This document shows, piece after piece, positions 1-64,000 of a stretch of 64,000 bases of DNA (the first letter of the stretch is position 1; every line of letters begins with the position of its first letter). The position numbers and the translations under genes were made by a program. The notes beneath the pieces are model-generated. The model ran no database searches. It saw only the letters and a list, made by a program, of their open reading frames with translations, and was not told the DNA's origin. Source of the DNA: an uncultured Nitrospiraceae bacterium (GTDB lineage: Bacteria; Nitrospirota; Thermodesulfovibrionia; UBA6902); contig CAYMUX010000001.1 of NCBI GenBank assembly GCA_964393845.1, positions 17,556-81,555 of the forward strand. Direction: 5' to 3'.

Positions 1-882
1 ATGCACTCTCCTTTCGAACTACTTACGGTCCCTCTGAAACAAGGCGGAGTATATCCTTTAGTTGAACCTGTGCTCGGCAGCTGCGGAATAGGTGTGGGTA
101 TAGAGTCGTATATGACGAAAGAGAGGTTGCAGGAAGATTTAGAGAATGGGTTATCAAGGATTTTGGAAAGAGCAAAAAATGAAAAGTATATGCCGCAGGG
201 CTGGTGGGCAACCATGGATCCTGATCTTGAAAAACTGAACTGGCCGGAGACACCGAACGTTGTTCGTTTTTTAAAGTATCCTCCTTACGTCCAGGTCAGA
301 TTTCATGGAAGAGACAAAAAATTCAATGATGATTCCCCTTCTGATCCTGGAATATTAGATTCTTTAAAACAAAGGTATGTTGAAAAAATTGGACGGCTGG
401 TTCAAGAGTACGGTTTGATGAAGTATTTTGAAGCGTATCGGCCTTATGAATTTTATAAGGCAGGACCTGTTAAAAAGGACGTTATAGATGCTGTGAGATC
501 TTCCGGACTCAAGTACATGTTTAGCAAGGCGGGATTCAACATGGACCCTCAATCACTATATATTGATAAAGATTTTATAGCCTTGAATTATACTTCAGGT
601 CAGTGGGACGGCTGGACCCCTTTTGAGACTGTTAACGATGTAACGGACTTGAAGAAATCGGAAAAGAGATTCCTCAAAGGAAATAAGCCCGGCTGGATCG
701 TGAGCACCATAGATTCCTGTTTATGGACATTCAGCGGTGAGTTCTGGAAAAGGGGCAGCAGGTTGTACGATATTGCCCGGTTTTGTGCAGATGGCGGAAA
801 TTCAAAAAAAATGATCAATGTAAAACCATATACGGTTGCCAGGTATGCAAGAATAATCGCTGATAAGGGAGGCTGTTATTAG
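1..882 (+). CDS. Hypothetical protein, 5' partial (runs off the window start); no family recognised
   Basis: Long uninterrupted + strand ORF of 293 codons starting at the window edge. Codon usage matches its neighbours. No diagnostic motif seen. Confidence 0.45.
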   Translation: MHSPFELLTVPLKQGGVYPLVEPVLGSCGIGVGIESYMTKERLQEDLENGLSRILERAKNEKYMPQGWWATMDPDLEKLNWPETPNVVRFLKYPPYVQVRFHGRDKKFNDDSPSDPGILDSLKQRYVEKIGRLVQEYGLMKYFEAYRPYEFYKAGPVKKDVIDAVRSSGLKYMFSKAGFNMDPQSLYIDKDFIALNYTSGQWDGWTPFETVNDVTDLKKSEKRFLKGNKPGWIVSTIDSCLWTFSGEFWKRGSRLYDIARFCADGGNSKKMINVKPYTVARYARIIADKGGCY

Positions 883-1057
883 TACGAATAATACACAAAA
901 AGCAAATCGGGATTATGATTGCTGGCTGCATTGGATTCCCACGTACAGATGTAACTTAAATTGTGTATATTGTTTTAGTAATCCCATAAAAAAAAGCTCC
1001 GAAATCTCCAGAATAGATACTTTTGCCATAACAAAAGCCCTCAATGAAACCAATAAA

Positions 1058-1867
1058 GTGTTTAGAATCAGTTTTACCGGCGGGGGGGAACCGTTTTTGA
1101 TACCAAATATGATCGAGGCCTGTGTTGAAATAACAAGAAATCACTTTATTGGTATTAACACCAACTTAACTTCAGGGAAGATTAAAGAATTTTCTGAAAA
1201 AATTAATCCCGAAAGAGTGTTATATATTCAGGCATCGTTACATATTAAAGAATTGGAAAGACTGAATTTGCTGGAAAAATATATACACAATTTCCAGTTA
1301 TGCAGAGTAAAGGGTTTCGATATAACAGCACATGTAGTAGCGTATCCGCCTCTTTTGGATGAAGTTGAAAAATACAAAGAATATTTTCAGGAAAAAGGAA
1401 TAAGCGTGAGATTGGACCCTTTTATCGGAGAGTACAACGGGAAAAAATATCCTGACTTCTACAGTGAGAAAGAAATTAAAATTTTGAGTCAAAGTGATAA
1501 AAATTCGACAACATATAAGCAGAAAGGGAAACTATGCAATGCCGGATACAATGTCGGCGTTGTGAACCCTTATGGATATATAAGCCCTTGTTTTAATATA
1601 TCCAGGTCTATCGGTAAGATACATGATAAAGTTAGATTCAATAAGAAACTTATTCGATGCCCTTTTAAATTTTGTAAATGTCCGCTGAATTTCCTCGACC
1701 CCTATCTTTATGAAAAAGGGAAAAAAGAAGCAGGCACAGATACTATGGCCCCGGTTTTTTTAATAAAGGACTTGTCTAGAGACTATATTAAGGAAGTAGT
1801 TATGAAACATCTGCCGGATGCTATACGCAAAAAAATCTTCAACTTCGCTGTAAGGCATGGCCTTTAA
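1058..1867 (+). CDS. Radical SAM protein with Cys-rich C-terminal (SPASM/twitch-like) region; the real start probably lies upstream near 878 (see findings)
   Basis: GGGEPFL motif immediately after the called GTG start. The CNLNCVYC (CxxxCxxC) 4Fe-4S/SAM motif is in the same frame upstream at about 941-964. C-terminal cysteines CPFKFCKCP. Confidence 0.7.
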   Translation: MFRISFTGGGEPFLIPNMIEACVEITRNHFIGINTNLTSGKIKEFSEKINPERVLYIQASLHIKELERLNLLEKYIHNFQLCRVKGFDITAHVVAYPPLLDEVEKYKEYFQEKGISVRLDPFIGEYNGKKYPDFYSEKEIKILSQSDKNSTTYKQKGKLCNAGYNVGVVNPYGYISPCFNISRSIGKIHDKVRFNKKLIRCPFKFCKCPLNFLDPYLYEKGKKEAGTDTMAPVFLIKDLSRDYIKEVVMKHLPDAIRKKIFNFAVRHGL

Positions 1868-3302
1868 ACTTCAGTCTTATATGTTACGTTTAACGAACAT
1901 GATATTTTTATTGAATAAATTTATTTTTTCACTGTTGCTTGTGTTTACGTTCTATATGATGTGCTTTGTCAGCAGTGTTAACGCTGCGACTCAAGTAATT
2001 GTTGATGAAAGTGTGACCCACCAGAGAATCGACGGGTTTGGCGGCGAAGCAGGAGCTTTACGTGATATTCAAAATATGTCAGCTATCCCTCAGAAAGAGG
2101 TACTGGACTTGCTGTATGATGTGAACAACGGCATAGGCTTAAGCATTGTTCGTGTATATATTTCACACGAGTTCGAGCTATCACCTGATGACTATGATAT
2201 AACAGTTCAAGATAAGGATGCGTGGTTATTAAACGAGGCAAAGAAGCGCGGGGTCACATATTATTTTGGCAGGGTCGGAAGCCCGCCTGCCTGGATGAAA
2301 ACTAATAATGATATCAATAATGGCGGCAGTCTCAAAGTCAGTTTTTACAATGATTTTGCTGAATTTCTCGCCCGCTGGGTAACAGATTTCAAGTCCCGAT
2401 ACAACATTGATATTTCTGCTGTATCACTGCAGAATGAGCCGGACCTTACAACTAAATATCGATCTTGCCGGTGGACCGGGCTCCAGTTTCACGATTTTCT
2501 GAAAAATAGTCTTAAGCCTGTCTGGGACCAGCAGGGCATACAAGCAAAAGTAATTGCAGCAGAACAGATGAAGTGGAGGGGCGATCTTATTAAGGCAACA
2601 CTTAAAGATCCTGCTACAGAGCCTATTCTTGATATCATTGCTGCTCATGGTTACTGGACGGCAACTCCTTTTCAATTGTCCAGTGCAAAGTCATCAAAAA
2701 AGCCGGTATGGCAAACCGAAGAGAATGGCAATTTTGGAACAGGCGCTCCCGCTGATCCAGGCATTGATGACGGGCTCTTCTGGGCAGAAAGGCTTCATAA
2801 ATGGATGACTATTGCCGGGATCAGTGCATGGAATTGGCATTGGCTGACCACCGGCAAGTCCTGGGGTAAAGATTGGGGCGCAAAGATAATCGAAATTGAC
2901 GGGGATACATATAGCTATGCCAGACGTTTGTGGACTATAGGTAACTTCAGCCGTTTTATTCGGCCTGGATACCTTCGAATTGACAGCACTCCAGAGCCTG
3001 CAATAGGAGTATTTACATCGGCCTATAAAGATCCTGCATCAGGCAACTTTGCAATAGTAGCAATCAATAAAAACAGTATTGAGCAAACATTAAATATCAG
3101 CCTCAACAATCTCACGACAAGCTCTGTGACGCCTTATGTTACGACTGATGCCTTGAACCTGGAGGCTTTCTCAAGCATTGCAGTTAATGGGAATGTATTT
3201 ACGGCTGTCCTTCCGGCAAAGAGTGTTACAACATTTACCGGATTGACATTAACAGGCACTGATGCCGTGCCGCCTGCTCCTCCTGCAGTGTCTAGTCAAT
3301 AA
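1857..3302 (+). CDS. Secreted glycoside hydrolase, GH30-like (clan GH-A)
   Basis: N-terminal hydrophobic signal peptide ending VNA-ATQ. IDGFGG motif and the LQNEP acid/base motif typical of GH30/GH5-clan enzymes. Confidence 0.6.
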   Translation: MAFKLQSYMLRLTNMIFLLNKFIFSLLLVFTFYMMCFVSSVNAATQVIVDESVTHQRIDGFGGEAGALRDIQNMSAIPQKEVLDLLYDVNNGIGLSIVRVYISHEFELSPDDYDITVQDKDAWLLNEAKKRGVTYYFGRVGSPPAWMKTNNDINNGGSLKVSFYNDFAEFLARWVTDFKSRYNIDISAVSLQNEPDLTTKYRSCRWTGLQFHDFLKNSLKPVWDQQGIQAKVIAAEQMKWRGDLIKATLKDPATEPILDIIAAHGYWTATPFQLSSAKSSKKPVWQTEENGNFGTGAPADPGIDDGLFWAERLHKWMTIAGISAWNWHWLTTGKSWGKDWGAKIIEIDGDTYSYARRLWTIGNFSRFIRPGYLRIDSTPEPAIGVFTSAYKDPASGNFAIVAINKNSIEQTLNISLNNLTTSSVTPYVTTDALNLEAFSSIAVNGNVFTAVLPAKSVTTFTGLTLTGTDAVPPAPPAVSSQ

Positions 3303-4483
3303 TGAATATCTGTTTTTTTTCTCAGGAATATCCTCCTGAAACTCATGTTGGCGGAATAGGGACCTATACATATAATATGGCCGGTGCCCTAGCCGGGCTT
3401 GGCCATACTGTCCATGTGATAGCATCGACGCAGAATTCTGATAATTCATATGAGGATAACGGCGTCCGGGTCCACAGGGTCAGGATTTACAAAATGAAAC
3501 TGAAAGAATTGGCGCTCTTTAGATATTCCTATGCAGTTGCGAAAAAAGTCTCTCAGATAAATTGCAGGTTTGATATTGTACAGTCGAGTGAATATGGGAG
3601 TGAAGCATTCTATCTTTCCCTGATGAAGAAGTGCCCGCTTGTCACGAGACTGGCCACTCCTTTTTTTCTGATAGAAGAGATGAACGGTAAAGTATTTTTG
3701 GGGCCCCGCCCACTCTTTAACTGGATGGAAAAAACACAGACCTTGCGGAGTGACGGTATCTTCACATCTACAAGGGCCATGGCAAATGCAGTTGTTGATA
3801 AATGGGGGATAGACCCTTCAGGAGTAGAGATAATACCAAACAGCGTAGACTTGTCGCGGGTGATAAAACTCGGGGAGAACAAACCGGCTCCGGACAATCT
3901 GGCTAATATGGATTATGTCTTATATTTCGGACGGCTTGAAGAGAGGAAAGGGGTCCATATCCTGACAGAGGCCCTTCTTTCTGTTTTTAATCAGTTTCCG
4001 AAACTCTATGCAGTGTTTGTCGGTTCCGACATCGGGTTTCGGGGTTTACCCATGAAAGAGTACATGACACGAAAATTGGGCGGCTATATAAGCCGGGTCA
4101 TTTTTTTCGAGAATTTACGACATGAAGACCTCTTCCCTATTGTTAATTCAGCCAGGATGGTGGTCCTGCCTTCTTTATGGGAGGCCTTTGGTTTTGTCTG
4201 TGTAGAGGCGATGGCCCTTGGGCGTCCTGTAGTTGCTTCTTCGGGTTCCGGGTTTGCCGAAATTATTGAAGATGGTATTTCCGGACATCTTGTTGAACCG
4301 GGGAAGAGCGGACTTCTTGCTGAAAAAATGATAAATGCCCTGAAGGACAAGGAAGGTCTCACCAGGATTTCTGAAGGGGCGAGAAAACGGGCACAGGACT
4401 TTGAAGTCTCAAAGGTGGCCTTAAGACTTTTGTCTTACTATGAAAAGACAAAGGACGAATGGCTGAAACAAAGAGGAAACTGA
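3302..4483 (+). CDS. Glycosyltransferase family 4 (GT-B retaining)
   Basis: N-terminal GGIGTY motif. C-terminal EAFGFVCVEAMALGRPVVAS ... GHLVEPG (the E-x7-E region). Confidence 0.85.
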   Translation: MNICFFSQEYPPETHVGGIGTYTYNMAGALAGLGHTVHVIASTQNSDNSYEDNGVRVHRVRIYKMKLKELALFRYSYAVAKKVSQINCRFDIVQSSEYGSEAFYLSLMKKCPLVTRLATPFFLIEEMNGKVFLGPRPLFNWMEKTQTLRSDGIFTSTRAMANAVVDKWGIDPSGVEIIPNSVDLSRVIKLGENKPAPDNLANMDYVLYFGRLEERKGVHILTEALLSVFNQFPKLYAVFVGSDIGFRGLPMKEYMTRKLGGYISRVIFFENLRHEDLFPIVNSARMVVLPSLWEAFGFVCVEAMALGRPVVASSGSGFAEIIEDGISGHLVEPGKSGLLAEKMINALKDKEGLTRISEGARKRAQDFEVSKVALRLLSYYEKTKDEWLKQRGN

Positions 4484-4492
4484 ATACTCTGA

Positions 4493-5209
4493 ATGGGGAA
4501 TAACGGCAGATCAAAAGACCCCGGGCTTAGCCGGGAAATATTTGTAACCGGAGAATATATTAAACACTTTAAACCGGAGGACAAACGGAACCCTTTTTCT
4601 AAAATTTATAAGCAGAAAAAAGAGGACACGATAAATCTCATTAACGGGTCTGAAGGTTCCAGGACTATTCTCGATATCGGCGGTGGAATGGGACGGCTCT
4701 CGCTGGATCTGGCCAGGTCGGACAGGAACGATGTTGTTCTCGTTGATATTTCAACGGACATGTTAAAGCTTGCAATAGAGCGTGCAGACAATTTGAATAA
4801 AATAAAATTAGTAAACTCTGACGCCCACTATCTCCCCTTTAAGGACAAGACGTTTGACTATGTGGTGGGGCTGGATCTGCTCTGTCATCTAAAGAGGCCT
4901 GAGTTGGCGCTGGCTGATTTTCATCGCGTCCTTAAAGACCAGGGAAGATTAATTATGGATTCTACAAACAGCAATCCCTTATGGACAATATTTTATCCCA
5001 GATATCTGGGGAAGAATCCCCTAACCTGGCTGAAGACAATAAAATTTCAGGGGGTATTGCCGGGGTGGGAGAAAATAGTCAGACATTATCCCAGAGATAA
5101 ATTTTTTTCTCTTTTAGAAAAGATGGATTTTGAGATAATGAAGAACTTGAATTACGGACCCAAAATATGCCCCAAGTGGCATCTGGCAGTGTCGAGGAAG
5201 GCAGGGTAA
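4493..5209 (+). CDS. Class I SAM-dependent methyltransferase
   Basis: ILDIGGGMGRL motif I, followed by VVLVDIS and DYVVGLDLLCHL motifs. Confidence 0.75.
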   Translation: MGNNGRSKDPGLSREIFVTGEYIKHFKPEDKRNPFSKIYKQKKEDTINLINGSEGSRTILDIGGGMGRLSLDLARSDRNDVVLVDISTDMLKLAIERADNLNKIKLVNSDAHYLPFKDKTFDYVVGLDLLCHLKRPELALADFHRVLKDQGRLIMDSTNSNPLWTIFYPRYLGKNPLTWLKTIKFQGVLPGWEKIVRHYPRDKFFSLLEKMDFEIMKNLNYGPKICPKWHLAVSRKAG

Positions 5210-6669
5210 TGAAGATCCTTTTATTAGATCCGCCGGGCAAGAATAAGGGGCTGAATACGGGCCTGGGTTATTTATCCGCTGTATTGAAGGACGACCATGA
5301 AGTCAGGGTGCTTGACCTGAATAACATTGATATCGGAATCTGCGGCGACCCAAATCCTGAACTGCCGGTCAAGAGTTTGGAAGAAAGGGTCATCCGTGCT
5401 GTGGAAGAATTTAGCCCTGACCTTTTTGGTATATCAGTAAAGACGTTTACAGCTGATATTGCAAGGCATATGTTTGATCTTGTAAAGGCTAAGCGGCAGA
5501 AAGTCATGACAATTGCAGGAGGCCCGCATATTACCCTGGACGGACTGAATTTTATTAAGGAAAGCAAAATTGATTTTGCTGTCCAGGGAGAAGGGGAATT
5601 TACAATAGTTGAGTTATGCAGAGCCATAAAAGAAAAAAGTGATTTAGGAAATATAAAGGGACTTATCTACTGGAAAAATGGAGAGGTAGCACAAAATCCC
5701 GAAAGCAGCAAAATAGATGATCTGGACGGCCTTCCTTTTCCATGTTACGACAACTTCAGTTCTGTTATTGATAATGGCGGACGTTTACCGGAATATCCTA
5801 TCCTGACAAGCAGAGGCTGTCCTTATAAGTGTACATACTGTTCCATGCCCAGGATTATGGGTAACAGGTGGCGTTATCGGTCGCCGGAAAACGTTGTTAA
5901 AGAACTTCAGCAGACAAAAGAGAAATACAAAAATACATGCTTCGCAGTTGTTGATGATAATTTCACCCTGAATTTAAAAAGGGTTGATAAGGTCTGTGAC
6001 CTTCTTATTTCAGAACGGCTTAATCTTGCATGGAACTGTCAGAATGGAATCCGCGCAGACAGGATTCATGAAGATTTGGCTGACAAAATGAAGCAGTCAG
6101 GATGCAGATATGTATGGATAGGCATTGAGAATGCTGACGAAGAAGTTTTTAATGCAATTAATAAAGGTGAAAAATTAGAAGACATAAAAACAGGAATCAA
6201 GCATCTTCAAAAGGCCGGAATCCGGGTCGGCGGCTTCTTTATTACAGGTTTGCCGTACAGTTCCAGAGAGGCGGATCTAAAGTCGGCCGATTTTGTCAGG
6301 GAAAATGGAATTGATGCATGGTGGTTTAATTTCATCCCCTATCCGCATACAGAAGCCTGGGACTGGGTACAGACAAATGGGAAAATACTTCGTTCTATCC
6401 AGGGAGCGCTCCAATACGGTTCAAACGATATTGATCCGGTTTTTGAGACAGATAATTATCCGAGAGATTCGAGGATAAAGACTTATAATGAAATACACAT
6501 CAGGTTGGGATATTTTGACAGGCTGGCCGATCCATCTTTAAGACAGTGCGACATGTGGTCAAGAGTATTTAAAAAAGTGCGTCCTTACGGTTTAAATGCA
6601 ACGGTTTCTCTTCTCATGTTTATATTGAAGTACAACATCAGATTGGCATTAAAAAAAATTCGCAAGTAA
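5209..6669 (+). CDS. Cobalamin (B12)-binding domain radical SAM enzyme
   Basis: N-terminal Rossmann-like B12-binding region (MKILLLDPP ... GISVKT ... IAGGPH) followed by SRGCPYKCTYCS (CxxxCxxC). Start set at MKIL, which overlaps the upstream stop (TAATG). Confidence 0.8.
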   Translation: MKILLLDPPGKNKGLNTGLGYLSAVLKDDHEVRVLDLNNIDIGICGDPNPELPVKSLEERVIRAVEEFSPDLFGISVKTFTADIARHMFDLVKAKRQKVMTIAGGPHITLDGLNFIKESKIDFAVQGEGEFTIVELCRAIKEKSDLGNIKGLIYWKNGEVAQNPESSKIDDLDGLPFPCYDNFSSVIDNGGRLPEYPILTSRGCPYKCTYCSMPRIMGNRWRYRSPENVVKELQQTKEKYKNTCFAVVDDNFTLNLKRVDKVCDLLISERLNLAWNCQNGIRADRIHEDLADKMKQSGCRYVWIGIENADEEVFNAINKGEKLEDIKTGIKHLQKAGIRVGGFFITGLPYSSREADLKSADFVRENGIDAWWFNFIPYPHTEAWDWVQTNGKILRSIQGALQYGSNDIDPVFETDNYPRDSRIKTYNEIHIRLGYFDRLADPSLRQCDMWSRVFKKVRPYGLNATVSLLMFILKYNIRLALKKIRK

Positions 6670-6706
6670 CCTGCGTAATTTAAGATTAGTCGGAATTCAT
6701 GGTCGA

Positions 6707-7309
6707 GTGTCAGGCTTTAATAGATTAAACAGAATGAATGTTTCTCAGATTGATCTCTTATCCAGTCCGGCAGTTAAGCATAAGTGGTTTTCTCAATTTA
6801 TGATACGAAAAGACAGATGGGAAGTCTTCTCCGGGACATGGGAATTAAAGTCATCCGATAGACTCATATATCTCAAAGAACCGGAAGTTGAAACCGGTGA
6901 AAACATAGCCGTGATAGGTTCACCCGAATGGAATAATTTAACTTTGCAGGTAAGGTTCAGCATACTGACAGATAGTATTAAGCCCCCGGAGGGCGGAGTA
7001 ATCATTTATGTTCTATTTAGAAATATAAGGAATTATTATTCTTATCATTTCTGTCTCTTCAAGAAGAAAGTAGAGTTGATAAAAAGATTCAGAGGTGTAT
7101 GGAGCACCTTAGCAGAACAGGACTATGATTTTGAATCCGGGAAGGATTATCGGGTCAGCATTGACGCTGATTCCGGAATTCACAGATTTCAAATAAACGG
7201 AACAAACCGGATGGAAATTCATGACGGTGATATTTTAAAGGGTTTTGTAGGGATAGGGATAAAATATTGTGACGCCGAGTTCAGAGAGGTTTCAGTTGAG
7301 CCACGGTAG
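6707..7309 (+). CDS. Hypothetical cytoplasmic protein, possible LamG/DUF1080-like jelly-roll
   Basis: 200-aa ORF with no signal peptide. Weak pattern resemblance to concanavalin-like DUF1080 folds. Confidence 0.35.
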   Translation: MSGFNRLNRMNVSQIDLLSSPAVKHKWFSQFMIRKDRWEVFSGTWELKSSDRLIYLKEPEVETGENIAVIGSPEWNNLTLQVRFSILTDSIKPPEGGVIIYVLFRNIRNYYSYHFCLFKKKVELIKRFRGVWSTLAEQDYDFESGKDYRVSIDADSGIHRFQINGTNRMEIHDGDILKGFVGIGIKYCDAEFREVSVEPR

Positions 7310-8735
7310 AAGAATATTAAGAAATACGACTTTTTTGACCGTAGGCGACAAATTCGGTTACCTCCTGCAGTTCGTGTTCTTCCTCTATTTTGCGCGTAAG
7401 TTCGGCGTAGTCCCAACAGGCGAATATTCTTTTGCTTTCTCCTTTACATATGTTTTCTCCGTGTTTGCTGATCTGGGCATTTCAATTTATCTTGTTCGTG
7501 AAATCGCCCGCGACCATTCAGACAGCAGAGAATTGTTTTATGATTGTCTCGTATTAAGGGCAATTTCAATTGTTATAATCTTTTTACTTGCCGCGGCTGT
7601 TCTTATATTGTTCTTTCAGGACAGCTCTATTCAGAAGTTAAGGGTCATAGGATATTTGGGTGTTTACTGGGTTTTTTTCAGTATAGCTGATGTATTTCTT
7701 GCAGAGTTAAACGGCTATCAAAGAATGGGCCGCGTTGCCCTTCTGGGAATATGGTTGAAATTATTAAACACGGCAGCAGGTCTGCTTTTGATATACCTCG
7801 GATTTAATTATGATGCGGTAATGATTGTATTTCCGATAAGCAGTCTGATATATCTCTTTACATGTATTCTGGTATCGTCTTATACATTAGGGCCTGTGCG
7901 GATAAAGTTCAGGAATCCGGCGTATTACAAAAATCTTTTGGGCGAATTAATGCCGTTTTTTTCGGCTCTGATACTGGTCGAAGTATTGTTTTGGCAGGAC
8001 GTATTGTTTTTGGGAATTATTAAAGATGACCAGGCGGTAGGTATATACTCATCTGGAACAAAGATAGCCGGCTTTATTCTTGGTGTGTCTTCATTTATAT
8101 ATATAGCAATCCTGCCCGTCTTATCCAAATTGTTCATAGAGTCCAAAGAAAAGCTGATAGAGACCTCGGAAACAATACTTCGATACCTTGTCCTGTTAAG
8201 TTTGCCGGTAGCCGTTGGATTGGCTGCAATCGCGGATAAAGTTGTCAGCCTCTTTTATTCCGATCTGTTTAAGGACGCGGGCATAGTTCTGAAGATTACA
8301 TGTTGGACAATAGTCGCAGGATTTATCCAGGCCATTTTCTCCGCTCTTTTAACTGCAATAGACCGGCAAAAGGAAAAAGTGGTTTTTATTGTGATTAACT
8401 TTGTAATCAGCACGATACTAAATATTATCTTCATATATTATTTTAATTTTATAGGAGCAGCTATTGTCAAAGTGCTTACTGCGGTAATTGGCTTGATTTC
8501 CTTTGTCTACCTTGTATCCAGGTATTTTATACTGCTTCCGATTATGAGACCATTTGTTAAGCCGTCAATTGCATGCATTGTCATGGCGGTTTTTATCCAT
8601 TTATTTTACAGTTGGGAATTAATATATTTGATACCTGTCTCAGGGTGCATCTACATTGTCTCATTGCTGTTATTTGGCGGTATTACAAAAGATGAAATCA
8701 GGATAATGAAGAGCTTTCTGCCCGGGACAACATAA
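7269..8735 (+). CDS. Wzx-like oligosaccharide flippase (MOP superfamily, polysaccharide biosynthesis protein)
   Basis: About 12 predicted TM helices. N-terminus LRNTTFLTVGDKFGYLLQFVFFLYFARKFG is typical of Polysacc_synt family proteins. GTG start is uncertain. Confidence 0.7.
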   Translation: MTPSSERFQLSHGRRILRNTTFLTVGDKFGYLLQFVFFLYFARKFGVVPTGEYSFAFSFTYVFSVFADLGISIYLVREIARDHSDSRELFYDCLVLRAISIVIIFLLAAAVLILFFQDSSIQKLRVIGYLGVYWVFFSIADVFLAELNGYQRMGRVALLGIWLKLLNTAAGLLLIYLGFNYDAVMIVFPISSLIYLFTCILVSSYTLGPVRIKFRNPAYYKNLLGELMPFFSALILVEVLFWQDVLFLGIIKDDQAVGIYSSGTKIAGFILGVSSFIYIAILPVLSKLFIESKEKLIETSETILRYLVLLSLPVAVGLAAIADKVVSLFYSDLFKDAGIVLKITCWTIVAGFIQAIFSALLTAIDRQKEKVVFIVINFVISTILNIIFIYYFNFIGAAIVKVLTAVIGLISFVYLVSRYFILLPIMRPFVKPSIACIVMAVFIHLFYSWELIYLIPVSGCIYIVSLLLFGGITKDEIRIMKSFLPGTT

Positions 8736-8743
8736 TAATATAG

Positions 8744-10429
8744 TTGCAGGGAAATAAATATTTGATTGATCTTATGAGCGTCGGGAATAAAAAAGTATCT
8801 ATCAGCCTTAAGGAGGCGCTATTTGTTCTATGTATAATTTTATTCGCCGGTATAATCCGTATCCCTTCCCTGACACAGCCTATAGGCCCCGATCAGGGTA
8901 TTATGTCTGTAATCGGCAAGGGCCTCCTGAATGGAGAACTCCCTTATAGAGATAACTGGGAGATGGCTTCACCGGCAATATTTTTCACCTATGCATTGAT
9001 GTTCAAGACATTCGGATTGTCGATGGCCGCAATCCCTGTTACTGATACATTAGTCTCCATGTTGACAACCTTATTGGTGTTTATGCTGGGCAGAACGGTT
9101 TGGGACAATAAGGTCGGCGGTGTCAGCGCGCTGCTCTATGCATTCTTTTCCAATGGCATTCGTATAGGCATGCATTCCGCAGGTGACACTGCATTTGGAA
9201 CATTCTGGTATATTGCTCAGAGGGAGTCTTTTATGGTGCCGCTTATAGCGGGGAGTTTTTATCTCATATATAAATCGGGAAACGGCTCAAGGAATCCATT
9301 GAAATTGATCCTGGCAGGCTTATTGTCCGGGCTGGCCTTTGTATATAAGTTTCCTGCCTTGCTGTTTTTTATGTGCATTATTTTGTACGTGAATGTGAGT
9401 TTTCTGTTCAATAAAGAACGGAAAACAGTTAAGCAGTTAGCAGGTGATAATTTGTCCCTGATATCGGGTTTTATCCTTGCCATTGTCCCCTTTGTTTTAT
9501 TTTTTGCTTCCAAGGGCGCGTTGAAAGATATGACTGATGTAATTTTCAAATACGTTTCCTCTGTCTACGGCCAGGTAGAGCATGATTATCTCGTAATGGC
9601 CAGAATCGGGTTTGAACATACCGTTTTTCTGGCTAAAGAAAATTTTGTGATCTGGTTATTGTGTTTCGCCTCATCAATTTATATTCTTTTAAACGACCGC
9701 AAAAAAGAAAATTTATTGATTGTGCTATGGGCTGCTGCATCTCTATTGTATGTGATCAGTCACAGAGAATTTTTCGGGTATCATTATCTGATTATTTTCC
9801 CCTCATTCTCGATATTGTCGGGCTACGGGATAGCAAAGATATTCGGGCAGGACTTCAATCTTCGCGGTTTCTTCTCAGGACAAACAGGCAAGGCAATGGT
9901 CGGTTTTATTTTAGCCGCCAACCTGCTTTTTTTTGCCACAATCAATCATATGCATTACACAAAGTTTTTCTATTATGTAACCGGTAAGATCTCTCAGGAT
10001 GAGTATTATCAATTCTTCAGTGCTTATCCTGATCACGACTATTCCTTTCCCGCTGATTATAAAGTGGCTCAATATATTAAAAGCCAAACGAAGCCTGACG
10101 ACATGATATATTCCCTCGGCGGAATTGAAAGCGTTATATACTTCCTGACCGACAGAAAATCACCTTCAAGATTCATCTTTTCATGGATTATATTGCAATA
10201 TGCTCACAGCAAGGTAGATATGGCCGCAGAATACAGGAAAGAGCTTCTGGCTGATTTAAAGGCAAAAACCCCAAAGTATATTATAACCGTCCGATCATTA
10301 GAGACCTTTAAGGAGTACGTTGATATTTATGCATTCATAAATAATAATTACCTCCTTGAAAAGACTTTCCCTGACGACAGGTTTGTATATGTTTACAGAC
10401 AACAGGGTGTAAGCAGGATTTCATCTTAA
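8744..10429 (+). CDS. GT-C fold membrane glycosyltransferase (ArnT/PMT, GT39/GT83-like)
   Basis: Polytopic N-terminal domain with a PYRDNWE loop motif. Large TM core plus C-terminal periplasmic domain. TTG start; an alternative ATG lies at 8774. Confidence 0.6.
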   Translation: MQGNKYLIDLMSVGNKKVSISLKEALFVLCIILFAGIIRIPSLTQPIGPDQGIMSVIGKGLLNGELPYRDNWEMASPAIFFTYALMFKTFGLSMAAIPVTDTLVSMLTTLLVFMLGRTVWDNKVGGVSALLYAFFSNGIRIGMHSAGDTAFGTFWYIAQRESFMVPLIAGSFYLIYKSGNGSRNPLKLILAGLLSGLAFVYKFPALLFFMCIILYVNVSFLFNKERKTVKQLAGDNLSLISGFILAIVPFVLFFASKGALKDMTDVIFKYVSSVYGQVEHDYLVMARIGFEHTVFLAKENFVIWLLCFASSIYILLNDRKKENLLIVLWAAASLLYVISHREFFGYHYLIIFPSFSILSGYGIAKIFGQDFNLRGFFSGQTGKAMVGFILAANLLFFATINHMHYTKFFYYVTGKISQDEYYQFFSAYPDHDYSFPADYKVAQYIKSQTKPDDMIYSLGGIESVIYFLTDRKSPSRFIFSWIILQYAHSKVDMAAEYRKELLADLKAKTPKYIITVRSLETFKEYVDIYAFINNNYLLEKTFPDDRFVYVYRQQGVSRISS

Positions 10430-10437
10430 AATATTAA

Positions 10438-12108
10438 ATGAACTCGCAACTCCAGATAAACATAACCGGTGAAAAATTCAGCGCCCGTGAGATATCTATT
10501 CTGTTTTTTATCCTGCTCTCGGTGTTTGTATTAAGATTTCCTTCTTTTCTCCAGCCATGGGGGGGAGACCAGGCGGTATATGGATATATTGCAAAGGAGA
10601 TGCTGGACGGCAAAGTGCCGTACCGGGATATGTATTCGAGTACGGGTTATGGAGTGTTTTTTGCTTATGCCGTGCTGTTAAAAATCTTCGGCAATAATAT
10701 GCTGGCCCTTCATTTAGGTGATTTTATAGCGTCAATTTTGACCGTTATAATTGTTTATTATCTGACCAGGCTGTTATATGGAAAGGAGTGCGCAATTATC
10801 GCAGGGATTATCGCGGCTTTATTCGGAAGCGGCCGGGCCTTCAGCGGTCTCTATGAGATGAAGGGCGCATGGGGAACATACTGGCAGTTGGCCCAGAGAG
10901 AAGTCTTTATGACACCGCTTATTGCAGCCGGTATCCTTCTTTCCTTACTGGCTGACCGGAACAGAAAATGGCATCTCTATTTCTGGGCCGGAGTATCTAT
11001 TGGTTTGGCGGTTGTTTTGAAAATTACTGCCGTTATTATGTTGCCGATTCTCATCTTATATATTGTCATGAGTGAATTCTTCAGCCATGACGGAGGTGGT
11101 TTCAGGTCTTCTCTGTATAAAACAGCAGGCTTGATTTTCGGGGCATTAGTAATTCAACTTCCGTTTCTTTATTACTTCTGGATACATGACAGCCTCTATA
11201 TAATGTACAAGGCTGTCTTTGTTCATACTTCGGTATATGCCAAGCTTTCCAGGGGATTGATGCTGGTCAATGCATTTGAAGGCAATACTTACGTAATGAG
11301 CGAGAACTTGGTGATGTGGGTATTTTCACTGGGTGCAATGTTGCATTTGCTGGCGCATGAAAGGAAGAGGGAAACCTTCCTTGTTTTGGCCTGGACTGTA
11401 GGCATACTGATAATGATATGGGGACAGGGGAAATTTTTTGGTTATCACTTTCTTTTAATTCTCGGACCATTGTCTGTATTAACGGGATATGGCATAAAGC
11501 AGTTTCTGAAGATGGAATCCAGCTGGAAGGACTCAATTATTGCCGCTCGTAATAATATGATTGCTATTGTGCTATGGGTCTTTTTAGCCGGCAGCCTTGT
11601 GGTTTTTTTAGGCAGCAATTATGACTACTATCGCTGGAATATCCAATACCTTACAGGGAAGATAACCAGGGACCAATATTATGAGGTATTTAATGAATTT
11701 CCACTGCATCTGTATTCTTTTCGTTCCGATTATGATGTAGTAAATTATCTGAAAATGCATGCTCAGCCGGGCGATTCCCTCCGTACGATTAATTGCGGAG
11801 GAGATACGATCATTCACTATCTTTCCGGGCTTCGCTCGGCAACAAGATTTACATCTACCTGGTACCTGTTTAATAAGGGGTTATATAATAATACTCTTTC
11901 GGACCAGTTGAGGGACGAATTTATCGAAGGGATAAGTAAGGAAAAGCCGGGATATATCCTGCTGGTTTACTATAATATGGAAGAATTTATGAGAGAATAT
12001 AACAGAGATGATTATGGTGATGTTGCAAGATTGATGGATTACATTAAAGACAATTATGTGGTGGAAAAGGCATTCCGGGACAGGCGCACATTGTATAGAA
12101 GGATATGA
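10438..12108 (+). CDS. GT-C fold membrane glycosyltransferase, tandem paralog of the preceding gene
   Basis: Collinear similarity to 8744-10429 (PYRD loop, YWQLAQRE/FMTPLIA block, FFGYH block). Confidence 0.6.
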   Translation: MNSQLQINITGEKFSAREISILFFILLSVFVLRFPSFLQPWGGDQAVYGYIAKEMLDGKVPYRDMYSSTGYGVFFAYAVLLKIFGNNMLALHLGDFIASILTVIIVYYLTRLLYGKECAIIAGIIAALFGSGRAFSGLYEMKGAWGTYWQLAQREVFMTPLIAAGILLSLLADRNRKWHLYFWAGVSIGLAVVLKITAVIMLPILILYIVMSEFFSHDGGGFRSSLYKTAGLIFGALVIQLPFLYYFWIHDSLYIMYKAVFVHTSVYAKLSRGLMLVNAFEGNTYVMSENLVMWVFSLGAMLHLLAHERKRETFLVLAWTVGILIMIWGQGKFFGYHFLLILGPLSVLTGYGIKQFLKMESSWKDSIIAARNNMIAIVLWVFLAGSLVVFLGSNYDYYRWNIQYLTGKITRDQYYEVFNEFPLHLYSFRSDYDVVNYLKMHAQPGDSLRTINCGGDTIIHYLSGLRSATRFTSTWYLFNKGLYNNTLSDQLRDEFIEGISKEKPGYILLVYYNMEEFMREYNRDDYGDVARLMDYIKDNYVVEKAFRDRRTLYRRI

Positions 12109-12761
12109 AAACATTTACTGCGGAAGATATTGAATCAATAAAGAGAGAAATCATTAAAATTTATTCTCAGGACTTTGTCAGCAAGATGTATACGTTATTA
12201 AGATTAAAACTTGCCCCCATGATTCAGATGATAAAATACGTGCCTGAGAAAGGGGACATCCTTGATCTTGGCTGTGGAAACGGTATCGTTGCAAATATCC
12301 TTTCCTTAGGCGCTCCTGAAAGAAAGGTATATGGAGTTGATCTGTCTGCCGGCAGAATAGAGGCAGCGAGCAGGATTTCCAGGGGGAACCCGAATCTGGA
12401 ATTTGTGGCAGGAGATGTGAACACAGTCCTTTTTGAAAGGTTTGAGATCGTCACCCTCATTGACTTGCTGCATCATATGCCTTTTAAGGAACAGGAGGTC
12501 CTGTTGAATAAAATTTATCGCAAACAGGATGAAGGGGATTTATTAATAATAAAGGATCTTGAAAAATCGCCTTATTGGAAGTATATATTTCATTATATCC
12601 AGGATTCCATTTCTTACAGAGGAAGACTATATTTCAGGAGCGCCGAAGATATGGAAGAGCTGTTGAAGAATACTGGATATCAGGTTGAAACAGTATCGCT
12701 TGCAAGCGGCTATCCACATCCTCATGTACTGTATAGATGTAAAAAAGGTCAAAGTAATTAA
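12105..12761 (+). CDS. Class I SAM-dependent methyltransferase
   Basis: ILDLGCGNGIV motif I. VYGVDLS motif II. Confidence 0.7.
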   Translation: MKTFTAEDIESIKREIIKIYSQDFVSKMYTLLRLKLAPMIQMIKYVPEKGDILDLGCGNGIVANILSLGAPERKVYGVDLSAGRIEAASRISRGNPNLEFVAGDVNTVLFERFEIVTLIDLLHHMPFKEQEVLLNKIYRKQDEGDLLIIKDLEKSPYWKYIFHYIQDSISYRGRLYFRSAEDMEELLKNTGYQVETVSLASGYPHPHVLYRCKKGQSN

Positions 12762-12815
12762 GATATAAATGTTGCCGGGAAATACCGAAAAATATAAAAG
12801 AGCAGGCATAGGATC

Positions 12816-13760
12816 ATGAATAATAAATTAATATCTGTTGTAGTGCCGGTTTTTAATGAAAGCGTGGTTATTGAGGCATCTTATCAGCGCATAAAGAATG
12901 TAATGAACTCGCTTGATCCAATGTCTTATGAGATAATTTTTATAGATGACGGCAGTAAGGATGATTCATATCAAAAAATGGTGCAGTTGGCAGATTTAGA
13001 TTCTAATGTCAGAGTTATTAAATTTTCAAGAAATTTCGGCCATCAGATTGCGATTACAGCGGGCATTGATTATGCGAAGGGAGATGCAGTCATATTAATT
13101 GACGCCGACCTTCAGGACCCGCCTGAAGTTATAAAGGAATTCATTGAAAAATGGGAAGAGGGTTATGATGTTGTGTACGGGGTCCGTGAAAGAAGAGACG
13201 GTGAAGGCAAAATGAAGCTTATTACCGCAGCATTGTTTTACAGGATATTAAGGAAGATCATTAAAATAGAAGTCCCTGTGGACACCGGCGATTTCAGACT
13301 GATGAGCCGGCGTGTAGTCGACAGGTTTAAAGAATTTAAGGAAAAAGACAGATTTGTAAGAGGGTTGGTCAGCTGGGTAGGGTTTAAACAGACAGGAGTG
13401 CTTTATAAAAGAGACAGGCGATTAGCAGGTGAAACAAAATATCCATACAGTAAAATGATCAAGTTTGCCATTGACGGAATTACTTCTTTTTCAAGTGTTC
13501 CGCTGCGGTTGGCTACATGGCTTGGGTACTTTACATCTTTTCTGGCTTTTTTATATTTATTAAGTGTTTTTATTCAGAAGGTCCTCGGGTTCACCGTCCA
13601 AGGATGGGCCACGATTATGGTCGGCATGTTGTTTCTGGGGGGCGTTCAATTAATCTGCCTGGGAATAATAGGGGAATATATCGGACGAATCTTTAATGAG
13701 ACAAAACAGAGGCCCATGTATGTGATAGAGGAGATATATTCTGCCGGAGTGAAGGAATGA
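12816..13760 (+). CDS. GT2 polyprenyl-phosphate sugar synthase (GtrB/ArnC/DPM1-like)
   Basis: VVVPVFNE ... IFIDDGSKDDS ... ILIDADLQDPPE motifs. Two C-terminal TM helices with a GIIGEYIGRIF tail. Confidence 0.8.
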   Translation: MNNKLISVVVPVFNESVVIEASYQRIKNVMNSLDPMSYEIIFIDDGSKDDSYQKMVQLADLDSNVRVIKFSRNFGHQIAITAGIDYAKGDAVILIDADLQDPPEVIKEFIEKWEEGYDVVYGVRERRDGEGKMKLITAALFYRILRKIIKIEVPVDTGDFRLMSRRVVDRFKEFKEKDRFVRGLVSWVGFKQTGVLYKRDRRLAGETKYPYSKMIKFAIDGITSFSSVPLRLATWLGYFTSFLAFLYLLSVFIQKVLGFTVQGWATIMVGMLFLGGVQLICLGIIGEYIGRIFNETKQRPMYVIEEIYSAGVKE

Positions 13761-15133
13761 AAAAGAATCTGTTCATAACAGGCGCCACCGGATTCATAGG
13801 CACGAATCTCCTCACAAAAATTAATCCGGAAGAATACGAAAATATTTACTGTCTCGGCAGAAAAGAAAACGACCTGATAAAACGGCTGTCCGGAAATCAT
13901 AATTTTAAATTTATTAAAGCTGATATATCCGAGCCGGAAAAATATGCGCAGTATTTAAATTCATCCGACATAGTACTCCACCTCGCAGCATTGACAGGGA
14001 AGGCTGAACCGGAAGAATATTTCAGGGTCAATAGTGAAGGCACCAGGAGTTTGCTGGGACAGTGTTTGAAGAGCCGCGTGCAGCAATTTATATTTATCAG
14101 TACGATTGCGGCTGATTTTACAAACATAGAGGGATACCACTATGCAAAATCCAAGATTGAAGCTGAAAAAAACGTACAGAGGAGCGGTATCCCATATACA
14201 ATTTTGAGACCTGCAATTGTCATAGGCAGAGGCGCTTCGATTTTAGTCAGTTTATTGAAACTGGCAAAGGCCCCGATTGTGCCGGTATTTGGAGACGGTT
14301 CAGCAAAGATACAACCAATTTACATCGATGATTTAGTAGCGTGCATCCTGAGTATTATAGGAAACAAGGCCATTGAAAACCAGACCTTGACAATCGCCGG
14401 ACCGGAGCAGATCACTATGGAAGAGTTCATTAAGGTTTTACATGACAGTTCATATAAAAAGAAATTCCGGTTGATCCATCTGCCGGTCGGCCCGATTAAG
14501 AAAGCTTTATTATTATTAGAAAAGAAATTTTTGGCTTATCTGCCCTTTACAGCAGGTCAACTTGCCTCATTTACGAATGACGGCATTACAGACAGTAATC
14601 TCTGTGCCGGCTTGACAGGTTTGAAGTTAAAGAACGTCCATGAAATGATAAGGCTGTCTGCTTCACAAGACGGGCAAGCCGGTGAAACTTCCGTGGACCT
14701 GGAGCTTGAATGCAGCGCGTTCACCAATTATCTGATAAATATCAATCCGGACAAATATATTATAGAAAAATATATACAAGGGCATAAGATCAGCAGTATT
14801 AATAAGGAGACCGACTTTTTCAATGCCTTATTGATTAAGGCAGCCAATAGAAATTCATTTCTGCTTAAACTGGCGGACGCATATACAAGTATTTTTTACA
14901 AGAGCGCAGTCCTGAGAAAAAAGCTGCTGCTTTTGCTTGCTATCATGGAATGCTGTCCATCCACTTATCATCACATCGATACAGTAAATAAAGGGTCCGC
15001 AATATCTCTGTATATGAGAATGGGGCAAAAGGCATTCCTCTTTTTGATGAGTCTTCTTGCATCAATGATAGTGTTTTTACCATTCAGGTTTTATTCATCC
15101 TTAAGAAACGGATCGAGGCAGCAGATTGAATAA
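13757..15133 (+). CDS. NAD-dependent epimerase/dehydratase (extended SDR) with a C-terminal extension of about 180 aa
   Basis: ITGATGFIGTNL Rossmann motif. YxxxK (YHYAKSK). Extra C-terminal region with a hydrophobic end. Confidence 0.7.
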   Translation: MKKNLFITGATGFIGTNLLTKINPEEYENIYCLGRKENDLIKRLSGNHNFKFIKADISEPEKYAQYLNSSDIVLHLAALTGKAEPEEYFRVNSEGTRSLLGQCLKSRVQQFIFISTIAADFTNIEGYHYAKSKIEAEKNVQRSGIPYTILRPAIVIGRGASILVSLLKLAKAPIVPVFGDGSAKIQPIYIDDLVACILSIIGNKAIENQTLTIAGPEQITMEEFIKVLHDSSYKKKFRLIHLPVGPIKKALLLLEKKFLAYLPFTAGQLASFTNDGITDSNLCAGLTGLKLKNVHEMIRLSASQDGQAGETSVDLELECSAFTNYLININPDKYIIEKYIQGHKISSINKETDFFNALLIKAANRNSFLLKLADAYTSIFYKSAVLRKKLLLLLAIMECCPSTYHHIDTVNKGSAISLYMRMGQKAFLFLMSLLASMIVFLPFRFYSSLRNGSRQQIE

Positions 15134-16743
15134 TGGATAAGATATTAATTGTAGGCTGCGGCGCAAGCGCCGTCCATTTTGCCTTGACTGTCCTGCAAAA
15201 GGGATATGAAGTTACCATGCTTGATGTGGGATACGAGAGGCCTGAGGTGATGTATCCGGGGAAGAGCATTGATGAGCTTAAGGAATGTCTGAAAGACCCT
15301 GTTGACTACTTTCTGGGCGGAAACTTTGAGTCTTTTATCCCTCCGGACTACGGAGCCGAGTATTACGGCTTTCCGCCGAATAAGAGTTATGTCTTACAAA
15401 AACCTCAACAGTTCAGTTTCACTTCTTCGGGTTTTGCGCCACTTTTCTCTTTTGCCCAGGGTGGACTTGCAGAGGTCTGGACCGGTGGTATTTATCCTCT
15501 TAATGACAGCGAACTTTCCGATTTCCCTCTTTCCTTTGGAGAAATGCTCCCCTATTACAATAAGGTTGCAGATCGTGTCGGCATAAACGGGGTAGAGGAC
15601 GATATGAGCATGTTTTTCCCCTGGCATGAAAATCTGATGGAACCGCTTAATACAGATAAGCATTCCAGCCTTCTCCTGTCAAGCTATAATCAGAAAAAAG
15701 CTTGTTTAAATAACACGCTTGGTTTTTACATGGGCCGTTCCAGGGTTGCGACACTGAGCCGTGACAAAGGAGAAAGAAAGGCGTGTTCATACAGCGGACG
15801 CTGTTTATGGGGATGCCCGATCGGGGCTTTATATACTCCTTCACTTACCTTGCAGGAGTGTAAGAAATACGGCACATTCAAATATGTTTCCGGTATGTAT
15901 GTCAGACATTTCAACTACGATAAACAAAACAATATCACCTCTGTGACGGCAGAGTCCGTCAAAGATTCCACGTTCCATGAGTTCCCCGTAGATAAACTGG
16001 TGTTAGGGGCCGGCACTGCCTCTTCATCAAAGATATTCCTGGAATCCCTTTTCAGAAAGACAGGAGAGATTTTTAAACTTAAGGGCCTCATGGACAACCG
16101 TCAGATTCTGGTCCCGTTTCTCAATCTGAAAATGATAGGCAAAGACTGTGATCGTGAAAGCTACCAATATCATCAGGTGGCCTTCGGCATCAAAACGGAA
16201 AATCCAAAAGAGCATATTCACGGACAGGTCACGACCTTAAAATCAGCATTGATACATCCGATCATACAGAGCTTCCCATTGGATTTAAAGACCTCAATCT
16301 TTACCTTCAGCATTATTCATTCAGCGTTAGGAGTAATAAACCTGAACTTTCATGACGTCCGCAGGGATGAGAACTATATATCTTTGAGTATTGATAAGTA
16401 CCCGCATCGTCCTGAATTGTTTATAAATTACAGGCCGGTCTCAGGAGAAAAGGCCTTAATGGATAATGCGATGAAAATAGTGGGAAAGGCATTCCTGAAA
16501 TTAGGCTGTGTAGTTGCGACAAAAATGGCTCATATACGTCCGATGGGCGCAAGCGTTCATTACGCAGGCACAATACCCATGTCGGAGAAGAAAGACACAT
16601 TTACAACTTCAAGGCATTGTCAGAGCCATGATTTCAATAATCTCTATTTCGTTGATGGAACGACCTTTCCTTTTTTGCCGGCCAAACAGTTGACCTTTAC
16701 GATGATGGCAAATGCCGTCCGTGTAGCTGACAAAGCGTTTTGA
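15133..16743 (+). CDS. GMC-family FAD-dependent oxidoreductase
   Basis: IVGCGASAVHFA FAD-binding fingerprint. C-terminal GMC block FVDGTTFP ... ANAVRVADKA. Confidence 0.7.
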   Translation: MDKILIVGCGASAVHFALTVLQKGYEVTMLDVGYERPEVMYPGKSIDELKECLKDPVDYFLGGNFESFIPPDYGAEYYGFPPNKSYVLQKPQQFSFTSSGFAPLFSFAQGGLAEVWTGGIYPLNDSELSDFPLSFGEMLPYYNKVADRVGINGVEDDMSMFFPWHENLMEPLNTDKHSSLLLSSYNQKKACLNNTLGFYMGRSRVATLSRDKGERKACSYSGRCLWGCPIGALYTPSLTLQECKKYGTFKYVSGMYVRHFNYDKQNNITSVTAESVKDSTFHEFPVDKLVLGAGTASSSKIFLESLFRKTGEIFKLKGLMDNRQILVPFLNLKMIGKDCDRESYQYHQVAFGIKTENPKEHIHGQVTTLKSALIHPIIQSFPLDLKTSIFTFSIIHSALGVINLNFHDVRRDENYISLSIDKYPHRPELFINYRPVSGEKALMDNAMKIVGKAFLKLGCVVATKMAHIRPMGASVHYAGTIPMSEKKDTFTTSRHCQSHDFNNLYFVDGTTFPFLPAKQLTFTMMANAVRVADKAF

Positions 16744-16756
16744 TTAAAACGCTCTT

Positions 16757-18391
16757 TTGATAATGAATAAGACTGAAGATAATTTGTCATTAAATCCATA
16801 TTCTTTTCATTTGACGCGAGAAGTATGGGGATTAATACTTATAGTGGCATGTTATCTTCTGGCAGGTATGATCGCTTTAAAATTCCATGCAATCCTCTCA
16901 GATTATGAAAGGGATGCAACCGAAATGCTTTTTGATGCAAAGAGAATATTGGCCGGAGAGGGTTATAACAGTGATTTCTGGCCGTTTGGGTACATGGCAA
17001 TGATTGCTTTTACAAAGCTCATCACCGACATAGATTTTTTTACATCTGCAAAATTAATTGCACTTTTTTCCGGAGCCGGAGTCTTAATTCTTACATATTT
17101 AATCGGCAAACAAGTATTTTCGGAAAAGATTGCTGTTTTGGCGGTGTTGATATTGGCAAGTAATCACTTTTTCTTTTCACATTCCTTTTTAGTTGAAATG
17201 GATATGCCGTTTACGTTGCTATTATTATTATCAATATACTTTCTTATAAAAGGAAATGAATGGAGAAATTTCCTCTTGTGCGGGGCATTTGCGGGAATAT
17301 CCTATATGGTGAAATACGGGGCATATGCTCTTTTCCCGGTAGTAGCAGTAGTTGCATTAATTAATATTACAGATAAAGGGATTGTTGATTCTTTGAAAAA
17401 AGTGATGATTTTCTTTGCAGCATTCTTTATCTTTTCATCGCCGTGGCTTATAAATAATACAATAAAAAACGGCAGCCCTTTTTATAGTAAACACTATGTT
17501 AATATCGCATGGGGAATGAATAGACCCCAGCTGATGCCTGACAAATATTGGGTGGAATATTTCAGACTTAATGAAGAGTATTCCTCTATGAAGGATGTCG
17601 TCGCTGACACAAAAAAATTTGTGGGAAATTGGTTAGGCAATATCAGGGGGCTTCCTATAAATATTTTCAACATACTATCTATTACGGGTATTTTTCTGCC
17701 GCTTGCTTTTCTTATGGCTTTTAAAGCTTTGGACAGACGAAGGTTAATTTTAATTTTGCTGACTCTGAGCTATGTAAGCCTGGTAACGATGGCCTATACC
17801 TGGAACAGATATCTGATACCATTAATGCCGGTACTATGTATATTTATTGCATTTTGCATTCATGAAATTTTACCGGAGTCTTTCAGCTTGAAAAAAATAA
17901 TTGAAAGACTTTCTTTTAATATCCCTTTCAGGATAATTATTGTTGCGATGCTGATCTTGTTCTCTGTTATAAAGTCCTTTGGCGTGGTGACTGAATTTAT
18001 GCGGAAGGAGCATATATACGAATGGAAAGTTGCGGGAGAATGGCTAAAGCCTAAATTAAAAAATGACGACTGGATCATGGTGCCTAAACCACAGGCAGCC
18101 TGGTTTGCCGGAACAGATAAATTTGTTAAATATCCTGCTGATGATTCTTTACCGCTTGAAGATGTGGTTAAGAAGCGTGAGCAAAACACTTTTTTCTTTT
18201 GGCAGGAAACTTTGACTACTAAAATAATAACGGATGTTGATTACCTTATTTATGATGAACGGTGGTGGAAATGGTTTCTGCCGTCCCTCATGTCAGAAAA
18301 TGGGCCGATAGTACCGGAGAATTTTTTACCTATATTTTCCACAAAAGGTGCAAAGACTCACATAATTATTTATAAAATTATCCATGAGTAA
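16757..18391 (+). CDS. GT-C fold membrane glycosyltransferase (ArnT/PMT-like)
   Basis: Polytopic membrane protein with an early loop (DAKRILAGEGYNSDFWPFGY) like PMT_2/ArnT enzymes. About 11 TM helices plus C-terminal soluble domain. Confidence 0.55.
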   Translation: MIMNKTEDNLSLNPYSFHLTREVWGLILIVACYLLAGMIALKFHAILSDYERDATEMLFDAKRILAGEGYNSDFWPFGYMAMIAFTKLITDIDFFTSAKLIALFSGAGVLILTYLIGKQVFSEKIAVLAVLILASNHFFFSHSFLVEMDMPFTLLLLLSIYFLIKGNEWRNFLLCGAFAGISYMVKYGAYALFPVVAVVALINITDKGIVDSLKKVMIFFAAFFIFSSPWLINNTIKNGSPFYSKHYVNIAWGMNRPQLMPDKYWVEYFRLNEEYSSMKDVVADTKKFVGNWLGNIRGLPINIFNILSITGIFLPLAFLMAFKALDRRRLILILLTLSYVSLVTMAYTWNRYLIPLMPVLCIFIAFCIHEILPESFSLKKIIERLSFNIPFRIIIVAMLILFSVIKSFGVVTEFMRKEHIYEWKVAGEWLKPKLKNDDWIMVPKPQAAWFAGTDKFVKYPADDSLPLEDVVKKREQNTFFFWQETLTTKIITDVDYLIYDERWWKWFLPSLMSENGPIVPENFLPIFSTKGAKTHIIIYKIIHE

Positions 18392-18437
18392 AATTTGACT
18401 GCTGACATATAACAATAAACATTAAGGAAAAAATATA

Positions 18438-20381
18438 ATGGGAATCAGCGATTTAAGAGAAAGAAGAATAATATTCTTGCTGTCAGCAGGGGTAATTACC
18501 GGTTCAATAATCGGGCTTATTACATCTTTTTATTTCATCCTGTCAAATCGGTATATCCAATATGAAATGTATAGAATAGCGGCTTTTGTTTTTCGAGAAA
18601 ATATGAATTACAGTATTCTCTTTACTCTTGTCGGATTTGCGGGATTGTATATGCTCTGGTTTCTGCTCGTAGAAAAAATAAAATTTAATAAAATAAAAGT
18701 TGAATATTTCTATAAATTGGTAATCGTTATTTCCTTTATATGTATAGTCACTGATTTATTACTTAGGGTATTCGTAGATATTCCTTTACTATACGGGCTA
18801 AAAGATTTATTAAGAATATCGCATCGGTTTCTGCTGGGGCCAATGACGTTCCAGAAATTATTAGATACGGTAAACTCATTTCTTACAGGTTACATTATTT
18901 TAATTTGCATTGGCGCTATTGCCGTTCCCATTATATATCGCTTGCTCAAGAGGTTACCAACGGAAAAATTATCAAACTGTGCACAAAAGAAATATTTTGC
19001 GCATTCAGCTCTTGTTTTAGGTGCTTTTATATTAGTTTTAAACTTGAGTATTGTTATCGATAGAAGGATAAATACTCAGGATGGACCAAATGTTATTTTT
19101 ATTGTTGTTGACGCCCTGCGGGCGGATCATATCAGTAATTATGGATACGACAGATTAACCAGCCCGAATATTGATAGCCTGATCAACGATGGAATAGTGT
19201 TTGAAAATGCTATTAGCCAAGGCAACATGACAACGCTTTCAATGCCTTCCATGTTTACGGGACTATATACATCGGATCACGGAGCTCATATGTTGCGAAA
19301 AATAGAAACCAGATTTGCTCCTGTAAGTGATAGATTCACTACTATCGCAGAAGTTTTTAATAATGCCGGTTATATTACACAGGCGGTATCATGTCAGCCG
19401 TGGGTTTCTCCTGAAACTGGCTATGGCCAGGGATTTGACAGCTTTGAAATAGTCAGCGATTCAAGTGATAACTTATCTGATCAGATAACTGTTGAAAGAG
19501 CGCTTGAATGGATAAATAAGAAATCAGGTAAGAAATTTTTTCTTTTCCTTAATCTAATGGGTCCACATACACCATATAATCCGCCGCCGCCATATGATAC
19601 CCTGTATTTCTCAGAATATAAAAATAAATCAAAATTGATTTCGGATTTGAATAATTTCTATTTGCAGCAGAATCACGGAGAATATTACAAATTATTAATG
19701 GATACTAAAGGGGAGAATATATCCAAAGACGAGTTGAATCAATTAATGTCTTTATATGACGGGAAAATAACCTACACCGACTATCAAATCGGCCGTTTGA
19801 TTGATAAGTTGAAAGCGTTGAATATTTATGACAATACCATGATAGTTTTGACTGCGGACCATGGAGAGGCCTTCCTTGAGCATGGTATGTTTTTACACGG
19901 CAGAAGTCTTTATAATGAAGAACTTCATGTTCCGCTTATTATGACTTATCCGAATAAATTACCAAAGGGAAGGAAAGTAAAAGATATCGTGGAACTTGTT
20001 GATATATTACCTACAATCGCAAGTGTCACAGGCATCCCTGTATCCGGAATAAAAATGCGTGGAGTATCTTTATATCCTATGACTGATAATTCTGATCGTT
20101 TTGTTTATAGCGAAGGGAGCGGTCGCGTGAAATACAGGACTGATAAATGGAGCCTTATTTGTGACAGCAGCGATTGGATTTGTGAGCTCTATGATTTGGA
20201 AAATGACCGCAGCGAATTAAATAACATAATAGAAAGCAATCATAATATTGCTTCTGAGATGAAAAAAGGACTTTTTAAAGTAGTTGATAATAAAATGTAT
20301 CCTTCGGTCAGCACTGTCAAGGCCAGGATAATCCCCGAGGAAACAGAGAAGACTTTAAAATCATTGGGCTATTTGCGATAG
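18438..20381 (+). CDS. Membrane-anchored sulfatase-fold (alkaline phosphatase superfamily) transferase with LtaS/EptA/OpgB-like architecture and a C-terminal LKSLGYLR tail
   Basis: About 5 N-terminal TM helices. PNVIFIVVDALRADH metal-binding block. TSPNIDSL. TADHGEAF ... HG. Nucleophile region TTLSMPSM (no C/S-x-P-x-R). Confidence 0.75.
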   Translation: MGISDLRERRIIFLLSAGVITGSIIGLITSFYFILSNRYIQYEMYRIAAFVFRENMNYSILFTLVGFAGLYMLWFLLVEKIKFNKIKVEYFYKLVIVISFICIVTDLLLRVFVDIPLLYGLKDLLRISHRFLLGPMTFQKLLDTVNSFLTGYIILICIGAIAVPIIYRLLKRLPTEKLSNCAQKKYFAHSALVLGAFILVLNLSIVIDRRINTQDGPNVIFIVVDALRADHISNYGYDRLTSPNIDSLINDGIVFENAISQGNMTTLSMPSMFTGLYTSDHGAHMLRKIETRFAPVSDRFTTIAEVFNNAGYITQAVSCQPWVSPETGYGQGFDSFEIVSDSSDNLSDQITVERALEWINKKSGKKFFLFLNLMGPHTPYNPPPPYDTLYFSEYKNKSKLISDLNNFYLQQNHGEYYKLLMDTKGENISKDELNQLMSLYDGKITYTDYQIGRLIDKLKALNIYDNTMIVLTADHGEAFLEHGMFLHGRSLYNEELHVPLIMTYPNKLPKGRKVKDIVELVDILPTIASVTGIPVSGIKMRGVSLYPMTDNSDRFVYSEGSGRVKYRTDKWSLICDSSDWICELYDLENDRSELNNIIESNHNIASEMKKGLFKVVDNKMYPSVSTVKARIIPEETEKTLKSLGYLR

Positions 20382-20385
20382 GATA

Positions 20386-22251
20386 TTGACATTGAAGAAA
20401 AAAATACCTGTCATTCTATTCCTGATAATCCTCTTTGCCCTTGCTCTGAGATTATACGGAATTAATTTTGATGTCCCCCATCCGGACGATTATATAACTG
20501 TTCAGGGGGCCATGTATTTTGGACCGGCGCACATTCCTCTCAACAGGTTTGGACTTTATGGTCTCTATGTATGGCCGGCATTTACCATGGTCTATATTCA
20601 ATCGGTCCTTTTTTCGCTGTATTTCCTTGTTGGAATGATATTGGGCATATTTCCGGATATAGAGAGTTTTAGAAATCTTTATCTTTCAGATCCATCAAGC
20701 TTTCATCTGATAGGCCGTATAATGAGTGTTTTATTTGGAATAAGTACTGTCTGGGTTTTATATTATCTGGGAAAAAGGTTATATAATCATAATGTCGGCT
20801 TGATGGCCGCACTTTTTCTTTCTGCAAGTTTTATTCACAGCTTCCATTCGCAATATATAAGGCCTGATATTCCTTCGACGTTTTTTTCTGTATTAGCGAT
20901 TTTGTATTGTCTCCTGATCCTGGAAAAAGGAGATTTGAAATTATATGTAATGGCAGGTGTTATGACAGGACTTGCTACAGCGACAAAATTTACATCAGCT
21001 GTTCTTATACTTCCGGTAATTGCAGCACATATTATGGCTGAAGGAAAAGAATTATCAAGCGATAAACATAAGACGAAGGCCAAAGAGCTGCTTCCTGTTA
21101 TCTTAATAATTTCCGGCGCTGTTATGTCGGCATTAAGCATGATGTTCATATTTAATTTAATTAGCCTGGATGGGGTACGCTTTTCTCCTCATGAAGAACT
21201 CAATCAAAAGGTCATTGTTTCCCTGAGGCTCTTAATAAAGGCCCTTGCCGTGCCGGGATTCTTTTTAATTATCGCGGGTGTTTTATGCAAGTGTTCAACT
21301 TCTGTAAGAAATATTACAGTTAACCTGTTGAGTAACAGAAAACTATTATTTAGTATGGCTGCCGCCTTTTTGAGTTTTATGGTTTTTGATCCTATTTTTT
21401 TCCTTGATATCAAAAATCAAATCCGGATATTTCTTACTGACGCTAATTACGGAGGCAAAAATGTCTATTTTATCGGCATAGAAAACCGGGGGTTTTTAGA
21501 TAATATCTGGTGGTATATTAAAGGGCCTATTAACTGGGGATCAGGGCTTCATATTGAGATCATGGCCGGACTTGGTCTATTGATTGTTCTAATCAGGAAA
21601 AGAAGAGAGGATTTGCTTGTCCTTTTGTTCCCGATGATCTTTCTTCTTGTTCTCGGGGCTGGTAAATATAAGTGGGAACGTTATGCAGTAACATTCATGC
21701 CTTTCGTAGCGTTATACGCCGCTTATTTTCTTTACTCTCTTACGGAGAAGATTTTTACATATAGAATGCAAGAGAACCAGAAGGCTGTTGTAACGGCATT
21801 CTTATCAATTATTCTTGTTTTGCCGATGACATACGATATCCTGCGCTATGATTACCTTCTTATCCATAAAGACACGAGGGTGACGGCCAAAGAGTGGGTG
21901 GAAAATAATATTGTTTACGGAAGCAAAATCGGGCAGGATGCATATACATGCGATCTTTCAGATGAAATCTACAAGATCACAAGAAAATATTCTTTAAGTG
22001 ATGTGCCTCTTAATTATTACATTGACAATAACTTTGAGTACTTGATAGTAAGTGATACACAATACAAGAGGTATATGGCGAACGCTTTGAAATATCCTGA
22101 AAACGTTAAGTTTTACACTTCACTTTTTTCGGAAGGAAAACTGATAAAAGAGATAGAGCCGGGAAATGATCTGTGGCCGAAACCCGATGAAAGGTTTTTA
22201 AAGTATCATATGCATGTTTCGCCTACAATAAAAATATATAAAATTAAATAA
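20386..22251 (+). CDS. GT-C-like polytopic membrane glycosyltransferase (PMT_2/DUF2723-like)
   Basis: N-terminal TM helix then a YGINFDVPHPDD loop. Many TM helices plus a C-terminal soluble domain. TTG start. Confidence 0.5.
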   Translation: MTLKKKIPVILFLIILFALALRLYGINFDVPHPDDYITVQGAMYFGPAHIPLNRFGLYGLYVWPAFTMVYIQSVLFSLYFLVGMILGIFPDIESFRNLYLSDPSSFHLIGRIMSVLFGISTVWVLYYLGKRLYNHNVGLMAALFLSASFIHSFHSQYIRPDIPSTFFSVLAILYCLLILEKGDLKLYVMAGVMTGLATATKFTSAVLILPVIAAHIMAEGKELSSDKHKTKAKELLPVILIISGAVMSALSMMFIFNLISLDGVRFSPHEELNQKVIVSLRLLIKALAVPGFFLIIAGVLCKCSTSVRNITVNLLSNRKLLFSMAAAFLSFMVFDPIFFLDIKNQIRIFLTDANYGGKNVYFIGIENRGFLDNIWWYIKGPINWGSGLHIEIMAGLGLLIVLIRKRREDLLVLLFPMIFLLVLGAGKYKWERYAVTFMPFVALYAAYFLYSLTEKIFTYRMQENQKAVVTAFLSIILVLPMTYDILRYDYLLIHKDTRVTAKEWVENNIVYGSKIGQDAYTCDLSDEIYKITRKYSLSDVPLNYYIDNNFEYLIVSDTQYKRYMANALKYPENVKFYTSLFSEGKLIKEIEPGNDLWPKPDERFLKYHMHVSPTIKIYKIK

Positions 22252-22269
22252 AAGTATAAGGAGACGACA

Positions 22270-23685
22270 ATGAAGTGTATATTAGCAATGCCGGCGTGGG
22301 ACCTTTCAGATTCCCACACCAAAGCCATGAGAAGTTCTGTTGCCGGAATATGGCCTCCGCCCGGACTGATGTCCATTGCAGCGGTCTTGAGAGAGGCGGG
22401 ACACGATGTTACTATTCTTGACGGTACCCTCCTTTCAGCAGAAGAGATATTGAAAGGCATCGACGATATTAAACCTGGGTTTCTGGGGATATCCTGTGTT
22501 TCTCTTATGTGGCCGAAGGCGAGGGACCTTGCGAAAGATGTGAAAGAAAAGCATCCTGATGTGTATATTGCGGTCGGCGGACCAGGCCCTTCTTATTTCC
22601 AGGAAAAGTGTTTTGAAGAATCCGGTGACATTGACGCGGTTTGCCTTAGAGAGGGAGAATATACCGCCAGGGAAATCGTGAAAAGACTGGAAAAGGGTGA
22701 AGGCATGGAGGGCTGCGAGGGGACGATAATAAGAACTAAAGAAGGGATCATACGCAATCCTGAAAGGCCCCTGATAGAGAATCTTGACGAGCTTCCACCT
22801 TATGCCCTTGATCTGCTTGATATGCATAAATATCGTCCGCCCGTGGGACATTACAGCAGGCTCCCTATCGCCCAGATGATGAGCGCGAGAGGGTGCCATC
22901 TCAAGTGCATATACTGCTACAGGGTAAACGGCAAGACCATACGGCTTAAATCAGCCAAAAACGTAGTGGATGAGATGGAGCACTATATCAAAAGATTCGG
23001 AGTAAGAGAGATAAAATTCTGGGATGATCTTTTCACATATGACAAACAAAGGGTCCTGGATATCTGCGATGAAATTAAAAAAAGAGGCCTTGATGTTACA
23101 TGGTTCTGTGCTTCGCGTGTGGACACAATCGATGAGATTATGCTGAAAAATATGGCTGAAGCCGGCTGCTGGTGTATTCTTTACGGCATTGAAACAGGGG
23201 TGCCCAAAAACCAGAAAACAATAAAGAAGAACCTGGACTTGTCGAGAGCGCAGGAGACTATACGGCTGACTCACAAATACGGGATAAAAACATTTGCCAC
23301 GTTTATACTGGGGATTCCCGGCGAAACTTACGAAGAGGGATTACAGACCATTGAATTCGCGAAGAAACTCGATCCTTTTTACGCCGAGTTCTTTACATTC
23401 ACTCCGTTCCCCGGATCGCCCGTATATGATGAAATCAGCAAACACGGAACGCTCAGCTCTAATCTTTCCGACATCGGCATGCACAGGATGGGCTTTGTCC
23501 CCTATTCCATGACCAGACAGCAGCTTGCCAAACTCTGCACGATGTCATACAGAAGCGTATACATGAGGCCGAAACATGTTTTGCGCATGCTTCTCAGCAT
23601 CAGGTCATGGCTGGAGCTGAAGAACATGTTCAGGGGGGCCGTGGGTATTTCAAACATGCTTTTCGGAAGACATACCTCTGAATAA
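22270..23685 (+). CDS. Cobalamin (B12)-binding domain radical SAM enzyme (second copy)
   Basis: B12-binding N-terminal region (AVLREAGHDVTILDG ... GISCVS ... VGGPG) then SARGCHLKCIYC (CxxxCxxC). Confidence 0.8.
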   Translation: MKCILAMPAWDLSDSHTKAMRSSVAGIWPPPGLMSIAAVLREAGHDVTILDGTLLSAEEILKGIDDIKPGFLGISCVSLMWPKARDLAKDVKEKHPDVYIAVGGPGPSYFQEKCFEESGDIDAVCLREGEYTAREIVKRLEKGEGMEGCEGTIIRTKEGIIRNPERPLIENLDELPPYALDLLDMHKYRPPVGHYSRLPIAQMMSARGCHLKCIYCYRVNGKTIRLKSAKNVVDEMEHYIKRFGVREIKFWDDLFTYDKQRVLDICDEIKKRGLDVTWFCASRVDTIDEIMLKNMAEAGCWCILYGIETGVPKNQKTIKKNLDLSRAQETIRLTHKYGIKTFATFILGIPGETYEEGLQTIEFAKKLDPFYAEFFTFTPFPGSPVYDEISKHGTLSSNLSDIGMHRMGFVPYSMTRQQLAKLCTMSYRSVYMRPKHVLRMLLSIRSWLELKNMFRGAVGISNMLFGRHTSE

Positions 23686-23695
23686 GGGATCAGAA

Positions 23696-24685
23696 ATGCC
23701 TGGACTGCCTTTTGTTTCAATAATTATTGCCTGCCGGAGCATAGATAAAGACACGTCGATATGCATCCGGGAATGCCTGGCGCTGGACTATCAGGATTTT
23801 GAGATTATCGTTCTGCCTGATCACAGTGAAATAGTGGATAAAGAAAATGTAGTAGTTATCCCTACAGGCGTTGTAAAACCTTCCATAAAGAGAAATCTTG
23901 GCATGATAAAAGCAAAGGGGGAGATTTTTGCCTTTATCGATGCTGATGCGTACCCGGAACGAGATTGGCTTAAAAAGGCTGTTCAGTATTTTATTTCTTC
24001 ACGGGATGTGGGGGCAGTCACAGGCCCGAATATCACTCCGCCTGAAGATAATTTCCGGCAGAAAGTCAGTGGTGATATCTTGAATTCCTATGTGGGCCTT
24101 GGCAAATTCAGCAGGCGTTATCAAATTACAAAAGGAGATTTTGAGACAAAGGATATTATGTCATGCAACTTTATTTTTTCAAGAAGCGTTGCAGAAACAC
24201 TCAACGGTTTTGATGTAACGCTCTTGACAGGCGAGGATTATAAACTGGGACTTGAGATATTAGCATTGGGCAAGAAAATAGTCTATTCTCCAGGCGTGTG
24301 TGTTTATCATCACAGGAGACCCGTATTCCTGCCCCATCTGAAGCAGATGTGGAATTACGGCAGAGATAAGGGAATATTGATGAGGGATTTTTTTTCCATA
24401 GATAAGACAGTATATTTTCTGCCTACAGCATTTATTACCTGGATACTGGGAGGCATGCCCGTGTCCTTTTTAGGACATGGGCATTTAAAGACGCTTTATC
24501 TTGTGACACTTTCCGGATATCTGACAGCTGTGCTTGTGTCAAGTCTGAGTATAGACGATAAAAAACGGTCTGCCTATGTATTTTGCGGCATATGTTTAAC
24601 TCATATAGTGTATGGCATAGCATTTGTTAAAGGCCTGATTGCCCGAAAAGATCCTGACAATCAATCTTCTAATAATAAGAAATGA
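23696..24685 (+). CDS. GT2 glycosyltransferase with C-terminal TM helices
   Basis: VSIIIACRS ... FEIIVLPD ... FIDADAYP motifs. C-terminal hydrophobic segments. Confidence 0.7.
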   Translation: MPGLPFVSIIIACRSIDKDTSICIRECLALDYQDFEIIVLPDHSEIVDKENVVVIPTGVVKPSIKRNLGMIKAKGEIFAFIDADAYPERDWLKKAVQYFISSRDVGAVTGPNITPPEDNFRQKVSGDILNSYVGLGKFSRRYQITKGDFETKDIMSCNFIFSRSVAETLNGFDVTLLTGEDYKLGLEILALGKKIVYSPGVCVYHHRRPVFLPHLKQMWNYGRDKGILMRDFFSIDKTVYFLPTAFITWILGGMPVSFLGHGHLKTLYLVTLSGYLTAVLVSSLSIDDKKRSAYVFCGICLTHIVYGIAFVKGLIARKDPDNQSSNNKK

Positions 24686-25455
24686 TTATGGAGTATGAGA
24701 CAATGGAAAATTCACCTTTCGTATCTTTAGTTATTCCGACTTACAATGAGGAAAAAAGGCTCAAGGACAGCCTGATATCGATACAAAAATACATTGGAGA
24801 AAAACCTTATTCCGTTGAGATAATTGTAGTGGATGACGGCAGCATAGATGAAACCATATCAGTTGCCAGAGAATGCCTGAACGGAAATTGCAGACATTCC
24901 ATATTGACTTCTTCAAGAAACGGAGGCAAGGGTTACGCTGTAAAAAAAGGAATCCTGAATGCAAAAGGGAAATACATTGTTTTTATGGATGCGGATTTGT
25001 CCACTCCGATAAAAGAACTGGACAGGTTCTTGAAAATACTAGAGGAGGGATGTGATGTTGTAATAGGTACCAGGAAAAACAGGGAGGCAAGCGTTATGAA
25101 GAGACAGCCTCTGTACCGGGAATTATTAGGCAAAGGTTTTACCTTCTTGTCGAATATGCTGCTGGTGGAAGGGGTCTCGGATTTTACTTGCGGATTTAAG
25201 GGATTTAAGAAAGAGGCGGGCCAGGACATATTTCGAAGACAGTTAATACAAAATTGGAGCTTTGATGCGGAAATATTGTTTTTAGCAAAAAAGCTTGGAT
25301 ATAAAATAAAAGAGATCCCTGTTACCTGGTTTGATGCAGAAGGATCAAAAGTAAGGTTATCGAGAGACATTATAGGTTCATTAAATGGTATTCTGCGAAT
25401 CAGACTCAATTATGTATTTGGGATTTACGGGTTGAGGGAAAGAGGTAATAAATAA
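24682..25455 (+). CDS. GT2 dolichyl/polyprenyl-phosphate hexose synthase (DPM1-like)
   Basis: VSLVIPTYNEE ... IIVVDDGSIDET ... IVFMDADLSTP. No TM tail (soluble DPM1-type). Confidence 0.8.
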   Translation: MIMEYETMENSPFVSLVIPTYNEEKRLKDSLISIQKYIGEKPYSVEIIVVDDGSIDETISVARECLNGNCRHSILTSSRNGGKGYAVKKGILNAKGKYIVFMDADLSTPIKELDRFLKILEEGCDVVIGTRKNREASVMKRQPLYRELLGKGFTFLSNMLLVEGVSDFTCGFKGFKKEAGQDIFRRQLIQNWSFDAEILFLAKKLGYKIKEIPVTWFDAEGSKVRLSRDIIGSLNGILRIRLNYVFGIYGLRERGNK

Positions 25456-25481
25456 TGTCACGCTATAGGATAGGGGATTAA

Positions 25482-26231
25482 ATGAGAGAAGAGTTTTATG
25501 ATGAATTTTCAACGCTGGTAAATTGGCACTGGTGGTATATAGGCCGTAAGAAAATAGTACTGAAACAAATAGAAAAATACTTTAACACGGAAGGGGCAAA
25601 TATCCTGGATATAGGATGCGGGCCCGGTGGCATGTTAAATGACTTACAAGCCTGTGGAAAAGTGTTTGGAATAGACAGCAGTTTCAAGACCATAAAATTA
25701 TGCAGAGAAAAGGGTTACTTAAATACCTGTAATTCTAATGTGGAAAATCTGCCGTTTGAAGATTCTTCTTTTTCGGCGGTTTTAATGCTGGATGTGCTTG
25801 AGCATGTTAATAATGATAAAGATGTCCTTAATGAAGCGGTACGAGTATGTAAGCCGGGAGGGCTTATACTTCTTACCGTACCTGCGTTCCGGTTTCTATG
25901 GGGTAATATAGATATTGTTACCCATCACAAAAGAAGATATACGATCAATGATCTGAAAATGCTGATGGGAACAAGCGGGGTACGCATTGTAAAGGCGTCG
26001 TACTTTAATTTTTTCTTGTTTCCCTTTATTGCCGCCGTTAGAATTATGGAAAGATTTATGTTCAAGAAATTTCAGGGTGAAGCGCCGGTTAAATCCGATT
26101 TTGCATTCAACAAACCCGGAATTATCAATCAACTGTTGACCGCAGTCTTTGCGGTTGAATCCAAACTGCTTTCCTCATTTAATTTCCCTGTCGGAGTATC
26201 TATAATTTTCTTATTGAAAAAAGCAGCGTGA
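25482..26231 (+). CDS. Class I SAM-dependent methyltransferase
   Basis: ILDIGCGPGGML motif I. VFGIDSS motif II. LMLDVLEHV. Confidence 0.75.
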   Translation: MREEFYDEFSTLVNWHWWYIGRKKIVLKQIEKYFNTEGANILDIGCGPGGMLNDLQACGKVFGIDSSFKTIKLCREKGYLNTCNSNVENLPFEDSSFSAVLMLDVLEHVNNDKDVLNEAVRVCKPGGLILLTVPAFRFLWGNIDIVTHHKRRYTINDLKMLMGTSGVRIVKASYFNFFLFPFIAAVRIMERFMFKKFQGEAPVKSDFAFNKPGIINQLLTAVFAVESKLLSSFNFPVGVSIIFLLKKAA

Positions 26232-27688
26232 ATCATTATATGTCCATACAATACTACCTTGTCAAGGCTGTTAATTCCATGGTTTCAGGTATCATGAGGC
26301 AGATGATAATTAATTCGGAAAAGTACTGTCTTCTGACGGTCATTTCCCTGACGATGATCATAGTTACTGCCGGGTGCCGTGTTTCCGAAAGAAATAAGAA
26401 TTCTGCTGCTACAGAAGGGCTCCGGCCTGTCGTTATTGATGACAGAAACATTGTCGGAGATCATGTAACCACCCGTCCACATAACCGAAAAGTTATATAT
26501 CATGCCGCCGGCGGTTACTGGTATGTTTTTTATGGACATGGCGGTAAAGATCCTGACGGCAAACATCGGGTATCATGGCGCTCGTCGAAAGACGGGATAA
26601 ACTGGTCGGAACGTTATACAGCTTTTGAAGGAGGTTCTCATTCCAGCTCTCTGGATGTTATGGCTACTGATGACAAAATCACAGCATTGATTTTTCGTCC
26701 TGATTACTATCGTGAGCGTGCCAATGTTCCCGAAGAGCGAAACGGAATACTCTGGTTTAAGCGTCAAGACCATGATTTCTATTTGCCTTATGAAATTAGT
26801 CAATATTATATGAGTGAAGGTGACTTAATACCAGGGCCTGTCTATCCGGTTATGGGCGGTACTTCATATGAGGGATTAGTCCATTATGGCTCTTTGACAC
26901 AAGACTCGGATGGATTTTTCTGGGTTGGGGGGCGCATGGAAAGGCACTTGGAAAAAGAACCTTTCGAAGCATGGGTGAGCCGCTCAAGTAAAGCAAACGA
27001 TATATCAAAATGGGAGCCGCATATTATGCTTTATCGTGCTGCTGCGCGCGGCACGGTTGCAGTTCAGGTCGTTGCGCTGGATGGCGGAAAAATCTTTGCC
27101 GTGATCTACTCAAAATCTGATGTGAAGATTTTCGGTTCTTTATACGATCCAAAAACCGGCAGATGGGAAAAACCGTATGTAATTACAGAAGGCAATGCAG
27201 AGAGTAAACGGGCAGTTGCAGCTTTTGATCCCGGGACTAATCGTCTGCACCTCGTTTATATTGATAACTCAGGAGCGCTAAGACATAAAATCTTATCGCA
27301 CCCTTATGAGGGAGATGATTGGTCGCCAAAAGCAGGGAACGGAAGTCCGGGTTTCTTAATTGATTCAAATGTCGTTACAAAAATAAAAGCGGGTAATGAT
27401 ATTTCTCTTTCTGTTGATACCTCAAAAGTTCCGGCCCACTTAGTTGTGGCCTATCAAAAAGAAACTCCCCATTATCGCATACGTTGGTATGACGGTAAGG
27501 AATGGGGAACAGGGGAGTTTCAAATCGGGATACAGGAACCAGACCGTTATACTGATGAGATCAGCTTGATTAGAGACTATTCTGATCAATTGGGCCTGAT
27601 TTATTATGTTAAACCTGATATGAAGCGGAAAGGTGAAGTACACTTTTTGAAGATTCCGAAAGATATTTTTCAGGACAATAAAAATTAG
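26228..27688 (+). CDS. Secreted or lipoprotein beta-propeller-like protein (BNR/Asp-box-like repeats), function unknown
   Basis: N-terminal hydrophobic segment ending in a TAGC lipobox-like site. Repeated SxDGxxW-like motifs (SSKDGINWS). Likely true start at ATG 26240. Confidence 0.4.
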   Translation: MNHYMSIQYYLVKAVNSMVSGIMRQMIINSEKYCLLTVISLTMIIVTAGCRVSERNKNSAATEGLRPVVIDDRNIVGDHVTTRPHNRKVIYHAAGGYWYVFYGHGGKDPDGKHRVSWRSSKDGINWSERYTAFEGGSHSSSLDVMATDDKITALIFRPDYYRERANVPEERNGILWFKRQDHDFYLPYEISQYYMSEGDLIPGPVYPVMGGTSYEGLVHYGSLTQDSDGFFWVGGRMERHLEKEPFEAWVSRSSKANDISKWEPHIMLYRAAARGTVAVQVVALDGGKIFAVIYSKSDVKIFGSLYDPKTGRWEKPYVITEGNAESKRAVAAFDPGTNRLHLVYIDNSGALRHKILSHPYEGDDWSPKAGNGSPGFLIDSNVVTKIKAGNDISLSVDTSKVPAHLVVAYQKETPHYRIRWYDGKEWGTGEFQIGIQEPDRYTDEISLIRDYSDQLGLIYYVKPDMKRKGEVHFLKIPKDIFQDNKN

Positions 27689-27735
27689 TTTGAATAAGGC
27701 AGAAACTTCATTAATTATGCTTTCAGGAGGATATA

Positions 27736-29892
27736 ATGGGAATAAAGACCGGTTCCAGTTCAAGTTATTATAAGGATATCATTAAGTCGGTTGTAATTTG
27801 GACTTTGTGTATCTCCCTTTTTGAATCTTTTAAAATTACAATCAGCACTTCGGTGCGTTATATAGCGCCGTGGGATGTGTTTGTGATTTCTGTTGCCCTT
27901 TTCTTCACTTATTTGGTTATATGGGCGGCAGTCATGTTTCCGGCAGCTTTTTTGCTGAAGTCGTTTTTACAAAAAAGAGATATGTCTGAAGGAAGTCTGA
28001 CGACTATTTATTGCTCCGTAGCGCTGTTTTTGTATGAATTATTCTGGATTGTATATAAGTCCGCTTATGAAGGATTAACAAACACTTCCTACGGGGTGTT
28101 TTTTCCGTTGGCTCAATTAGTCCTTGCCGGTGTTATCGCATACGCTGTATTTCAACTTGCAGAGTTTCTCAGGAATAAGGGGCATCTGAAGCAGTTAGGG
28201 CTTAAATTATTCAGTTTATGGTTGACTGTCTTAGCTTACATGATGTTGAACATTTATTTGAAGTCATCCTTTGAACAGGGATTTAACTCGCTGTATTCTG
28301 TTTCACTCTTTGTATTATTTCTGGTGGTTTATAAAATATTGGTTGCCTTATTCAGAAAAGTCAGACTGAAATCTACCATGTCTGTTTTACTCCTGATTGT
28401 CACAAGAATAAAACTTTTTATAATCATCTCAGTTTCAGCAGCGCTTCTGTTTGGTTTTGCCTATTACGGCATGGCAAAAAAGACCGACATATCCTCAAGT
28501 CCTAATATCTTATTTATTTCAATCGATACCTTAAGGGCCGACCATCTCTCCTGTTACAGTGAAATCAAGGGGAAGACTTCACCTAACATTGACAGGATTG
28601 CTCAGAGCGGATATATATTTTCTAATGCGTATTCACCAACTACATGGACCCTTCCCGGACATGCTTCAATGATGACGGGTTTATTTCCTTCTTCCCATAA
28701 AGCGGACAGGAGCCTTCACCAGACATTAAGCCGTCCTGTAGATCCACTGTCTCCCTCTGTACTGACTCTTGCAGAAATCTTAAGAGAGAAAGGGTATCTG
28801 ACGGCCGGTATTATCAGCAACCCTTTCGTTTCCCGTTCATTCGGCATGGACCAGGGTTTCGAGTTTTATGATGATCAGGTGGATCTCTTCGAAGACGTGC
28901 GGTATTTATCATTGAAAGATGAATCAATGCTCTTTAAGCTTATCGAGATACTGAAGATAATTGATACAAACGATTATGATGGGGAGAGAAGAGTTGTGGA
29001 GGTAAATGAAAAGGCCTTCAGATGGCTTAACGATAACAAGGACAAGAAAGAACCCTTTTTTCTGTTTCTACACTACAATGAACCTCACTATAAATATGAA
29101 CCGCCGTCTCCATATAACAAAAACAGCGGCGGACGGGAGTTGCCTTATTTTGATGACATAGCGAGATTGAATAAAGGAGAATTTACTCTTAGTTCTTCAA
29201 GTCTAAAGGATATGCTGGATCTTTACGATGGAGAGATAACCTATCTGGACCATTACCTGGGATTGCTTTTTAATAAGCTTGATGATTGGCAGCTTCTAGA
29301 AAATACGGTTTTGATAATCACATCAGATCATGGAGAGAGTTTTAACGAGCATGAAGTATGGCAGCATGGAAACAGTTTATATGAAGAGCAGATTCGCGTA
29401 CCATTAATTATCCTCTATCCCAAATTAAAACCTGACGGCGTTATTAATAAAGATATTGTGCAAACTGTTGATTTGATGCCGACCGTTCTGGATCTTCTGA
29501 ACATCCCTGTCCCTGGAAATGTTCAGGGAAGAAGTCTTGTTCCCCTTCTAAAAGGAGAGACGGAACGCAACTTCAATCTCGCCTTTGCGGAAATTCGTCC
29601 GGACATTAACTGGAAGGCCCAAAACCCGAAATATGGAATTGGCATGAGAGCAGTGATTTATAAAGAGTGGAAGTATATTCAATCTGATGACGGAAAAGAA
29701 GAACTTTATAATTTAAGTGATGACCATAACGAAAATATTAATTTGATTCACAAAGAAAAAGAAAAAGCGGATGAAATTCGTAAAATATTAAACTCATGGT
29801 CAAGTGCCGTCACTCTTAATAATGGTGAAAAGCAGGAGAAAATAGACAGCGGCAGGCTGGAACAATTACGCTCGCTCGGGTATCTGAAGTAG
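27736..29892 (+). CDS. Membrane-anchored sulfatase-fold transferase (LtaS/OpgB-like) with C-terminal LRSLGYLK tail
   Basis: Multi-TM N-terminus. NILFISIDTLRADH. TSPNIDRIA. Nucleophile region WTLPGHASMMTG (Thr, His in place of Arg). TSDHGESF. Confidence 0.75.
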   Translation: MGIKTGSSSSYYKDIIKSVVIWTLCISLFESFKITISTSVRYIAPWDVFVISVALFFTYLVIWAAVMFPAAFLLKSFLQKRDMSEGSLTTIYCSVALFLYELFWIVYKSAYEGLTNTSYGVFFPLAQLVLAGVIAYAVFQLAEFLRNKGHLKQLGLKLFSLWLTVLAYMMLNIYLKSSFEQGFNSLYSVSLFVLFLVVYKILVALFRKVRLKSTMSVLLLIVTRIKLFIIISVSAALLFGFAYYGMAKKTDISSSPNILFISIDTLRADHLSCYSEIKGKTSPNIDRIAQSGYIFSNAYSPTTWTLPGHASMMTGLFPSSHKADRSLHQTLSRPVDPLSPSVLTLAEILREKGYLTAGIISNPFVSRSFGMDQGFEFYDDQVDLFEDVRYLSLKDESMLFKLIEILKIIDTNDYDGERRVVEVNEKAFRWLNDNKDKKEPFFLFLHYNEPHYKYEPPSPYNKNSGGRELPYFDDIARLNKGEFTLSSSSLKDMLDLYDGEITYLDHYLGLLFNKLDDWQLLENTVLIITSDHGESFNEHEVWQHGNSLYEEQIRVPLIILYPKLKPDGVINKDIVQTVDLMPTVLDLLNIPVPGNVQGRSLVPLLKGETERNFNLAFAEIRPDINWKAQNPKYGIGMRAVIYKEWKYIQSDDGKEELYNLSDDHNENINLIHKEKEKADEIRKILNSWSSAVTLNNGEKQEKIDSGRLEQLRSLGYLK

Positions 29893-29948
29893 GAATTAAT
29901 ACAAAGTCCTTTATTATTCATTATCATATCAACAACGGTTTAATAGCA

Positions 29949-32039
29949 TTGATTAATACAAGCAACGTAAATGAGAAAAGATATATAAGAGATATAGTCT
30001 TATTATTTTTTATTACCTTTACCATTTATTATTATGCCCTGATCAGTTTTTTTGTGGCTGAAGACCTGGTATGGATTTCACTTTTTAATCAAGTTGGTCT
30101 TAAGGATTTTTTTAAACTATATACACCGTTATCAAAGATCCCGGAGCAAGGCCCGGAGGCATTTATCAGGATTGTGACTATTGGTTTATGGGCATTTGAT
30201 TTCAATGTCTGGGGGCAAAATCCTTTTGGTTATCATTTGACTAATGTCAGTCTTCATTTTATAAATTCAGCTCTGCTTTATTTTATCGTTTATAAAAGCT
30301 CTGGGAACAGGTCTCTCGGCTTGTCCTCAGCTGTTCTTTTTTCAATTTTTCCCGGCAATGTCGAAGCAGTTGCGTGGATATGTGGAAGATTTGATGTTTT
30401 CAGCATATTTTTCTACCTATCTTCTCTTCTTCTCTTCATCATGTTTATTAGAGAAAAGAAAAGAATATTCTATTTTGTTTCTCTAACTGCAGCTTGCTTA
30501 GCTATATTGAGTAAAGAAATTGCTTATACTATTCCCTTCTCTATAATTTTATGGGATAGTTTTTTTGGGAGAGAATTCCGTAATGAAAAGATTCGTCAGC
30601 GGCTGTACTGGTATCTTCCATATTTCATGATGATGATTATCGCCCTTATCTGGCGCCTCTTTATTTTTAACGATGTGGGAGGTTATGGGGATGCAACAGG
30701 GAAATCGCTTCAGTTAACGAGTTACTTTAATAGATGGATTCTTGAGGGTCTGCTTATTAATTTCCCTTTAAGACTTATAGCGCCTTTTAATTATCAGGCA
30801 AATCAGACATATTGGTGGTATTTAGTAATAATTTTTTTAGCGTTCTTCGGTATTTTAATATTCTCAGCTTTCTTAAAAAAGAACATTCCAAAGGGACTTA
30901 TATTTTCTATATTGTTTATCTTTGTATCTATTTCTCCGGTATATAATATGTTGAATGGCGTAAGCCGTAATCTTCAGAGTTCCCGATTTCTATATCTGCC
31001 CTCTGCAGGATTTTGCATGGCTGTCAGTTACTTAATATTTCATGCTTTTAATGATACCCGTCTGCAAAAGAAACTAAAAACTGCCTCATTTGTTTTTTTA
31101 ATCGTAATTTATTCAATCACTGCTTTTCAGAACATAAAAATCTGGCATGAGTCATCTGATCTAGTCAGAGAAGTAACGGTCCAGGTCAAGAAACTCCATC
31201 CTTCCGTATCCGGGGATGCGCAGTTATTTTATCTTTTGCCATATGACATAAAAGGCTGGGTAATACCATTTAGCCCTGGTACCAGGGAGGTTACTTCATA
31301 TGCTTACAACTATTGGAAACCTAAAGGCTCATATGAAAATCTAAAAGAGAATGGTAATTTTAGCGCGTATTCTAAAGCATTCATAGATCAATATGTCAGG
31401 AACTATCCATTTGCCTCAACCATGTTATTAAACTATAACAATAAGACGAGAAATGAAACAATGAACAGGAAAATCCACGTTTCCAAGCTGTTAAAACATA
31501 TAAATCCTGACTCAAAAAATTATTTTTTATTATGGGATAAAGAAGAGCGCAGGCTTATAGACATTAGCGAAGAGTTTATGAATAACTTTACATCAAGGAC
31601 ACCCGTGCAGATTGATCATTATTCGATTCTGGATATGAATAATTTTGTCTACTGGAATATAGAATCTTTAAATGTAGAGAATGATAAAAATAATTTAAAA
31701 ATAATGTCAAACGGCAAAGGTATAAAACTGTCACGGTCCTTTCAAAATATTAATCCTCTGGATTTTGAGGAGATTGAAATAAAGGCCGGCGGCCATAGTA
31801 ATGGAAGAAAGCTTACAGCAATATTATCGTGGAATCAAACCAGGCCTGACAATTTATATGATAAGAAAGAATATCAGTTTGAGATTGTTATGGACAATGA
31901 ATTGAGAAGTTATCGGTTTAATTTAATAGATAATCTGGATTGGGCATTTGAAACAAATATCAGGGATATTGTTCTATCAACGAGCGATTTCGATGGGAAT
32001 TTGAGTATAGAGTGGATCAGGTTTAATAATAATATATGA
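29949..32039 (+). CDS. TMTC/DUF1736-like GT-C membrane glycosyltransferase
   Basis: NPFGYHLTNVSLHFINSALLYF ... PGNVEAVAWICGRFDV block characteristic of the DUF1736/PMT_2 region of TMTC-type O-mannosyltransferases. About 10 TM helices plus a C-terminal soluble domain of about 300 aa. TTG start. Confidence 0.55.
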   Translation: MINTSNVNEKRYIRDIVLLFFITFTIYYYALISFFVAEDLVWISLFNQVGLKDFFKLYTPLSKIPEQGPEAFIRIVTIGLWAFDFNVWGQNPFGYHLTNVSLHFINSALLYFIVYKSSGNRSLGLSSAVLFSIFPGNVEAVAWICGRFDVFSIFFYLSSLLLFIMFIREKKRIFYFVSLTAACLAILSKEIAYTIPFSIILWDSFFGREFRNEKIRQRLYWYLPYFMMMIIALIWRLFIFNDVGGYGDATGKSLQLTSYFNRWILEGLLINFPLRLIAPFNYQANQTYWWYLVIIFLAFFGILIFSAFLKKNIPKGLIFSILFIFVSISPVYNMLNGVSRNLQSSRFLYLPSAGFCMAVSYLIFHAFNDTRLQKKLKTASFVFLIVIYSITAFQNIKIWHESSDLVREVTVQVKKLHPSVSGDAQLFYLLPYDIKGWVIPFSPGTREVTSYAYNYWKPKGSYENLKENGNFSAYSKAFIDQYVRNYPFASTMLLNYNNKTRNETMNRKIHVSKLLKHINPDSKNYFLLWDKEERRLIDISEEFMNNFTSRTPVQIDHYSILDMNNFVYWNIESLNVENDKNNLKIMSNGKGIKLSRSFQNINPLDFEEIEIKAGGHSNGRKLTAILSWNQTRPDNLYDKKEYQFEIVMDNELRSYRFNLIDNLDWAFETNIRDIVLSTSDFDGNLSIEWIRFNNNI

Positions 32040-33925
32040 TGACACTAGATATAGAAAAAGAAAAATCAGGAAAAGATATTATTACAGCCATTACTATTGG
32101 TTTGATACTGGGCGTTTGTTTAGGAATCCTGGGTAGCTTTATCTCAATTTATTCTAACCGTTATTTTGAACAGGAAATGTATAAATTGATGCTGGATACA
32201 GTAGTATTTAATATTAATCTCAGTAGCGGATTTACTGTTTTTGTGTTCATGATGGCTGTTATTATTAAAATTTATTTTAAGAAAGATTTTCTCCAAAGAA
32301 GCGCTGTTACTTTTATAATTTTGAACCTGATATTCTTTCTCATTTTACATTATATAAAATCGGCGGAATTTCCCGACTTCATAGGAAACAGCAGCAATTT
32401 AGCTTATATGCTTATGGTTCCAATTCTTTCTTTGATAACTCTGTTAATTATATTGCTGATTCCCAGACTGATAGAGTATTTGGAGAATAAGAATATTCCA
32501 TCCATACGCTTCTCTCGCGTAAGGTGTATCGTAGTAGCAGCAACGTCTATTATATTAATAAACAGTTTTTATTATTTTATTCATTATAAGCAGAGGGAAC
32601 AGTGGCCGAATATTATTTTTATAAATATTGATACATTGAGGGCGGATCATTTAAGCGCATATGGATATTTCAGGGAAACAAGCCCGAATATAGATAGTTT
32701 TTCCACTCAGGGTGTATTATTTGAAAATACGGTAGTCGAAGCCCCTTTTACGATGGTTTCGGTTGCTTCACTATTTACTTCCCAATATCCATATACGCAC
32801 GGTGTCAGAGATCATCCGGACGTCAGAAATCATACATTAAATAAACAGAGTCTGACACTTGCCGAAGTACTGAATAATGCAGGATATGTTACTGCGGGTA
32901 TTACAGCCAACTCTCTTATTTCTCCCCAAAAGGGGTACGACCAGGGCTTTAATGTATATAAATATGCGGATATTGCCTCGGATGTCAATAATAAAAGTAT
33001 TAAATGGTTAAATAAGAACTTTCAAAAAAAGTTCTTCCTCTATATCCACTATATTGATCCTCACCTTGCATATGCTCCTCCCAATGAACATATTCAAACT
33101 TTTGATAAGGATTATGAAGGTGAGTTTAAATACAGCTTCCAAAGACCGATCAAGGATAAAATATTCGTTAGCGATCTGTCGGAAAGAGACTTTAATCATG
33201 CTATAGCCCTCTATGATGAGGAAATAAAATACACGGATTCTCAGATCGGGATTTTGCTTGTCAAGATAAAAGAATTGGGAATTTTCGATAATTCAATTAT
33301 TATTATCACTGCAGACCACGGAGAGAGCCTTGGGGAACATGGTGTTTATTTTGCGCATGATTTTTATTTATATGACCCAATGGTAAGAGTCCCTTTAATT
33401 ATCAAATTTCCGAATAACCAATATAAAAATAAAAAAATTAATGATGTAGTTCGAGTGATAGATATTATGCCCTCAATTTTGGATATTGCTCATATATCCA
33501 GTGCAAATATATATCAAGGGGTAAGTTTAGTGCCGACGATCAGTGAGGGGAAAAAAATGAATTTCTACGCTTATGCGGAATCATGCTCTTATAGACCTAA
33601 TTATGGATTTACTATTCCTATGGAGCAGCAGCGCTTTTACCTGCCCGGTATAAAGGGGAAAACAAGAATGGTGAGAAACGGAAAATGGAAACTAATCTAT
33701 ATCCCCGGGCGTACAGGAAGATTATTTGAACTTTATAATATTGAAGAGGACCCACATGAATTAAACAATATTTTAGATAATCACCCGGAAACCTTTCAGC
33801 AGTTAAAGCAGAATCTATTTGAATTTCTTGAAAAGGACACGCTGGAGTACGAAGATTACATTAACCCTAAAAAAATTGATCGGGGCACATTGGATGTTCT
33901 TAAGTCATTGGGTTACATAAAATAA
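32036..33925 (+). CDS. Membrane-anchored sulfatase-fold transferase with C-terminal LKSLGYIK tail
   Basis: Multi-TM N-terminus. NIIFINIDTLRADH. TSPNIDSF. Nucleophile region FTMVSVASLFTS. TADHGESLGEHG. Confidence 0.75.
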   Translation: MMTLDIEKEKSGKDIITAITIGLILGVCLGILGSFISIYSNRYFEQEMYKLMLDTVVFNINLSSGFTVFVFMMAVIIKIYFKKDFLQRSAVTFIILNLIFFLILHYIKSAEFPDFIGNSSNLAYMLMVPILSLITLLIILLIPRLIEYLENKNIPSIRFSRVRCIVVAATSIILINSFYYFIHYKQREQWPNIIFINIDTLRADHLSAYGYFRETSPNIDSFSTQGVLFENTVVEAPFTMVSVASLFTSQYPYTHGVRDHPDVRNHTLNKQSLTLAEVLNNAGYVTAGITANSLISPQKGYDQGFNVYKYADIASDVNNKSIKWLNKNFQKKFFLYIHYIDPHLAYAPPNEHIQTFDKDYEGEFKYSFQRPIKDKIFVSDLSERDFNHAIALYDEEIKYTDSQIGILLVKIKELGIFDNSIIIITADHGESLGEHGVYFAHDFYLYDPMVRVPLIIKFPNNQYKNKKINDVVRVIDIMPSILDIAHISSANIYQGVSLVPTISEGKKMNFYAYAESCSYRPNYGFTIPMEQQRFYLPGIKGKTRMVRNGKWKLIYIPGRTGRLFELYNIEEDPHELNNILDNHPETFQQLKQNLFEFLEKDTLEYEDYINPKKIDRGTLDVLKSLGYIK

Positions 33926-34054
33926 TATATGGATTAATATCATGCCCCTGATAAACAAAGACACATTATTCTCCATCTCATAATTGCATATGTCCCACTG
34001 TTTGAAATAAGAGAGGCTGAAGATACCTGCTTAATTCGGTAATATCGAGTCAAT

Positions 34055-36172
34055 ATGAAACATATAAGCCATAGATTGCTGTGCGGATTGGTATTGGGAG
34101 TTATATATTATTTGGCTGAAGTAATATGGAATTTATCATTCGACAGACTTAATGTTGATGTTGTTCCGCTGATGACTGCCTTATTGATATATGCTGCCGG
34201 CTTCGGCCTTTTGGGTTTAATCGGAACCACAGGACTTGAATTGGTTTTCGGTTTAAAGGAGAAGATTGATAATTTCAGAGCCATTCAATGCGCGTGGATA
34301 ACCACTGCTATCGCAAATGCTTTTTTCGGAGGTAGTTACCTGATATTCAAGGTCTTCTTCTTTTCCTCCGGAATAAATAAAATCATTATCATTACAGTAC
34401 TGAGCTGTCTCACGGCGGTTTCATGTTACTTGCTTTACTATCTGATTAATAAATTTTTTATTAAAAAAGCAGACTATTTTAAGACAGTTCATTATTCCAC
34501 TCTTCTTTCGGCCAATATTTTTATGCTGATGGCCATTAAAGTGAATCTTGAATTAAGGACCCCTCCCTGGTCTTCCGGTAATCTGTTCCGGGATTTTATT
34601 ATATTACTTGTGAGTTCGGCTATAGGCGGGGTATGTTTTTTAATCTTAAGAAGTTTCGCAAAGGGGATGCCAAAACTACGGTTAAGCTTAATAATAATCA
34701 TAATGGTATCTGCTGGAATTGTTATATATTCTCTTTATGGTAAAGTTACAAATAATAAATCTATTGGCAGACAGGCTGATAAAATCTTGTCTAAGAATGT
34801 CAGTCCAGTCACTCCTGTTATCTTGATTACTTTAGATACATTGCGTGCTGACCACCTGGGTGTTTACGGATATGGGAGAGAAACGAGCCCGAATATTGAC
34901 AGGTTTGCCAAGGACGGGGTGCTTTGGGAAAATGCAATCGTTCAAGTTCCTCTGACGCGACCTTCTCATTTCTCCATACTATCCGGGAGATATCCTTCAT
35001 CTCATGGTTTGCTTGATAACTTCAGTGCGACACCTGAAAATGTACCATTATTGTCTAATATTTTGGGAGTAAACGGCTATGAGACGGCAGCATTTGTCAG
35101 CGCCGCTGTTTTAAATTCGAGCTTTAATACAAAGCTTGGGTTCCAGGTGTATTCCGACCGGATTGAAAATGTTGTTTTCGATAACAGCTTTTTGCTGGTT
35201 TTCAGTTTAAGAAAGATAGAGGTCATTAGCCGGATAAAGGCCGAGAACAGCGCCAGTGAGACTAATAAAAAGGTTTTTACATGGTTAAAAGAAAATGAGA
35301 AAGGTCCCTTTTTCATGTGGGTGCATTACTTTGATCCTCACACTCCTTATAGTCCTGATCCATCTTTCAGAAAAATGTTCACTGATAGCGATTATGACAT
35401 ACAGAAATATTATAGCTACGAGTGGGAGAAGGAGAATTACGACAGCGTGCAGAAAAAAGTGCATATTGACGAAAAAATTACTCACTATGCTGTTGCTCTG
35501 TATGATGCAGAAATTAGAACTTTAGATAATGAATTGGGCAGTTTGTTTAATCAATTAAAGGAGTTGAAACTGTATGAAAGAAGCTTGATTATATTAACCG
35601 CAGATCATGGAGAGAGTTTTGATCACGGATATTATTTTGATCATGGGGACCGACTCTATGAGGGGCTGATCCGGGTACCTCTAATCATAAAGTTCCCCAA
35701 AGAAAAATGGCAGGGTAAGACAATAGAGACACAGGTTAAGTCCATTGATATTGCCCCGACGATTATAGAATATCTATCTTTAAAACATTCTGAAAAAATG
35801 GATGGTAAAAGTATGATCTCACAGGCCTCAAATAATGATAATAATTTACCGGTGGAGACGAGTTACGCCTATTCTCAAACCCCTTATCAGGGATTTTTCT
35901 ATTACAAGGCAAAAGAACTGCAATCTATCAGGAGCAACAAATGGAAGTACATTTATGATGTCAGGACAGGGGCGCCGGAACTTTACGATATTAATTCTGA
36001 CCCCGGTGAACAAAATAATTTTGCTTCTTCCCGGCCGGATATCCTGAAGGAATTCAATTCAGAGTTGTTAAACTTTACTAATAGTATTAATAAAGATAAC
36101 GGCAGATCGAAAACTATAGAGATAGATAGTACAACAAAGGACCAGTTGAAAAGCCTCGGTTATATTAAATGA
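34055..36172 (+). CDS. Membrane-anchored sulfatase-fold transferase with C-terminal LKSLGYIK tail
   Basis: Multi-TM N-terminus. ILITLDTLRADH. TSPNIDRFA. Nucleophile region PLTRPSHFSILSG (T-x-P-x-H). TADHGESF. Confidence 0.75.
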   Translation: MKHISHRLLCGLVLGVIYYLAEVIWNLSFDRLNVDVVPLMTALLIYAAGFGLLGLIGTTGLELVFGLKEKIDNFRAIQCAWITTAIANAFFGGSYLIFKVFFFSSGINKIIIITVLSCLTAVSCYLLYYLINKFFIKKADYFKTVHYSTLLSANIFMLMAIKVNLELRTPPWSSGNLFRDFIILLVSSAIGGVCFLILRSFAKGMPKLRLSLIIIIMVSAGIVIYSLYGKVTNNKSIGRQADKILSKNVSPVTPVILITLDTLRADHLGVYGYGRETSPNIDRFAKDGVLWENAIVQVPLTRPSHFSILSGRYPSSHGLLDNFSATPENVPLLSNILGVNGYETAAFVSAAVLNSSFNTKLGFQVYSDRIENVVFDNSFLLVFSLRKIEVISRIKAENSASETNKKVFTWLKENEKGPFFMWVHYFDPHTPYSPDPSFRKMFTDSDYDIQKYYSYEWEKENYDSVQKKVHIDEKITHYAVALYDAEIRTLDNELGSLFNQLKELKLYERSLIILTADHGESFDHGYYFDHGDRLYEGLIRVPLIIKFPKEKWQGKTIETQVKSIDIAPTIIEYLSLKHSEKMDGKSMISQASNNDNNLPVETSYAYSQTPYQGFFYYKAKELQSIRSNKWKYIYDVRTGAPELYDINSDPGEQNNFASSRPDILKEFNSELLNFTNSINKDNGRSKTIEIDSTTKDQLKSLGYIK

Positions 36173-36227
36173 CATCATACGATCAGCAGTTTTTCTTTAT
36201 GATCGTAAATCGAAAGCAGTGAAATAG

Positions 36228-38390
36228 ATGAAATTAGAGAAATTGAGCTTCAGAAAAAATTTGTACTCCGGTGCAATACATGGTGCAGTCGCCTGGATAA
36301 TTTACGGGATAGTGGAATGTTTATTTTCGACTATCTTGCCATGGCTGACCAAACCTCATTATGACTATATTCCAATGCACTGGGGTTTTGCGTTTTTATT
36401 GTTATTCGTGATTTATCCCCTTATCGGTTCAATCCTGGGAGGATTATTGGCATTAGTTTTATCTAAAGCAGGGGGGAAGGTCAATTTTCTTCGGGAAAAT
36501 CACATTGAAGGTTTATATCAGTCGGCGGCGGTATTAACGGTCGTTTTGGTATTTTCCGTAAACCTTATCATTCAATTACCCTTAGATGACCTTTCTGTGC
36601 TGCTTGCTTTGTTAATGGCCGTCATATTTACAGTCGCGATTATAATGAGCTTACTCTCGAATAATAATTTCAAGAAGCTTCGATTCCTAACGAATCCCTG
36701 GGTCACGAGTTTATCACTGATCGGATTGCTCTGGGTAAGCAAGGAATTATTGAGAGACCATTCTGTTACCTTCAAAGCTGTTGTAGTCCCGGTTTATCTA
36801 TTTATATGCTTTTTTGTTTCATCTTTAATTCAGAAAAAGATTAATGCGAAAGGATTTAGAGAATCTTCAGACAAAAAGCCTGCAATATCAATCAGCTATT
36901 TTGCCTTCCTCATGGCTGCTTCATTAATACTTATTTGTACAAGTTTAATTATGATCCAGAGCCCTATCAGGACAAAGTGGAGTGTTAAATCGTCCCATAA
37001 AGATCGAGAACGTCCTAACGTAATATTGATATCCATGGATACAGTACGTGCAGACCATCTCTCTTTATACGGATACGAAAGGGACACGACTCCGAATCTC
37101 AAAAAGTTTGCGGAAGAGGCTACCTTATATACCCATGCAGTATCTTCAGGGGACATGACCTTAACTTCTCATGCGTCTATTTTTACTGGTATGTATGCAA
37201 GACAGCATGGAGCACATCGTGAGCCGCCTGATTATGTGGCTGGCCGGCCGTTAGATGAAAAGTTTCATACACTGGCGGAAAAACTGTCTGAAAACGGCTA
37301 TCTTACAATAGGAGTTGTATCAAATTACTCTTATCTTGGAAAGGGTTTTTATCTTGATCAGGGATTCAACTATTACGATTATCGGACACAGGTTCCGTTT
37401 ATTGGAAGAGCACATCAATATTATCTCAGACAAAATATTCGTGAAGCCGCGAAATATTATGCCCCTCCTTCCCTGTATGAGGAAACGCGCTCTGCGGAAG
37501 ACATAAATAATGAAGTTTTCAAGCTCGTTGATAAAGTAAAAAAAGAGAATGCTCCGTTCTTCCTTTTTGTCAATTACATGGACGCACACTGGCCATATAT
37601 CCCCCCTCCTCCGTTCGATTCTTTGTACCCGGGCAAGAAAGGGGTTTTTACTTTATCCCATTATCTGCGACTTAAAAAACAAGTTATGAATTTTGAGCGC
37701 AATATTACAGAGGAAGAACAGCGCCATCTGATATCGCAATATGACGGTGGTATTGCTTACATCGACTTTCAAATCAGAGAATTATGTCAGCGACTGAAAG
37801 AAGCAGGTTTATATCAGAACTCTATCATAATTATTACGTCAGACCATGGTGAGGCTTTTGGGGACAGGAATTTGATGGAACACGGGGTGTCCGTATATCA
37901 GGACCTTGTTTATGTGCCCCTGATTATCAAATATCCGTACCAGAAAAATAACAAAGTAATTGATGAACCTGTCAGTGTTACCGATATTATGCCGACTGTC
38001 CTGGAAGTCCTTGGATACAAAATACCTGAAGACGTCCAGGGAAATAGTTTGTTGAGTAATTCACGCGAAAGGTCATTAAGTGTTGTGAGCGAATCATTTT
38101 TTAAAGAAAAAGGGATCAGGTATAACTCAAGATTTGACCGTATTGAACGTGCAATATATTCCGGCTCTCTTAAATATATCAGTTCCACAACAGGAAAAAG
38201 GGAGCTTTACGATCTTCTTAAGGACCCTAAAGAGAGGGAAAACATATACAATTCTGATAGCAGCATATCTAAGGATTTTGAGAACAGACTTAACCAATGG
38301 CTTGAAATGAATGTTTATAAAGCCGGATCAACCACGGAATTAAAACAAGAAGTTATTGATCGCCTTAAGACATTGGGTTATATCCAGTGA
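36228..38390 (+). CDS. Membrane-anchored sulfatase-fold transferase with C-terminal LKTLGYIQ tail
   Basis: Multi-TM N-terminus. NVILISMDTVRADH. TTPNLKKFA. Nucleophile region DMTLTSHASIFTG. TSDHGEAF. Confidence 0.75.
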   Translation: MKLEKLSFRKNLYSGAIHGAVAWIIYGIVECLFSTILPWLTKPHYDYIPMHWGFAFLLLFVIYPLIGSILGGLLALVLSKAGGKVNFLRENHIEGLYQSAAVLTVVLVFSVNLIIQLPLDDLSVLLALLMAVIFTVAIIMSLLSNNNFKKLRFLTNPWVTSLSLIGLLWVSKELLRDHSVTFKAVVVPVYLFICFFVSSLIQKKINAKGFRESSDKKPAISISYFAFLMAASLILICTSLIMIQSPIRTKWSVKSSHKDRERPNVILISMDTVRADHLSLYGYERDTTPNLKKFAEEATLYTHAVSSGDMTLTSHASIFTGMYARQHGAHREPPDYVAGRPLDEKFHTLAEKLSENGYLTIGVVSNYSYLGKGFYLDQGFNYYDYRTQVPFIGRAHQYYLRQNIREAAKYYAPPSLYEETRSAEDINNEVFKLVDKVKKENAPFFLFVNYMDAHWPYIPPPPFDSLYPGKKGVFTLSHYLRLKKQVMNFERNITEEEQRHLISQYDGGIAYIDFQIRELCQRLKEAGLYQNSIIIITSDHGEAFGDRNLMEHGVSVYQDLVYVPLIIKYPYQKNNKVIDEPVSVTDIMPTVLEVLGYKIPEDVQGNSLLSNSRERSLSVVSESFFKEKGIRYNSRFDRIERAIYSGSLKYISSTTGKRELYDLLKDPKERENIYNSDSSISKDFENRLNQWLEMNVYKAGSTTELKQEVIDRLKTLGYIQ

Positions 38391-38462
38391 TGTTATCTGT
38401 GCGGACATTGATATGGTCAGGCAGTTTTTGCTTCGGGTTTTCCTCCTCTATGAAAGTTCTTC

Positions 38463-40526
38463 ATGACAGCTAAAAAATCTTTCATTTTACTCCAGCGAAT
38501 AATTTTTGTTTCATTTACATTAATATTCCTGAAAGTCGCTTTTTATAAATGGGATGGATATTCCTTTTATATGCGGTTTACAGATTTTCTGCCTGACCTG
38601 TCATTATCATTCATATTGTGGACAATCCCAGGCGTTTTTATTGCCTTTTTCTTATGGCTCATCGCATATGGAATTCACAAAACAATAAAAAGCGTTCCGC
38701 TTGAATACTCGATTGCCTGGATTATTATTATTATTATATTAACTGCAATCAGGCACATTTTCTTTGTTGACAGATTTAATAATAGCTTGACTGGTCTAAA
38801 TGATTTCACAACTTTGTTGATAAGCGGCATTTTATCAGGAGTTATTGTTTTCTTAATCAATAAACATACCGAAGCATTTCTCTCCGGGGTAAATACTCGC
38901 ATAACTCCTTTGGTCTGGCTTTTTGCTGTATTATTGGTAATTGCGTTGCCTTGCTCCGGATGGAGTGTCTTCAGAAAAGAACCTCCAACAGATAAGTACT
39001 TTAAGGATGACAGCGCTCATGCTTCTGGTCTCAATAAAAAAAGTCCCAATATAATTCTGGTAACATGGGATGCTTTAACTGCACTAGATATGGATTTGTA
39101 TGGATATGATAGACCTACCACGCCTTTTCTGTCTGAATGGGCCAAAGATGCGGTTGTATTTAAGCGGGCTTATTCTGCATCCAACTGGACAGTACCAGCC
39201 TCTATGAGTTTAATGACCGGACAAAGGGTCTGGACGCATAAGGTGTGGTATGATGCTTTAAATTCTCCAGTCAAAAATTATGCGAACAATTTACCTCATA
39301 TTTTGAAGGAAAACGGATACAATATTTATGGTTTAGTCCAGAATCCTCATGCTCACCCCGATACTTTAGGGATAGGACCAAATTTTTTAACAAAAGATCA
39401 TGCAACTAAATTTAATAAATTTTTAATCAGAGGTGAGTTTCATAGTATTAAAAAGTTTTTTGAAAAGAGGCCTATCATTATTAAATTTATGAAGAAATAC
39501 CCTTTTATATTTATTATGAAGAATGTTAAAAACCTGACTGAAAGAACTAATATGAAACAGTTTAAAAGTAATTTCATTGAAAGCGAAAAGAGAATCCAGA
39601 ATCAGCAATTAATTCAAAATACCGATGACAATCCCCGGAATGCGTATCCTCCGAAATTGGTCTATAATCGGTTTTTAAGATACATTTCATCTGGAAGTCA
39701 AAGGGCTGATGATAAACAGCTGCACAAACCTTTTTTTGCATGGCTTCATCTTTATCCTCCCCACGAGCCGTATCTTCCCCCGGAATCATACAGAGGTATA
39801 TTCGGTGGAGAAAGCAGTAAACCCGCTGATCTGAAATATACAGATGCGCCGGAAGACTTTGAGTATAAGCCTGAAGATCAACCGAGAGTAGATGCGTTAA
39901 GAAAGCGTTATGATGAATTCATATTATATTCGGACGAACAATTCAGGATTTTCATAAAGAGCCTCTCAAGAAAGATGGATTTATCCAACACGATAATTAT
40001 TTTCTCCGCAGATCATGGAGAAAGTTTCTCTCATGGGTATAAGGGGCATGTCGGTGATTATCTTTTTGAACAACTTGTTCATGTGCCGTTAATAATCAAA
40101 ATTCCAGGTGAAATTCCCGGTAAAGTAATAAATATGCCTGTTGAGCAGATAGACATTGCCCCGACTATTCTTGACCTGGCGGGTATTGCTGTTCCCCCCT
40201 GGATGGAAGGAAGATCTTTGTATCCCTTGATTGAAGGCAAATCACTGGAGCCCCGGCCCCTATTTTCAATGCAGCTTATTAAGAATCGATCCTTTGGTCA
40301 GCCGATTTCTACGGGTACTATATCGATATGGTATGGAGACTATAAGCTTATTTATTACTTAAAAAATAAAAAATCACTGCTCTTTAACCTCAGAGCTGAT
40401 CCTGAAGAAATACAAAATATATTTAACGATGAACCCGAGACAGCGAACAGGCTTTTGAAATTAATAGAAGTCAATCTTTCAGGCGCTAATAATAAGATTA
40501 CACAGTTCATTGAATATAATAATTAG
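38463..40526 (+). CDS. Divergent membrane-anchored sulfatase-fold protein (metal site altered, no LGY tail)
   Basis: Multi-TM N-terminus. NIILVTWDALTALDMD replaces the DTLRADH block. TTPFL. NWTVPASMSLMTG. SADHGESF. Ends ...FIEYNN. Confidence 0.65.
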   Translation: MTAKKSFILLQRIIFVSFTLIFLKVAFYKWDGYSFYMRFTDFLPDLSLSFILWTIPGVFIAFFLWLIAYGIHKTIKSVPLEYSIAWIIIIIILTAIRHIFFVDRFNNSLTGLNDFTTLLISGILSGVIVFLINKHTEAFLSGVNTRITPLVWLFAVLLVIALPCSGWSVFRKEPPTDKYFKDDSAHASGLNKKSPNIILVTWDALTALDMDLYGYDRPTTPFLSEWAKDAVVFKRAYSASNWTVPASMSLMTGQRVWTHKVWYDALNSPVKNYANNLPHILKENGYNIYGLVQNPHAHPDTLGIGPNFLTKDHATKFNKFLIRGEFHSIKKFFEKRPIIIKFMKKYPFIFIMKNVKNLTERTNMKQFKSNFIESEKRIQNQQLIQNTDDNPRNAYPPKLVYNRFLRYISSGSQRADDKQLHKPFFAWLHLYPPHEPYLPPESYRGIFGGESSKPADLKYTDAPEDFEYKPEDQPRVDALRKRYDEFILYSDEQFRIFIKSLSRKMDLSNTIIIFSADHGESFSHGYKGHVGDYLFEQLVHVPLIIKIPGEIPGKVINMPVEQIDIAPTILDLAGIAVPPWMEGRSLYPLIEGKSLEPRPLFSMQLIKNRSFGQPISTGTISIWYGDYKLIYYLKNKKSLLFNLRADPEEIQNIFNDEPETANRLLKLIEVNLSGANNKITQFIEYNN

Positions 40527-40557
40527 GGTAAATCGATTGGCAGGAAGATAATCAATC

Positions 40558-41502
40558 ATGTCATTAAATAATTCTCAAAACATTGATTTAGTCATTCCAA
40601 TATTTAACGAGAAAAAAAATATACAACCATTAATTGATTACACGATATCAACATTGTCACCTGTGTTCAAACAGATAAATTTTATCCTTATAGACGATGG
40701 CAGCACTGACGATACTGAAACTATAATACAGCAGTTAAAAATACAGGGCTCCGGTATTAAACTGAAGTATATTAAATTATCTAAAAATCATGGTAAAGAT
40801 TTGGCAATTAAATGTGGTTTAGATAACTCTTTCTCTCTCTTGTGTGCCATTATCGATGGGGATTTCCAACATCCTCCTGATAAGATCATAGAAGCCGTTG
40901 AAAAAATTAAAGAAGGTTTTAATATTGTAAATATTGAAAAAAGAGAATATGTTGTCGGGTCTAAACATAAAAGGATTGGATCATTTTTTTTCCATAAATT
41001 AATAAATTTGCTCAGTGGAAATGCGATGCCTTTGTCAGACTTCAAGCTGCTTGATATTAAAGCAGTCAATATAATTAAAGAATTTAAAGAAGTTAATTAT
41101 TTTAATCGGGGTATAGTAAATTTGATAGGGCTAAAATCCGCTAACATTACTTATGTGCCTAATAAAAGAACATTCGGAACGTCTAAATATTCTCTGAATA
41201 AATTAATTGGATTAGCTATTGATAGTTTAATTTCCGTGTCTGTCAGGCCTTTAAGAGTGTCTATCTATTTTGGTTTGGTAATGTCGATTGTTAGTTTTAT
41301 TTATGGCCTTTACATTCTCATTGAGAAAATATTCCTGGGGCAGCCTATAGCGGGTTTTGCTACTTTAGGAGCGGCATTGTTTTTTTTGGGGGGGATTCAA
41401 TTGTTATTTCTGGGTATCATCGGTGAATATATCGGCAAGACATTTATGGAATCAAAAAAGAGACCGCAATATATTATCGATTATATAAAAGATGTCAGAT
41501 AA
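40558..41502 (+). CDS. GT2 polyprenyl-phosphate sugar synthase (GtrB/ArnC-like), second copy
   Basis: LVIPIFNE ... ILIDDGSTDDT ... IIDGDFQHPP. C-terminal TM pair and GIIGEYIGKTF tail. Confidence 0.8.
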   Translation: MSLNNSQNIDLVIPIFNEKKNIQPLIDYTISTLSPVFKQINFILIDDGSTDDTETIIQQLKIQGSGIKLKYIKLSKNHGKDLAIKCGLDNSFSLLCAIIDGDFQHPPDKIIEAVEKIKEGFNIVNIEKREYVVGSKHKRIGSFFFHKLINLLSGNAMPLSDFKLLDIKAVNIIKEFKEVNYFNRGIVNLIGLKSANITYVPNKRTFGTSKYSLNKLIGLAIDSLISVSVRPLRVSIYFGLVMSIVSFIYGLYILIEKIFLGQPIAGFATLGAALFFLGGIQLLFLGIIGEYIGKTFMESKKRPQYIIDYIKDVR

Positions 41503-41520
41503 ATATCGTTTTGTAATACT

Positions 41521-42360
41521 ATGAAAATAATTATCATAAATGCTGATGATTTTGGATTATGCGAATCTGTCAATAAAGGCATATTAGAATGCCTTCATCA
41601 CGGCATCGTAAGTGATCTGTCTTTTATGATAAATCATCAGGAATTTGAACATTCGAATAACATGTTAAGACAATCAGGAATCATGAAAGTCGGTTTTCAT
41701 CTTAATCTAACGGTTGGGAAATCCGTTTTAGGTGAGAAATCAAAATTTGTAAATAAAAAAGGATATTATCTGGATTTTAAAAGGCTATTTGTAAGAACAT
41801 TGATTAACAAAATTAACATTGAAAATATATATAACGAAATCAAAGCACAAATGAATTTGTTAATTAGTCATGGATATAAAATTACCCATATAGATTCTCA
41901 CCAAAATATTCATCTTTTGCCGTCTATAATGAAGACTCTGATGCAGTTAAATAAAGAATTTGGTCTAAATGTTCCTATTCGCATGCCATATGGCAGCTTA
42001 GATAATATTCTGCGTGCCGGACACAGGAATCTGTTTAGAATAGCCATATTAAATTTATTGACAGCCTATTGCTGTTTTCGAACGGGATACGATCCGAATA
42101 TAAGGGTAGTCGGGATTGATTTATTTAATAATGCCGACATAATTAACTCATTTGATGAGATGTCTAAAATAATAAGAAAAAGTTCATTTGAGATATATGA
42201 AATACCTGTTCATCCAGGTTACCCATCCAATAAGTTGCTGGAATATGATTGGTATTGTGATCAAAGATTAAGGGAATTGGATTTATTGAAGGATAAAACC
42301 GTCTTACCAAAGATGAAAGATTTCAGGATTACAAGTTTCAACGAGTTGTGCTGCGATTAA
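41521..42360 (+). CDS. YdjC/ChbG-family carbohydrate deacetylase
   Basis: MKIIIINADDFGLCESVNKGILECLHHGIVSDLSFM N-terminal signature of the YdjC-like family. Confidence 0.65.
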   Translation: MKIIIINADDFGLCESVNKGILECLHHGIVSDLSFMINHQEFEHSNNMLRQSGIMKVGFHLNLTVGKSVLGEKSKFVNKKGYYLDFKRLFVRTLINKINIENIYNEIKAQMNLLISHGYKITHIDSHQNIHLLPSIMKTLMQLNKEFGLNVPIRMPYGSLDNILRAGHRNLFRIAILNLLTAYCCFRTGYDPNIRVVGIDLFNNADIINSFDEMSKIIRKSSFEIYEIPVHPGYPSNKLLEYDWYCDQRLRELDLLKDKTVLPKMKDFRITSFNELCCD

Positions 42361-42396
42361 CAGCGATTCATATTCAAATTCTTAGATAGATATGCC

Positions 42397-43710
42397 ATGA
42401 AGATGAGAATAAACATTATCGGCGCAGGGATCACCGGTCTGTCGGCTGCTTACATTCTTACAAAGCAGGGGCATAGCGTAAATATATTTGATCATGCTTG
42501 TGAAGTAGGCGGGCTTTCGGGTTATTTCCCTGTGGAAGGGACTTATCTGGAGAAGTATTATCACCATATCTTTTCCGGCCATCATGAACTTATAGCTCTC
42601 ATGAAGGAGCTGGGACTGGAAAAGTCTGTATTTTTCCAAAAAACAAAAATGGGGTTCTACTATGAGGGAAGCATATATCCCTTTGCTTCTGCAAAAGACC
42701 TTTTAAGCTTTGCTCCCCTGAAGATCAGGGACAGGGTGCGCCTGGGACTGAGTTCTTTGATGATGATGAGTATCAGTGACTGGCGGACTATGGAAAAGAA
42801 AAGCGCACTTGAATGGCTTCGTGTTTATTCCGGTAATGAGTCCTGCAGGATCGTCTGGGAACCTCTCCTGAAAATGAAGTTTGGTAATTATTATGACCGG
42901 ATATCTGCCGCGTGGCTCTGGAACCGTGTAGTAGACAGAAAAAAAACGAAAGGGAACAGCGATGAAAAAGATGCATTGGGATATGTCCGGGGAGGCTACA
43001 AGATATTATTTGATGCATTATTAGAAAAAGTAAAATCTCAAGGTGGAGTAATCCAAATGAATACGCCGGTTGATGAAATTCTAATTACGGATGGAAAGAG
43101 CGCAGGGATCAGATCATCTGATAAAATTTATTCGGCAGACGCTGTCCTGGCAACGATTTCGGTCCCGACTTTTCTTGAAATGACGTCGCAGTTGCCGGAA
43201 GAATATGTTAAACGCATTTCTTCTGTAAGCTATCAGAATTCAGTATGCGTTATCTTGAAATTAAAAAAGAGTCTGAGCGATTACTACTGGATTAATATCA
43301 GCGACCCGGACAGTCCGTTTGTGGGCATTATCGAACATACAAAACTTGTACCGCCTGAAAATTACGGCAACTTTAATCTTGTCTATCTAACAAAATATAC
43401 CTCTTCTAAAGATGAGATGTATTCAAAACCTGACGAAGAGATATATGAAATATTCATTACTCAGTTGAAGCGGATATTCCCTGATGTTAATAATGATGAC
43501 ATTATGAAATACTGGGTTTTCAGGGACCGGTACAGCCAGCCGATTTTTGTTAAGAACTATAGTAAGATTATGCCCGAAATTGCTACTCCTATCAGGAATC
43601 TTTATCTTTTGAATACCAGCCAGTTATATCCTGAGAGCAGGTGTCTGAATTCAAGTATTATGAAATCAAAAGAAGCTGTAAAAGAGATTTTACGTAACAA
43701 TGCGAAATAG
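42397..43710 (+). CDS. FAD/NAD(P)-binding oxidoreductase (amine-oxidase/desaturase-like fold)
   Basis: INIIGAGITGLSAAYIL ... FDHACEVGGL dinucleotide-binding fingerprint. Confidence 0.6.
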   Translation: MKMRINIIGAGITGLSAAYILTKQGHSVNIFDHACEVGGLSGYFPVEGTYLEKYYHHIFSGHHELIALMKELGLEKSVFFQKTKMGFYYEGSIYPFASAKDLLSFAPLKIRDRVRLGLSSLMMMSISDWRTMEKKSALEWLRVYSGNESCRIVWEPLLKMKFGNYYDRISAAWLWNRVVDRKKTKGNSDEKDALGYVRGGYKILFDALLEKVKSQGGVIQMNTPVDEILITDGKSAGIRSSDKIYSADAVLATISVPTFLEMTSQLPEEYVKRISSVSYQNSVCVILKLKKSLSDYYWINISDPDSPFVGIIEHTKLVPPENYGNFNLVYLTKYTSSKDEMYSKPDEEIYEIFITQLKRIFPDVNNDDIMKYWVFRDRYSQPIFVKNYSKIMPEIATPIRNLYLLNTSQLYPESRCLNSSIMKSKEAVKEILRNNAK

Positions 43711-44794
43711 AGATATTCAAACAGGAGATTTGAGTATGGATCGTACCGGCTTTTTTGGAAAACTTCCAACAGCATCTATACCAATCATGATCTGTTTTGC
43801 CATACCTTCTTTTTTACTCATAAGCGCTTATCTCTATATGACTGTCTTTTATCATAAGCTCTGGCTTTTTAATACCGTTGTTCATGAGAATGGAAAATAT
43901 ACACTTCTGGAGGTGATTTTTTATTTCAAACACTTCAATTGGGAGATGCCGATAAAGATTCTATATGCTGTTTTTATCGTAGGGACTTTTTATTACTACG
44001 GGAATCCTTTAGAAACTAAAAGAAAGGTTCTTGCGCGGAGTAATTCTTCAAAGTGGATTTTGATCAGTCTTGTTTCTGTCCTGACTATAATGTCCGTAAC
44101 CACTATCTCAAACGTTATTCAGGATGGTTTCAAGGAAACGGTTCTCGGCTTCTTCCAGTACAAGACCACTGATGCAAGGCCCCCTGAATTCGGTTCTCAC
44201 TGGAGGAATCATTTCCTCAGCAATATTGTCCTTTTTTCAGTCACGGCTGTTGTTATAATGCTTTACCGGTTGATATTTTGTAACGGGATGTGGGAGAGGA
44301 GGAAATTTTATTATCTTCTCCCGTTCTCGATTGCGTTATTTGTCTGCCTTACTTTTATTTACGGATTTACCATGGACCCATTTATTAATCCCAGCTACCT
44401 TGGACATCAATTAAGGGAGATATTCGGGACCGACCTGCCGATCACTATGCTTCTGGCAACAGGACTTTTAATATATATGGAGGGAAAGTTTGATTCGAGA
44501 AAAGAGATTAATGAAATAATGAAGAAAGAAAAGGGCATAATAATCCGGCATCTTTCTGTCCTTATTATTCCGGCGGTTCTGCCGACGGTTTATTTGATTT
44601 TGAAGGTATTATCTCTTGATGTGTCGGGTGAAATAGCAAATATCGGAAGAACTGCAAACTGGTCAGTCCTTGATCTGTTTGCCTGGCACTTTTTTGAACA
44701 TTCACTTGATTATATCCTGGTATGTTCTCTTGTATGTTTTCTCTATCTACTGACTTTAAAGAAGGAATTGAGGCGGACAATAATTGAAAAATAA
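43700..44794 (+). CDS. Hypothetical polytopic membrane protein
   Basis: About 8 hydrophobic segments. No recognised catalytic motif. Start uncertain (an alternative ATG lies at 43736). Confidence 0.45.
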   Translation: MRNRDIQTGDLSMDRTGFFGKLPTASIPIMICFAIPSFLLISAYLYMTVFYHKLWLFNTVVHENGKYTLLEVIFYFKHFNWEMPIKILYAVFIVGTFYYYGNPLETKRKVLARSNSSKWILISLVSVLTIMSVTTISNVIQDGFKETVLGFFQYKTTDARPPEFGSHWRNHFLSNIVLFSVTAVVIMLYRLIFCNGMWERRKFYYLLPFSIALFVCLTFIYGFTMDPFINPSYLGHQLREIFGTDLPITMLLATGLLIYMEGKFDSRKEINEIMKKEKGIIIRHLSVLIIPAVLPTVYLILKVLSLDVSGEIANIGRTANWSVLDLFAWHFFEHSLDYILVCSLVCFLYLLTLKKELRRTIIEK

Positions 44795-45716
44795 CCTGGT
44801 AACGATCTTAAAAGTCCTCGTATCCGGTGTCCTTCTATACCTGATTTCTAAAGAAATTGACTGGAGCCAGTTAATCGTTTCCATAAAGCAGGGACGATTC
44901 ATTTATCTGTTTATCGGGATAATTTTAGGATGCGGATTTAACGTGGTAAAATTTATCAAGTGGCATTATCTGATAAGGACAGGAGACCATAATTATTCAT
45001 TTCTAGATGGAGTAAAATCTTACATGATCGGCAATAGCCTGGGCTTGATCACGCCTATGCGCGCCGGCGACCTCGGCAGGGCCCTGTATTTTCATGTGGA
45101 CGACCGTCCCAGGATCATAGGGCTTACGGTCATGGACAGATTTACCGAGCTTGTTGCTGTTCTGGCTCTCTCTATCGGAGGATGTTTTGTCCTTCTGAAT
45201 AAAGGAGTGGGAATGATCGTCGTATCGCTTGCCTTCTTTGGTATTTTATCGCTTTATGCTGCCGGGTTCCTCCATGGGATAGTTAAAAGAATTATTCCGG
45301 ATGGAAGGATTGGCGGGAAAATAATAAAATTGATGGATATCTTAAGATTACTGGACAAAAATACTGTATCTATTGTTCTGCTACTTTCATTTGTCGCATT
45401 TGTGTTGTGTATTATACAGTTCTACTTTCTCATAATTGCATTCGAGAAAATATCATTGTCATCCGTGTTTCTGGCTACCCCATTAGTGACACTCTCTTCG
45501 ATACTCCCTGTGAGTATTATGGGGCTTGGGGTCCGGGAAGGAATTTCAATTGTCCTTCTTGCAAAATTCAATATATCTGCTGCAACGGCTGTCTCCGCGG
45601 CTTTTCTTTTTTTCCTGATAAATAATGTTTCAATAAGCGGTATTGGAATTTATTATCTGTCAAAGGTTAGAATAAAAACTCAAACTCAAGAGGCAAACTG
45701 TGAATTTAAGATTTAA
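44784..45716 (+). CDS. Flippase-like / lysylphosphatidylglycerol-synthase-TM-region family membrane protein
   Basis: LVSGVLLYLISKEIDW ... NSLGLITPMRAGDLGRALYF, typical of the PF03706-type flippase-like domain. About 8 TM helices. Confidence 0.55.
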   Translation: MKNNLVTILKVLVSGVLLYLISKEIDWSQLIVSIKQGRFIYLFIGIILGCGFNVVKFIKWHYLIRTGDHNYSFLDGVKSYMIGNSLGLITPMRAGDLGRALYFHVDDRPRIIGLTVMDRFTELVAVLALSIGGCFVLLNKGVGMIVVSLAFFGILSLYAAGFLHGIVKRIIPDGRIGGKIIKLMDILRLLDKNTVSIVLLLSFVAFVLCIIQFYFLIIAFEKISLSSVFLATPLVTLSSILPVSIMGLGVREGISIVLLAKFNISAATAVSAAFLFFLINNVSISGIGIYYLSKVRIKTQTQEANCEFKI

Positions 45717-47817
45717 TCGATTTTTAAATATAAAAAGACATCTGCTTACAGGTATCCTTGCTTTATTTCTGATATGCTGCGCAGATTATGCCTTTGCATA
45801 TATCGGTCCCGGTGCGGGCTTTGCACTGGTAACATCGTTTTTTGTAATATTTGTTTCTCTAATTATCGCTTTCGTTTCATTCCTCATATGGCCGTTCCGG
45901 CATATCAGGTGGATGTTTTTAAGGAAAAAACGAGACAGAAAAACGGATGTCAAAAAAGTGGTTGTATTAGGTCTTGATGGTATGGATCCCTGTATTGCCG
46001 AAAAATTTATGGCAGAAGGGAAACTGCCGAATTTTCAGAAGCTGAAAGACACAGGATGCTTTTCGAGACTTCGCACAACATTCCCCGCTGTGTCGCCGGT
46101 CGCATGGTCTTCATTTGCAACGTCTGTCTACCCTGGGAAACATAATATCTTTGATTTCCTCACTCCGAACAGAAACTATTATATAGCCGATTTATCTTCC
46201 GTTCATATAGGCACGGTAAAACGCAATCTGAAAATTGGTAAATACAAGATACCCTTGGGAAAGCCGGAGATCAAACTGCACCGGAAGAGTCAAACTTTCT
46301 GGAAGGTGCTGGGTGAATACGGGATTTTCAGTACGATCTTGAGAGTGCCTATAACGTTCCCGCCGGAAAAATTTTTCGGCAATTGCCTTTCCGCAATGTG
46401 CATTCCCGACCTGAAAGGAACGCAAGGTTCTTTTACTTACTATACGTCTGACTCAAAACAAACAGGCGAGATGTACGAAGGCGAAAGAATCTTCGTAGAA
46501 AATAATAACGGAACAATTACAAGTTATTTCCCCGGTCCGGCCAATCCTATATTGATAGAGGAAGCGCCGTTAAGAATCCCCTTTAAAGTGGAAGTGAAAG
46601 ATCCCGACAACGCGGTCCTGCATCTCCCTGATCAAAAAATAAAATTGAGGCGCGGACATTACTCCGACTGGATCAAGCTGCGTTATAACTTAGGCCTGGG
46701 CATGAAAATATCAGGCATTGCAAGGGTATTGATTAAATCTTTTCAGCCGCACTTTTCAATGTACGTAACTCCGATTAATATCGATCCGGAAAAGCCCGTT
46801 CTTCCCATTTCTCATCCCGGTATATTTTCGGTGTACCAGGCCAAGCTGCATGGAAGTTTTTCTACGCTCGGACTTTCCGAAGATACATGGGCCCTTAACG
46901 AACGAATTATAGATGAGGATGATTTTATTAAACAGGCTTACGATATTCATGAAGAGCGGGAAAAGATGTTTATGCATGCGTTGAAGAGTACCAGCCAGGG
47001 ACTTGTAGTCTCTGTTTTCGATATAACGGACCGCATGCAGCATATGTTTATCCGGTTCCTGTATGATGACCATCCTGCCGTCAAGGACGCAGATGTCAAG
47101 AAGTACAGGAATGTAGTTGAGGACCTCTATGTTAATATGGACAAGCTTCTGGAAAAAACGCTGAGTTCTCTGGACGATGATACGGTCTTATTCGTTATCT
47201 CAGATCATGGCTTTAAACCTTTCATGTGGGGTTTTCACGTAAATTCCTGGTTACACAAAGAGGGCTATATGGTCTTGAAATCGGGAGACGAGAGCAAAGC
47301 CTGGTTTGAAAATGTCGACTGGAGCAAAACAAGGGCTTATTGCCTCGGAATGGCAGGCATCTATATTAATATCAAAGGCCGCGAAGCTAAGGGGATCGTT
47401 GCCAGGGATGGTGAAGAAGCTGAATTAAGAAAAGAAATTAAAGAAAAACTTGTCAAATTTATAAACCCGGCGACAAATCAGCCTGTGCTGAATGATGTCT
47501 TCGATTCAAAAGAGATTTTTTCAGGCCCGTATAAAGAAAACGCCCCTGATCTGATCCTGGGATACAACGAAGGGTACAGGGTTTCCTGGGATGCTGCGAT
47601 AGGAAAGGTCACAAAAGATATTATTGAGGATAACACAAAGAGCTGGAGCGCCGACCACTGCATTGACCCGCGATTGGTGCCGGGGGTGCTTTTTTCAAAC
47701 AGAAAAATTAATTCCGACAGCCCGTCAATCGTTGATATGGGCGCAACCATTTTAAACCTTTTCGGTATCAACCCACCGGCTTATATGGACGGAAAGAATA
47801 TTTTAGAGGAAAAATGA
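45700..47817 (+). CDS. Membrane-anchored type I phosphodiesterase/nucleotide pyrophosphatase-fold (alkaline phosphatase superfamily) protein
   Basis: Two N-terminal TM helices. VVLGLDGMDP. TTFPAVSPVAWSSFATSVYPGKHNIFDF (NPP-like Thr nucleophile block T-F-P ... TG-x-YP-x-HGI). ISDHGF. Confidence 0.7.
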   Translation: MNLRFNRFLNIKRHLLTGILALFLICCADYAFAYIGPGAGFALVTSFFVIFVSLIIAFVSFLIWPFRHIRWMFLRKKRDRKTDVKKVVVLGLDGMDPCIAEKFMAEGKLPNFQKLKDTGCFSRLRTTFPAVSPVAWSSFATSVYPGKHNIFDFLTPNRNYYIADLSSVHIGTVKRNLKIGKYKIPLGKPEIKLHRKSQTFWKVLGEYGIFSTILRVPITFPPEKFFGNCLSAMCIPDLKGTQGSFTYYTSDSKQTGEMYEGERIFVENNNGTITSYFPGPANPILIEEAPLRIPFKVEVKDPDNAVLHLPDQKIKLRRGHYSDWIKLRYNLGLGMKISGIARVLIKSFQPHFSMYVTPINIDPEKPVLPISHPGIFSVYQAKLHGSFSTLGLSEDTWALNERIIDEDDFIKQAYDIHEEREKMFMHALKSTSQGLVVSVFDITDRMQHMFIRFLYDDHPAVKDADVKKYRNVVEDLYVNMDKLLEKTLSSLDDDTVLFVISDHGFKPFMWGFHVNSWLHKEGYMVLKSGDESKAWFENVDWSKTRAYCLGMAGIYINIKGREAKGIVARDGEEAELRKEIKEKLVKFINPATNQPVLNDVFDSKEIFSGPYKENAPDLILGYNEGYRVSWDAAIGKVTKDIIEDNTKSWSADHCIDPRLVPGVLFSNRKINSDSPSIVDMGATILNLFGINPPAYMDGKNILEEK

Positions 47818-49760
47818 AAAATAACTTTTTTACTTCAGGCCTGATATTTATTTTAATAATAATTTCTTTTACCGCTGCTGTTGCAGGGGACAAGAAATTT
47901 ATCATACTCGGGATTGATGGTATGGATTACACCATGTTGAGCGAGATGATAGAACGGGGTGAAATGCCCAATTTTGCAAAATTCAGGGAGTCAGGGGATT
48001 TTAAGCCGCTTTTAAGCAGCATCCCGCCACAAAGCCCGGTCGCCTGGTCGAATTTTATCACAGGGATGGACCCCGGCGGACATGGTATTTTTGATTTTAT
48101 TCACAGAACGCCCGAAGATCTTCTTCCTTACCTTTCTACTTCAAAAACCGAATCACCGTCAAAAGTTCTTTCTATCGGGAAATACCGGATACCTTTAAAA
48201 AGCGAAGAGATAAAATTATTGAGAAAAGGGAAACCTTTCTGGGATATTCTTGAAGAACACGGGGTCCCTACAACGATTATTTCAATTCCCGCGAATTTTC
48301 CGTCAATCAAAAGCGCCGGACGCTCTCTGTCCGGGATGGGAACACCGGATATCCTGGGCTCTTATGGCTCATTCACCTATTTAACATCGGACCCGAAGGA
48401 CAGAGACAAAAAGGTAACCGGCGGCGTAATACATTCAGTTGAAGTCAGAGACAATCAGGTCGATAGTTTTATTCCGGGACCGGCTAATACACTTGTCGAG
48501 GGCAGGCCTTCAACGCGAATTGACGTTAAGACGTATATTGATCCGGAGAACAGTGTTGCAAAAATTGTGGTCAACGGTAACGATATCCTGTTATCCAAAG
48601 GGGAATGGAGCGAGTTTGTCCGGATCAAATTTGAGATGATACCCCATATAGTCAGTGTTTCAGGGATCGTCCGGTTTTATTTAAAAGAAGTCCATCCTTA
48701 TTTTAAACTCTATATTTCCCCGGTCAATATTGATCCCTCTGATCCTGCCATGCCGATTTCAAACCCCGAAGATTATGCAAAAGAATTATATAAGAACATC
48801 GGCTTTTTTTATACTCAGGGGATATCGGAAGATACAAAGGCGCTTGATAACGGCATCTTGTCGGAGGATGAATTTCTGCAGCAGGCCCAGGTCGTGCTGA
48901 GAGACAGGCTGAAGATTCTTGATTATGAATTGAAGAGGTTTAAAAAGGGGCTGCTCTTTTTTTATATTTCTACTATAGATACGAGCAGTCACATGTTCTG
49001 GCGATATATTGCAAAGGACCATCCTGACTATAACACCGAGGAGTACAAAAAATACCGGAATGTCATGTATGACCTCTATAAGAGAATGGACGTTATTCTG
49101 GCCGATGTCCTTAAGCGCGTTGATGATAATACTGTTGTCATGATCATGTCGGACCACGGGTTCGCGGATTTTCAATGGCAGGTGAACATTAATTCATGGC
49201 TGGCAAAAGAAGGGTATATAGCAATGCTGCCCGACTGGACGCCTGAACAGGAATATTTTGAATCAGTGAAATGGTCCGGGACAAAGGCGTATGCGCTCGG
49301 CATCAACGGATTATATATCAATCTCAGAGACCGGGAACTGCACGGCATAGTCGGCCCCGGCAGCGAATATAAAAATCTTGTCGATGAAATAGCTTCAAAA
49401 CTGGAAGCGATGACAGACCCGAAAACCGGAAAGCGGGTCATAAGACAAGCGTTTAAAAAGGATGAGGCATATCATGGTTCCTCCATGGATAACGCTCCGG
49501 ACATAGTCGTCGGTTTTTACCGCGGCTATCGTTCCTCTGATGAAAGCGCGCTCGGTCAGTTTTCCAGAGATATCATAATCGAAAATACAAGAAAATGGGG
49601 CAGTGATCATTGCATGGATTACCGCGAGGTCCCGGGGATTGTTCTTGTAAATAAAAAAATAACTCTGAAAGAACCGGAGCTTTATGATATTGCGCCCACA
49701 ATTCTTAAAGAGTTCGGTATCGATCCTTTACCGGAAATGGTTGGGAAATCCATCTATTAG
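47814..49760 (+). CDS. Membrane-anchored type I phosphodiesterase/NPP-fold protein, tandem paralog
   Basis: Signal/anchor. FIILGIDGMDY. PPQSPVAWSNFITGMDPGGHGIFDF. MSDHGF. Confidence 0.7.
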   Translation: MKNNFFTSGLIFILIIISFTAAVAGDKKFIILGIDGMDYTMLSEMIERGEMPNFAKFRESGDFKPLLSSIPPQSPVAWSNFITGMDPGGHGIFDFIHRTPEDLLPYLSTSKTESPSKVLSIGKYRIPLKSEEIKLLRKGKPFWDILEEHGVPTTIISIPANFPSIKSAGRSLSGMGTPDILGSYGSFTYLTSDPKDRDKKVTGGVIHSVEVRDNQVDSFIPGPANTLVEGRPSTRIDVKTYIDPENSVAKIVVNGNDILLSKGEWSEFVRIKFEMIPHIVSVSGIVRFYLKEVHPYFKLYISPVNIDPSDPAMPISNPEDYAKELYKNIGFFYTQGISEDTKALDNGILSEDEFLQQAQVVLRDRLKILDYELKRFKKGLLFFYISTIDTSSHMFWRYIAKDHPDYNTEEYKKYRNVMYDLYKRMDVILADVLKRVDDNTVVMIMSDHGFADFQWQVNINSWLAKEGYIAMLPDWTPEQEYFESVKWSGTKAYALGINGLYINLRDRELHGIVGPGSEYKNLVDEIASKLEAMTDPKTGKRVIRQAFKKDEAYHGSSMDNAPDIVVGFYRGYRSSDESALGQFSRDIIIENTRKWGSDHCMDYREVPGIVLVNKKITLKEPELYDIAPTILKEFGIDPLPEMVGKSIY

Positions 49761-49776
49761 TTTGTGAGGAGGTCAT

Positions 49777-49968
49777 GTGTTTGGTCCAAAAATAAAACTC
49801 TCAAAAGATTTATATGAAAAGGTAAAACAGCTCGCTGAACTCTCCGGTTATTCATCCGTTGATGAATTTGTTGTGCATGTCCTGGAGAAAGAGATAACAA
49901 AGATCAATCAGGATGACGATGAAGAAAAAGTCAAAGAGCGTCTAAAAGGTCTGGGGTATATTTCATAA
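49777..49968 (+). CDS. Small ribbon-helix-helix-like protein (63 aa) ending in the LKGLGYIS tail shared with the sulfatase-fold paralogs
   Basis: KIKLSKDLYEKVKQLAELSGYSSVDEFVVHVLEKEI resembles a CopG/ParD-type RHH (beta strand plus two helices). C-terminal ERLKGLGYIS. Confidence 0.5.
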   Translation: MFGPKIKLSKDLYEKVKQLAELSGYSSVDEFVVHVLEKEITKINQDDDEEKVKERLKGLGYIS

Positions 49969-49970
49969 TC

Positions 49971-50795
49971 ATGGCACTTATTTTTAATATTATTAACGGT
50001 ATCTTCAGAGTACTGTTCTATCCCTTCGAGAATTTAAATCCGGCATGGGGAATGATATGGATATCTTCAGTGGCCGGTGTCCTAATGCTGATAATTTTCC
50101 GTTTTACATCAAACCAGGAGGGGATCAAAAAGTCGAAAGCAAAAGTAAGCGCCTATATACTTGAGATGCGGCTGTTCAACCATGATCTCGGGAAGATGCT
50201 TGCATCCCTTGGAAGGACCTTATGGGCAAACATGGTGTATCTTCGTTTCATGCTTGTCCCTCTCGGCTTTATTATTATTCCTGTGTTGATAGTTTTAATC
50301 CAAACAAGTTACCGATATGAAAACCGTCCTTTGCAGCCTGGTGAAGCGGTAATAGTCAAGGCCATATTGAAAAAGGATTTTTCCGTTGTCGATACCCCTG
50401 TAGAGTTAAAGGCCCCGGACGGGGTCGTTGTCGAGACGGGCGCATTAAGGATCGCATCTCTGAATGAAGTAGACTGGCGTATAAGTTCTCAGAAAGCAGG
50501 GAATTACGAACTTATCTTTCATGTAAATGGTAAGAAATACAGCAAGAGTCTTCATGCAGAAGAGGGACTGCCCGTTCTCAGTATAGAGAGGGCAGGTTCA
50601 TCATTTGCTTCACTGCTTTTAAATCATTCCGAACCGAGGCTTCAGGATGACTCTCCTTTTATTTCTTTACATGTTTCATATCCTGACAGGGCGTTAAAGA
50701 TAATAGGATTTGAGCTCCATTGGATTATCTGGTTTTGTATCTTCTCGGTAATTTTCAGTTTTGCCTTTAAAGGTATTTTCAAGGTAGAACTGTAA
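49971..50795 (+). CDS. Hypothetical membrane protein
   Basis: 3-4 hydrophobic segments and a soluble domain of about 120 aa. No recognisable motif. Confidence 0.45.
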   Translation: MALIFNIINGIFRVLFYPFENLNPAWGMIWISSVAGVLMLIIFRFTSNQEGIKKSKAKVSAYILEMRLFNHDLGKMLASLGRTLWANMVYLRFMLVPLGFIIIPVLIVLIQTSYRYENRPLQPGEAVIVKAILKKDFSVVDTPVELKAPDGVVVETGALRIASLNEVDWRISSQKAGNYELIFHVNGKKYSKSLHAEEGLPVLSIERAGSSFASLLLNHSEPRLQDDSPFISLHVSYPDRALKIIGFELHWIIWFCIFSVIFSFAFKGIFKVEL

Positions 50796-50864
50796 GCTTT
50801 TGCGTTAATCTATCTAATTCGGTTTAAAGCAATCTTCATCAAAAAGGGCTCAGGCAAAAATATT

Positions 50865-51824
50865 ATGGACTTGTCGATTGTTGTTCCATTGTATAACGAA
50901 TATGAAAGTGTCGGGGAGCTTTATTGGAAGATTAAATCCGAGCTTCAAAAGCTTTCTCTAACATATGAGATCATTTTTATAGATGACGGATCAACAGACG
51001 GGACATGGGACGTTGTTGAAAAATTGAAAGCTGACAATCCCGAATTAAAGGGAATTAAATTCAGACACAATTGCGGCCAAACAAGCGCAATGGTGGCCGG
51101 ATTTAATTATGCATCAGGCAAAATAATCGTCACGCTGGACGGAGACCTGCAGAACGACCCATCCGATATTTCCGTGTTACTGGAGAAAATAAAAGAAGGC
51201 TATGATATAGTGAGCGGCTGGCGCAGAGACAGGAAAGATCATTTTTCAAGGGTCTTGCCGTCAAGGATTGCTAATGCCTTTATCTCAGTAGCAACCGGGG
51301 TGAAATTGCATGATTACGGCTGCACTCTCAAGGCCTACCGCGCCGAATGTATCAAACAGCTCCATGCATACGGAGAGATGCACAGGTTTTTCCCGGCCCT
51401 TGCCAGTATGACCGGTGCAAGGGTCACCGAGATCCCTGTTAAACATCATACAAGGAAGCACGGCGAATCAAAATACGGATTTGAACGCATCTTCAAGGTG
51501 TTCAGCGATATTCTGGCCATGAGCCTGATTATCAGGTTTTCATCCACTCCGCTAAAGGGTTTTGTTTATTGCGCTATCCCGTTTCTGTTCCTGACATTTT
51601 GTTTTGGACTGATGGGATGTTTGGCTGTCCTTTTGGACTTTACCAAGGGGAAAGACACCATTTTTTTTATTGCAACTGCTTTGAGCGGGATGGGGGCCAT
51701 ACATCTTATTACACTCGGAGTTATAGGGGAACTGGTGGTCAGTACCAGCGACCTGACCCACACACAACTTCCTGAGACGACCAAGAAAACAATCACTATC
51801 GATGATGACCGCGAGACAAAATAA
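50865..51824 (+). CDS. GT2 polyprenyl-phosphate sugar synthase (GtrB/ArnC-like), third copy
   Basis: IVVPLYNE ... IFIDDGSTDGT ... VTLDGDLQNDP. C-terminal TM pair and GVIGELV tail. Confidence 0.8.
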   Translation: MDLSIVVPLYNEYESVGELYWKIKSELQKLSLTYEIIFIDDGSTDGTWDVVEKLKADNPELKGIKFRHNCGQTSAMVAGFNYASGKIIVTLDGDLQNDPSDISVLLEKIKEGYDIVSGWRRDRKDHFSRVLPSRIANAFISVATGVKLHDYGCTLKAYRAECIKQLHAYGEMHRFFPALASMTGARVTEIPVKHHTRKHGESKYGFERIFKVFSDILAMSLIIRFSSTPLKGFVYCAIPFLFLTFCFGLMGCLAVLLDFTKGKDTIFFIATALSGMGAIHLITLGVIGELVVSTSDLTHTQLPETTKKTITIDDDRETK

Positions 51825-52773
51825 TTATACTTTAAAGTATTCGGTTATTTTTCTCCTCGAAGACCAGAATAAGGATGTCCTGCGTTTTATGAAGGATATG
51901 TATGATCTTTTTTCTTCAAGACCTGACTCATTTGAAATGATCATCATTGCAAACGGCACAGGAGGTTTTATAAGAAATATGCTGATGGGAGATCCCGTAT
52001 TTGCCGGCAAGATCAAGGCCCTGGAAATGAGCAATAAGGCATCTCAGGCCGTATGTCTTAAATCCATACTGAATGAGTGTAAAGGTGAATTCTTTGTAGT
52101 ATCCGGTTCATATCAGCAATTAATGCCGGAATCATATGGAAAACTTCTCGACAGCGTAGATGATGACACGGATATTGTAAGTCCATGGAGACAGCACAGG
52201 TTTGACCCTTCCATTTACAAGATGCAGTCAAGCGTATTTAATGCACTGGTAAGATGGATTACCGGATTTAATATGCATGATCTGAGTTGTAATGTGAGAA
52301 TATTCCGGCGTGAGGTGCTTGAGCGAACTGATTTGTACGGTAATATGTACCGTTTTCTTCCCATCTTTTCAGCGCTGAAGGGATTCAAAAACAGGGAAGT
52401 TAAATGCGAGCATTTCAAGGAACACGGTGAGCCTCGTAAGGCCCGGGCAGGCTTTTATCATTTATCAATTTATTTAAGCAGGATAATCGATGTTTTTACC
52501 CTTTACTTCAATACATCTTTTACAAAGAAACCGTTGAGATTTTTCAGTTCCATAGGAATTGTTTCCATTGTGATAAGCATAGTCATTAATTGCATACTCT
52601 TTCTTCAAAAAATATTTTATGGCCAGAATATGGCGCTCCGCCCAATATTCATATTGGCTATTTTCCTGTTAGTCGTAGGGGTACAATCTGCCGGTATGGG
52701 TTTACTTGGAGAGATCATTGCATTTACACATGGACGCCGCAAGAAGGAATATATCATAGAGAAGATAATATAG
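51802..52773 (+). CDS. GT2-like paralog with degenerate active-site motifs (probable pseudo-enzyme or divergent)
   Basis: Same length and C-terminal TM pair as the neighbouring GtrB-like gene. The DDG and DxD positions read IIANGTGG and VVSGSYQ. Confidence 0.5.
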   Translation: MMTARQNNYTLKYSVIFLLEDQNKDVLRFMKDMYDLFSSRPDSFEMIIIANGTGGFIRNMLMGDPVFAGKIKALEMSNKASQAVCLKSILNECKGEFFVVSGSYQQLMPESYGKLLDSVDDDTDIVSPWRQHRFDPSIYKMQSSVFNALVRWITGFNMHDLSCNVRIFRREVLERTDLYGNMYRFLPIFSALKGFKNREVKCEHFKEHGEPRKARAGFYHLSIYLSRIIDVFTLYFNTSFTKKPLRFFSSIGIVSIVISIVINCILFLQKIFYGQNMALRPIFILAIFLLVVGVQSAGMGLLGEIIAFTHGRRKKEYIIEKII

Positions 52774-52810
52774 ACGACTGAGGACCCTGAAATAGTATCC
52801 TTTTATCATT

Positions 52811-54448
52811 ATGCTCAATTCTGAACAGACAAATATGAATTTGAAATATCATATGCTTTTTGCCTTCATATTAATATCGGCGGTTGCATTGAGGATTATT
52901 TATTACATGGGGCCCTCCGGTGCCGACGATATGATCTACTTTTCCGTTGTGGAGAAATTATTATCAAATCAGGATGTAGGGACAGCCATAAGCTCGTCAA
53001 CGCATTGGGGTGTAAGGCTTGGCATGGTCCTGCCTGTCTGGGCGGCTATGAAGGTATTCGGCATTTCGGAGTTTTCATCATATTTATTCCCGCTGATTAC
53101 GTCGGCAGGCATATTGGTTTTTGTTTACATTGCAGGTTTGAGACTATTCAATCTTCCGGTGGCACTGTTGTCTTCACTGACTTTTGCCCTGCTGCCGCAA
53201 GATATATATTTGTCTACCGTTATGTATCCGGACGGGCCTGTCGTTCTTTTCAGTGCACTGTTTATTTACTTGTTCTATAAATTGTCGGGAAATAAAGAAG
53301 CAGATGTCAAACAATCAATAATTGCGGGGGTTATTCTCGGTCTTGCTTATTTCATTCGTGAAACTGCTTTGATATTACTGATTACAATACCGATACTTTT
53401 TTTCCATGCGCCGAACAAGAAGCATTTTTTCAGGACAGCGTTTTTTATTTTAACAGGTCTGTTGATTGCAATTGCTTTTGAGATGCTTGTTTTCTGGTTG
53501 CTGACCGGTGATCCCCTTACCAGGTGGGAAATCCTCCTGGGCAAAACAAAAGTCCTTGAACCGCGAGCGTTTACTGTTTACAGTCATGGCAATGTAAAGT
53601 CCGGAAGTTTGATAAGTAAATATTTGTTCGATCCGTTCTTTGTGATCTTCGCTACTCACTGGATATCTCCTCTGATGGTTATAGTAGCGGCTGGAGTTGT
53701 TATTCTACAGATGACCCGAAAAGAGAATTACAAGTTCTTCTCTTTGAAGAAAGGTCATTTTTTATGGCTGTTTATTTTAACGTTTATTACATTGGCTTTT
53801 TATTCTTTCGGGCCTATATATGGTTTTGCCGTGCCGTTAAAAAGGGACGTAAGATATTACCATACCATAACTCCACTGGCATCCTTGCTGTCGGGGGTTA
53901 TTGTCTATGAATTCCTGGTCCAAAAAGGCGTCAAGAGACTTATAGGTTATTCAATGATACTCTTTTATATCCTTGCATCTTCCATTTGTTTAGGGAGCAT
54001 AGTAAACAAGAATGTTCATGGCCTGGACCTGATTGAGGAATTTATTTCCCGAAATCCTGCGGAGAATTACATTATGCCGGTTATGTTGAAAAAGACGCTT
54101 CAATTCAAGAGGGGGGCTGATTTTGAGGATAATAAGATTATTACATATGATTACGACATTCGAAAAAAAATGGAACAGCAATTAAACACCCTCTTAATGG
54201 ACGTCCGTAAAGAAGGCGCGGTCCAATATATTTTTGTCATCCCAAAGATACATGAAATCCAGACTAAATTTAGGAGACAAATTAACTGGCCTATGGAAAA
54301 AATGAGACTTGTTAATGTAATGACTACAGCTCCGGGCCTCAGCTGCCGGATTATAAAATCAAACGACGTATTATTTAAAGTAACGCCGGACGCGATCAAA
54401 TCAAAGATATGCTATACCGCCGACGTTTATGTGTACCAGCTTAGATGA
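52811..54448 (+). CDS. GT-C fold membrane glycosyltransferase (ArnT/PMT-like)
   Basis: Polytopic. An early loop GPSGADDMIYFSVVEKL. About 11 TM helices plus a C-terminal soluble domain. Confidence 0.55.
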   Translation: MLNSEQTNMNLKYHMLFAFILISAVALRIIYYMGPSGADDMIYFSVVEKLLSNQDVGTAISSSTHWGVRLGMVLPVWAAMKVFGISEFSSYLFPLITSAGILVFVYIAGLRLFNLPVALLSSLTFALLPQDIYLSTVMYPDGPVVLFSALFIYLFYKLSGNKEADVKQSIIAGVILGLAYFIRETALILLITIPILFFHAPNKKHFFRTAFFILTGLLIAIAFEMLVFWLLTGDPLTRWEILLGKTKVLEPRAFTVYSHGNVKSGSLISKYLFDPFFVIFATHWISPLMVIVAAGVVILQMTRKENYKFFSLKKGHFLWLFILTFITLAFYSFGPIYGFAVPLKRDVRYYHTITPLASLLSGVIVYEFLVQKGVKRLIGYSMILFYILASSICLGSIVNKNVHGLDLIEEFISRNPAENYIMPVMLKKTLQFKRGADFEDNKIITYDYDIRKKMEQQLNTLLMDVRKEGAVQYIFVIPKIHEIQTKFRRQINWPMEKMRLVNVMTTAPGLSCRIIKSNDVLFKVTPDAIKSKICYTADVYVYQLR

Positions 54449-55290
54449 GAGACTGGAATATCTCAAACTATCTGACAATCGATGTGGAAGATTACTATCA
54501 TGTTTCAGCGTTTGAACGGGTAGTCGGACACAAGAATTGGGACAGCTATGATTCAAGGGTAGAGGTGAATACGAAAGTCATCCTTGATATTCTCGATTCT
54601 TTTGAGGTGAAGGCCACATTTTTTGTGCTCGGCTGGATTGCCCGGAGGTTTCCGAATTTAGTTAAGGATATTTACGGCAGGGGGCATGAAATAGGCTGTC
54701 ACAGCTATTATCATCGTCTCATATACAACCTCTCTCCCGAAGAATTCATGAAGGACACAAAAAAAGCCAAGGATGTCCTGGAGCAGATTACCGGCAGACC
54801 GGTTTCAGGCTACCGGGCCCCGAGCTACTCTATCATTAAGGAGACGTTGTGGGCGCTGGATATTCTGGAAGAACTTGGGTTTAAGTATGATTCAAGCATC
54901 TTCCCGATATTTCATGACCGCTACGGGATTTTTAATTCGCCGAGATTTCAATATAAACTTCCTGACAATAACTTGATGGAATACCCCATTACTACCTCCG
55001 CTTTTTTAGGTCTGAAGATTCCGGTTTCAGGCGGCGGGTATTTTCGGCTGTTACCATACAATCTGACCAGAATGTTTTTAGGCAGGATAAATCAAAAAGA
55101 GAAGCAGCCATTTGTTTTTTACCTGCATCCCTGGGAAATAGACCCGGAGCAACCGAGGATAGACGGGTTGAGTGTCCTTTCGAAATTCAGACATTATAAT
55201 AATCTCAATAGAGCTTCAGGGCGCTTCAAGAGATTGCTTAAAGATTTTAAGTTTGCTCCCATTAATCACTCAATGAATAATTCAGTATAA
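54445..55290 (+). CDS. Polysaccharide deacetylase, PEP-CTERM-locus subfamily (NodB-like with DUF3473-type C-terminus)
   Basis: LTIDVEDYYHVSAFE ... VKATFFVLGWIA ... GHEIGCHSYYH ... GYRAPSYSI ... GGGYFRLLPY ... FYLHPWEIDPEQPR is near-collinear with the exosortase-locus deacetylase family. Confidence 0.85.
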   Translation: MRDWNISNYLTIDVEDYYHVSAFERVVGHKNWDSYDSRVEVNTKVILDILDSFEVKATFFVLGWIARRFPNLVKDIYGRGHEIGCHSYYHRLIYNLSPEEFMKDTKKAKDVLEQITGRPVSGYRAPSYSIIKETLWALDILEELGFKYDSSIFPIFHDRYGIFNSPRFQYKLPDNNLMEYPITTSAFLGLKIPVSGGGYFRLLPYNLTRMFLGRINQKEKQPFVFYLHPWEIDPEQPRIDGLSVLSKFRHYNNLNRASGRFKRLLKDFKFAPINHSMNNSV

Positions 55291-56340
55291 ATGATTATTA
55301 GATTGGCCAATGAGGAAGATAAAAATAATTGGGATGAGTATGTTTACAGCCATCCTGACGCATCCCCCTGTCATCTCTATGCATGGAGAATGACGGTTGA
55401 GAATGCTTATGGCCACAGGGCTTATTATCTGCTGGCGGAAGAGGGCGGTCAGATAACGGGTGTATTACCGTTAATTTATTTAAAACTGCCTTTTATTTCC
55501 GGACAGCTTGTTTCTTTGCCGTTTTGTGATGCAGGCGATTCATTAACCAGAGATGAATACACAAAGGAAAAACTGATACTGGAAGCAGTTTCTTTGGCCC
55601 AAAAATTGAAAGCGAAATATATTGAGCTGAGAAGCAGGGTTTATACATCGTCTTTTGAGTATTTAAAATTTCCGGTAAGCATACAATCACACAAGGTAAG
55701 AATGGTTCTGGAACTTCCTCAATCGTCCGATCTATTATGGGATAGTTTCAAATCGAAACTGCGAAGCCAACTCAGAAAGGCTGAAAAAAATAGTTTAGAA
55801 TTCAAATGGGGTTCTCTTGATAATCTTGAGGACTTCTATGTTGTATTCAGCCGGAACATGAGGGACCTCGGTTCGCCGGTCCATTCAAGGGAATGGTTTT
55901 ATGCTGTTTTGACGTATTACGGAAAAAATATTCGGATGGGTTTGATTTATTACAATAGACAGCTGATCGGAGTCGGCATCATATTAATTATGAATAATAT
56001 GATTTCAATTCCCTGGGCATCAACATTGCGGGACTGCAATAAACTTTCTCCGAATATGCTTCTTTACTGGAATTTCCTGAAATTTGCTTCCGACAGCGGT
56101 TATGCAATATTTGATTTCGGACGTTCTACCCCGAATGAGGGCACTTATCAGTTCAAGGCTCAATGGGGCGCAAAACCGGTCCCTCTCCACTGGCATTACA
56201 TATTAATAAATAATAAGGAGCTGAACTTTGATACGCACAGTTCTGCAAAAAGAGAAAAGATAGCGCGTCTGTGGCAAAGTCTCCCGCTTAAAATGGCTAA
56301 TTATATAGGGCCGGCTATAAGGAAACACATAAGTTTATGA
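55291..56340 (+). CDS. FemAB-like (GNAT-fold) PEP-CTERM system-associated protein
   Basis: Position directly after the PEP-CTERM-subfamily deacetylase. HLYAWRMTVENAYGH ... LPFCDAGD ... FDFGRS motifs of the FemAB-related family. Confidence 0.8.
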   Translation: MIIRLANEEDKNNWDEYVYSHPDASPCHLYAWRMTVENAYGHRAYYLLAEEGGQITGVLPLIYLKLPFISGQLVSLPFCDAGDSLTRDEYTKEKLILEAVSLAQKLKAKYIELRSRVYTSSFEYLKFPVSIQSHKVRMVLELPQSSDLLWDSFKSKLRSQLRKAEKNSLEFKWGSLDNLEDFYVVFSRNMRDLGSPVHSREWFYAVLTYYGKNIRMGLIYYNRQLIGVGIILIMNNMISIPWASTLRDCNKLSPNMLLYWNFLKFASDSGYAIFDFGRSTPNEGTYQFKAQWGAKPVPLHWHYILINNKELNFDTHSSAKREKIARLWQSLPLKMANYIGPAIRKHISL

Positions 56341-58769
56341 CAGCATTTCTTGAAATTGCAGCATTTTTGATGCTTTTTATCCTTTTATATATTTACATAG
56401 GATATCCCCTTCTCTTATTTCTCTTAAGATATATACTCCCTGAAAAGAAAGTCGACAAAAAGGAAATCTTTCCGGAAGTTTCAATTTTGATATCCTGTTT
56501 TAATGAAGAAGCTGTTATCCGTGAAAAACTGAAAAATGCCCTGGCAATCGAGTATCCGAAAGACAAATTCGAAATCATTGTTGTATCAGATGCTTCAACC
56601 GATCATACAGATGAGATAGTGAGGGAATATGAAAAACAGGGAGTGCGTTTAATCAGGCAAAATGAGAACCTTGGAAAGACCTCCGGATTAAATCTTGCAG
56701 TTCCTCAGGCAAAGGGTGAGATAATAGTTTTTTCTGACGCAAATGCCATGTATATGCCGGATGCCGTCAGCAAGCTGGTACGTAATTTTAATGATGAAAA
56801 AATCGGCTATGTCGTGGGAGAGGCGAGGTACAGGGATATAAATATAACTGCCGCAGCCAAGAGCGAATCTACTTATTGGAAGTTTGAGATATTGCTTAAG
56901 AAAATGGAAAGCCATATTCATTCTGTTGTAGGAGGCGACGGGGCCATATATGCTATTCGCCGCGGACTATATGAAAAGATGCTGGATACCGACATCAACG
57001 ACTTTGTTAATCCTCTTCAAATAATATTAAAGGGATACCGGGGTATTTACGAAACAGAGGCTGTCTGCTATGAAGAGTCATCGGGAGAATTTAAAAAAGA
57101 ATTCAACCGGAAGATCAGGATTATAAACCGCAGCTTCAGCGGTCTTATGCGTATGAAGGCTGTATTGAATCCAATTAAGACAGGCTTTTTCAGCCTGGGT
57201 ATTATCTCCCATAAACTTCTGCGCTGGTTTGCTCCTGTCTTTCTTATTGTTTTTGTAGTTTTCTGCCTTGCCCTCTCCTTGTTCAATGTAGTTATATTTC
57301 AGTGGAGTGCATTGCTGCTCGTGATATTTTTTATATTCTCATATATAGGTTATTTATTCTCAGAACAGGATAATGTCTGGCTGTTTTTTTATTATCCTTA
57401 TTATTTTGCACTGGTAAGCACAGCTTCTCTAATAGGCTTGCACAAGAGCTTTAAAGGGGAAATTCAAACAACATGGAGTCCGTCAAGAATTACTGTTAAA
57501 GAACATAGAGAAGACTATAGCTCTGCAAAAAGCGTAATTCATGTTTTGGCATTTATTCTAGTATGGTTTTTCGTTAGGACAATGGGAGCATTTGTTAATA
57601 ATCCTGTTCTCCCCGATAAAATATTTTTCTGGGCAATAGTAGTGTTAATCAGCTATGTTTATTTCGGGTATCCTCTGGCTTTGAAACTCCTTACTAAATA
57701 TTACCAAAAACCCGTACTGAGCGATGAAATAACGCCTGACGTATCTTTACTTGTCTGTGCATACAATGAAGAAGATGTAATCAGGGAAAAGATTGAAAAC
57801 AGTTTCGCACTTGATTATCCGCCTGACAAATTGAAAATTGTAATCGCCTCGGACGGCTCAACTGACAGAACGGACGGCATAGTGCGGCAATATGAAAGTG
57901 AAAGACTGATATTAATGAGTTATCCTGAGCGGAGAGGGAAGATGTCTGTCATCAATGACACGGTTTCAAGGCTCAATAGTGAAATTATTATCTTCTCGGA
58001 TGCCAATACTATGTATCAGAAAGACGCAGTCAGGAAACTGGTCCGAAACTTTAATGATCCGTCAGTAGGCGGAGTCAGCGCCGACGTGATCCTTCATAAT
58101 GAAGAAGCAACTTACGGCAGGTCGGAATCTCTATATTATCTTTATGAACGCTGGATCCAGAAAAAAGAATCGGAATTCGGCTCCATAATAGGCGCGGACG
58201 GCGGTATGTATGCCATCAGGAGAAGTCTGTTCGTCCCTCCCTCGAATAATATAATTCTCGATGATTTCGTAATCTCAATGAATGTGGTTCTGAGCGGACA
58301 TCGGCTGGTTTATGAGAAGGAGGCCATCGGACATGAGAGAAGCTCAAGCTCGTCAAAAACGGAATTTTTGCGCAAATCAAGGGTCATTGCAGGGGCCATT
58401 CAATCGGTCATGCAGAAAGAAGGGGTTCCATCGATTAAACATAAGGGCGTTTTTTTCTGTTATGTTTCTCATAAACATCTCCGCTGGATGATCCCGATAA
58501 TCCTCATATTCTTATATCTTGTAAATCTTCGCCTGTGTTATGTATCAGGAGAATTTATCTACCTGGCGTCATTTTCAGTGCAGACGTTATTTTATCTGTT
58601 GGCAGTCTTAGATATGTTTATTTCAAAAAAATATAAATTTAGGTTAACCTCGATCCCGTTCTATTTCTGCATGGTTAATACTGCAGCACTATACGGGATT
58701 TATAAGGGATTATTTAAGAAGCAGCCTGTCAAGTGGCGGAAATTCAGCCGGGGAATGGAAACGGCTTGA
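56337..58769 (+). CDS. Fused tandem GT2 synthase (two complete TM-GT2-TM modules in one 810-aa polypeptide)
   Basis: Module 1: GYPLLLFLL ... VSILISCFNEE ... IIVVSDASTDHT ... IVFSDANAMY. Module 2: GYPLALKLL ... VSLLVCAYNEE ... IVIASDGSTDRT ... IIFSDANTMY. Each module is followed by TM helices. Confidence 0.75.
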   Translation: MTAFLEIAAFLMLFILLYIYIGYPLLLFLLRYILPEKKVDKKEIFPEVSILISCFNEEAVIREKLKNALAIEYPKDKFEIIVVSDASTDHTDEIVREYEKQGVRLIRQNENLGKTSGLNLAVPQAKGEIIVFSDANAMYMPDAVSKLVRNFNDEKIGYVVGEARYRDINITAAAKSESTYWKFEILLKKMESHIHSVVGGDGAIYAIRRGLYEKMLDTDINDFVNPLQIILKGYRGIYETEAVCYEESSGEFKKEFNRKIRIINRSFSGLMRMKAVLNPIKTGFFSLGIISHKLLRWFAPVFLIVFVVFCLALSLFNVVIFQWSALLLVIFFIFSYIGYLFSEQDNVWLFFYYPYYFALVSTASLIGLHKSFKGEIQTTWSPSRITVKEHREDYSSAKSVIHVLAFILVWFFVRTMGAFVNNPVLPDKIFFWAIVVLISYVYFGYPLALKLLTKYYQKPVLSDEITPDVSLLVCAYNEEDVIREKIENSFALDYPPDKLKIVIASDGSTDRTDGIVRQYESERLILMSYPERRGKMSVINDTVSRLNSEIIIFSDANTMYQKDAVRKLVRNFNDPSVGGVSADVILHNEEATYGRSESLYYLYERWIQKKESEFGSIIGADGGMYAIRRSLFVPPSNNIILDDFVISMNVVLSGHRLVYEKEAIGHERSSSSSKTEFLRKSRVIAGAIQSVMQKEGVPSIKHKGVFFCYVSHKHLRWMIPIILIFLYLVNLRLCYVSGEFIYLASFSVQTLFYLLAVLDMFISKKYKFRLTSIPFYFCMVNTAALYGIYKGLFKKQPVKWRKFSRGMETA

Positions 58770-58790
58770 TCATTAATCTGACGGAGACAC

Positions 58791-59768
58791 TTGTTGGCTG
58801 ACAGAGTCTGGATAAGCTGGAACGAGCAGAGGCGCAATGCAGGATTAGCTGCAGCAGTCAATGCTAAATTATATATGACTGACAGGGATTCCCCAAGATG
58901 GAGGCGTCTTATAACGGAATTCAATGAGTCCCGGAAAATTATAAAAAGGGATAAACCATCGATTTGTTTTACAATGAATCCGTCGATATTCTCAAGCTGG
59001 TGGTTGTCGCTACTCGCTAAAGTCTACCGGTTTCGTCTGGTCACAGACCTCCATACTCCTAATATAGAGCTCAAGGGCGTCAAAAAAAAAATATTTCAGG
59101 TGTTTTTCAATTCAGGGATTAGAAACTCAGATGTAGTTATTGTAACTAATGACGTGTACCGGCAATCCATTTTACCTCTTAATCCAAACATCGTCATTAT
59201 CCCGGACCCTCTGCCGGTATTGCATATGTCACAGAAAGATGCCGGTAATAAATATCGCAGGAAAGACAAAAAAATGCAGATTCTTTTCATATGTTCTTTT
59301 GATCCGGATGAACCGGTCAATGAAGTCCTGGCTATTGATCCTGAAATAGATGATTTTGAGATATTGGTGACAGGAAACTGGAAGAAGATGTTTGCGGTTA
59401 TCCCTGTTGCGAAGAATATCCATTTCATGGGCTTTGTTCCTAAAGATGAATATGATAAGCTGCTTTTTTCCGTTGACGGCATTATGGTATTAACCGGTGG
59501 AGAAGGCTGCCTCTGCTGCGGAGCTTATGAAGCCTTTTCTGCAGGGAAACCGGTAATTTTATCGCTGACTAAAACCCTGCAGGGATTTTTCGGGGATGCT
59601 CCGATTTATGCAAAAAACTCTTCGGAATCAATTTTATCCGCACTGAAGAAACTTAAAGATGAAAAAGAAGAAAGAGCAAAGATGGTCATAAGAGAACGCG
59701 ATGTGCTGAATATTAAATTTAAGAAAGGCATTGCGGATCTTGAGAAAGCGCTTGCAGGGATTGCATGA
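58791..59768 (+). CDS. Short GT-B glycosyltransferase (GT4/GT1-like C-terminal domain)
   Basis: GEGCLCCGAYEAFSAGKPVILS matches the GT4 C-terminal nucleotide-sugar-binding helix. Start uncertain (TTG 58791 or ATG 58875). Confidence 0.5.
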   Translation: MLADRVWISWNEQRRNAGLAAAVNAKLYMTDRDSPRWRRLITEFNESRKIIKRDKPSICFTMNPSIFSSWWLSLLAKVYRFRLVTDLHTPNIELKGVKKKIFQVFFNSGIRNSDVVIVTNDVYRQSILPLNPNIVIIPDPLPVLHMSQKDAGNKYRRKDKKMQILFICSFDPDEPVNEVLAIDPEIDDFEILVTGNWKKMFAVIPVAKNIHFMGFVPKDEYDKLLFSVDGIMVLTGGEGCLCCGAYEAFSAGKPVILSLTKTLQGFFGDAPIYAKNSSESILSALKKLKDEKEERAKMVIRERDVLNIKFKKGIADLEKALAGIA

Positions 59769-60712
59769 GAGGTAACGATTTATATCTCATTGTGAGTATT
59801 GATGTTGAAGAGGACATGCCTGACTGGAAGATAGAGCCCGCCACTACGATCCGCAATCTCGAAGGCATACCACGTCTTCAGGAATTATTTGAGAAGTATA
59901 ATATACGTCCGACTTATTTACTGAATTATGCCTTTGCCTCCAATGAAAAAGCCGTTAAATATTTTAACGGCATCAGCAATAAGTGTGAGATCGGAGCTCA
60001 TATGCACCCGTGGAATACCCCGCCTTTAACTGCGGAAGAATCGACTAAGAACGATTACCCGAGTAATTTGCCGTATGAAAGGCAATATGAAAAGATCAAA
60101 ACGGTGACAGATGAATTGACAAAAGCCTTCAAAAAGTCTCCAACTTCTTACCGCGCCGGCAGATTTGGCTTTAATGATGACACGAAGGACATGCTTATTC
60201 GTCTGGGATATCTTGTGGATTCCAGTATTTCCCCTATGGTTTCGTGGAAAAAGGATAAGGGCCCTTCCTTCCTTAATTACAGGGCAAAACCGTTTTGGAT
60301 GGGTAATTCAGGATCTAAAATATTGGAAGTGCCTGTGACCATAGGGCTGAGCAGGAACCTTCCCGGATTACTTGAAAAGATATATTTACGTCTTCCGAGA
60401 GTTACCAGGATACGGGGTCTTTTGAGTAAAGATCACCTGAATTTATTGGACCTTTTCTGGCTTTATCCGGCTCTTTTTTCAGAAAAGGACATGATAGCGC
60501 TCGTAGATGTAATGATAAAAAAACCGGTAAATGTGTTTAACGTTTTTTTTCATTCAAGCGAGATAAAGACAGGAGAATCCATTTATACCAGGACAGAGAA
60601 TGAGTTGAAGGAATACTATAGACGTCTTGATTTATTTTTTGATTATGCCGTTAATGAGAAAGAGATGAAAAGCATCACTTTATCCGAATACAGAAATCAT
60701 CATGTTGAATAG
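59765..60712 (+). CDS. Polysaccharide deacetylase-like / WalW-like beta-alpha-barrel protein
   Basis: LIVSIDVEEDMPDW ... CEIGAHMHPWNTPP, reminiscent of divergent NodB-fold deacetylases. Confidence 0.5.
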   Translation: MRGNDLYLIVSIDVEEDMPDWKIEPATTIRNLEGIPRLQELFEKYNIRPTYLLNYAFASNEKAVKYFNGISNKCEIGAHMHPWNTPPLTAEESTKNDYPSNLPYERQYEKIKTVTDELTKAFKKSPTSYRAGRFGFNDDTKDMLIRLGYLVDSSISPMVSWKKDKGPSFLNYRAKPFWMGNSGSKILEVPVTIGLSRNLPGLLEKIYLRLPRVTRIRGLLSKDHLNLLDLFWLYPALFSEKDMIALVDVMIKKPVNVFNVFFHSSEIKTGESIYTRTENELKEYYRRLDLFFDYAVNEKEMKSITLSEYRNHHVE

Positions 60713-60742
60713 CGACATGCAGTTCATAGTTTTGGAGGTAAG

Positions 60743-62425
60743 ATGAATATATTGGGAATATCGGCCCTGGATACGGATTGCACAGCGGCTTTAATTCAGG
60801 GAGATAAAGTAACTTTTAGCGCGGGTGAGGAAAGGTTTTCGAGGATCAAGCAGCACGCAGGCTTTCCGCACAAGAGCATAGAATTCATTTTGAACAGGTC
60901 CGGCCTTGGTCCTGAGGACATCGATATTGTCGCATATCCTTTTTTCCCCTGGTATAAGGAAGCGTTTCTGATATCTAAAGGGTATATCCAGAACAACCTT
61001 TTCAATATCTTTAAGCACGATGATCTGAAATCAAAGTTCTATCATTTTGCTTATTATACGAGGTTTTGCAAGCAAGCATTTCTGGACCACAGGAAATTCC
61101 ATATGGACCTCACTCAAAGCCTTCAGAGGTTAGGCTTGGGGAATAAACTTAGAAGAGTTGAGCACCATCTTTCTCACGCCGCATCTGCTTTCTATACTTC
61201 AGGATTTAACGAGGCGCTTATTGTAACCTTTGACGCGTATGGGAGCGAGCTGGCGGGCAGTATCAGCCTTGGCTCGCCTGAAGGTATAAAGAGGGTATTG
61301 GATATAAAGTACCCTCATTCTCTTGGTCTGTTCTATTCCCAGGTAACTGAGGCATTGGGTTTTACTCCGACAAGACATGAGGGTAAGATAGTCGGTCTCG
61401 CCTCTTACGGAAACCCCTCTGTCCTGTTTGATGATGTTTATAAGCGGTTTAACGGCGCTGGCTCATCTTTTTCATATATTTCCGGACTCAACATGAAATT
61501 CTGCAGGCAGTTGGCAAAGAAGTATTCAAGAGAAGATGTTGCTGCCGCATATCAGGCAGTATTGGAGAGGGTAGTAGTGGACATGGTCTCCTCATATTTA
61601 AAGAAATACGGACAAAAGAATGTTGTCCTGGCTGGCGGAGTAACGGCCAATGTAAAACTCAATCAGAGAGTTTTTGAAATAGACGGGGTGGAGAATATAT
61701 TTATATATCCCAATATGGGTGACGGTGGCACTGGCGCAGGAGCAGCGCTGTATTGTGCTTCAGAATTGAACGAAAAGATTATACCGTATGAGCTTGAAAA
61801 TGTTTATTTTGGCCCTTCTTTCTCGGATGAGGAAATCAAAGCCGCGCTTGATAAGGAAAACCTGCGATATTCATTCTCCAGAGAGATTGAAAAAGAGACC
61901 GCGATTCTGATATCACAGGGGAAAGTCGTAGCGAGATTTAACGGAGCCATGGAATACGGACCGAGGGCATTGGGGAACAGATCGGTTTTGTATCACGCGA
62001 AAGACCCCGCTGTTAATGACTGGCTGAATAAGAGGCTTGGACGCACTGAATTCATGCCTTTTGCGCCGGCAACGCTTTATGAATTCCGGGAGCAGTGCTA
62101 CAAAAACATTCAGGGAGCGGAACATGCCGCTACATTCATGACTATCACGTTTGACTGTACTGACTTCATGAAGAAGGTTTCGCCTGCCGCGGTACATGTT
62201 GACGGGACTGCCAGACCCCAACTGGTGCGAAGAGACATAAATTCCAGCTATTACGACATTATCAGTGAATACCACAAATTGACCGGAATACCCAGCGTTA
62301 TCAACACTAGTTTCAATATGCATGAGGAGCCGATTGTCTGCACTCCGTATGATGCCATTAGGGCATTCAAACTGGGCAAGCTGGATTATCTGGCAATTGG
62401 CAGTTACATGGTCAAAGGCGAATAA
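60743..62425 (+). CDS. NodU/CmcH-family carbamoyltransferase
   Basis: MNILGISALDTDCTAALIQGDKVTFSAGEERFSRIKQHAGFP (ASKHA-like N-terminal domain) and the C-terminal YrdC/Kae1-like region of O-carbamoyltransferases. Confidence 0.85.
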   Translation: MNILGISALDTDCTAALIQGDKVTFSAGEERFSRIKQHAGFPHKSIEFILNRSGLGPEDIDIVAYPFFPWYKEAFLISKGYIQNNLFNIFKHDDLKSKFYHFAYYTRFCKQAFLDHRKFHMDLTQSLQRLGLGNKLRRVEHHLSHAASAFYTSGFNEALIVTFDAYGSELAGSISLGSPEGIKRVLDIKYPHSLGLFYSQVTEALGFTPTRHEGKIVGLASYGNPSVLFDDVYKRFNGAGSSFSYISGLNMKFCRQLAKKYSREDVAAAYQAVLERVVVDMVSSYLKKYGQKNVVLAGGVTANVKLNQRVFEIDGVENIFIYPNMGDGGTGAGAALYCASELNEKIIPYELENVYFGPSFSDEEIKAALDKENLRYSFSREIEKETAILISQGKVVARFNGAMEYGPRALGNRSVLYHAKDPAVNDWLNKRLGRTEFMPFAPATLYEFREQCYKNIQGAEHAATFMTITFDCTDFMKKVSPAAVHVDGTARPQLVRRDINSSYYDIISEYHKLTGIPSVINTSFNMHEEPIVCTPYDAIRAFKLGKLDYLAIGSYMVKGE

Positions 62426-62455
62426 GTTACGAGAGGGCTGAATTGAATTCCGAGG

Positions 62456-63946
62456 TTGAGCAGATTGCAGGATATAGGAAGTAAAACCAAAGACAGCCTC
62501 ATATGGAATACTTCTCTGAAACTTGGCTTTCAGGTCTTCAGGTTTGCAATCTCGATCGTAATTGCGCGCATACTCGATCCTAGGGATTTCGGCATAATGG
62601 GAATCGCATCCATGATCATATTATATTCCGATAACCTCACGAGTCTCGGTCTGAACCGGTCATTGATCCGCAATAAAGAGATCAGCGATATGCACGTCAA
62701 TACGGTTTTCACCATCAATTTCAGTATATCCCTGCTGTTCACCAGCATAATTGTGATATTTTCACAGCGCATTGCAGACTTCTTCAATATGCCGGAATTG
62801 AGAAGTGTGATGTTATCTTTATCATGCATATTCATTATAAGCACTTTCTACCAGATACCACTGACCCTAATGAGAAGGCAACTCGATTTCAGGATCGTCG
62901 CTCTGGCCGAACTTTACCGCGGTATAGCGCAGTCGTTGATAACTTTAATTTTAGCTGTGCAGGGACTGAAATACTGGTCTCTCGTGAGCGGCTTTATTTC
63001 ATCCTATATTCTCGCCCTCATTTATGTTCTTATTAAAGTGAAATGGAAGCCGGAGTTCGGCTTTAAGAAAGCTGCCCTGAAAGACGTTTTCAGTTTTGGC
63101 ATATGGAATTTCATGAGGGTACAGATTTCCCAGGTCAATGAATTCGCCGACAAGTTTATAATCGGCAAATTTCTTGGCGCGGACCTCCTGGGTTTTTATG
63201 ACAAGGCTTATTCGACTGTTTCAATGCAGAAAGGTAGTTTTACCGCTCAGATCAGTTCGGTAATGTTCTCTTCTTTCAGCAGGCTCCAGTCCGAAACTGG
63301 CGAGGTGATAAGAAAATATCTTAAAAAGACCCTTTCAGTGACGTCGCTAATAACGTTTCCGCTCAATATCTGTCTGTTTGCTTTAGGAGAGCATTTTGTA
63401 ACACTGCTGCTTGGACCTAAATGGGAGCCCATGATACCCGTGCTGAGAGTCATGTCGATAGCCTATATTTTTTATACTATAAGCGACATGTGTTCAAATA
63501 TTAACATATGCATGGGGAGTTATGTGAAGCAAACTGTGCGGGAAGGATGCTGTAATATCATTTTGGTAATCCTTAGTCTGGTTGCGGTCAATTACGGTAT
63601 TGAATACGTTGCATTTACGGTCCTGGGCATTTACGCTCTGATCTTTTTCATGACCTTTCAACTCACGAAAGAAGTGATAGAGATGACATGGAAAGATCTG
63701 GTGGAAAGCCTTATGCCTGCCTCGATCGGATCGGTCCTGATGCTGGCCGTTATCAGTATATTAAAAAGATATATAATTCAAGAAACTAATTTAGCTAATT
63801 TTGTAATGTTGCTTGTATCAGGGGGGAGTATTTACGGTGTTGCTGTTCTTTTCCCCAGGTATCCATTGATTGAGGAATACAGGTATTCCATGATTTCCCA
63901 TGTGAAAAATATATTCAGCAAAGGTTCAGCGCTGTCCAAGGATTAG
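62456..63946 (+). CDS. Wzx-like oligosaccharide flippase (second MOP-family transporter)
   Basis: About 12 TM helices. LIWNTSLKLGFQVFRFAISIVIARIL N-terminus typical of Polysacc_synt proteins. TTG start. Confidence 0.7.
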   Translation: MSRLQDIGSKTKDSLIWNTSLKLGFQVFRFAISIVIARILDPRDFGIMGIASMIILYSDNLTSLGLNRSLIRNKEISDMHVNTVFTINFSISLLFTSIIVIFSQRIADFFNMPELRSVMLSLSCIFIISTFYQIPLTLMRRQLDFRIVALAELYRGIAQSLITLILAVQGLKYWSLVSGFISSYILALIYVLIKVKWKPEFGFKKAALKDVFSFGIWNFMRVQISQVNEFADKFIIGKFLGADLLGFYDKAYSTVSMQKGSFTAQISSVMFSSFSRLQSETGEVIRKYLKKTLSVTSLITFPLNICLFALGEHFVTLLLGPKWEPMIPVLRVMSIAYIFYTISDMCSNINICMGSYVKQTVREGCCNIILVILSLVAVNYGIEYVAFTVLGIYALIFFMTFQLTKEVIEMTWKDLVESLMPASIGSVLMLAVISILKRYIIQETNLANFVMLLVSGGSIYGVAVLFPRYPLIEEYRYSMISHVKNIFSKGSALSKD

Positions 63947-64000
63947 CGGTTACTCTAATATGCCATTGACTGCAATCGTTTTCATCATTATTTTTATTGC

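What the first reader, a model, noticed from the sequence alone, without database searches (positions are those of the whole stretch)
54445..56340. PEP-CTERM-locus marker pair (deacetylase plus FemAB-like protein) without exosortase or PEP-CTERM substrates in the window
The deacetylase (54445-55290) is collinear with the PEP-CTERM-locus subfamily of polysaccharide deacetylases. The gene immediately downstream (55291-56340) matches the FemAB-like PEP-CTERM-associated family. In characterised loci these accompany exosortase (XrtA) and EpsH-type genes. Over 64 kb here I see no exosortase-like 8-TM Cys/Arg protein and no ORF with a C-terminal PEP motif followed by a TM helix and a basic tail. Either the exosortase module lies outside the window, or this lineage has uncoupled the marker pair from exosortase. 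The LGY-tailed proteins might conceivably form an analogous substrate set.
Basis: partly seen in the sequence, partly recalled or inferred. Interest (0 to 1): 0.55.

Follow-up and report, generated by a model that had tools for sequence, protein, structure and literature searches.

The report
Sugar-amine editing gene pair, exosortase not nearby
Two adjacent genes that probably strip an acetyl group from a sugar and attach an amino acid in its place are real members of families named after the exosortase (XrtA) protein-sorting system, but having no exosortase gene nearby turns out to be common for this pair, so the finding is mostly ordinary.

Summary
ORFs 54445-55290 and 55291-56340 pass the curated cut-offs of TIGR03006 (395 bits against 276) and TIGR03019 (298 against 260). 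The 64 kb window holds no exosortase, no EpsI and no PEP-CTERM tail by Pfam, NCBIfam, a custom HMM run in six frames, or a regex.

The pair is not isolated. It is translationally coupled to an 810-aa tandem GT2 membrane synthase. Behind that come a second CE4-like gene, a carbamoyltransferase and Wzx. In syntenic relatives the run continues with WzyC, GT4, AsnB and a PcRGLX-like protein.

The FemAB-like protein models confidently (pLDDT 92) as a FemX-type tandem GNAT and keeps the catalytic Phe-Lys. The deacetylase keeps all CE4 catalytic residues. The likely mechanism is to de-N-acetylate a hexosamine and then N-aminoacylate the freed amine from aminoacyl-tRNA.

The missing exosortase is not a window-edge effect. 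Relatives show none up to 20 kb downstream, and the window shows none for 54 kb upstream. It is also unremarkable: only 17 of 38 reference loci with full flanks have an exosortase within 10 kb, and some of the others still carry PrsT or PEP-CTERM proteins.

Whether this genome lacks an exosortase altogether could not be tested. The idea that the LGY tails are sorting signals is not supported.

The parts
52811..54448 (+). GT-C (PMT_2/ArnT-like) membrane glycosyltransferase, 545 aa. It lies directly upstream, and its stop overlaps the deacetylase start (ATGA).
   Evidence: PF13231 51.9 bits. The same gene precedes the pair in the syntenic relative L002. Junction read.
54445..55290 (+). Cytoplasmic CE4 (NodB-fold) deacetylase with a DUF3473 C-terminal domain; a member of TIGR03006.
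   Evidence: TIGR03006 395 bits against cut-off 276. PF01522 + PF11959. D13/E15/D16, H86, H90, R123-A-P and H227 are invariant in 38 family members. No N-terminal hydrophobic segment. Best PDB sequence match is the CE4 enzyme 3rxz, E 7e-15.
55291..56340 (+). FemX-like tandem-GNAT transferase; a member of TIGR03019 and the predicted aminoacyl-tRNA-dependent N-aminoacyl transferase.
   Evidence: TIGR03019 297.7 bits against cut-off 260.35. AF2 model pLDDT 92.2. Foldseek top hits are FemX (6snr; 1ne9/7z6a, TM 0.70-0.75), FemA, Sbb17/Sba18 and the MprF synthase domain. F288-K289 aligns with the FemX 'FK' motif, and K289 is invariant in 25 homologues.
56337..58769 (+). Tandem (internally duplicated) membrane-embedded GT2 of the PgaC/NodC class, 810 aa. 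Its start overlaps the FemAB-like stop (ATGA).
   Evidence: Two PF00535 domains. Best NCBIfam hits are PgaC 159 bits and NodC 99 bits, both below cut-off. The halves are 39% identical, E 2e-80. It follows FemAB in W, L002, L086, L088, L089 and L068, and opens L090.
58791..59768 (+). GT4-like glycosyltransferase, 325 aa.
   Evidence: PF00534 28.4 bits. Conserved at this position in L002.
59765..60712 (+). Second, divergent CE4-like protein (the 'cluster 6' family), 315 aa, with no NCBIfam model.
   Evidence: PF01522 22.6 bits against cut-off 23.1. Homologues abut FemAB in Alteromonadales and Colwellia loci and occur in 23 loci. The L089 orthologue carries a PF01522 hit on record.
60743..62425 (+). 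Carbamoyltransferase (NodU/CmcH type), 560 aa.
   Evidence: PF02543 + PF16861. Conserved in L002 and L088.
62456..63946 (+). Wzx-type flippase, 496 aa. It is the last gene of the window; the cluster continues beyond the edge.
   Evidence: PF13440 241 bits. In syntenic L002/L087 it is followed by WzyC, GT4, hexapeptide transferase, AsnB, sulfotransferase and a PcRGLX-like protein. The GT4 orthologue P0253 lies on the window's own 100,089-bp contig.

Best explanation
The two genes are genuine members of TIGR03006 and TIGR03019. They form the translationally coupled front end of a conserved sugar-amine editing cassette inside a very large, single-strand glycan-biosynthesis operon. Proposed mechanism, on the cytoplasmic face: (1) an N-acetylhexosamine unit, on a nucleotide sugar, a lipid-linked intermediate or the nascent chain of the adjacent tandem GT2 synthase, is de-N-acetylated by the metal-dependent CE4 enzyme; (2) the freed amine is re-acylated by the FemX-like tandem GNAT, most likely with an amino acid taken from aminoacyl-tRNA; (3) the product is built into a glycan that is further decorated (second CE4-like enzyme, carbamoyltransferase), flipped by Wzx and polymerised or ligated by the WzyC protein encoded just beyond the window. 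This is the NodC/NodB/NodA logic of make, deacetylate, re-acylate, with a Fem-type donor. The exosortase is truly not part of this locus, but that is common for the pair and is not in itself evidence of uncoupling. I judge an exosortase elsewhere in the genome somewhat more likely (about 0.6) than its complete absence. Shown here: family membership, intact catalytic residues, the FemX fold, operon coupling, conserved synteny, and absence of an exosortase from the locus. Inferred: the substrate, the aminoacyl-tRNA donor, and where any exosortase is.
For: Both families pass their cut-offs. CE4 catalytic residues are invariant. The FemAB-like model has pLDDT 92, and its best structural neighbours are exclusively aminoacyl-tRNA-dependent tandem GNATs (FemX, FemA, Sbb17/Sba18 bound to an amino-sugar substrate, MprF synthase domain). 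The Phe-Lys corresponding to the catalytic Lys305 of FemX-Wv is conserved (role of Lys305 from PMC12945691). There is a precedent for a Fem-like enzyme aminoacylating an amino-sugar amine from Gly-tRNA (Orf11, cited in PMC12945691). ATGA/TAAATG junctions and no intergenic terminator. The deacetylase-FemAB-tandem GT2 order recurs in six fetched loci (W, L002, L086, L089, L068, and L088 from FemAB onward), and L090 opens with the tandem GT2; a single PgaC-like GT2 lies close by in 12 more loci. WecB (UDP-GlcNAc 2-epimerase) recurs next to the pair (Rubrivivax locus table in PMC3684757), which points to an N-acetylhexosamine substrate. Only 17 of 38 full-flank reference loci have an exosortase within 10 kb. 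Loci without one carry PrsT or a PEP-CTERM protein. L068 (a Nitrospirota MAG) has EpsI-exosortase-deacetylase-FemAB-tandem GT2-AsnB in a row.
Against: No member of TIGR03019 or TIGR03006 has been characterised biochemically as far as I could find. Fold similarity cannot fix the acyl donor: acetyl-CoA-dependent tandem GNATs also match, though less well (2wpw TM 0.57-0.62, VipF TM 0.41-0.56). The FemAB-like score clears its cut-off by only 37 bits. In the window's own clade (W, L086, L002, L004, L007, L089) none of six loci has an exosortase. In that clade the other XrtA-named families fall below cut-off: AsnB 735-740 against 817, GT4 157-234 against 409, WzyC 106-144 against 188. That would also fit a lineage without an exosortase.
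Confidence: 0.6

Rival explanations
1. True uncoupling. The Nitrospirota/Scalinduaceae-type clade that contains the window keeps the deacetylase-FemAB-tandem GT2 module and the rest of the XrtA-type accessory set but has no exosortase or PEP-CTERM proteins anywhere in the genome. The module makes a modified glycan for its own sake, not as part of protein sorting.
For: None of six clade loci in the FemAB tree has an exosortase or EpsI. About 210 kb of clade sequence (window 64 kb, L002+L087 31 kb, L004, L007, L086, L088, L089, L090) is negative in six frames. Companion families are sub-threshold for their XrtA-specific models. No PrsK/R/T, Wza, Wzc or priming phosphoglycosyltransferase was found in the window. 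No PEP-CTERM tail in any clade locus.
Against: No whole genome could be searched. Distal exosortases are routine in bona fide XrtA genomes. L068, from a Nitrospirota MAG and with the same tandem GT2 arrangement, has the exosortase adjacent. Both marker HMMs, whose names and cut-offs tie them to XrtA systems, are passed. PEP-CTERM tails are sparse even in positive loci (4 in about 1.2 Mb), so their absence is weak evidence.
Confidence: 0.3
2. The FemAB-like protein is an acyl-CoA or acyl-carrier-dependent N-acyltransferase (a GNAT, Acetyltransf_6/CelD-like) that puts a non-amino-acid acyl group on the deacetylated sugar, exactly as NodA does, and is not aminoacyl-tRNA dependent.
For: PF13480 Acetyltransf_6 is the stronger Pfam hit (53 bits, against 31 for FemAB). 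Acyl-CoA ligase-like genes recur in canonical loci (cluster 22, TIGR03098-like, 370 bits), and CapK-like ligases lie downstream in L087 and L090. Acetyl-CoA tandem GNATs appear lower in the fold hits.
Against: The eleven best structural matches are all aminoacyl-tRNA-dependent enzymes with clearly higher TM-scores (0.64-0.77, against 0.41-0.62). The Fem-type Phe-Lys motif is conserved.
Confidence: 0.25
3. The LGY-tailed sulfatase-fold proteins are substrates of an unknown sorting enzyme that replaces exosortase in this lineage.
For: Five paralogs that are only 30-37% identical overall share a near-invariant C-terminal L[KR][ST]LGY[IL][KRQ], so the tail is under its own constraint.
Against: The motif is the last eight residues. 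There is no TM helix or basic cluster after it, unlike every known sortase, exosortase or rhombosortase signal. The proteins are polytopic membrane enzymes already anchored by five N-terminal TM helices. No candidate processing enzyme is encoded in the window. No such tails occur in the 85 other loci examined.
Confidence: 0.03

Closest known systems
XrtA/PEP-CTERM 'type 1' exopolysaccharide loci (Haft et al. 2006, PMC1569441; for example the Rubrivivax/Thauera/Rhodoferax locus in PMC3684757)
   Same: It has the same TIGR03006-TIGR03019 adjacent pair. In the locus as extended by synteny, the same accessory repertoire is present: GT4s, an AsnB-type amidotransferase, a WzyC-type ligase, Wzx, a PcRGLX-like protein of about 830 aa, and a second CE4-like gene.
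   Different: There is no exosortase, EpsI, PEP-CTERM protein, PrsK/R/T, Wza, Wzc/PCP or priming phosphoglycosyltransferase in 64 kb. The companion AsnB, GT4 and WzyC proteins score below the XrtA-specific cut-offs. The pair is fused into an operon with a tandem GT2 and lies downstream of about 54 kb of GT-C and sulfatase-fold genes.
FemX/FemA/FemB and MurM peptidoglycan branch transferases
   Same: Tandem-GNAT fold (TM about 0.7) and a conserved Phe-Lys catalytic motif. The inferred donor is aminoacyl-tRNA and the acceptor is a primary amine.
   Different: Sequence identity is only 12-16%. There is no FemA-type coiled-coil insertion (349 aa, against about 400-420). The acceptor is predicted to be a de-N-acetylated sugar, not the Lys of a peptidoglycan stem peptide. 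The genomic context is glycan synthesis, not the cell wall.
Orf11/Sba18/Sbb17 of streptothricin-type pathways (Gly-tRNA-dependent aminoacylation of the amino sugar of streptothrisamine)
   Same: A Fem-like tandem GNAT that acylates an amino-sugar amine. It is a structural match (E about 1e-13, TM 0.64-0.77).
   Different: Those enzymes work on a small-molecule antibiotic, not a polysaccharide. The free amine there is biosynthetic and is not produced by a paired CE4 deacetylase.
NodC-NodB-NodA (Nod factor) and PgaC-PgaB (PNAG) systems
   Same: A membrane GT2 of the NodC/PgaC class is encoded next to a NodB-fold deacetylase. In the Nod case an N-acyltransferase then reloads the freed amine.
   Different: The transferase is Fem-type, not NodA-type. 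The GT2 is a tandem duplication and scores far below the PgaC and NodC cut-offs. The deacetylase is cytoplasmic, unlike periplasmic PgaB.

Membership tests
TIGR03006 (XrtA system polysaccharide deacetylase) | Full-length HMM score above the curated cut-off (276.2 bits) | tested here: met
   395 bits, profile positions 1-268 of 272
TIGR03006 (XrtA system polysaccharide deacetylase) | CE4 NodB domain followed by DUF3473, with catalytic Asp, His-His, Arg and His present | tested here: met
   PF01522 + PF11959. D13/D16, H86, H90, R123 and H227 are invariant in 38 sequences.
TIGR03006 (XrtA system polysaccharide deacetylase) | Occurs in a genome that encodes exosortase A and PEP-CTERM proteins | not testable with these tools
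   Neither is in the 64-kb window. The rest of the contig and genome could not be fetched.
TIGR03019 (FemAB family XrtA/PEP-CTERM system-associated protein) | Full-length HMM score above the curated cut-off (260.35 bits) | tested here: met
   297.7 bits, profile positions 2-329 of 330. The margin is modest.
TIGR03019 (FemAB family XrtA/PEP-CTERM system-associated protein) | Encoded next to the TIGR03006 deacetylase in an exopolysaccharide locus | tested here: met
   Stop and start abut (TAAATG). The locus is rich in GT2, GT4 and Wzx genes.
TIGR03019 (FemAB family XrtA/PEP-CTERM system-associated protein) | Locus or genome contains the PEP-CTERM processing determinants (exosortase) | tested here: inconclusive
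   Absent from the window and from about 210 kb of clade loci. It is also absent within 10 kb in 21 of 38 reference loci. The genome-wide status is unknown.
FemABX aminoacyl-tRNA-dependent transferases | Double-GNAT fold | tested here: met
   AF2 pLDDT 92.2. Foldseek hits FemX at E 4e-17, TM 0.69-0.75.
FemABX aminoacyl-tRNA-dependent transferases | Catalytic Lys (Lys305 of FemX-Wv) preceded by Phe | tested here: met
   F288-K289 aligns with 'FK' of S. aureus FemX. K289 is invariant and F288 is at least 90% conserved. The role of the Lys is from PMC12945691.
FemABX aminoacyl-tRNA-dependent transferases | Uses aminoacyl-tRNA as the donor | not testable with these tools
   This needs biochemistry; here it is only inferred from fold and motif.
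XrtA/PEP-CTERM protein-sorting system (as a locus) | Exosortase (PF09721/TIGR02602/TIGR03109) present | tested here: not met
   No hit in any ORF or in six frames of the window.
XrtA/PEP-CTERM protein-sorting system (as a locus) | PEP-CTERM substrate proteins present | tested here: not met
   No PF07589 or TIGR02595 hit, and no sense-strand PEP+TM+basic tail. The regex was validated on reference loci.
XrtA/PEP-CTERM protein-sorting system (as a locus) | EpsI, PrsK/PrsR/PrsT, and the Wza/Wzc/priming transferase set | tested here: not met
   None was found in the window. They were found in reference loci.

The most novel reading that the evidence does not exclude
A clade of uncultured bacteria (MAGs labelled Nitrospirota and Scalinduaceae) runs the complete XrtA-type glycan accessory module (deacetylase, FemX-like transferase, tandem GT2, second CE4, AsnB, WzyC, PcRGLX-like protein) in genomes that have no exosortase and no PEP-CTERM proteins. 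That would show that the FemAB-like/deacetylase cassette makes an N-aminoacylated glycan in its own right. It would separate glycan aminoacylation from exosortase-mediated protein anchoring, for which an aminoacylated glycan could otherwise serve as the acceptor, by analogy with sortase and the Fem-built cross-bridge.
Probability: 0.3. Interest if true: 0.45.

Novelty: new member of a known kind. Interest (0 to 1): 0.25.

Why it matters
As it stands, this is a correct annotation plus a caution. The 'XrtA/PEP-CTERM system-associated' names of TIGR03006 and TIGR03019 describe a genome-level correlation, not gene adjacency, and in more than half of the reference loci the exosortase is not within 10 kb.

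The more useful by-product is a testable chemical hypothesis for the whole, still uncharacterised, TIGR03019 family: tRNA-dependent N-aminoacylation of a de-N-acetylated hexosamine in an exopolysaccharide. If that is right, it offers a candidate acceptor for exosortase transpeptidation, parallel to sortase and the Fem-built cross-bridge. That last step is my inference only; no paper found here links the two. A lineage shown to keep the cassette without an exosortase would be a natural experiment to separate the two functions.

Tried and rejected
(1) Fetching the window's own 100,089-bp contig to read its other 36 kb failed. Four look-ups with window or window-contig proteins returned nothing, and a fifth found only a 2.9-kb Logan fragment.

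(2) I tried a contig-length fingerprint test: I searched homologues of a Nitrospirota exosortase and looked for hits on contigs of 100,089, 171,500, 2,284,559 or 170,164 bp. None appeared, but the list of 120 saturates at 51% identity or more, so the result is uninformative and I did not count it as evidence of absence.

(3) Literature searches for exosortase or PEP-CTERM in anammox bacteria or Nitrospirae, and for any paper linking exosortase with FemAB, found nothing relevant or nothing at all. The 2012 exosortase classification paper, under the id I recalled (PMC3256604), is not held.

(4) The source genome is not among the GTDB representatives; the best hit of the single genome-contig scan is 68% identical.

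(5) I considered that the unassigned multi-TM ORFs 43700-44794 and 49971-50795 might be divergent exosortases. Neither has an NCBIfam or Pfam hit or a hit to the custom HMM.

(6) I considered the WzyC, GT4 and AsnB genes of the relatives as further XrtA-system markers. All score below their curated cut-offs, so I did not count them as members.

(7) The promoter and terminator scan gave near-chance promoters and no intergenic terminators. It shows only that the genes are compatible with one operon.


Full report
OBSERVATION. Against NCBIfam, the first scores 395 bits on TIGR03006 (curated cut-off 276.2) over essentially the whole profile. The second scores 297.7 bits on TIGR03019 (cut-off 260.35), also over the whole profile. 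Pfam agrees: Polysacc_deac_1 + DUF3473 for the first, and Acetyltransf_6 + FemAB for the second. The genes are tightly packed. The upstream PMT_2 gene's stop overlaps the deacetylase start (ATGA). The deacetylase stop is followed directly by the FemAB-like start (TAAATG). The FemAB-like stop overlaps the start of the next gene (ATGA). No intergenic terminator-like site separates them.

NO EXOSORTASE OR PEP-CTERM GENES IN THE WINDOW. The window holds 47 ORFs of at least 90 aa, all on the + strand. Each was scanned with Pfam and/or NCBIfam. There is no hit to PF09721, TIGR02602, TIGR03109, TIGR04178 (exosortase), TIGR02914 (EpsI) or PF07589 (PEP-CTERM). I also built exosortase and EpsI HMMs from neighbours of homologous pairs. 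Their identity was checked first: one representative scores 304 bits on TIGR03109 (cut-off 208), another passes TIGR02602, and EpsI scores 116 bits (cut-off 43). Run against the six-frame translation of the window, these HMMs found nothing at E<=1e-3. A regex for a PEP motif + hydrophobic stretch + basic tail hit only antisense junk in the window. A stricter version recovered four convincing PEP-CTERM tails in reference loci, so the test works. The window also lacks the other hallmarks of XrtA loci: PrsK/R/T, Wza, Wzc and a priming phosphoglycosyltransferase.

WHAT SURROUNDS THE PAIR. The pair is not isolated. Directly downstream, with overlapping stop and start, is an 810-aa membrane GT2. It is an internal duplication (halves 39% identical, E 2e-80), and its best, sub-threshold, NCBIfam hits are PgaC and NodC. 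Then come a GT4-like gene, a second and divergent CE4-like gene (59765-60712; PF01522 22.6 bits against cut-off 23.1), a carbamoyltransferase and a Wzx flippase. The 54 kb upstream is a remarkable run of seven GT-C/PMT_2 enzymes, six 5-TM sulfatase-fold proteins, two phosphodiesterase-type proteins, polyprenyl-phosphate-type GT2s, B12-radical SAM enzymes, methyltransferases and another Wzx.

BEYOND THE WINDOW'S EDGE. The window comes from an NCBI contig of 100,089 bp, which the look-up tool would not return. A MAG contig, DYJL01000003.1 (171.5 kb; FemAB-like 68% identical), has the same gene order as window 44.8-64 kb. It continues past the point where the window ends with WzyC, GT4, a hexapeptide transferase, an AsnB-type amidotransferase, a sulfotransferase, an 829-aa PcRGLX-like protein, GT4, a phosphodiesterase and a CapK-like ligase. 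There is no exosortase or EpsI in six frames at E<=1. A 76%-identical orthologue of that first GT4 (P0253) lies on a 100,089-bp contig and is not in the window, so the synteny does extend past the window's right edge. The option that XrtA sits immediately outside the window is therefore unlikely on the right side, with 20 kb covered by proxy. On the left side it hardly matters, because the window itself covers 54 kb.

HOW UNUSUAL IS THIS? One scan of GTDB representative genomes with an alignment of 25 FemAB-like homologues returned 80 loci with up to 10 kb on each side. Thirty of them contain an exosortase. Of the 38 loci with full flanks, only 17 (45%) do. The loci without one include Catenovulum, Paraglaciecola and other Alteromonadaceae loci that carry PrsT at 446 bits (cut-off 312), and a Thalassotalea locus with a PEP-CTERM protein. 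Those genomes evidently have the system with the exosortase more than 10 kb away. The founding paper itself calls the deacetylase and similar families 'more weakly correlated' with homologues in PEP-CTERM-negative genomes, although it also says that within the profile they are almost invariably near the EpsH homologue (PMC1569441). So a marker pair without a neighbouring exosortase is ordinary.

THE WINDOW'S CLADE. In a neighbour-joining tree of the FemAB-like proteins, the window groups with L086 (76% identity) and DYJL. This group is sister to two Scalinduaceae loci and a 3.12-Mb contig (L089). None of these six has an exosortase in the sequence available. Two further relatives chosen through the downstream GT4 (L088, L090) are also negative. 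About 210 kb of clade sequence is negative in total. In these relatives the companion genes resemble XrtA-system families but fall below the cut-offs: AsnB 735-740 against 817, GT4 157-234 against 409, WzyC 106-144 against 188. Against reading this as a loss, L068, another MAG labelled Nitrospirota, has EpsI-exosortase-deacetylase-FemAB-tandem GT2-AsnB in one row. I could not search any whole genome, so the genome-wide question stays open. I put an exosortase elsewhere in the genome at about 0.6 and true absence at about 0.3-0.4. The taxon itself is uncertain. The DYJL MAG is titled Nitrospira japonica, but its isolate name implies about 42% GC, and the window has about 40% GC.

MECHANISM. The deacetylase has no signal peptide and keeps every CE4 catalytic position in an alignment of 38 family members: Asp13/Asp16, His86, His90, Arg123-Ala-Pro and His227. 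It should therefore be an active cytoplasmic de-N-acetylase. The FemAB-like protein has no close solved relative by sequence; the only match is S. aureus FemX at E 0.003. It does model with high confidence (pLDDT 92.2, pTM 0.89). Its best structural neighbours are all aminoacyl-tRNA-dependent tandem GNATs: FemX from S. aureus and Weissella (TM 0.69-0.75), FemA, Sbb17/Sba18 bound to the amino-sugar substrate streptothrisamine, and the MprF synthase domain. Acetyl-CoA tandem GNATs match less well. The phmmer alignment puts window F288-K289 on the FemX 'FK' motif, and K289 is invariant in 25 homologues. A 2026 review names the corresponding Lys305 as the only reactive residue in the FemX-Wv active site, and describes a Fem-like enzyme (Orf11) that glycylates an amino-sugar amine from Gly-tRNA (PMC12945691). 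WecB (UDP-GlcNAc 2-epimerase) recurs beside the pair (PMC3684757), and a PgaC/NodC-class GT2 is coupled to it in many loci. From this I infer a make, deacetylate, re-acylate cassette, as in NodC/NodB/NodA. An N-acetylhexosamine unit is de-N-acetylated, and the free amine is then aminoacylated from aminoacyl-tRNA. The identity of the sugar, the stage at which it is edited and the donor are all inferred, not shown. An acyl-CoA or acyl-ACP donor remains a real alternative, since acyl-CoA ligase-like genes recur in canonical loci and CapK-like ligases lie downstream in relatives.

LGY TAILS. The five LGY-tailed proteins each have five N-terminal TM helices and a sulfatase-fold domain. They are 30-37% identical to one another, and each ends in L[KR][ST]LGY[IL][KRQ]. 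The tail is clearly constrained, but nothing follows it, neither a TM helix nor a basic cluster. The proteins are already polytopic membrane enzymes. They do not look like substrates of a sortase-type system, and I found no candidate processing enzyme.

VERDICT. Both genes are new members of known, though biochemically uncharacterised, families. The interest is low to moderate. The main value is the mechanistic hypothesis for TIGR03019 and the identification of a clade in which genome-wide uncoupling from exosortase could be tested with a simple HMM census.

Noticed in passing
window 18438-20381, 27736-29892, 32036-33925, 34055-36172, 36228-38390 (and 38463-40526, which lacks the tail): Five paralogous proteins with five TM helices and a sulfatase fold (LtaS/EptA-like topology) are only 30-37% identical overall, yet all end in L[KR][ST]LGY[IL][KRQ]. 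A sixth paralog lacks the tail. The tail is under its own constraint but is not a tripartite sorting signal, and its role is unknown.
   Followed up: partly
window 1-64000: All 47 ORFs of at least 90 aa are on the + strand. They form one huge glycan-related supercluster: seven GT-C/PMT_2 enzymes, six sulfatase-fold and two phosphodiesterase-type membrane proteins, many GT2/GT4 enzymes, two B12-radical SAM enzymes, two Wzx flippases, YdjC and a GH30-like hydrolase. There is no Wza, Wzc or priming transferase.
   Followed up: partly
window 44784-45716; L002 1-145; L004 797-1804: A stand-alone LPG_synthase_TM protein (the flippase-type domain of MprF, PF03706) lies about 9 kb upstream of the FemAB-like gene in the window, in DYJL and in Scalindua. 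The FemAB-like fold also matches the aminoacyl-tRNA-dependent synthase domain of MprF. This could be a split MprF-like division of labour.
   Followed up: no
window 59765-60712; for example L072 8943-9947, L039 8985-9980: A divergent CE4-like family of about 315-340 aa, with no NCBIfam model, travels with the FemAB-like gene in 23 loci. In Alteromonadales and Colwellia this family, not TIGR03006, abuts FemAB, while TIGR03006 sits next to XrtA in some of them (Colwellia, L046, L060).
   Followed up: partly
window 56337-58769: The 810-aa GT2 is a head-to-tail duplication of a complete TM-GT2-TM unit (halves 39% identical, E 2e-80). The fused form is conserved in W, L002, L086, L088, L089, L090 and L068, whereas 12 other loci have a single-unit homologue.
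   Followed up: partly
L087 14365-16854; L004 18320-21013; L088 15866-18304; L090 11189-13663: A PcRGLX-like protein of about 810-900 aa, with no NCBIfam hit, co-occurs with the pair in 25 of 82 loci, across XrtA-positive Gammaproteobacteria and the window's clade alike.
   Followed up: no
L006/L002 (DYJL01000003.1): The closest long-contig relative is titled 'Nitrospira japonica isolate FI88_42_154', but the isolate name implies about 42% GC, and its FemAB-like protein groups next to Scalinduaceae. The taxon label looks unreliable, so the window's phylum is not settled.
   Followed up: no
L086 4743-5990: In the closest homologous locus (FemAB-like 76% identical), a second Acetyltransf_6 protein (415 aa) follows the tandem GT2, then a formyltransferase, DUF362 and a radical SAM/SPASM enzyme. 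This suggests that further N-acyl editing steps are swapped in and out of this cassette.
   Followed up: no
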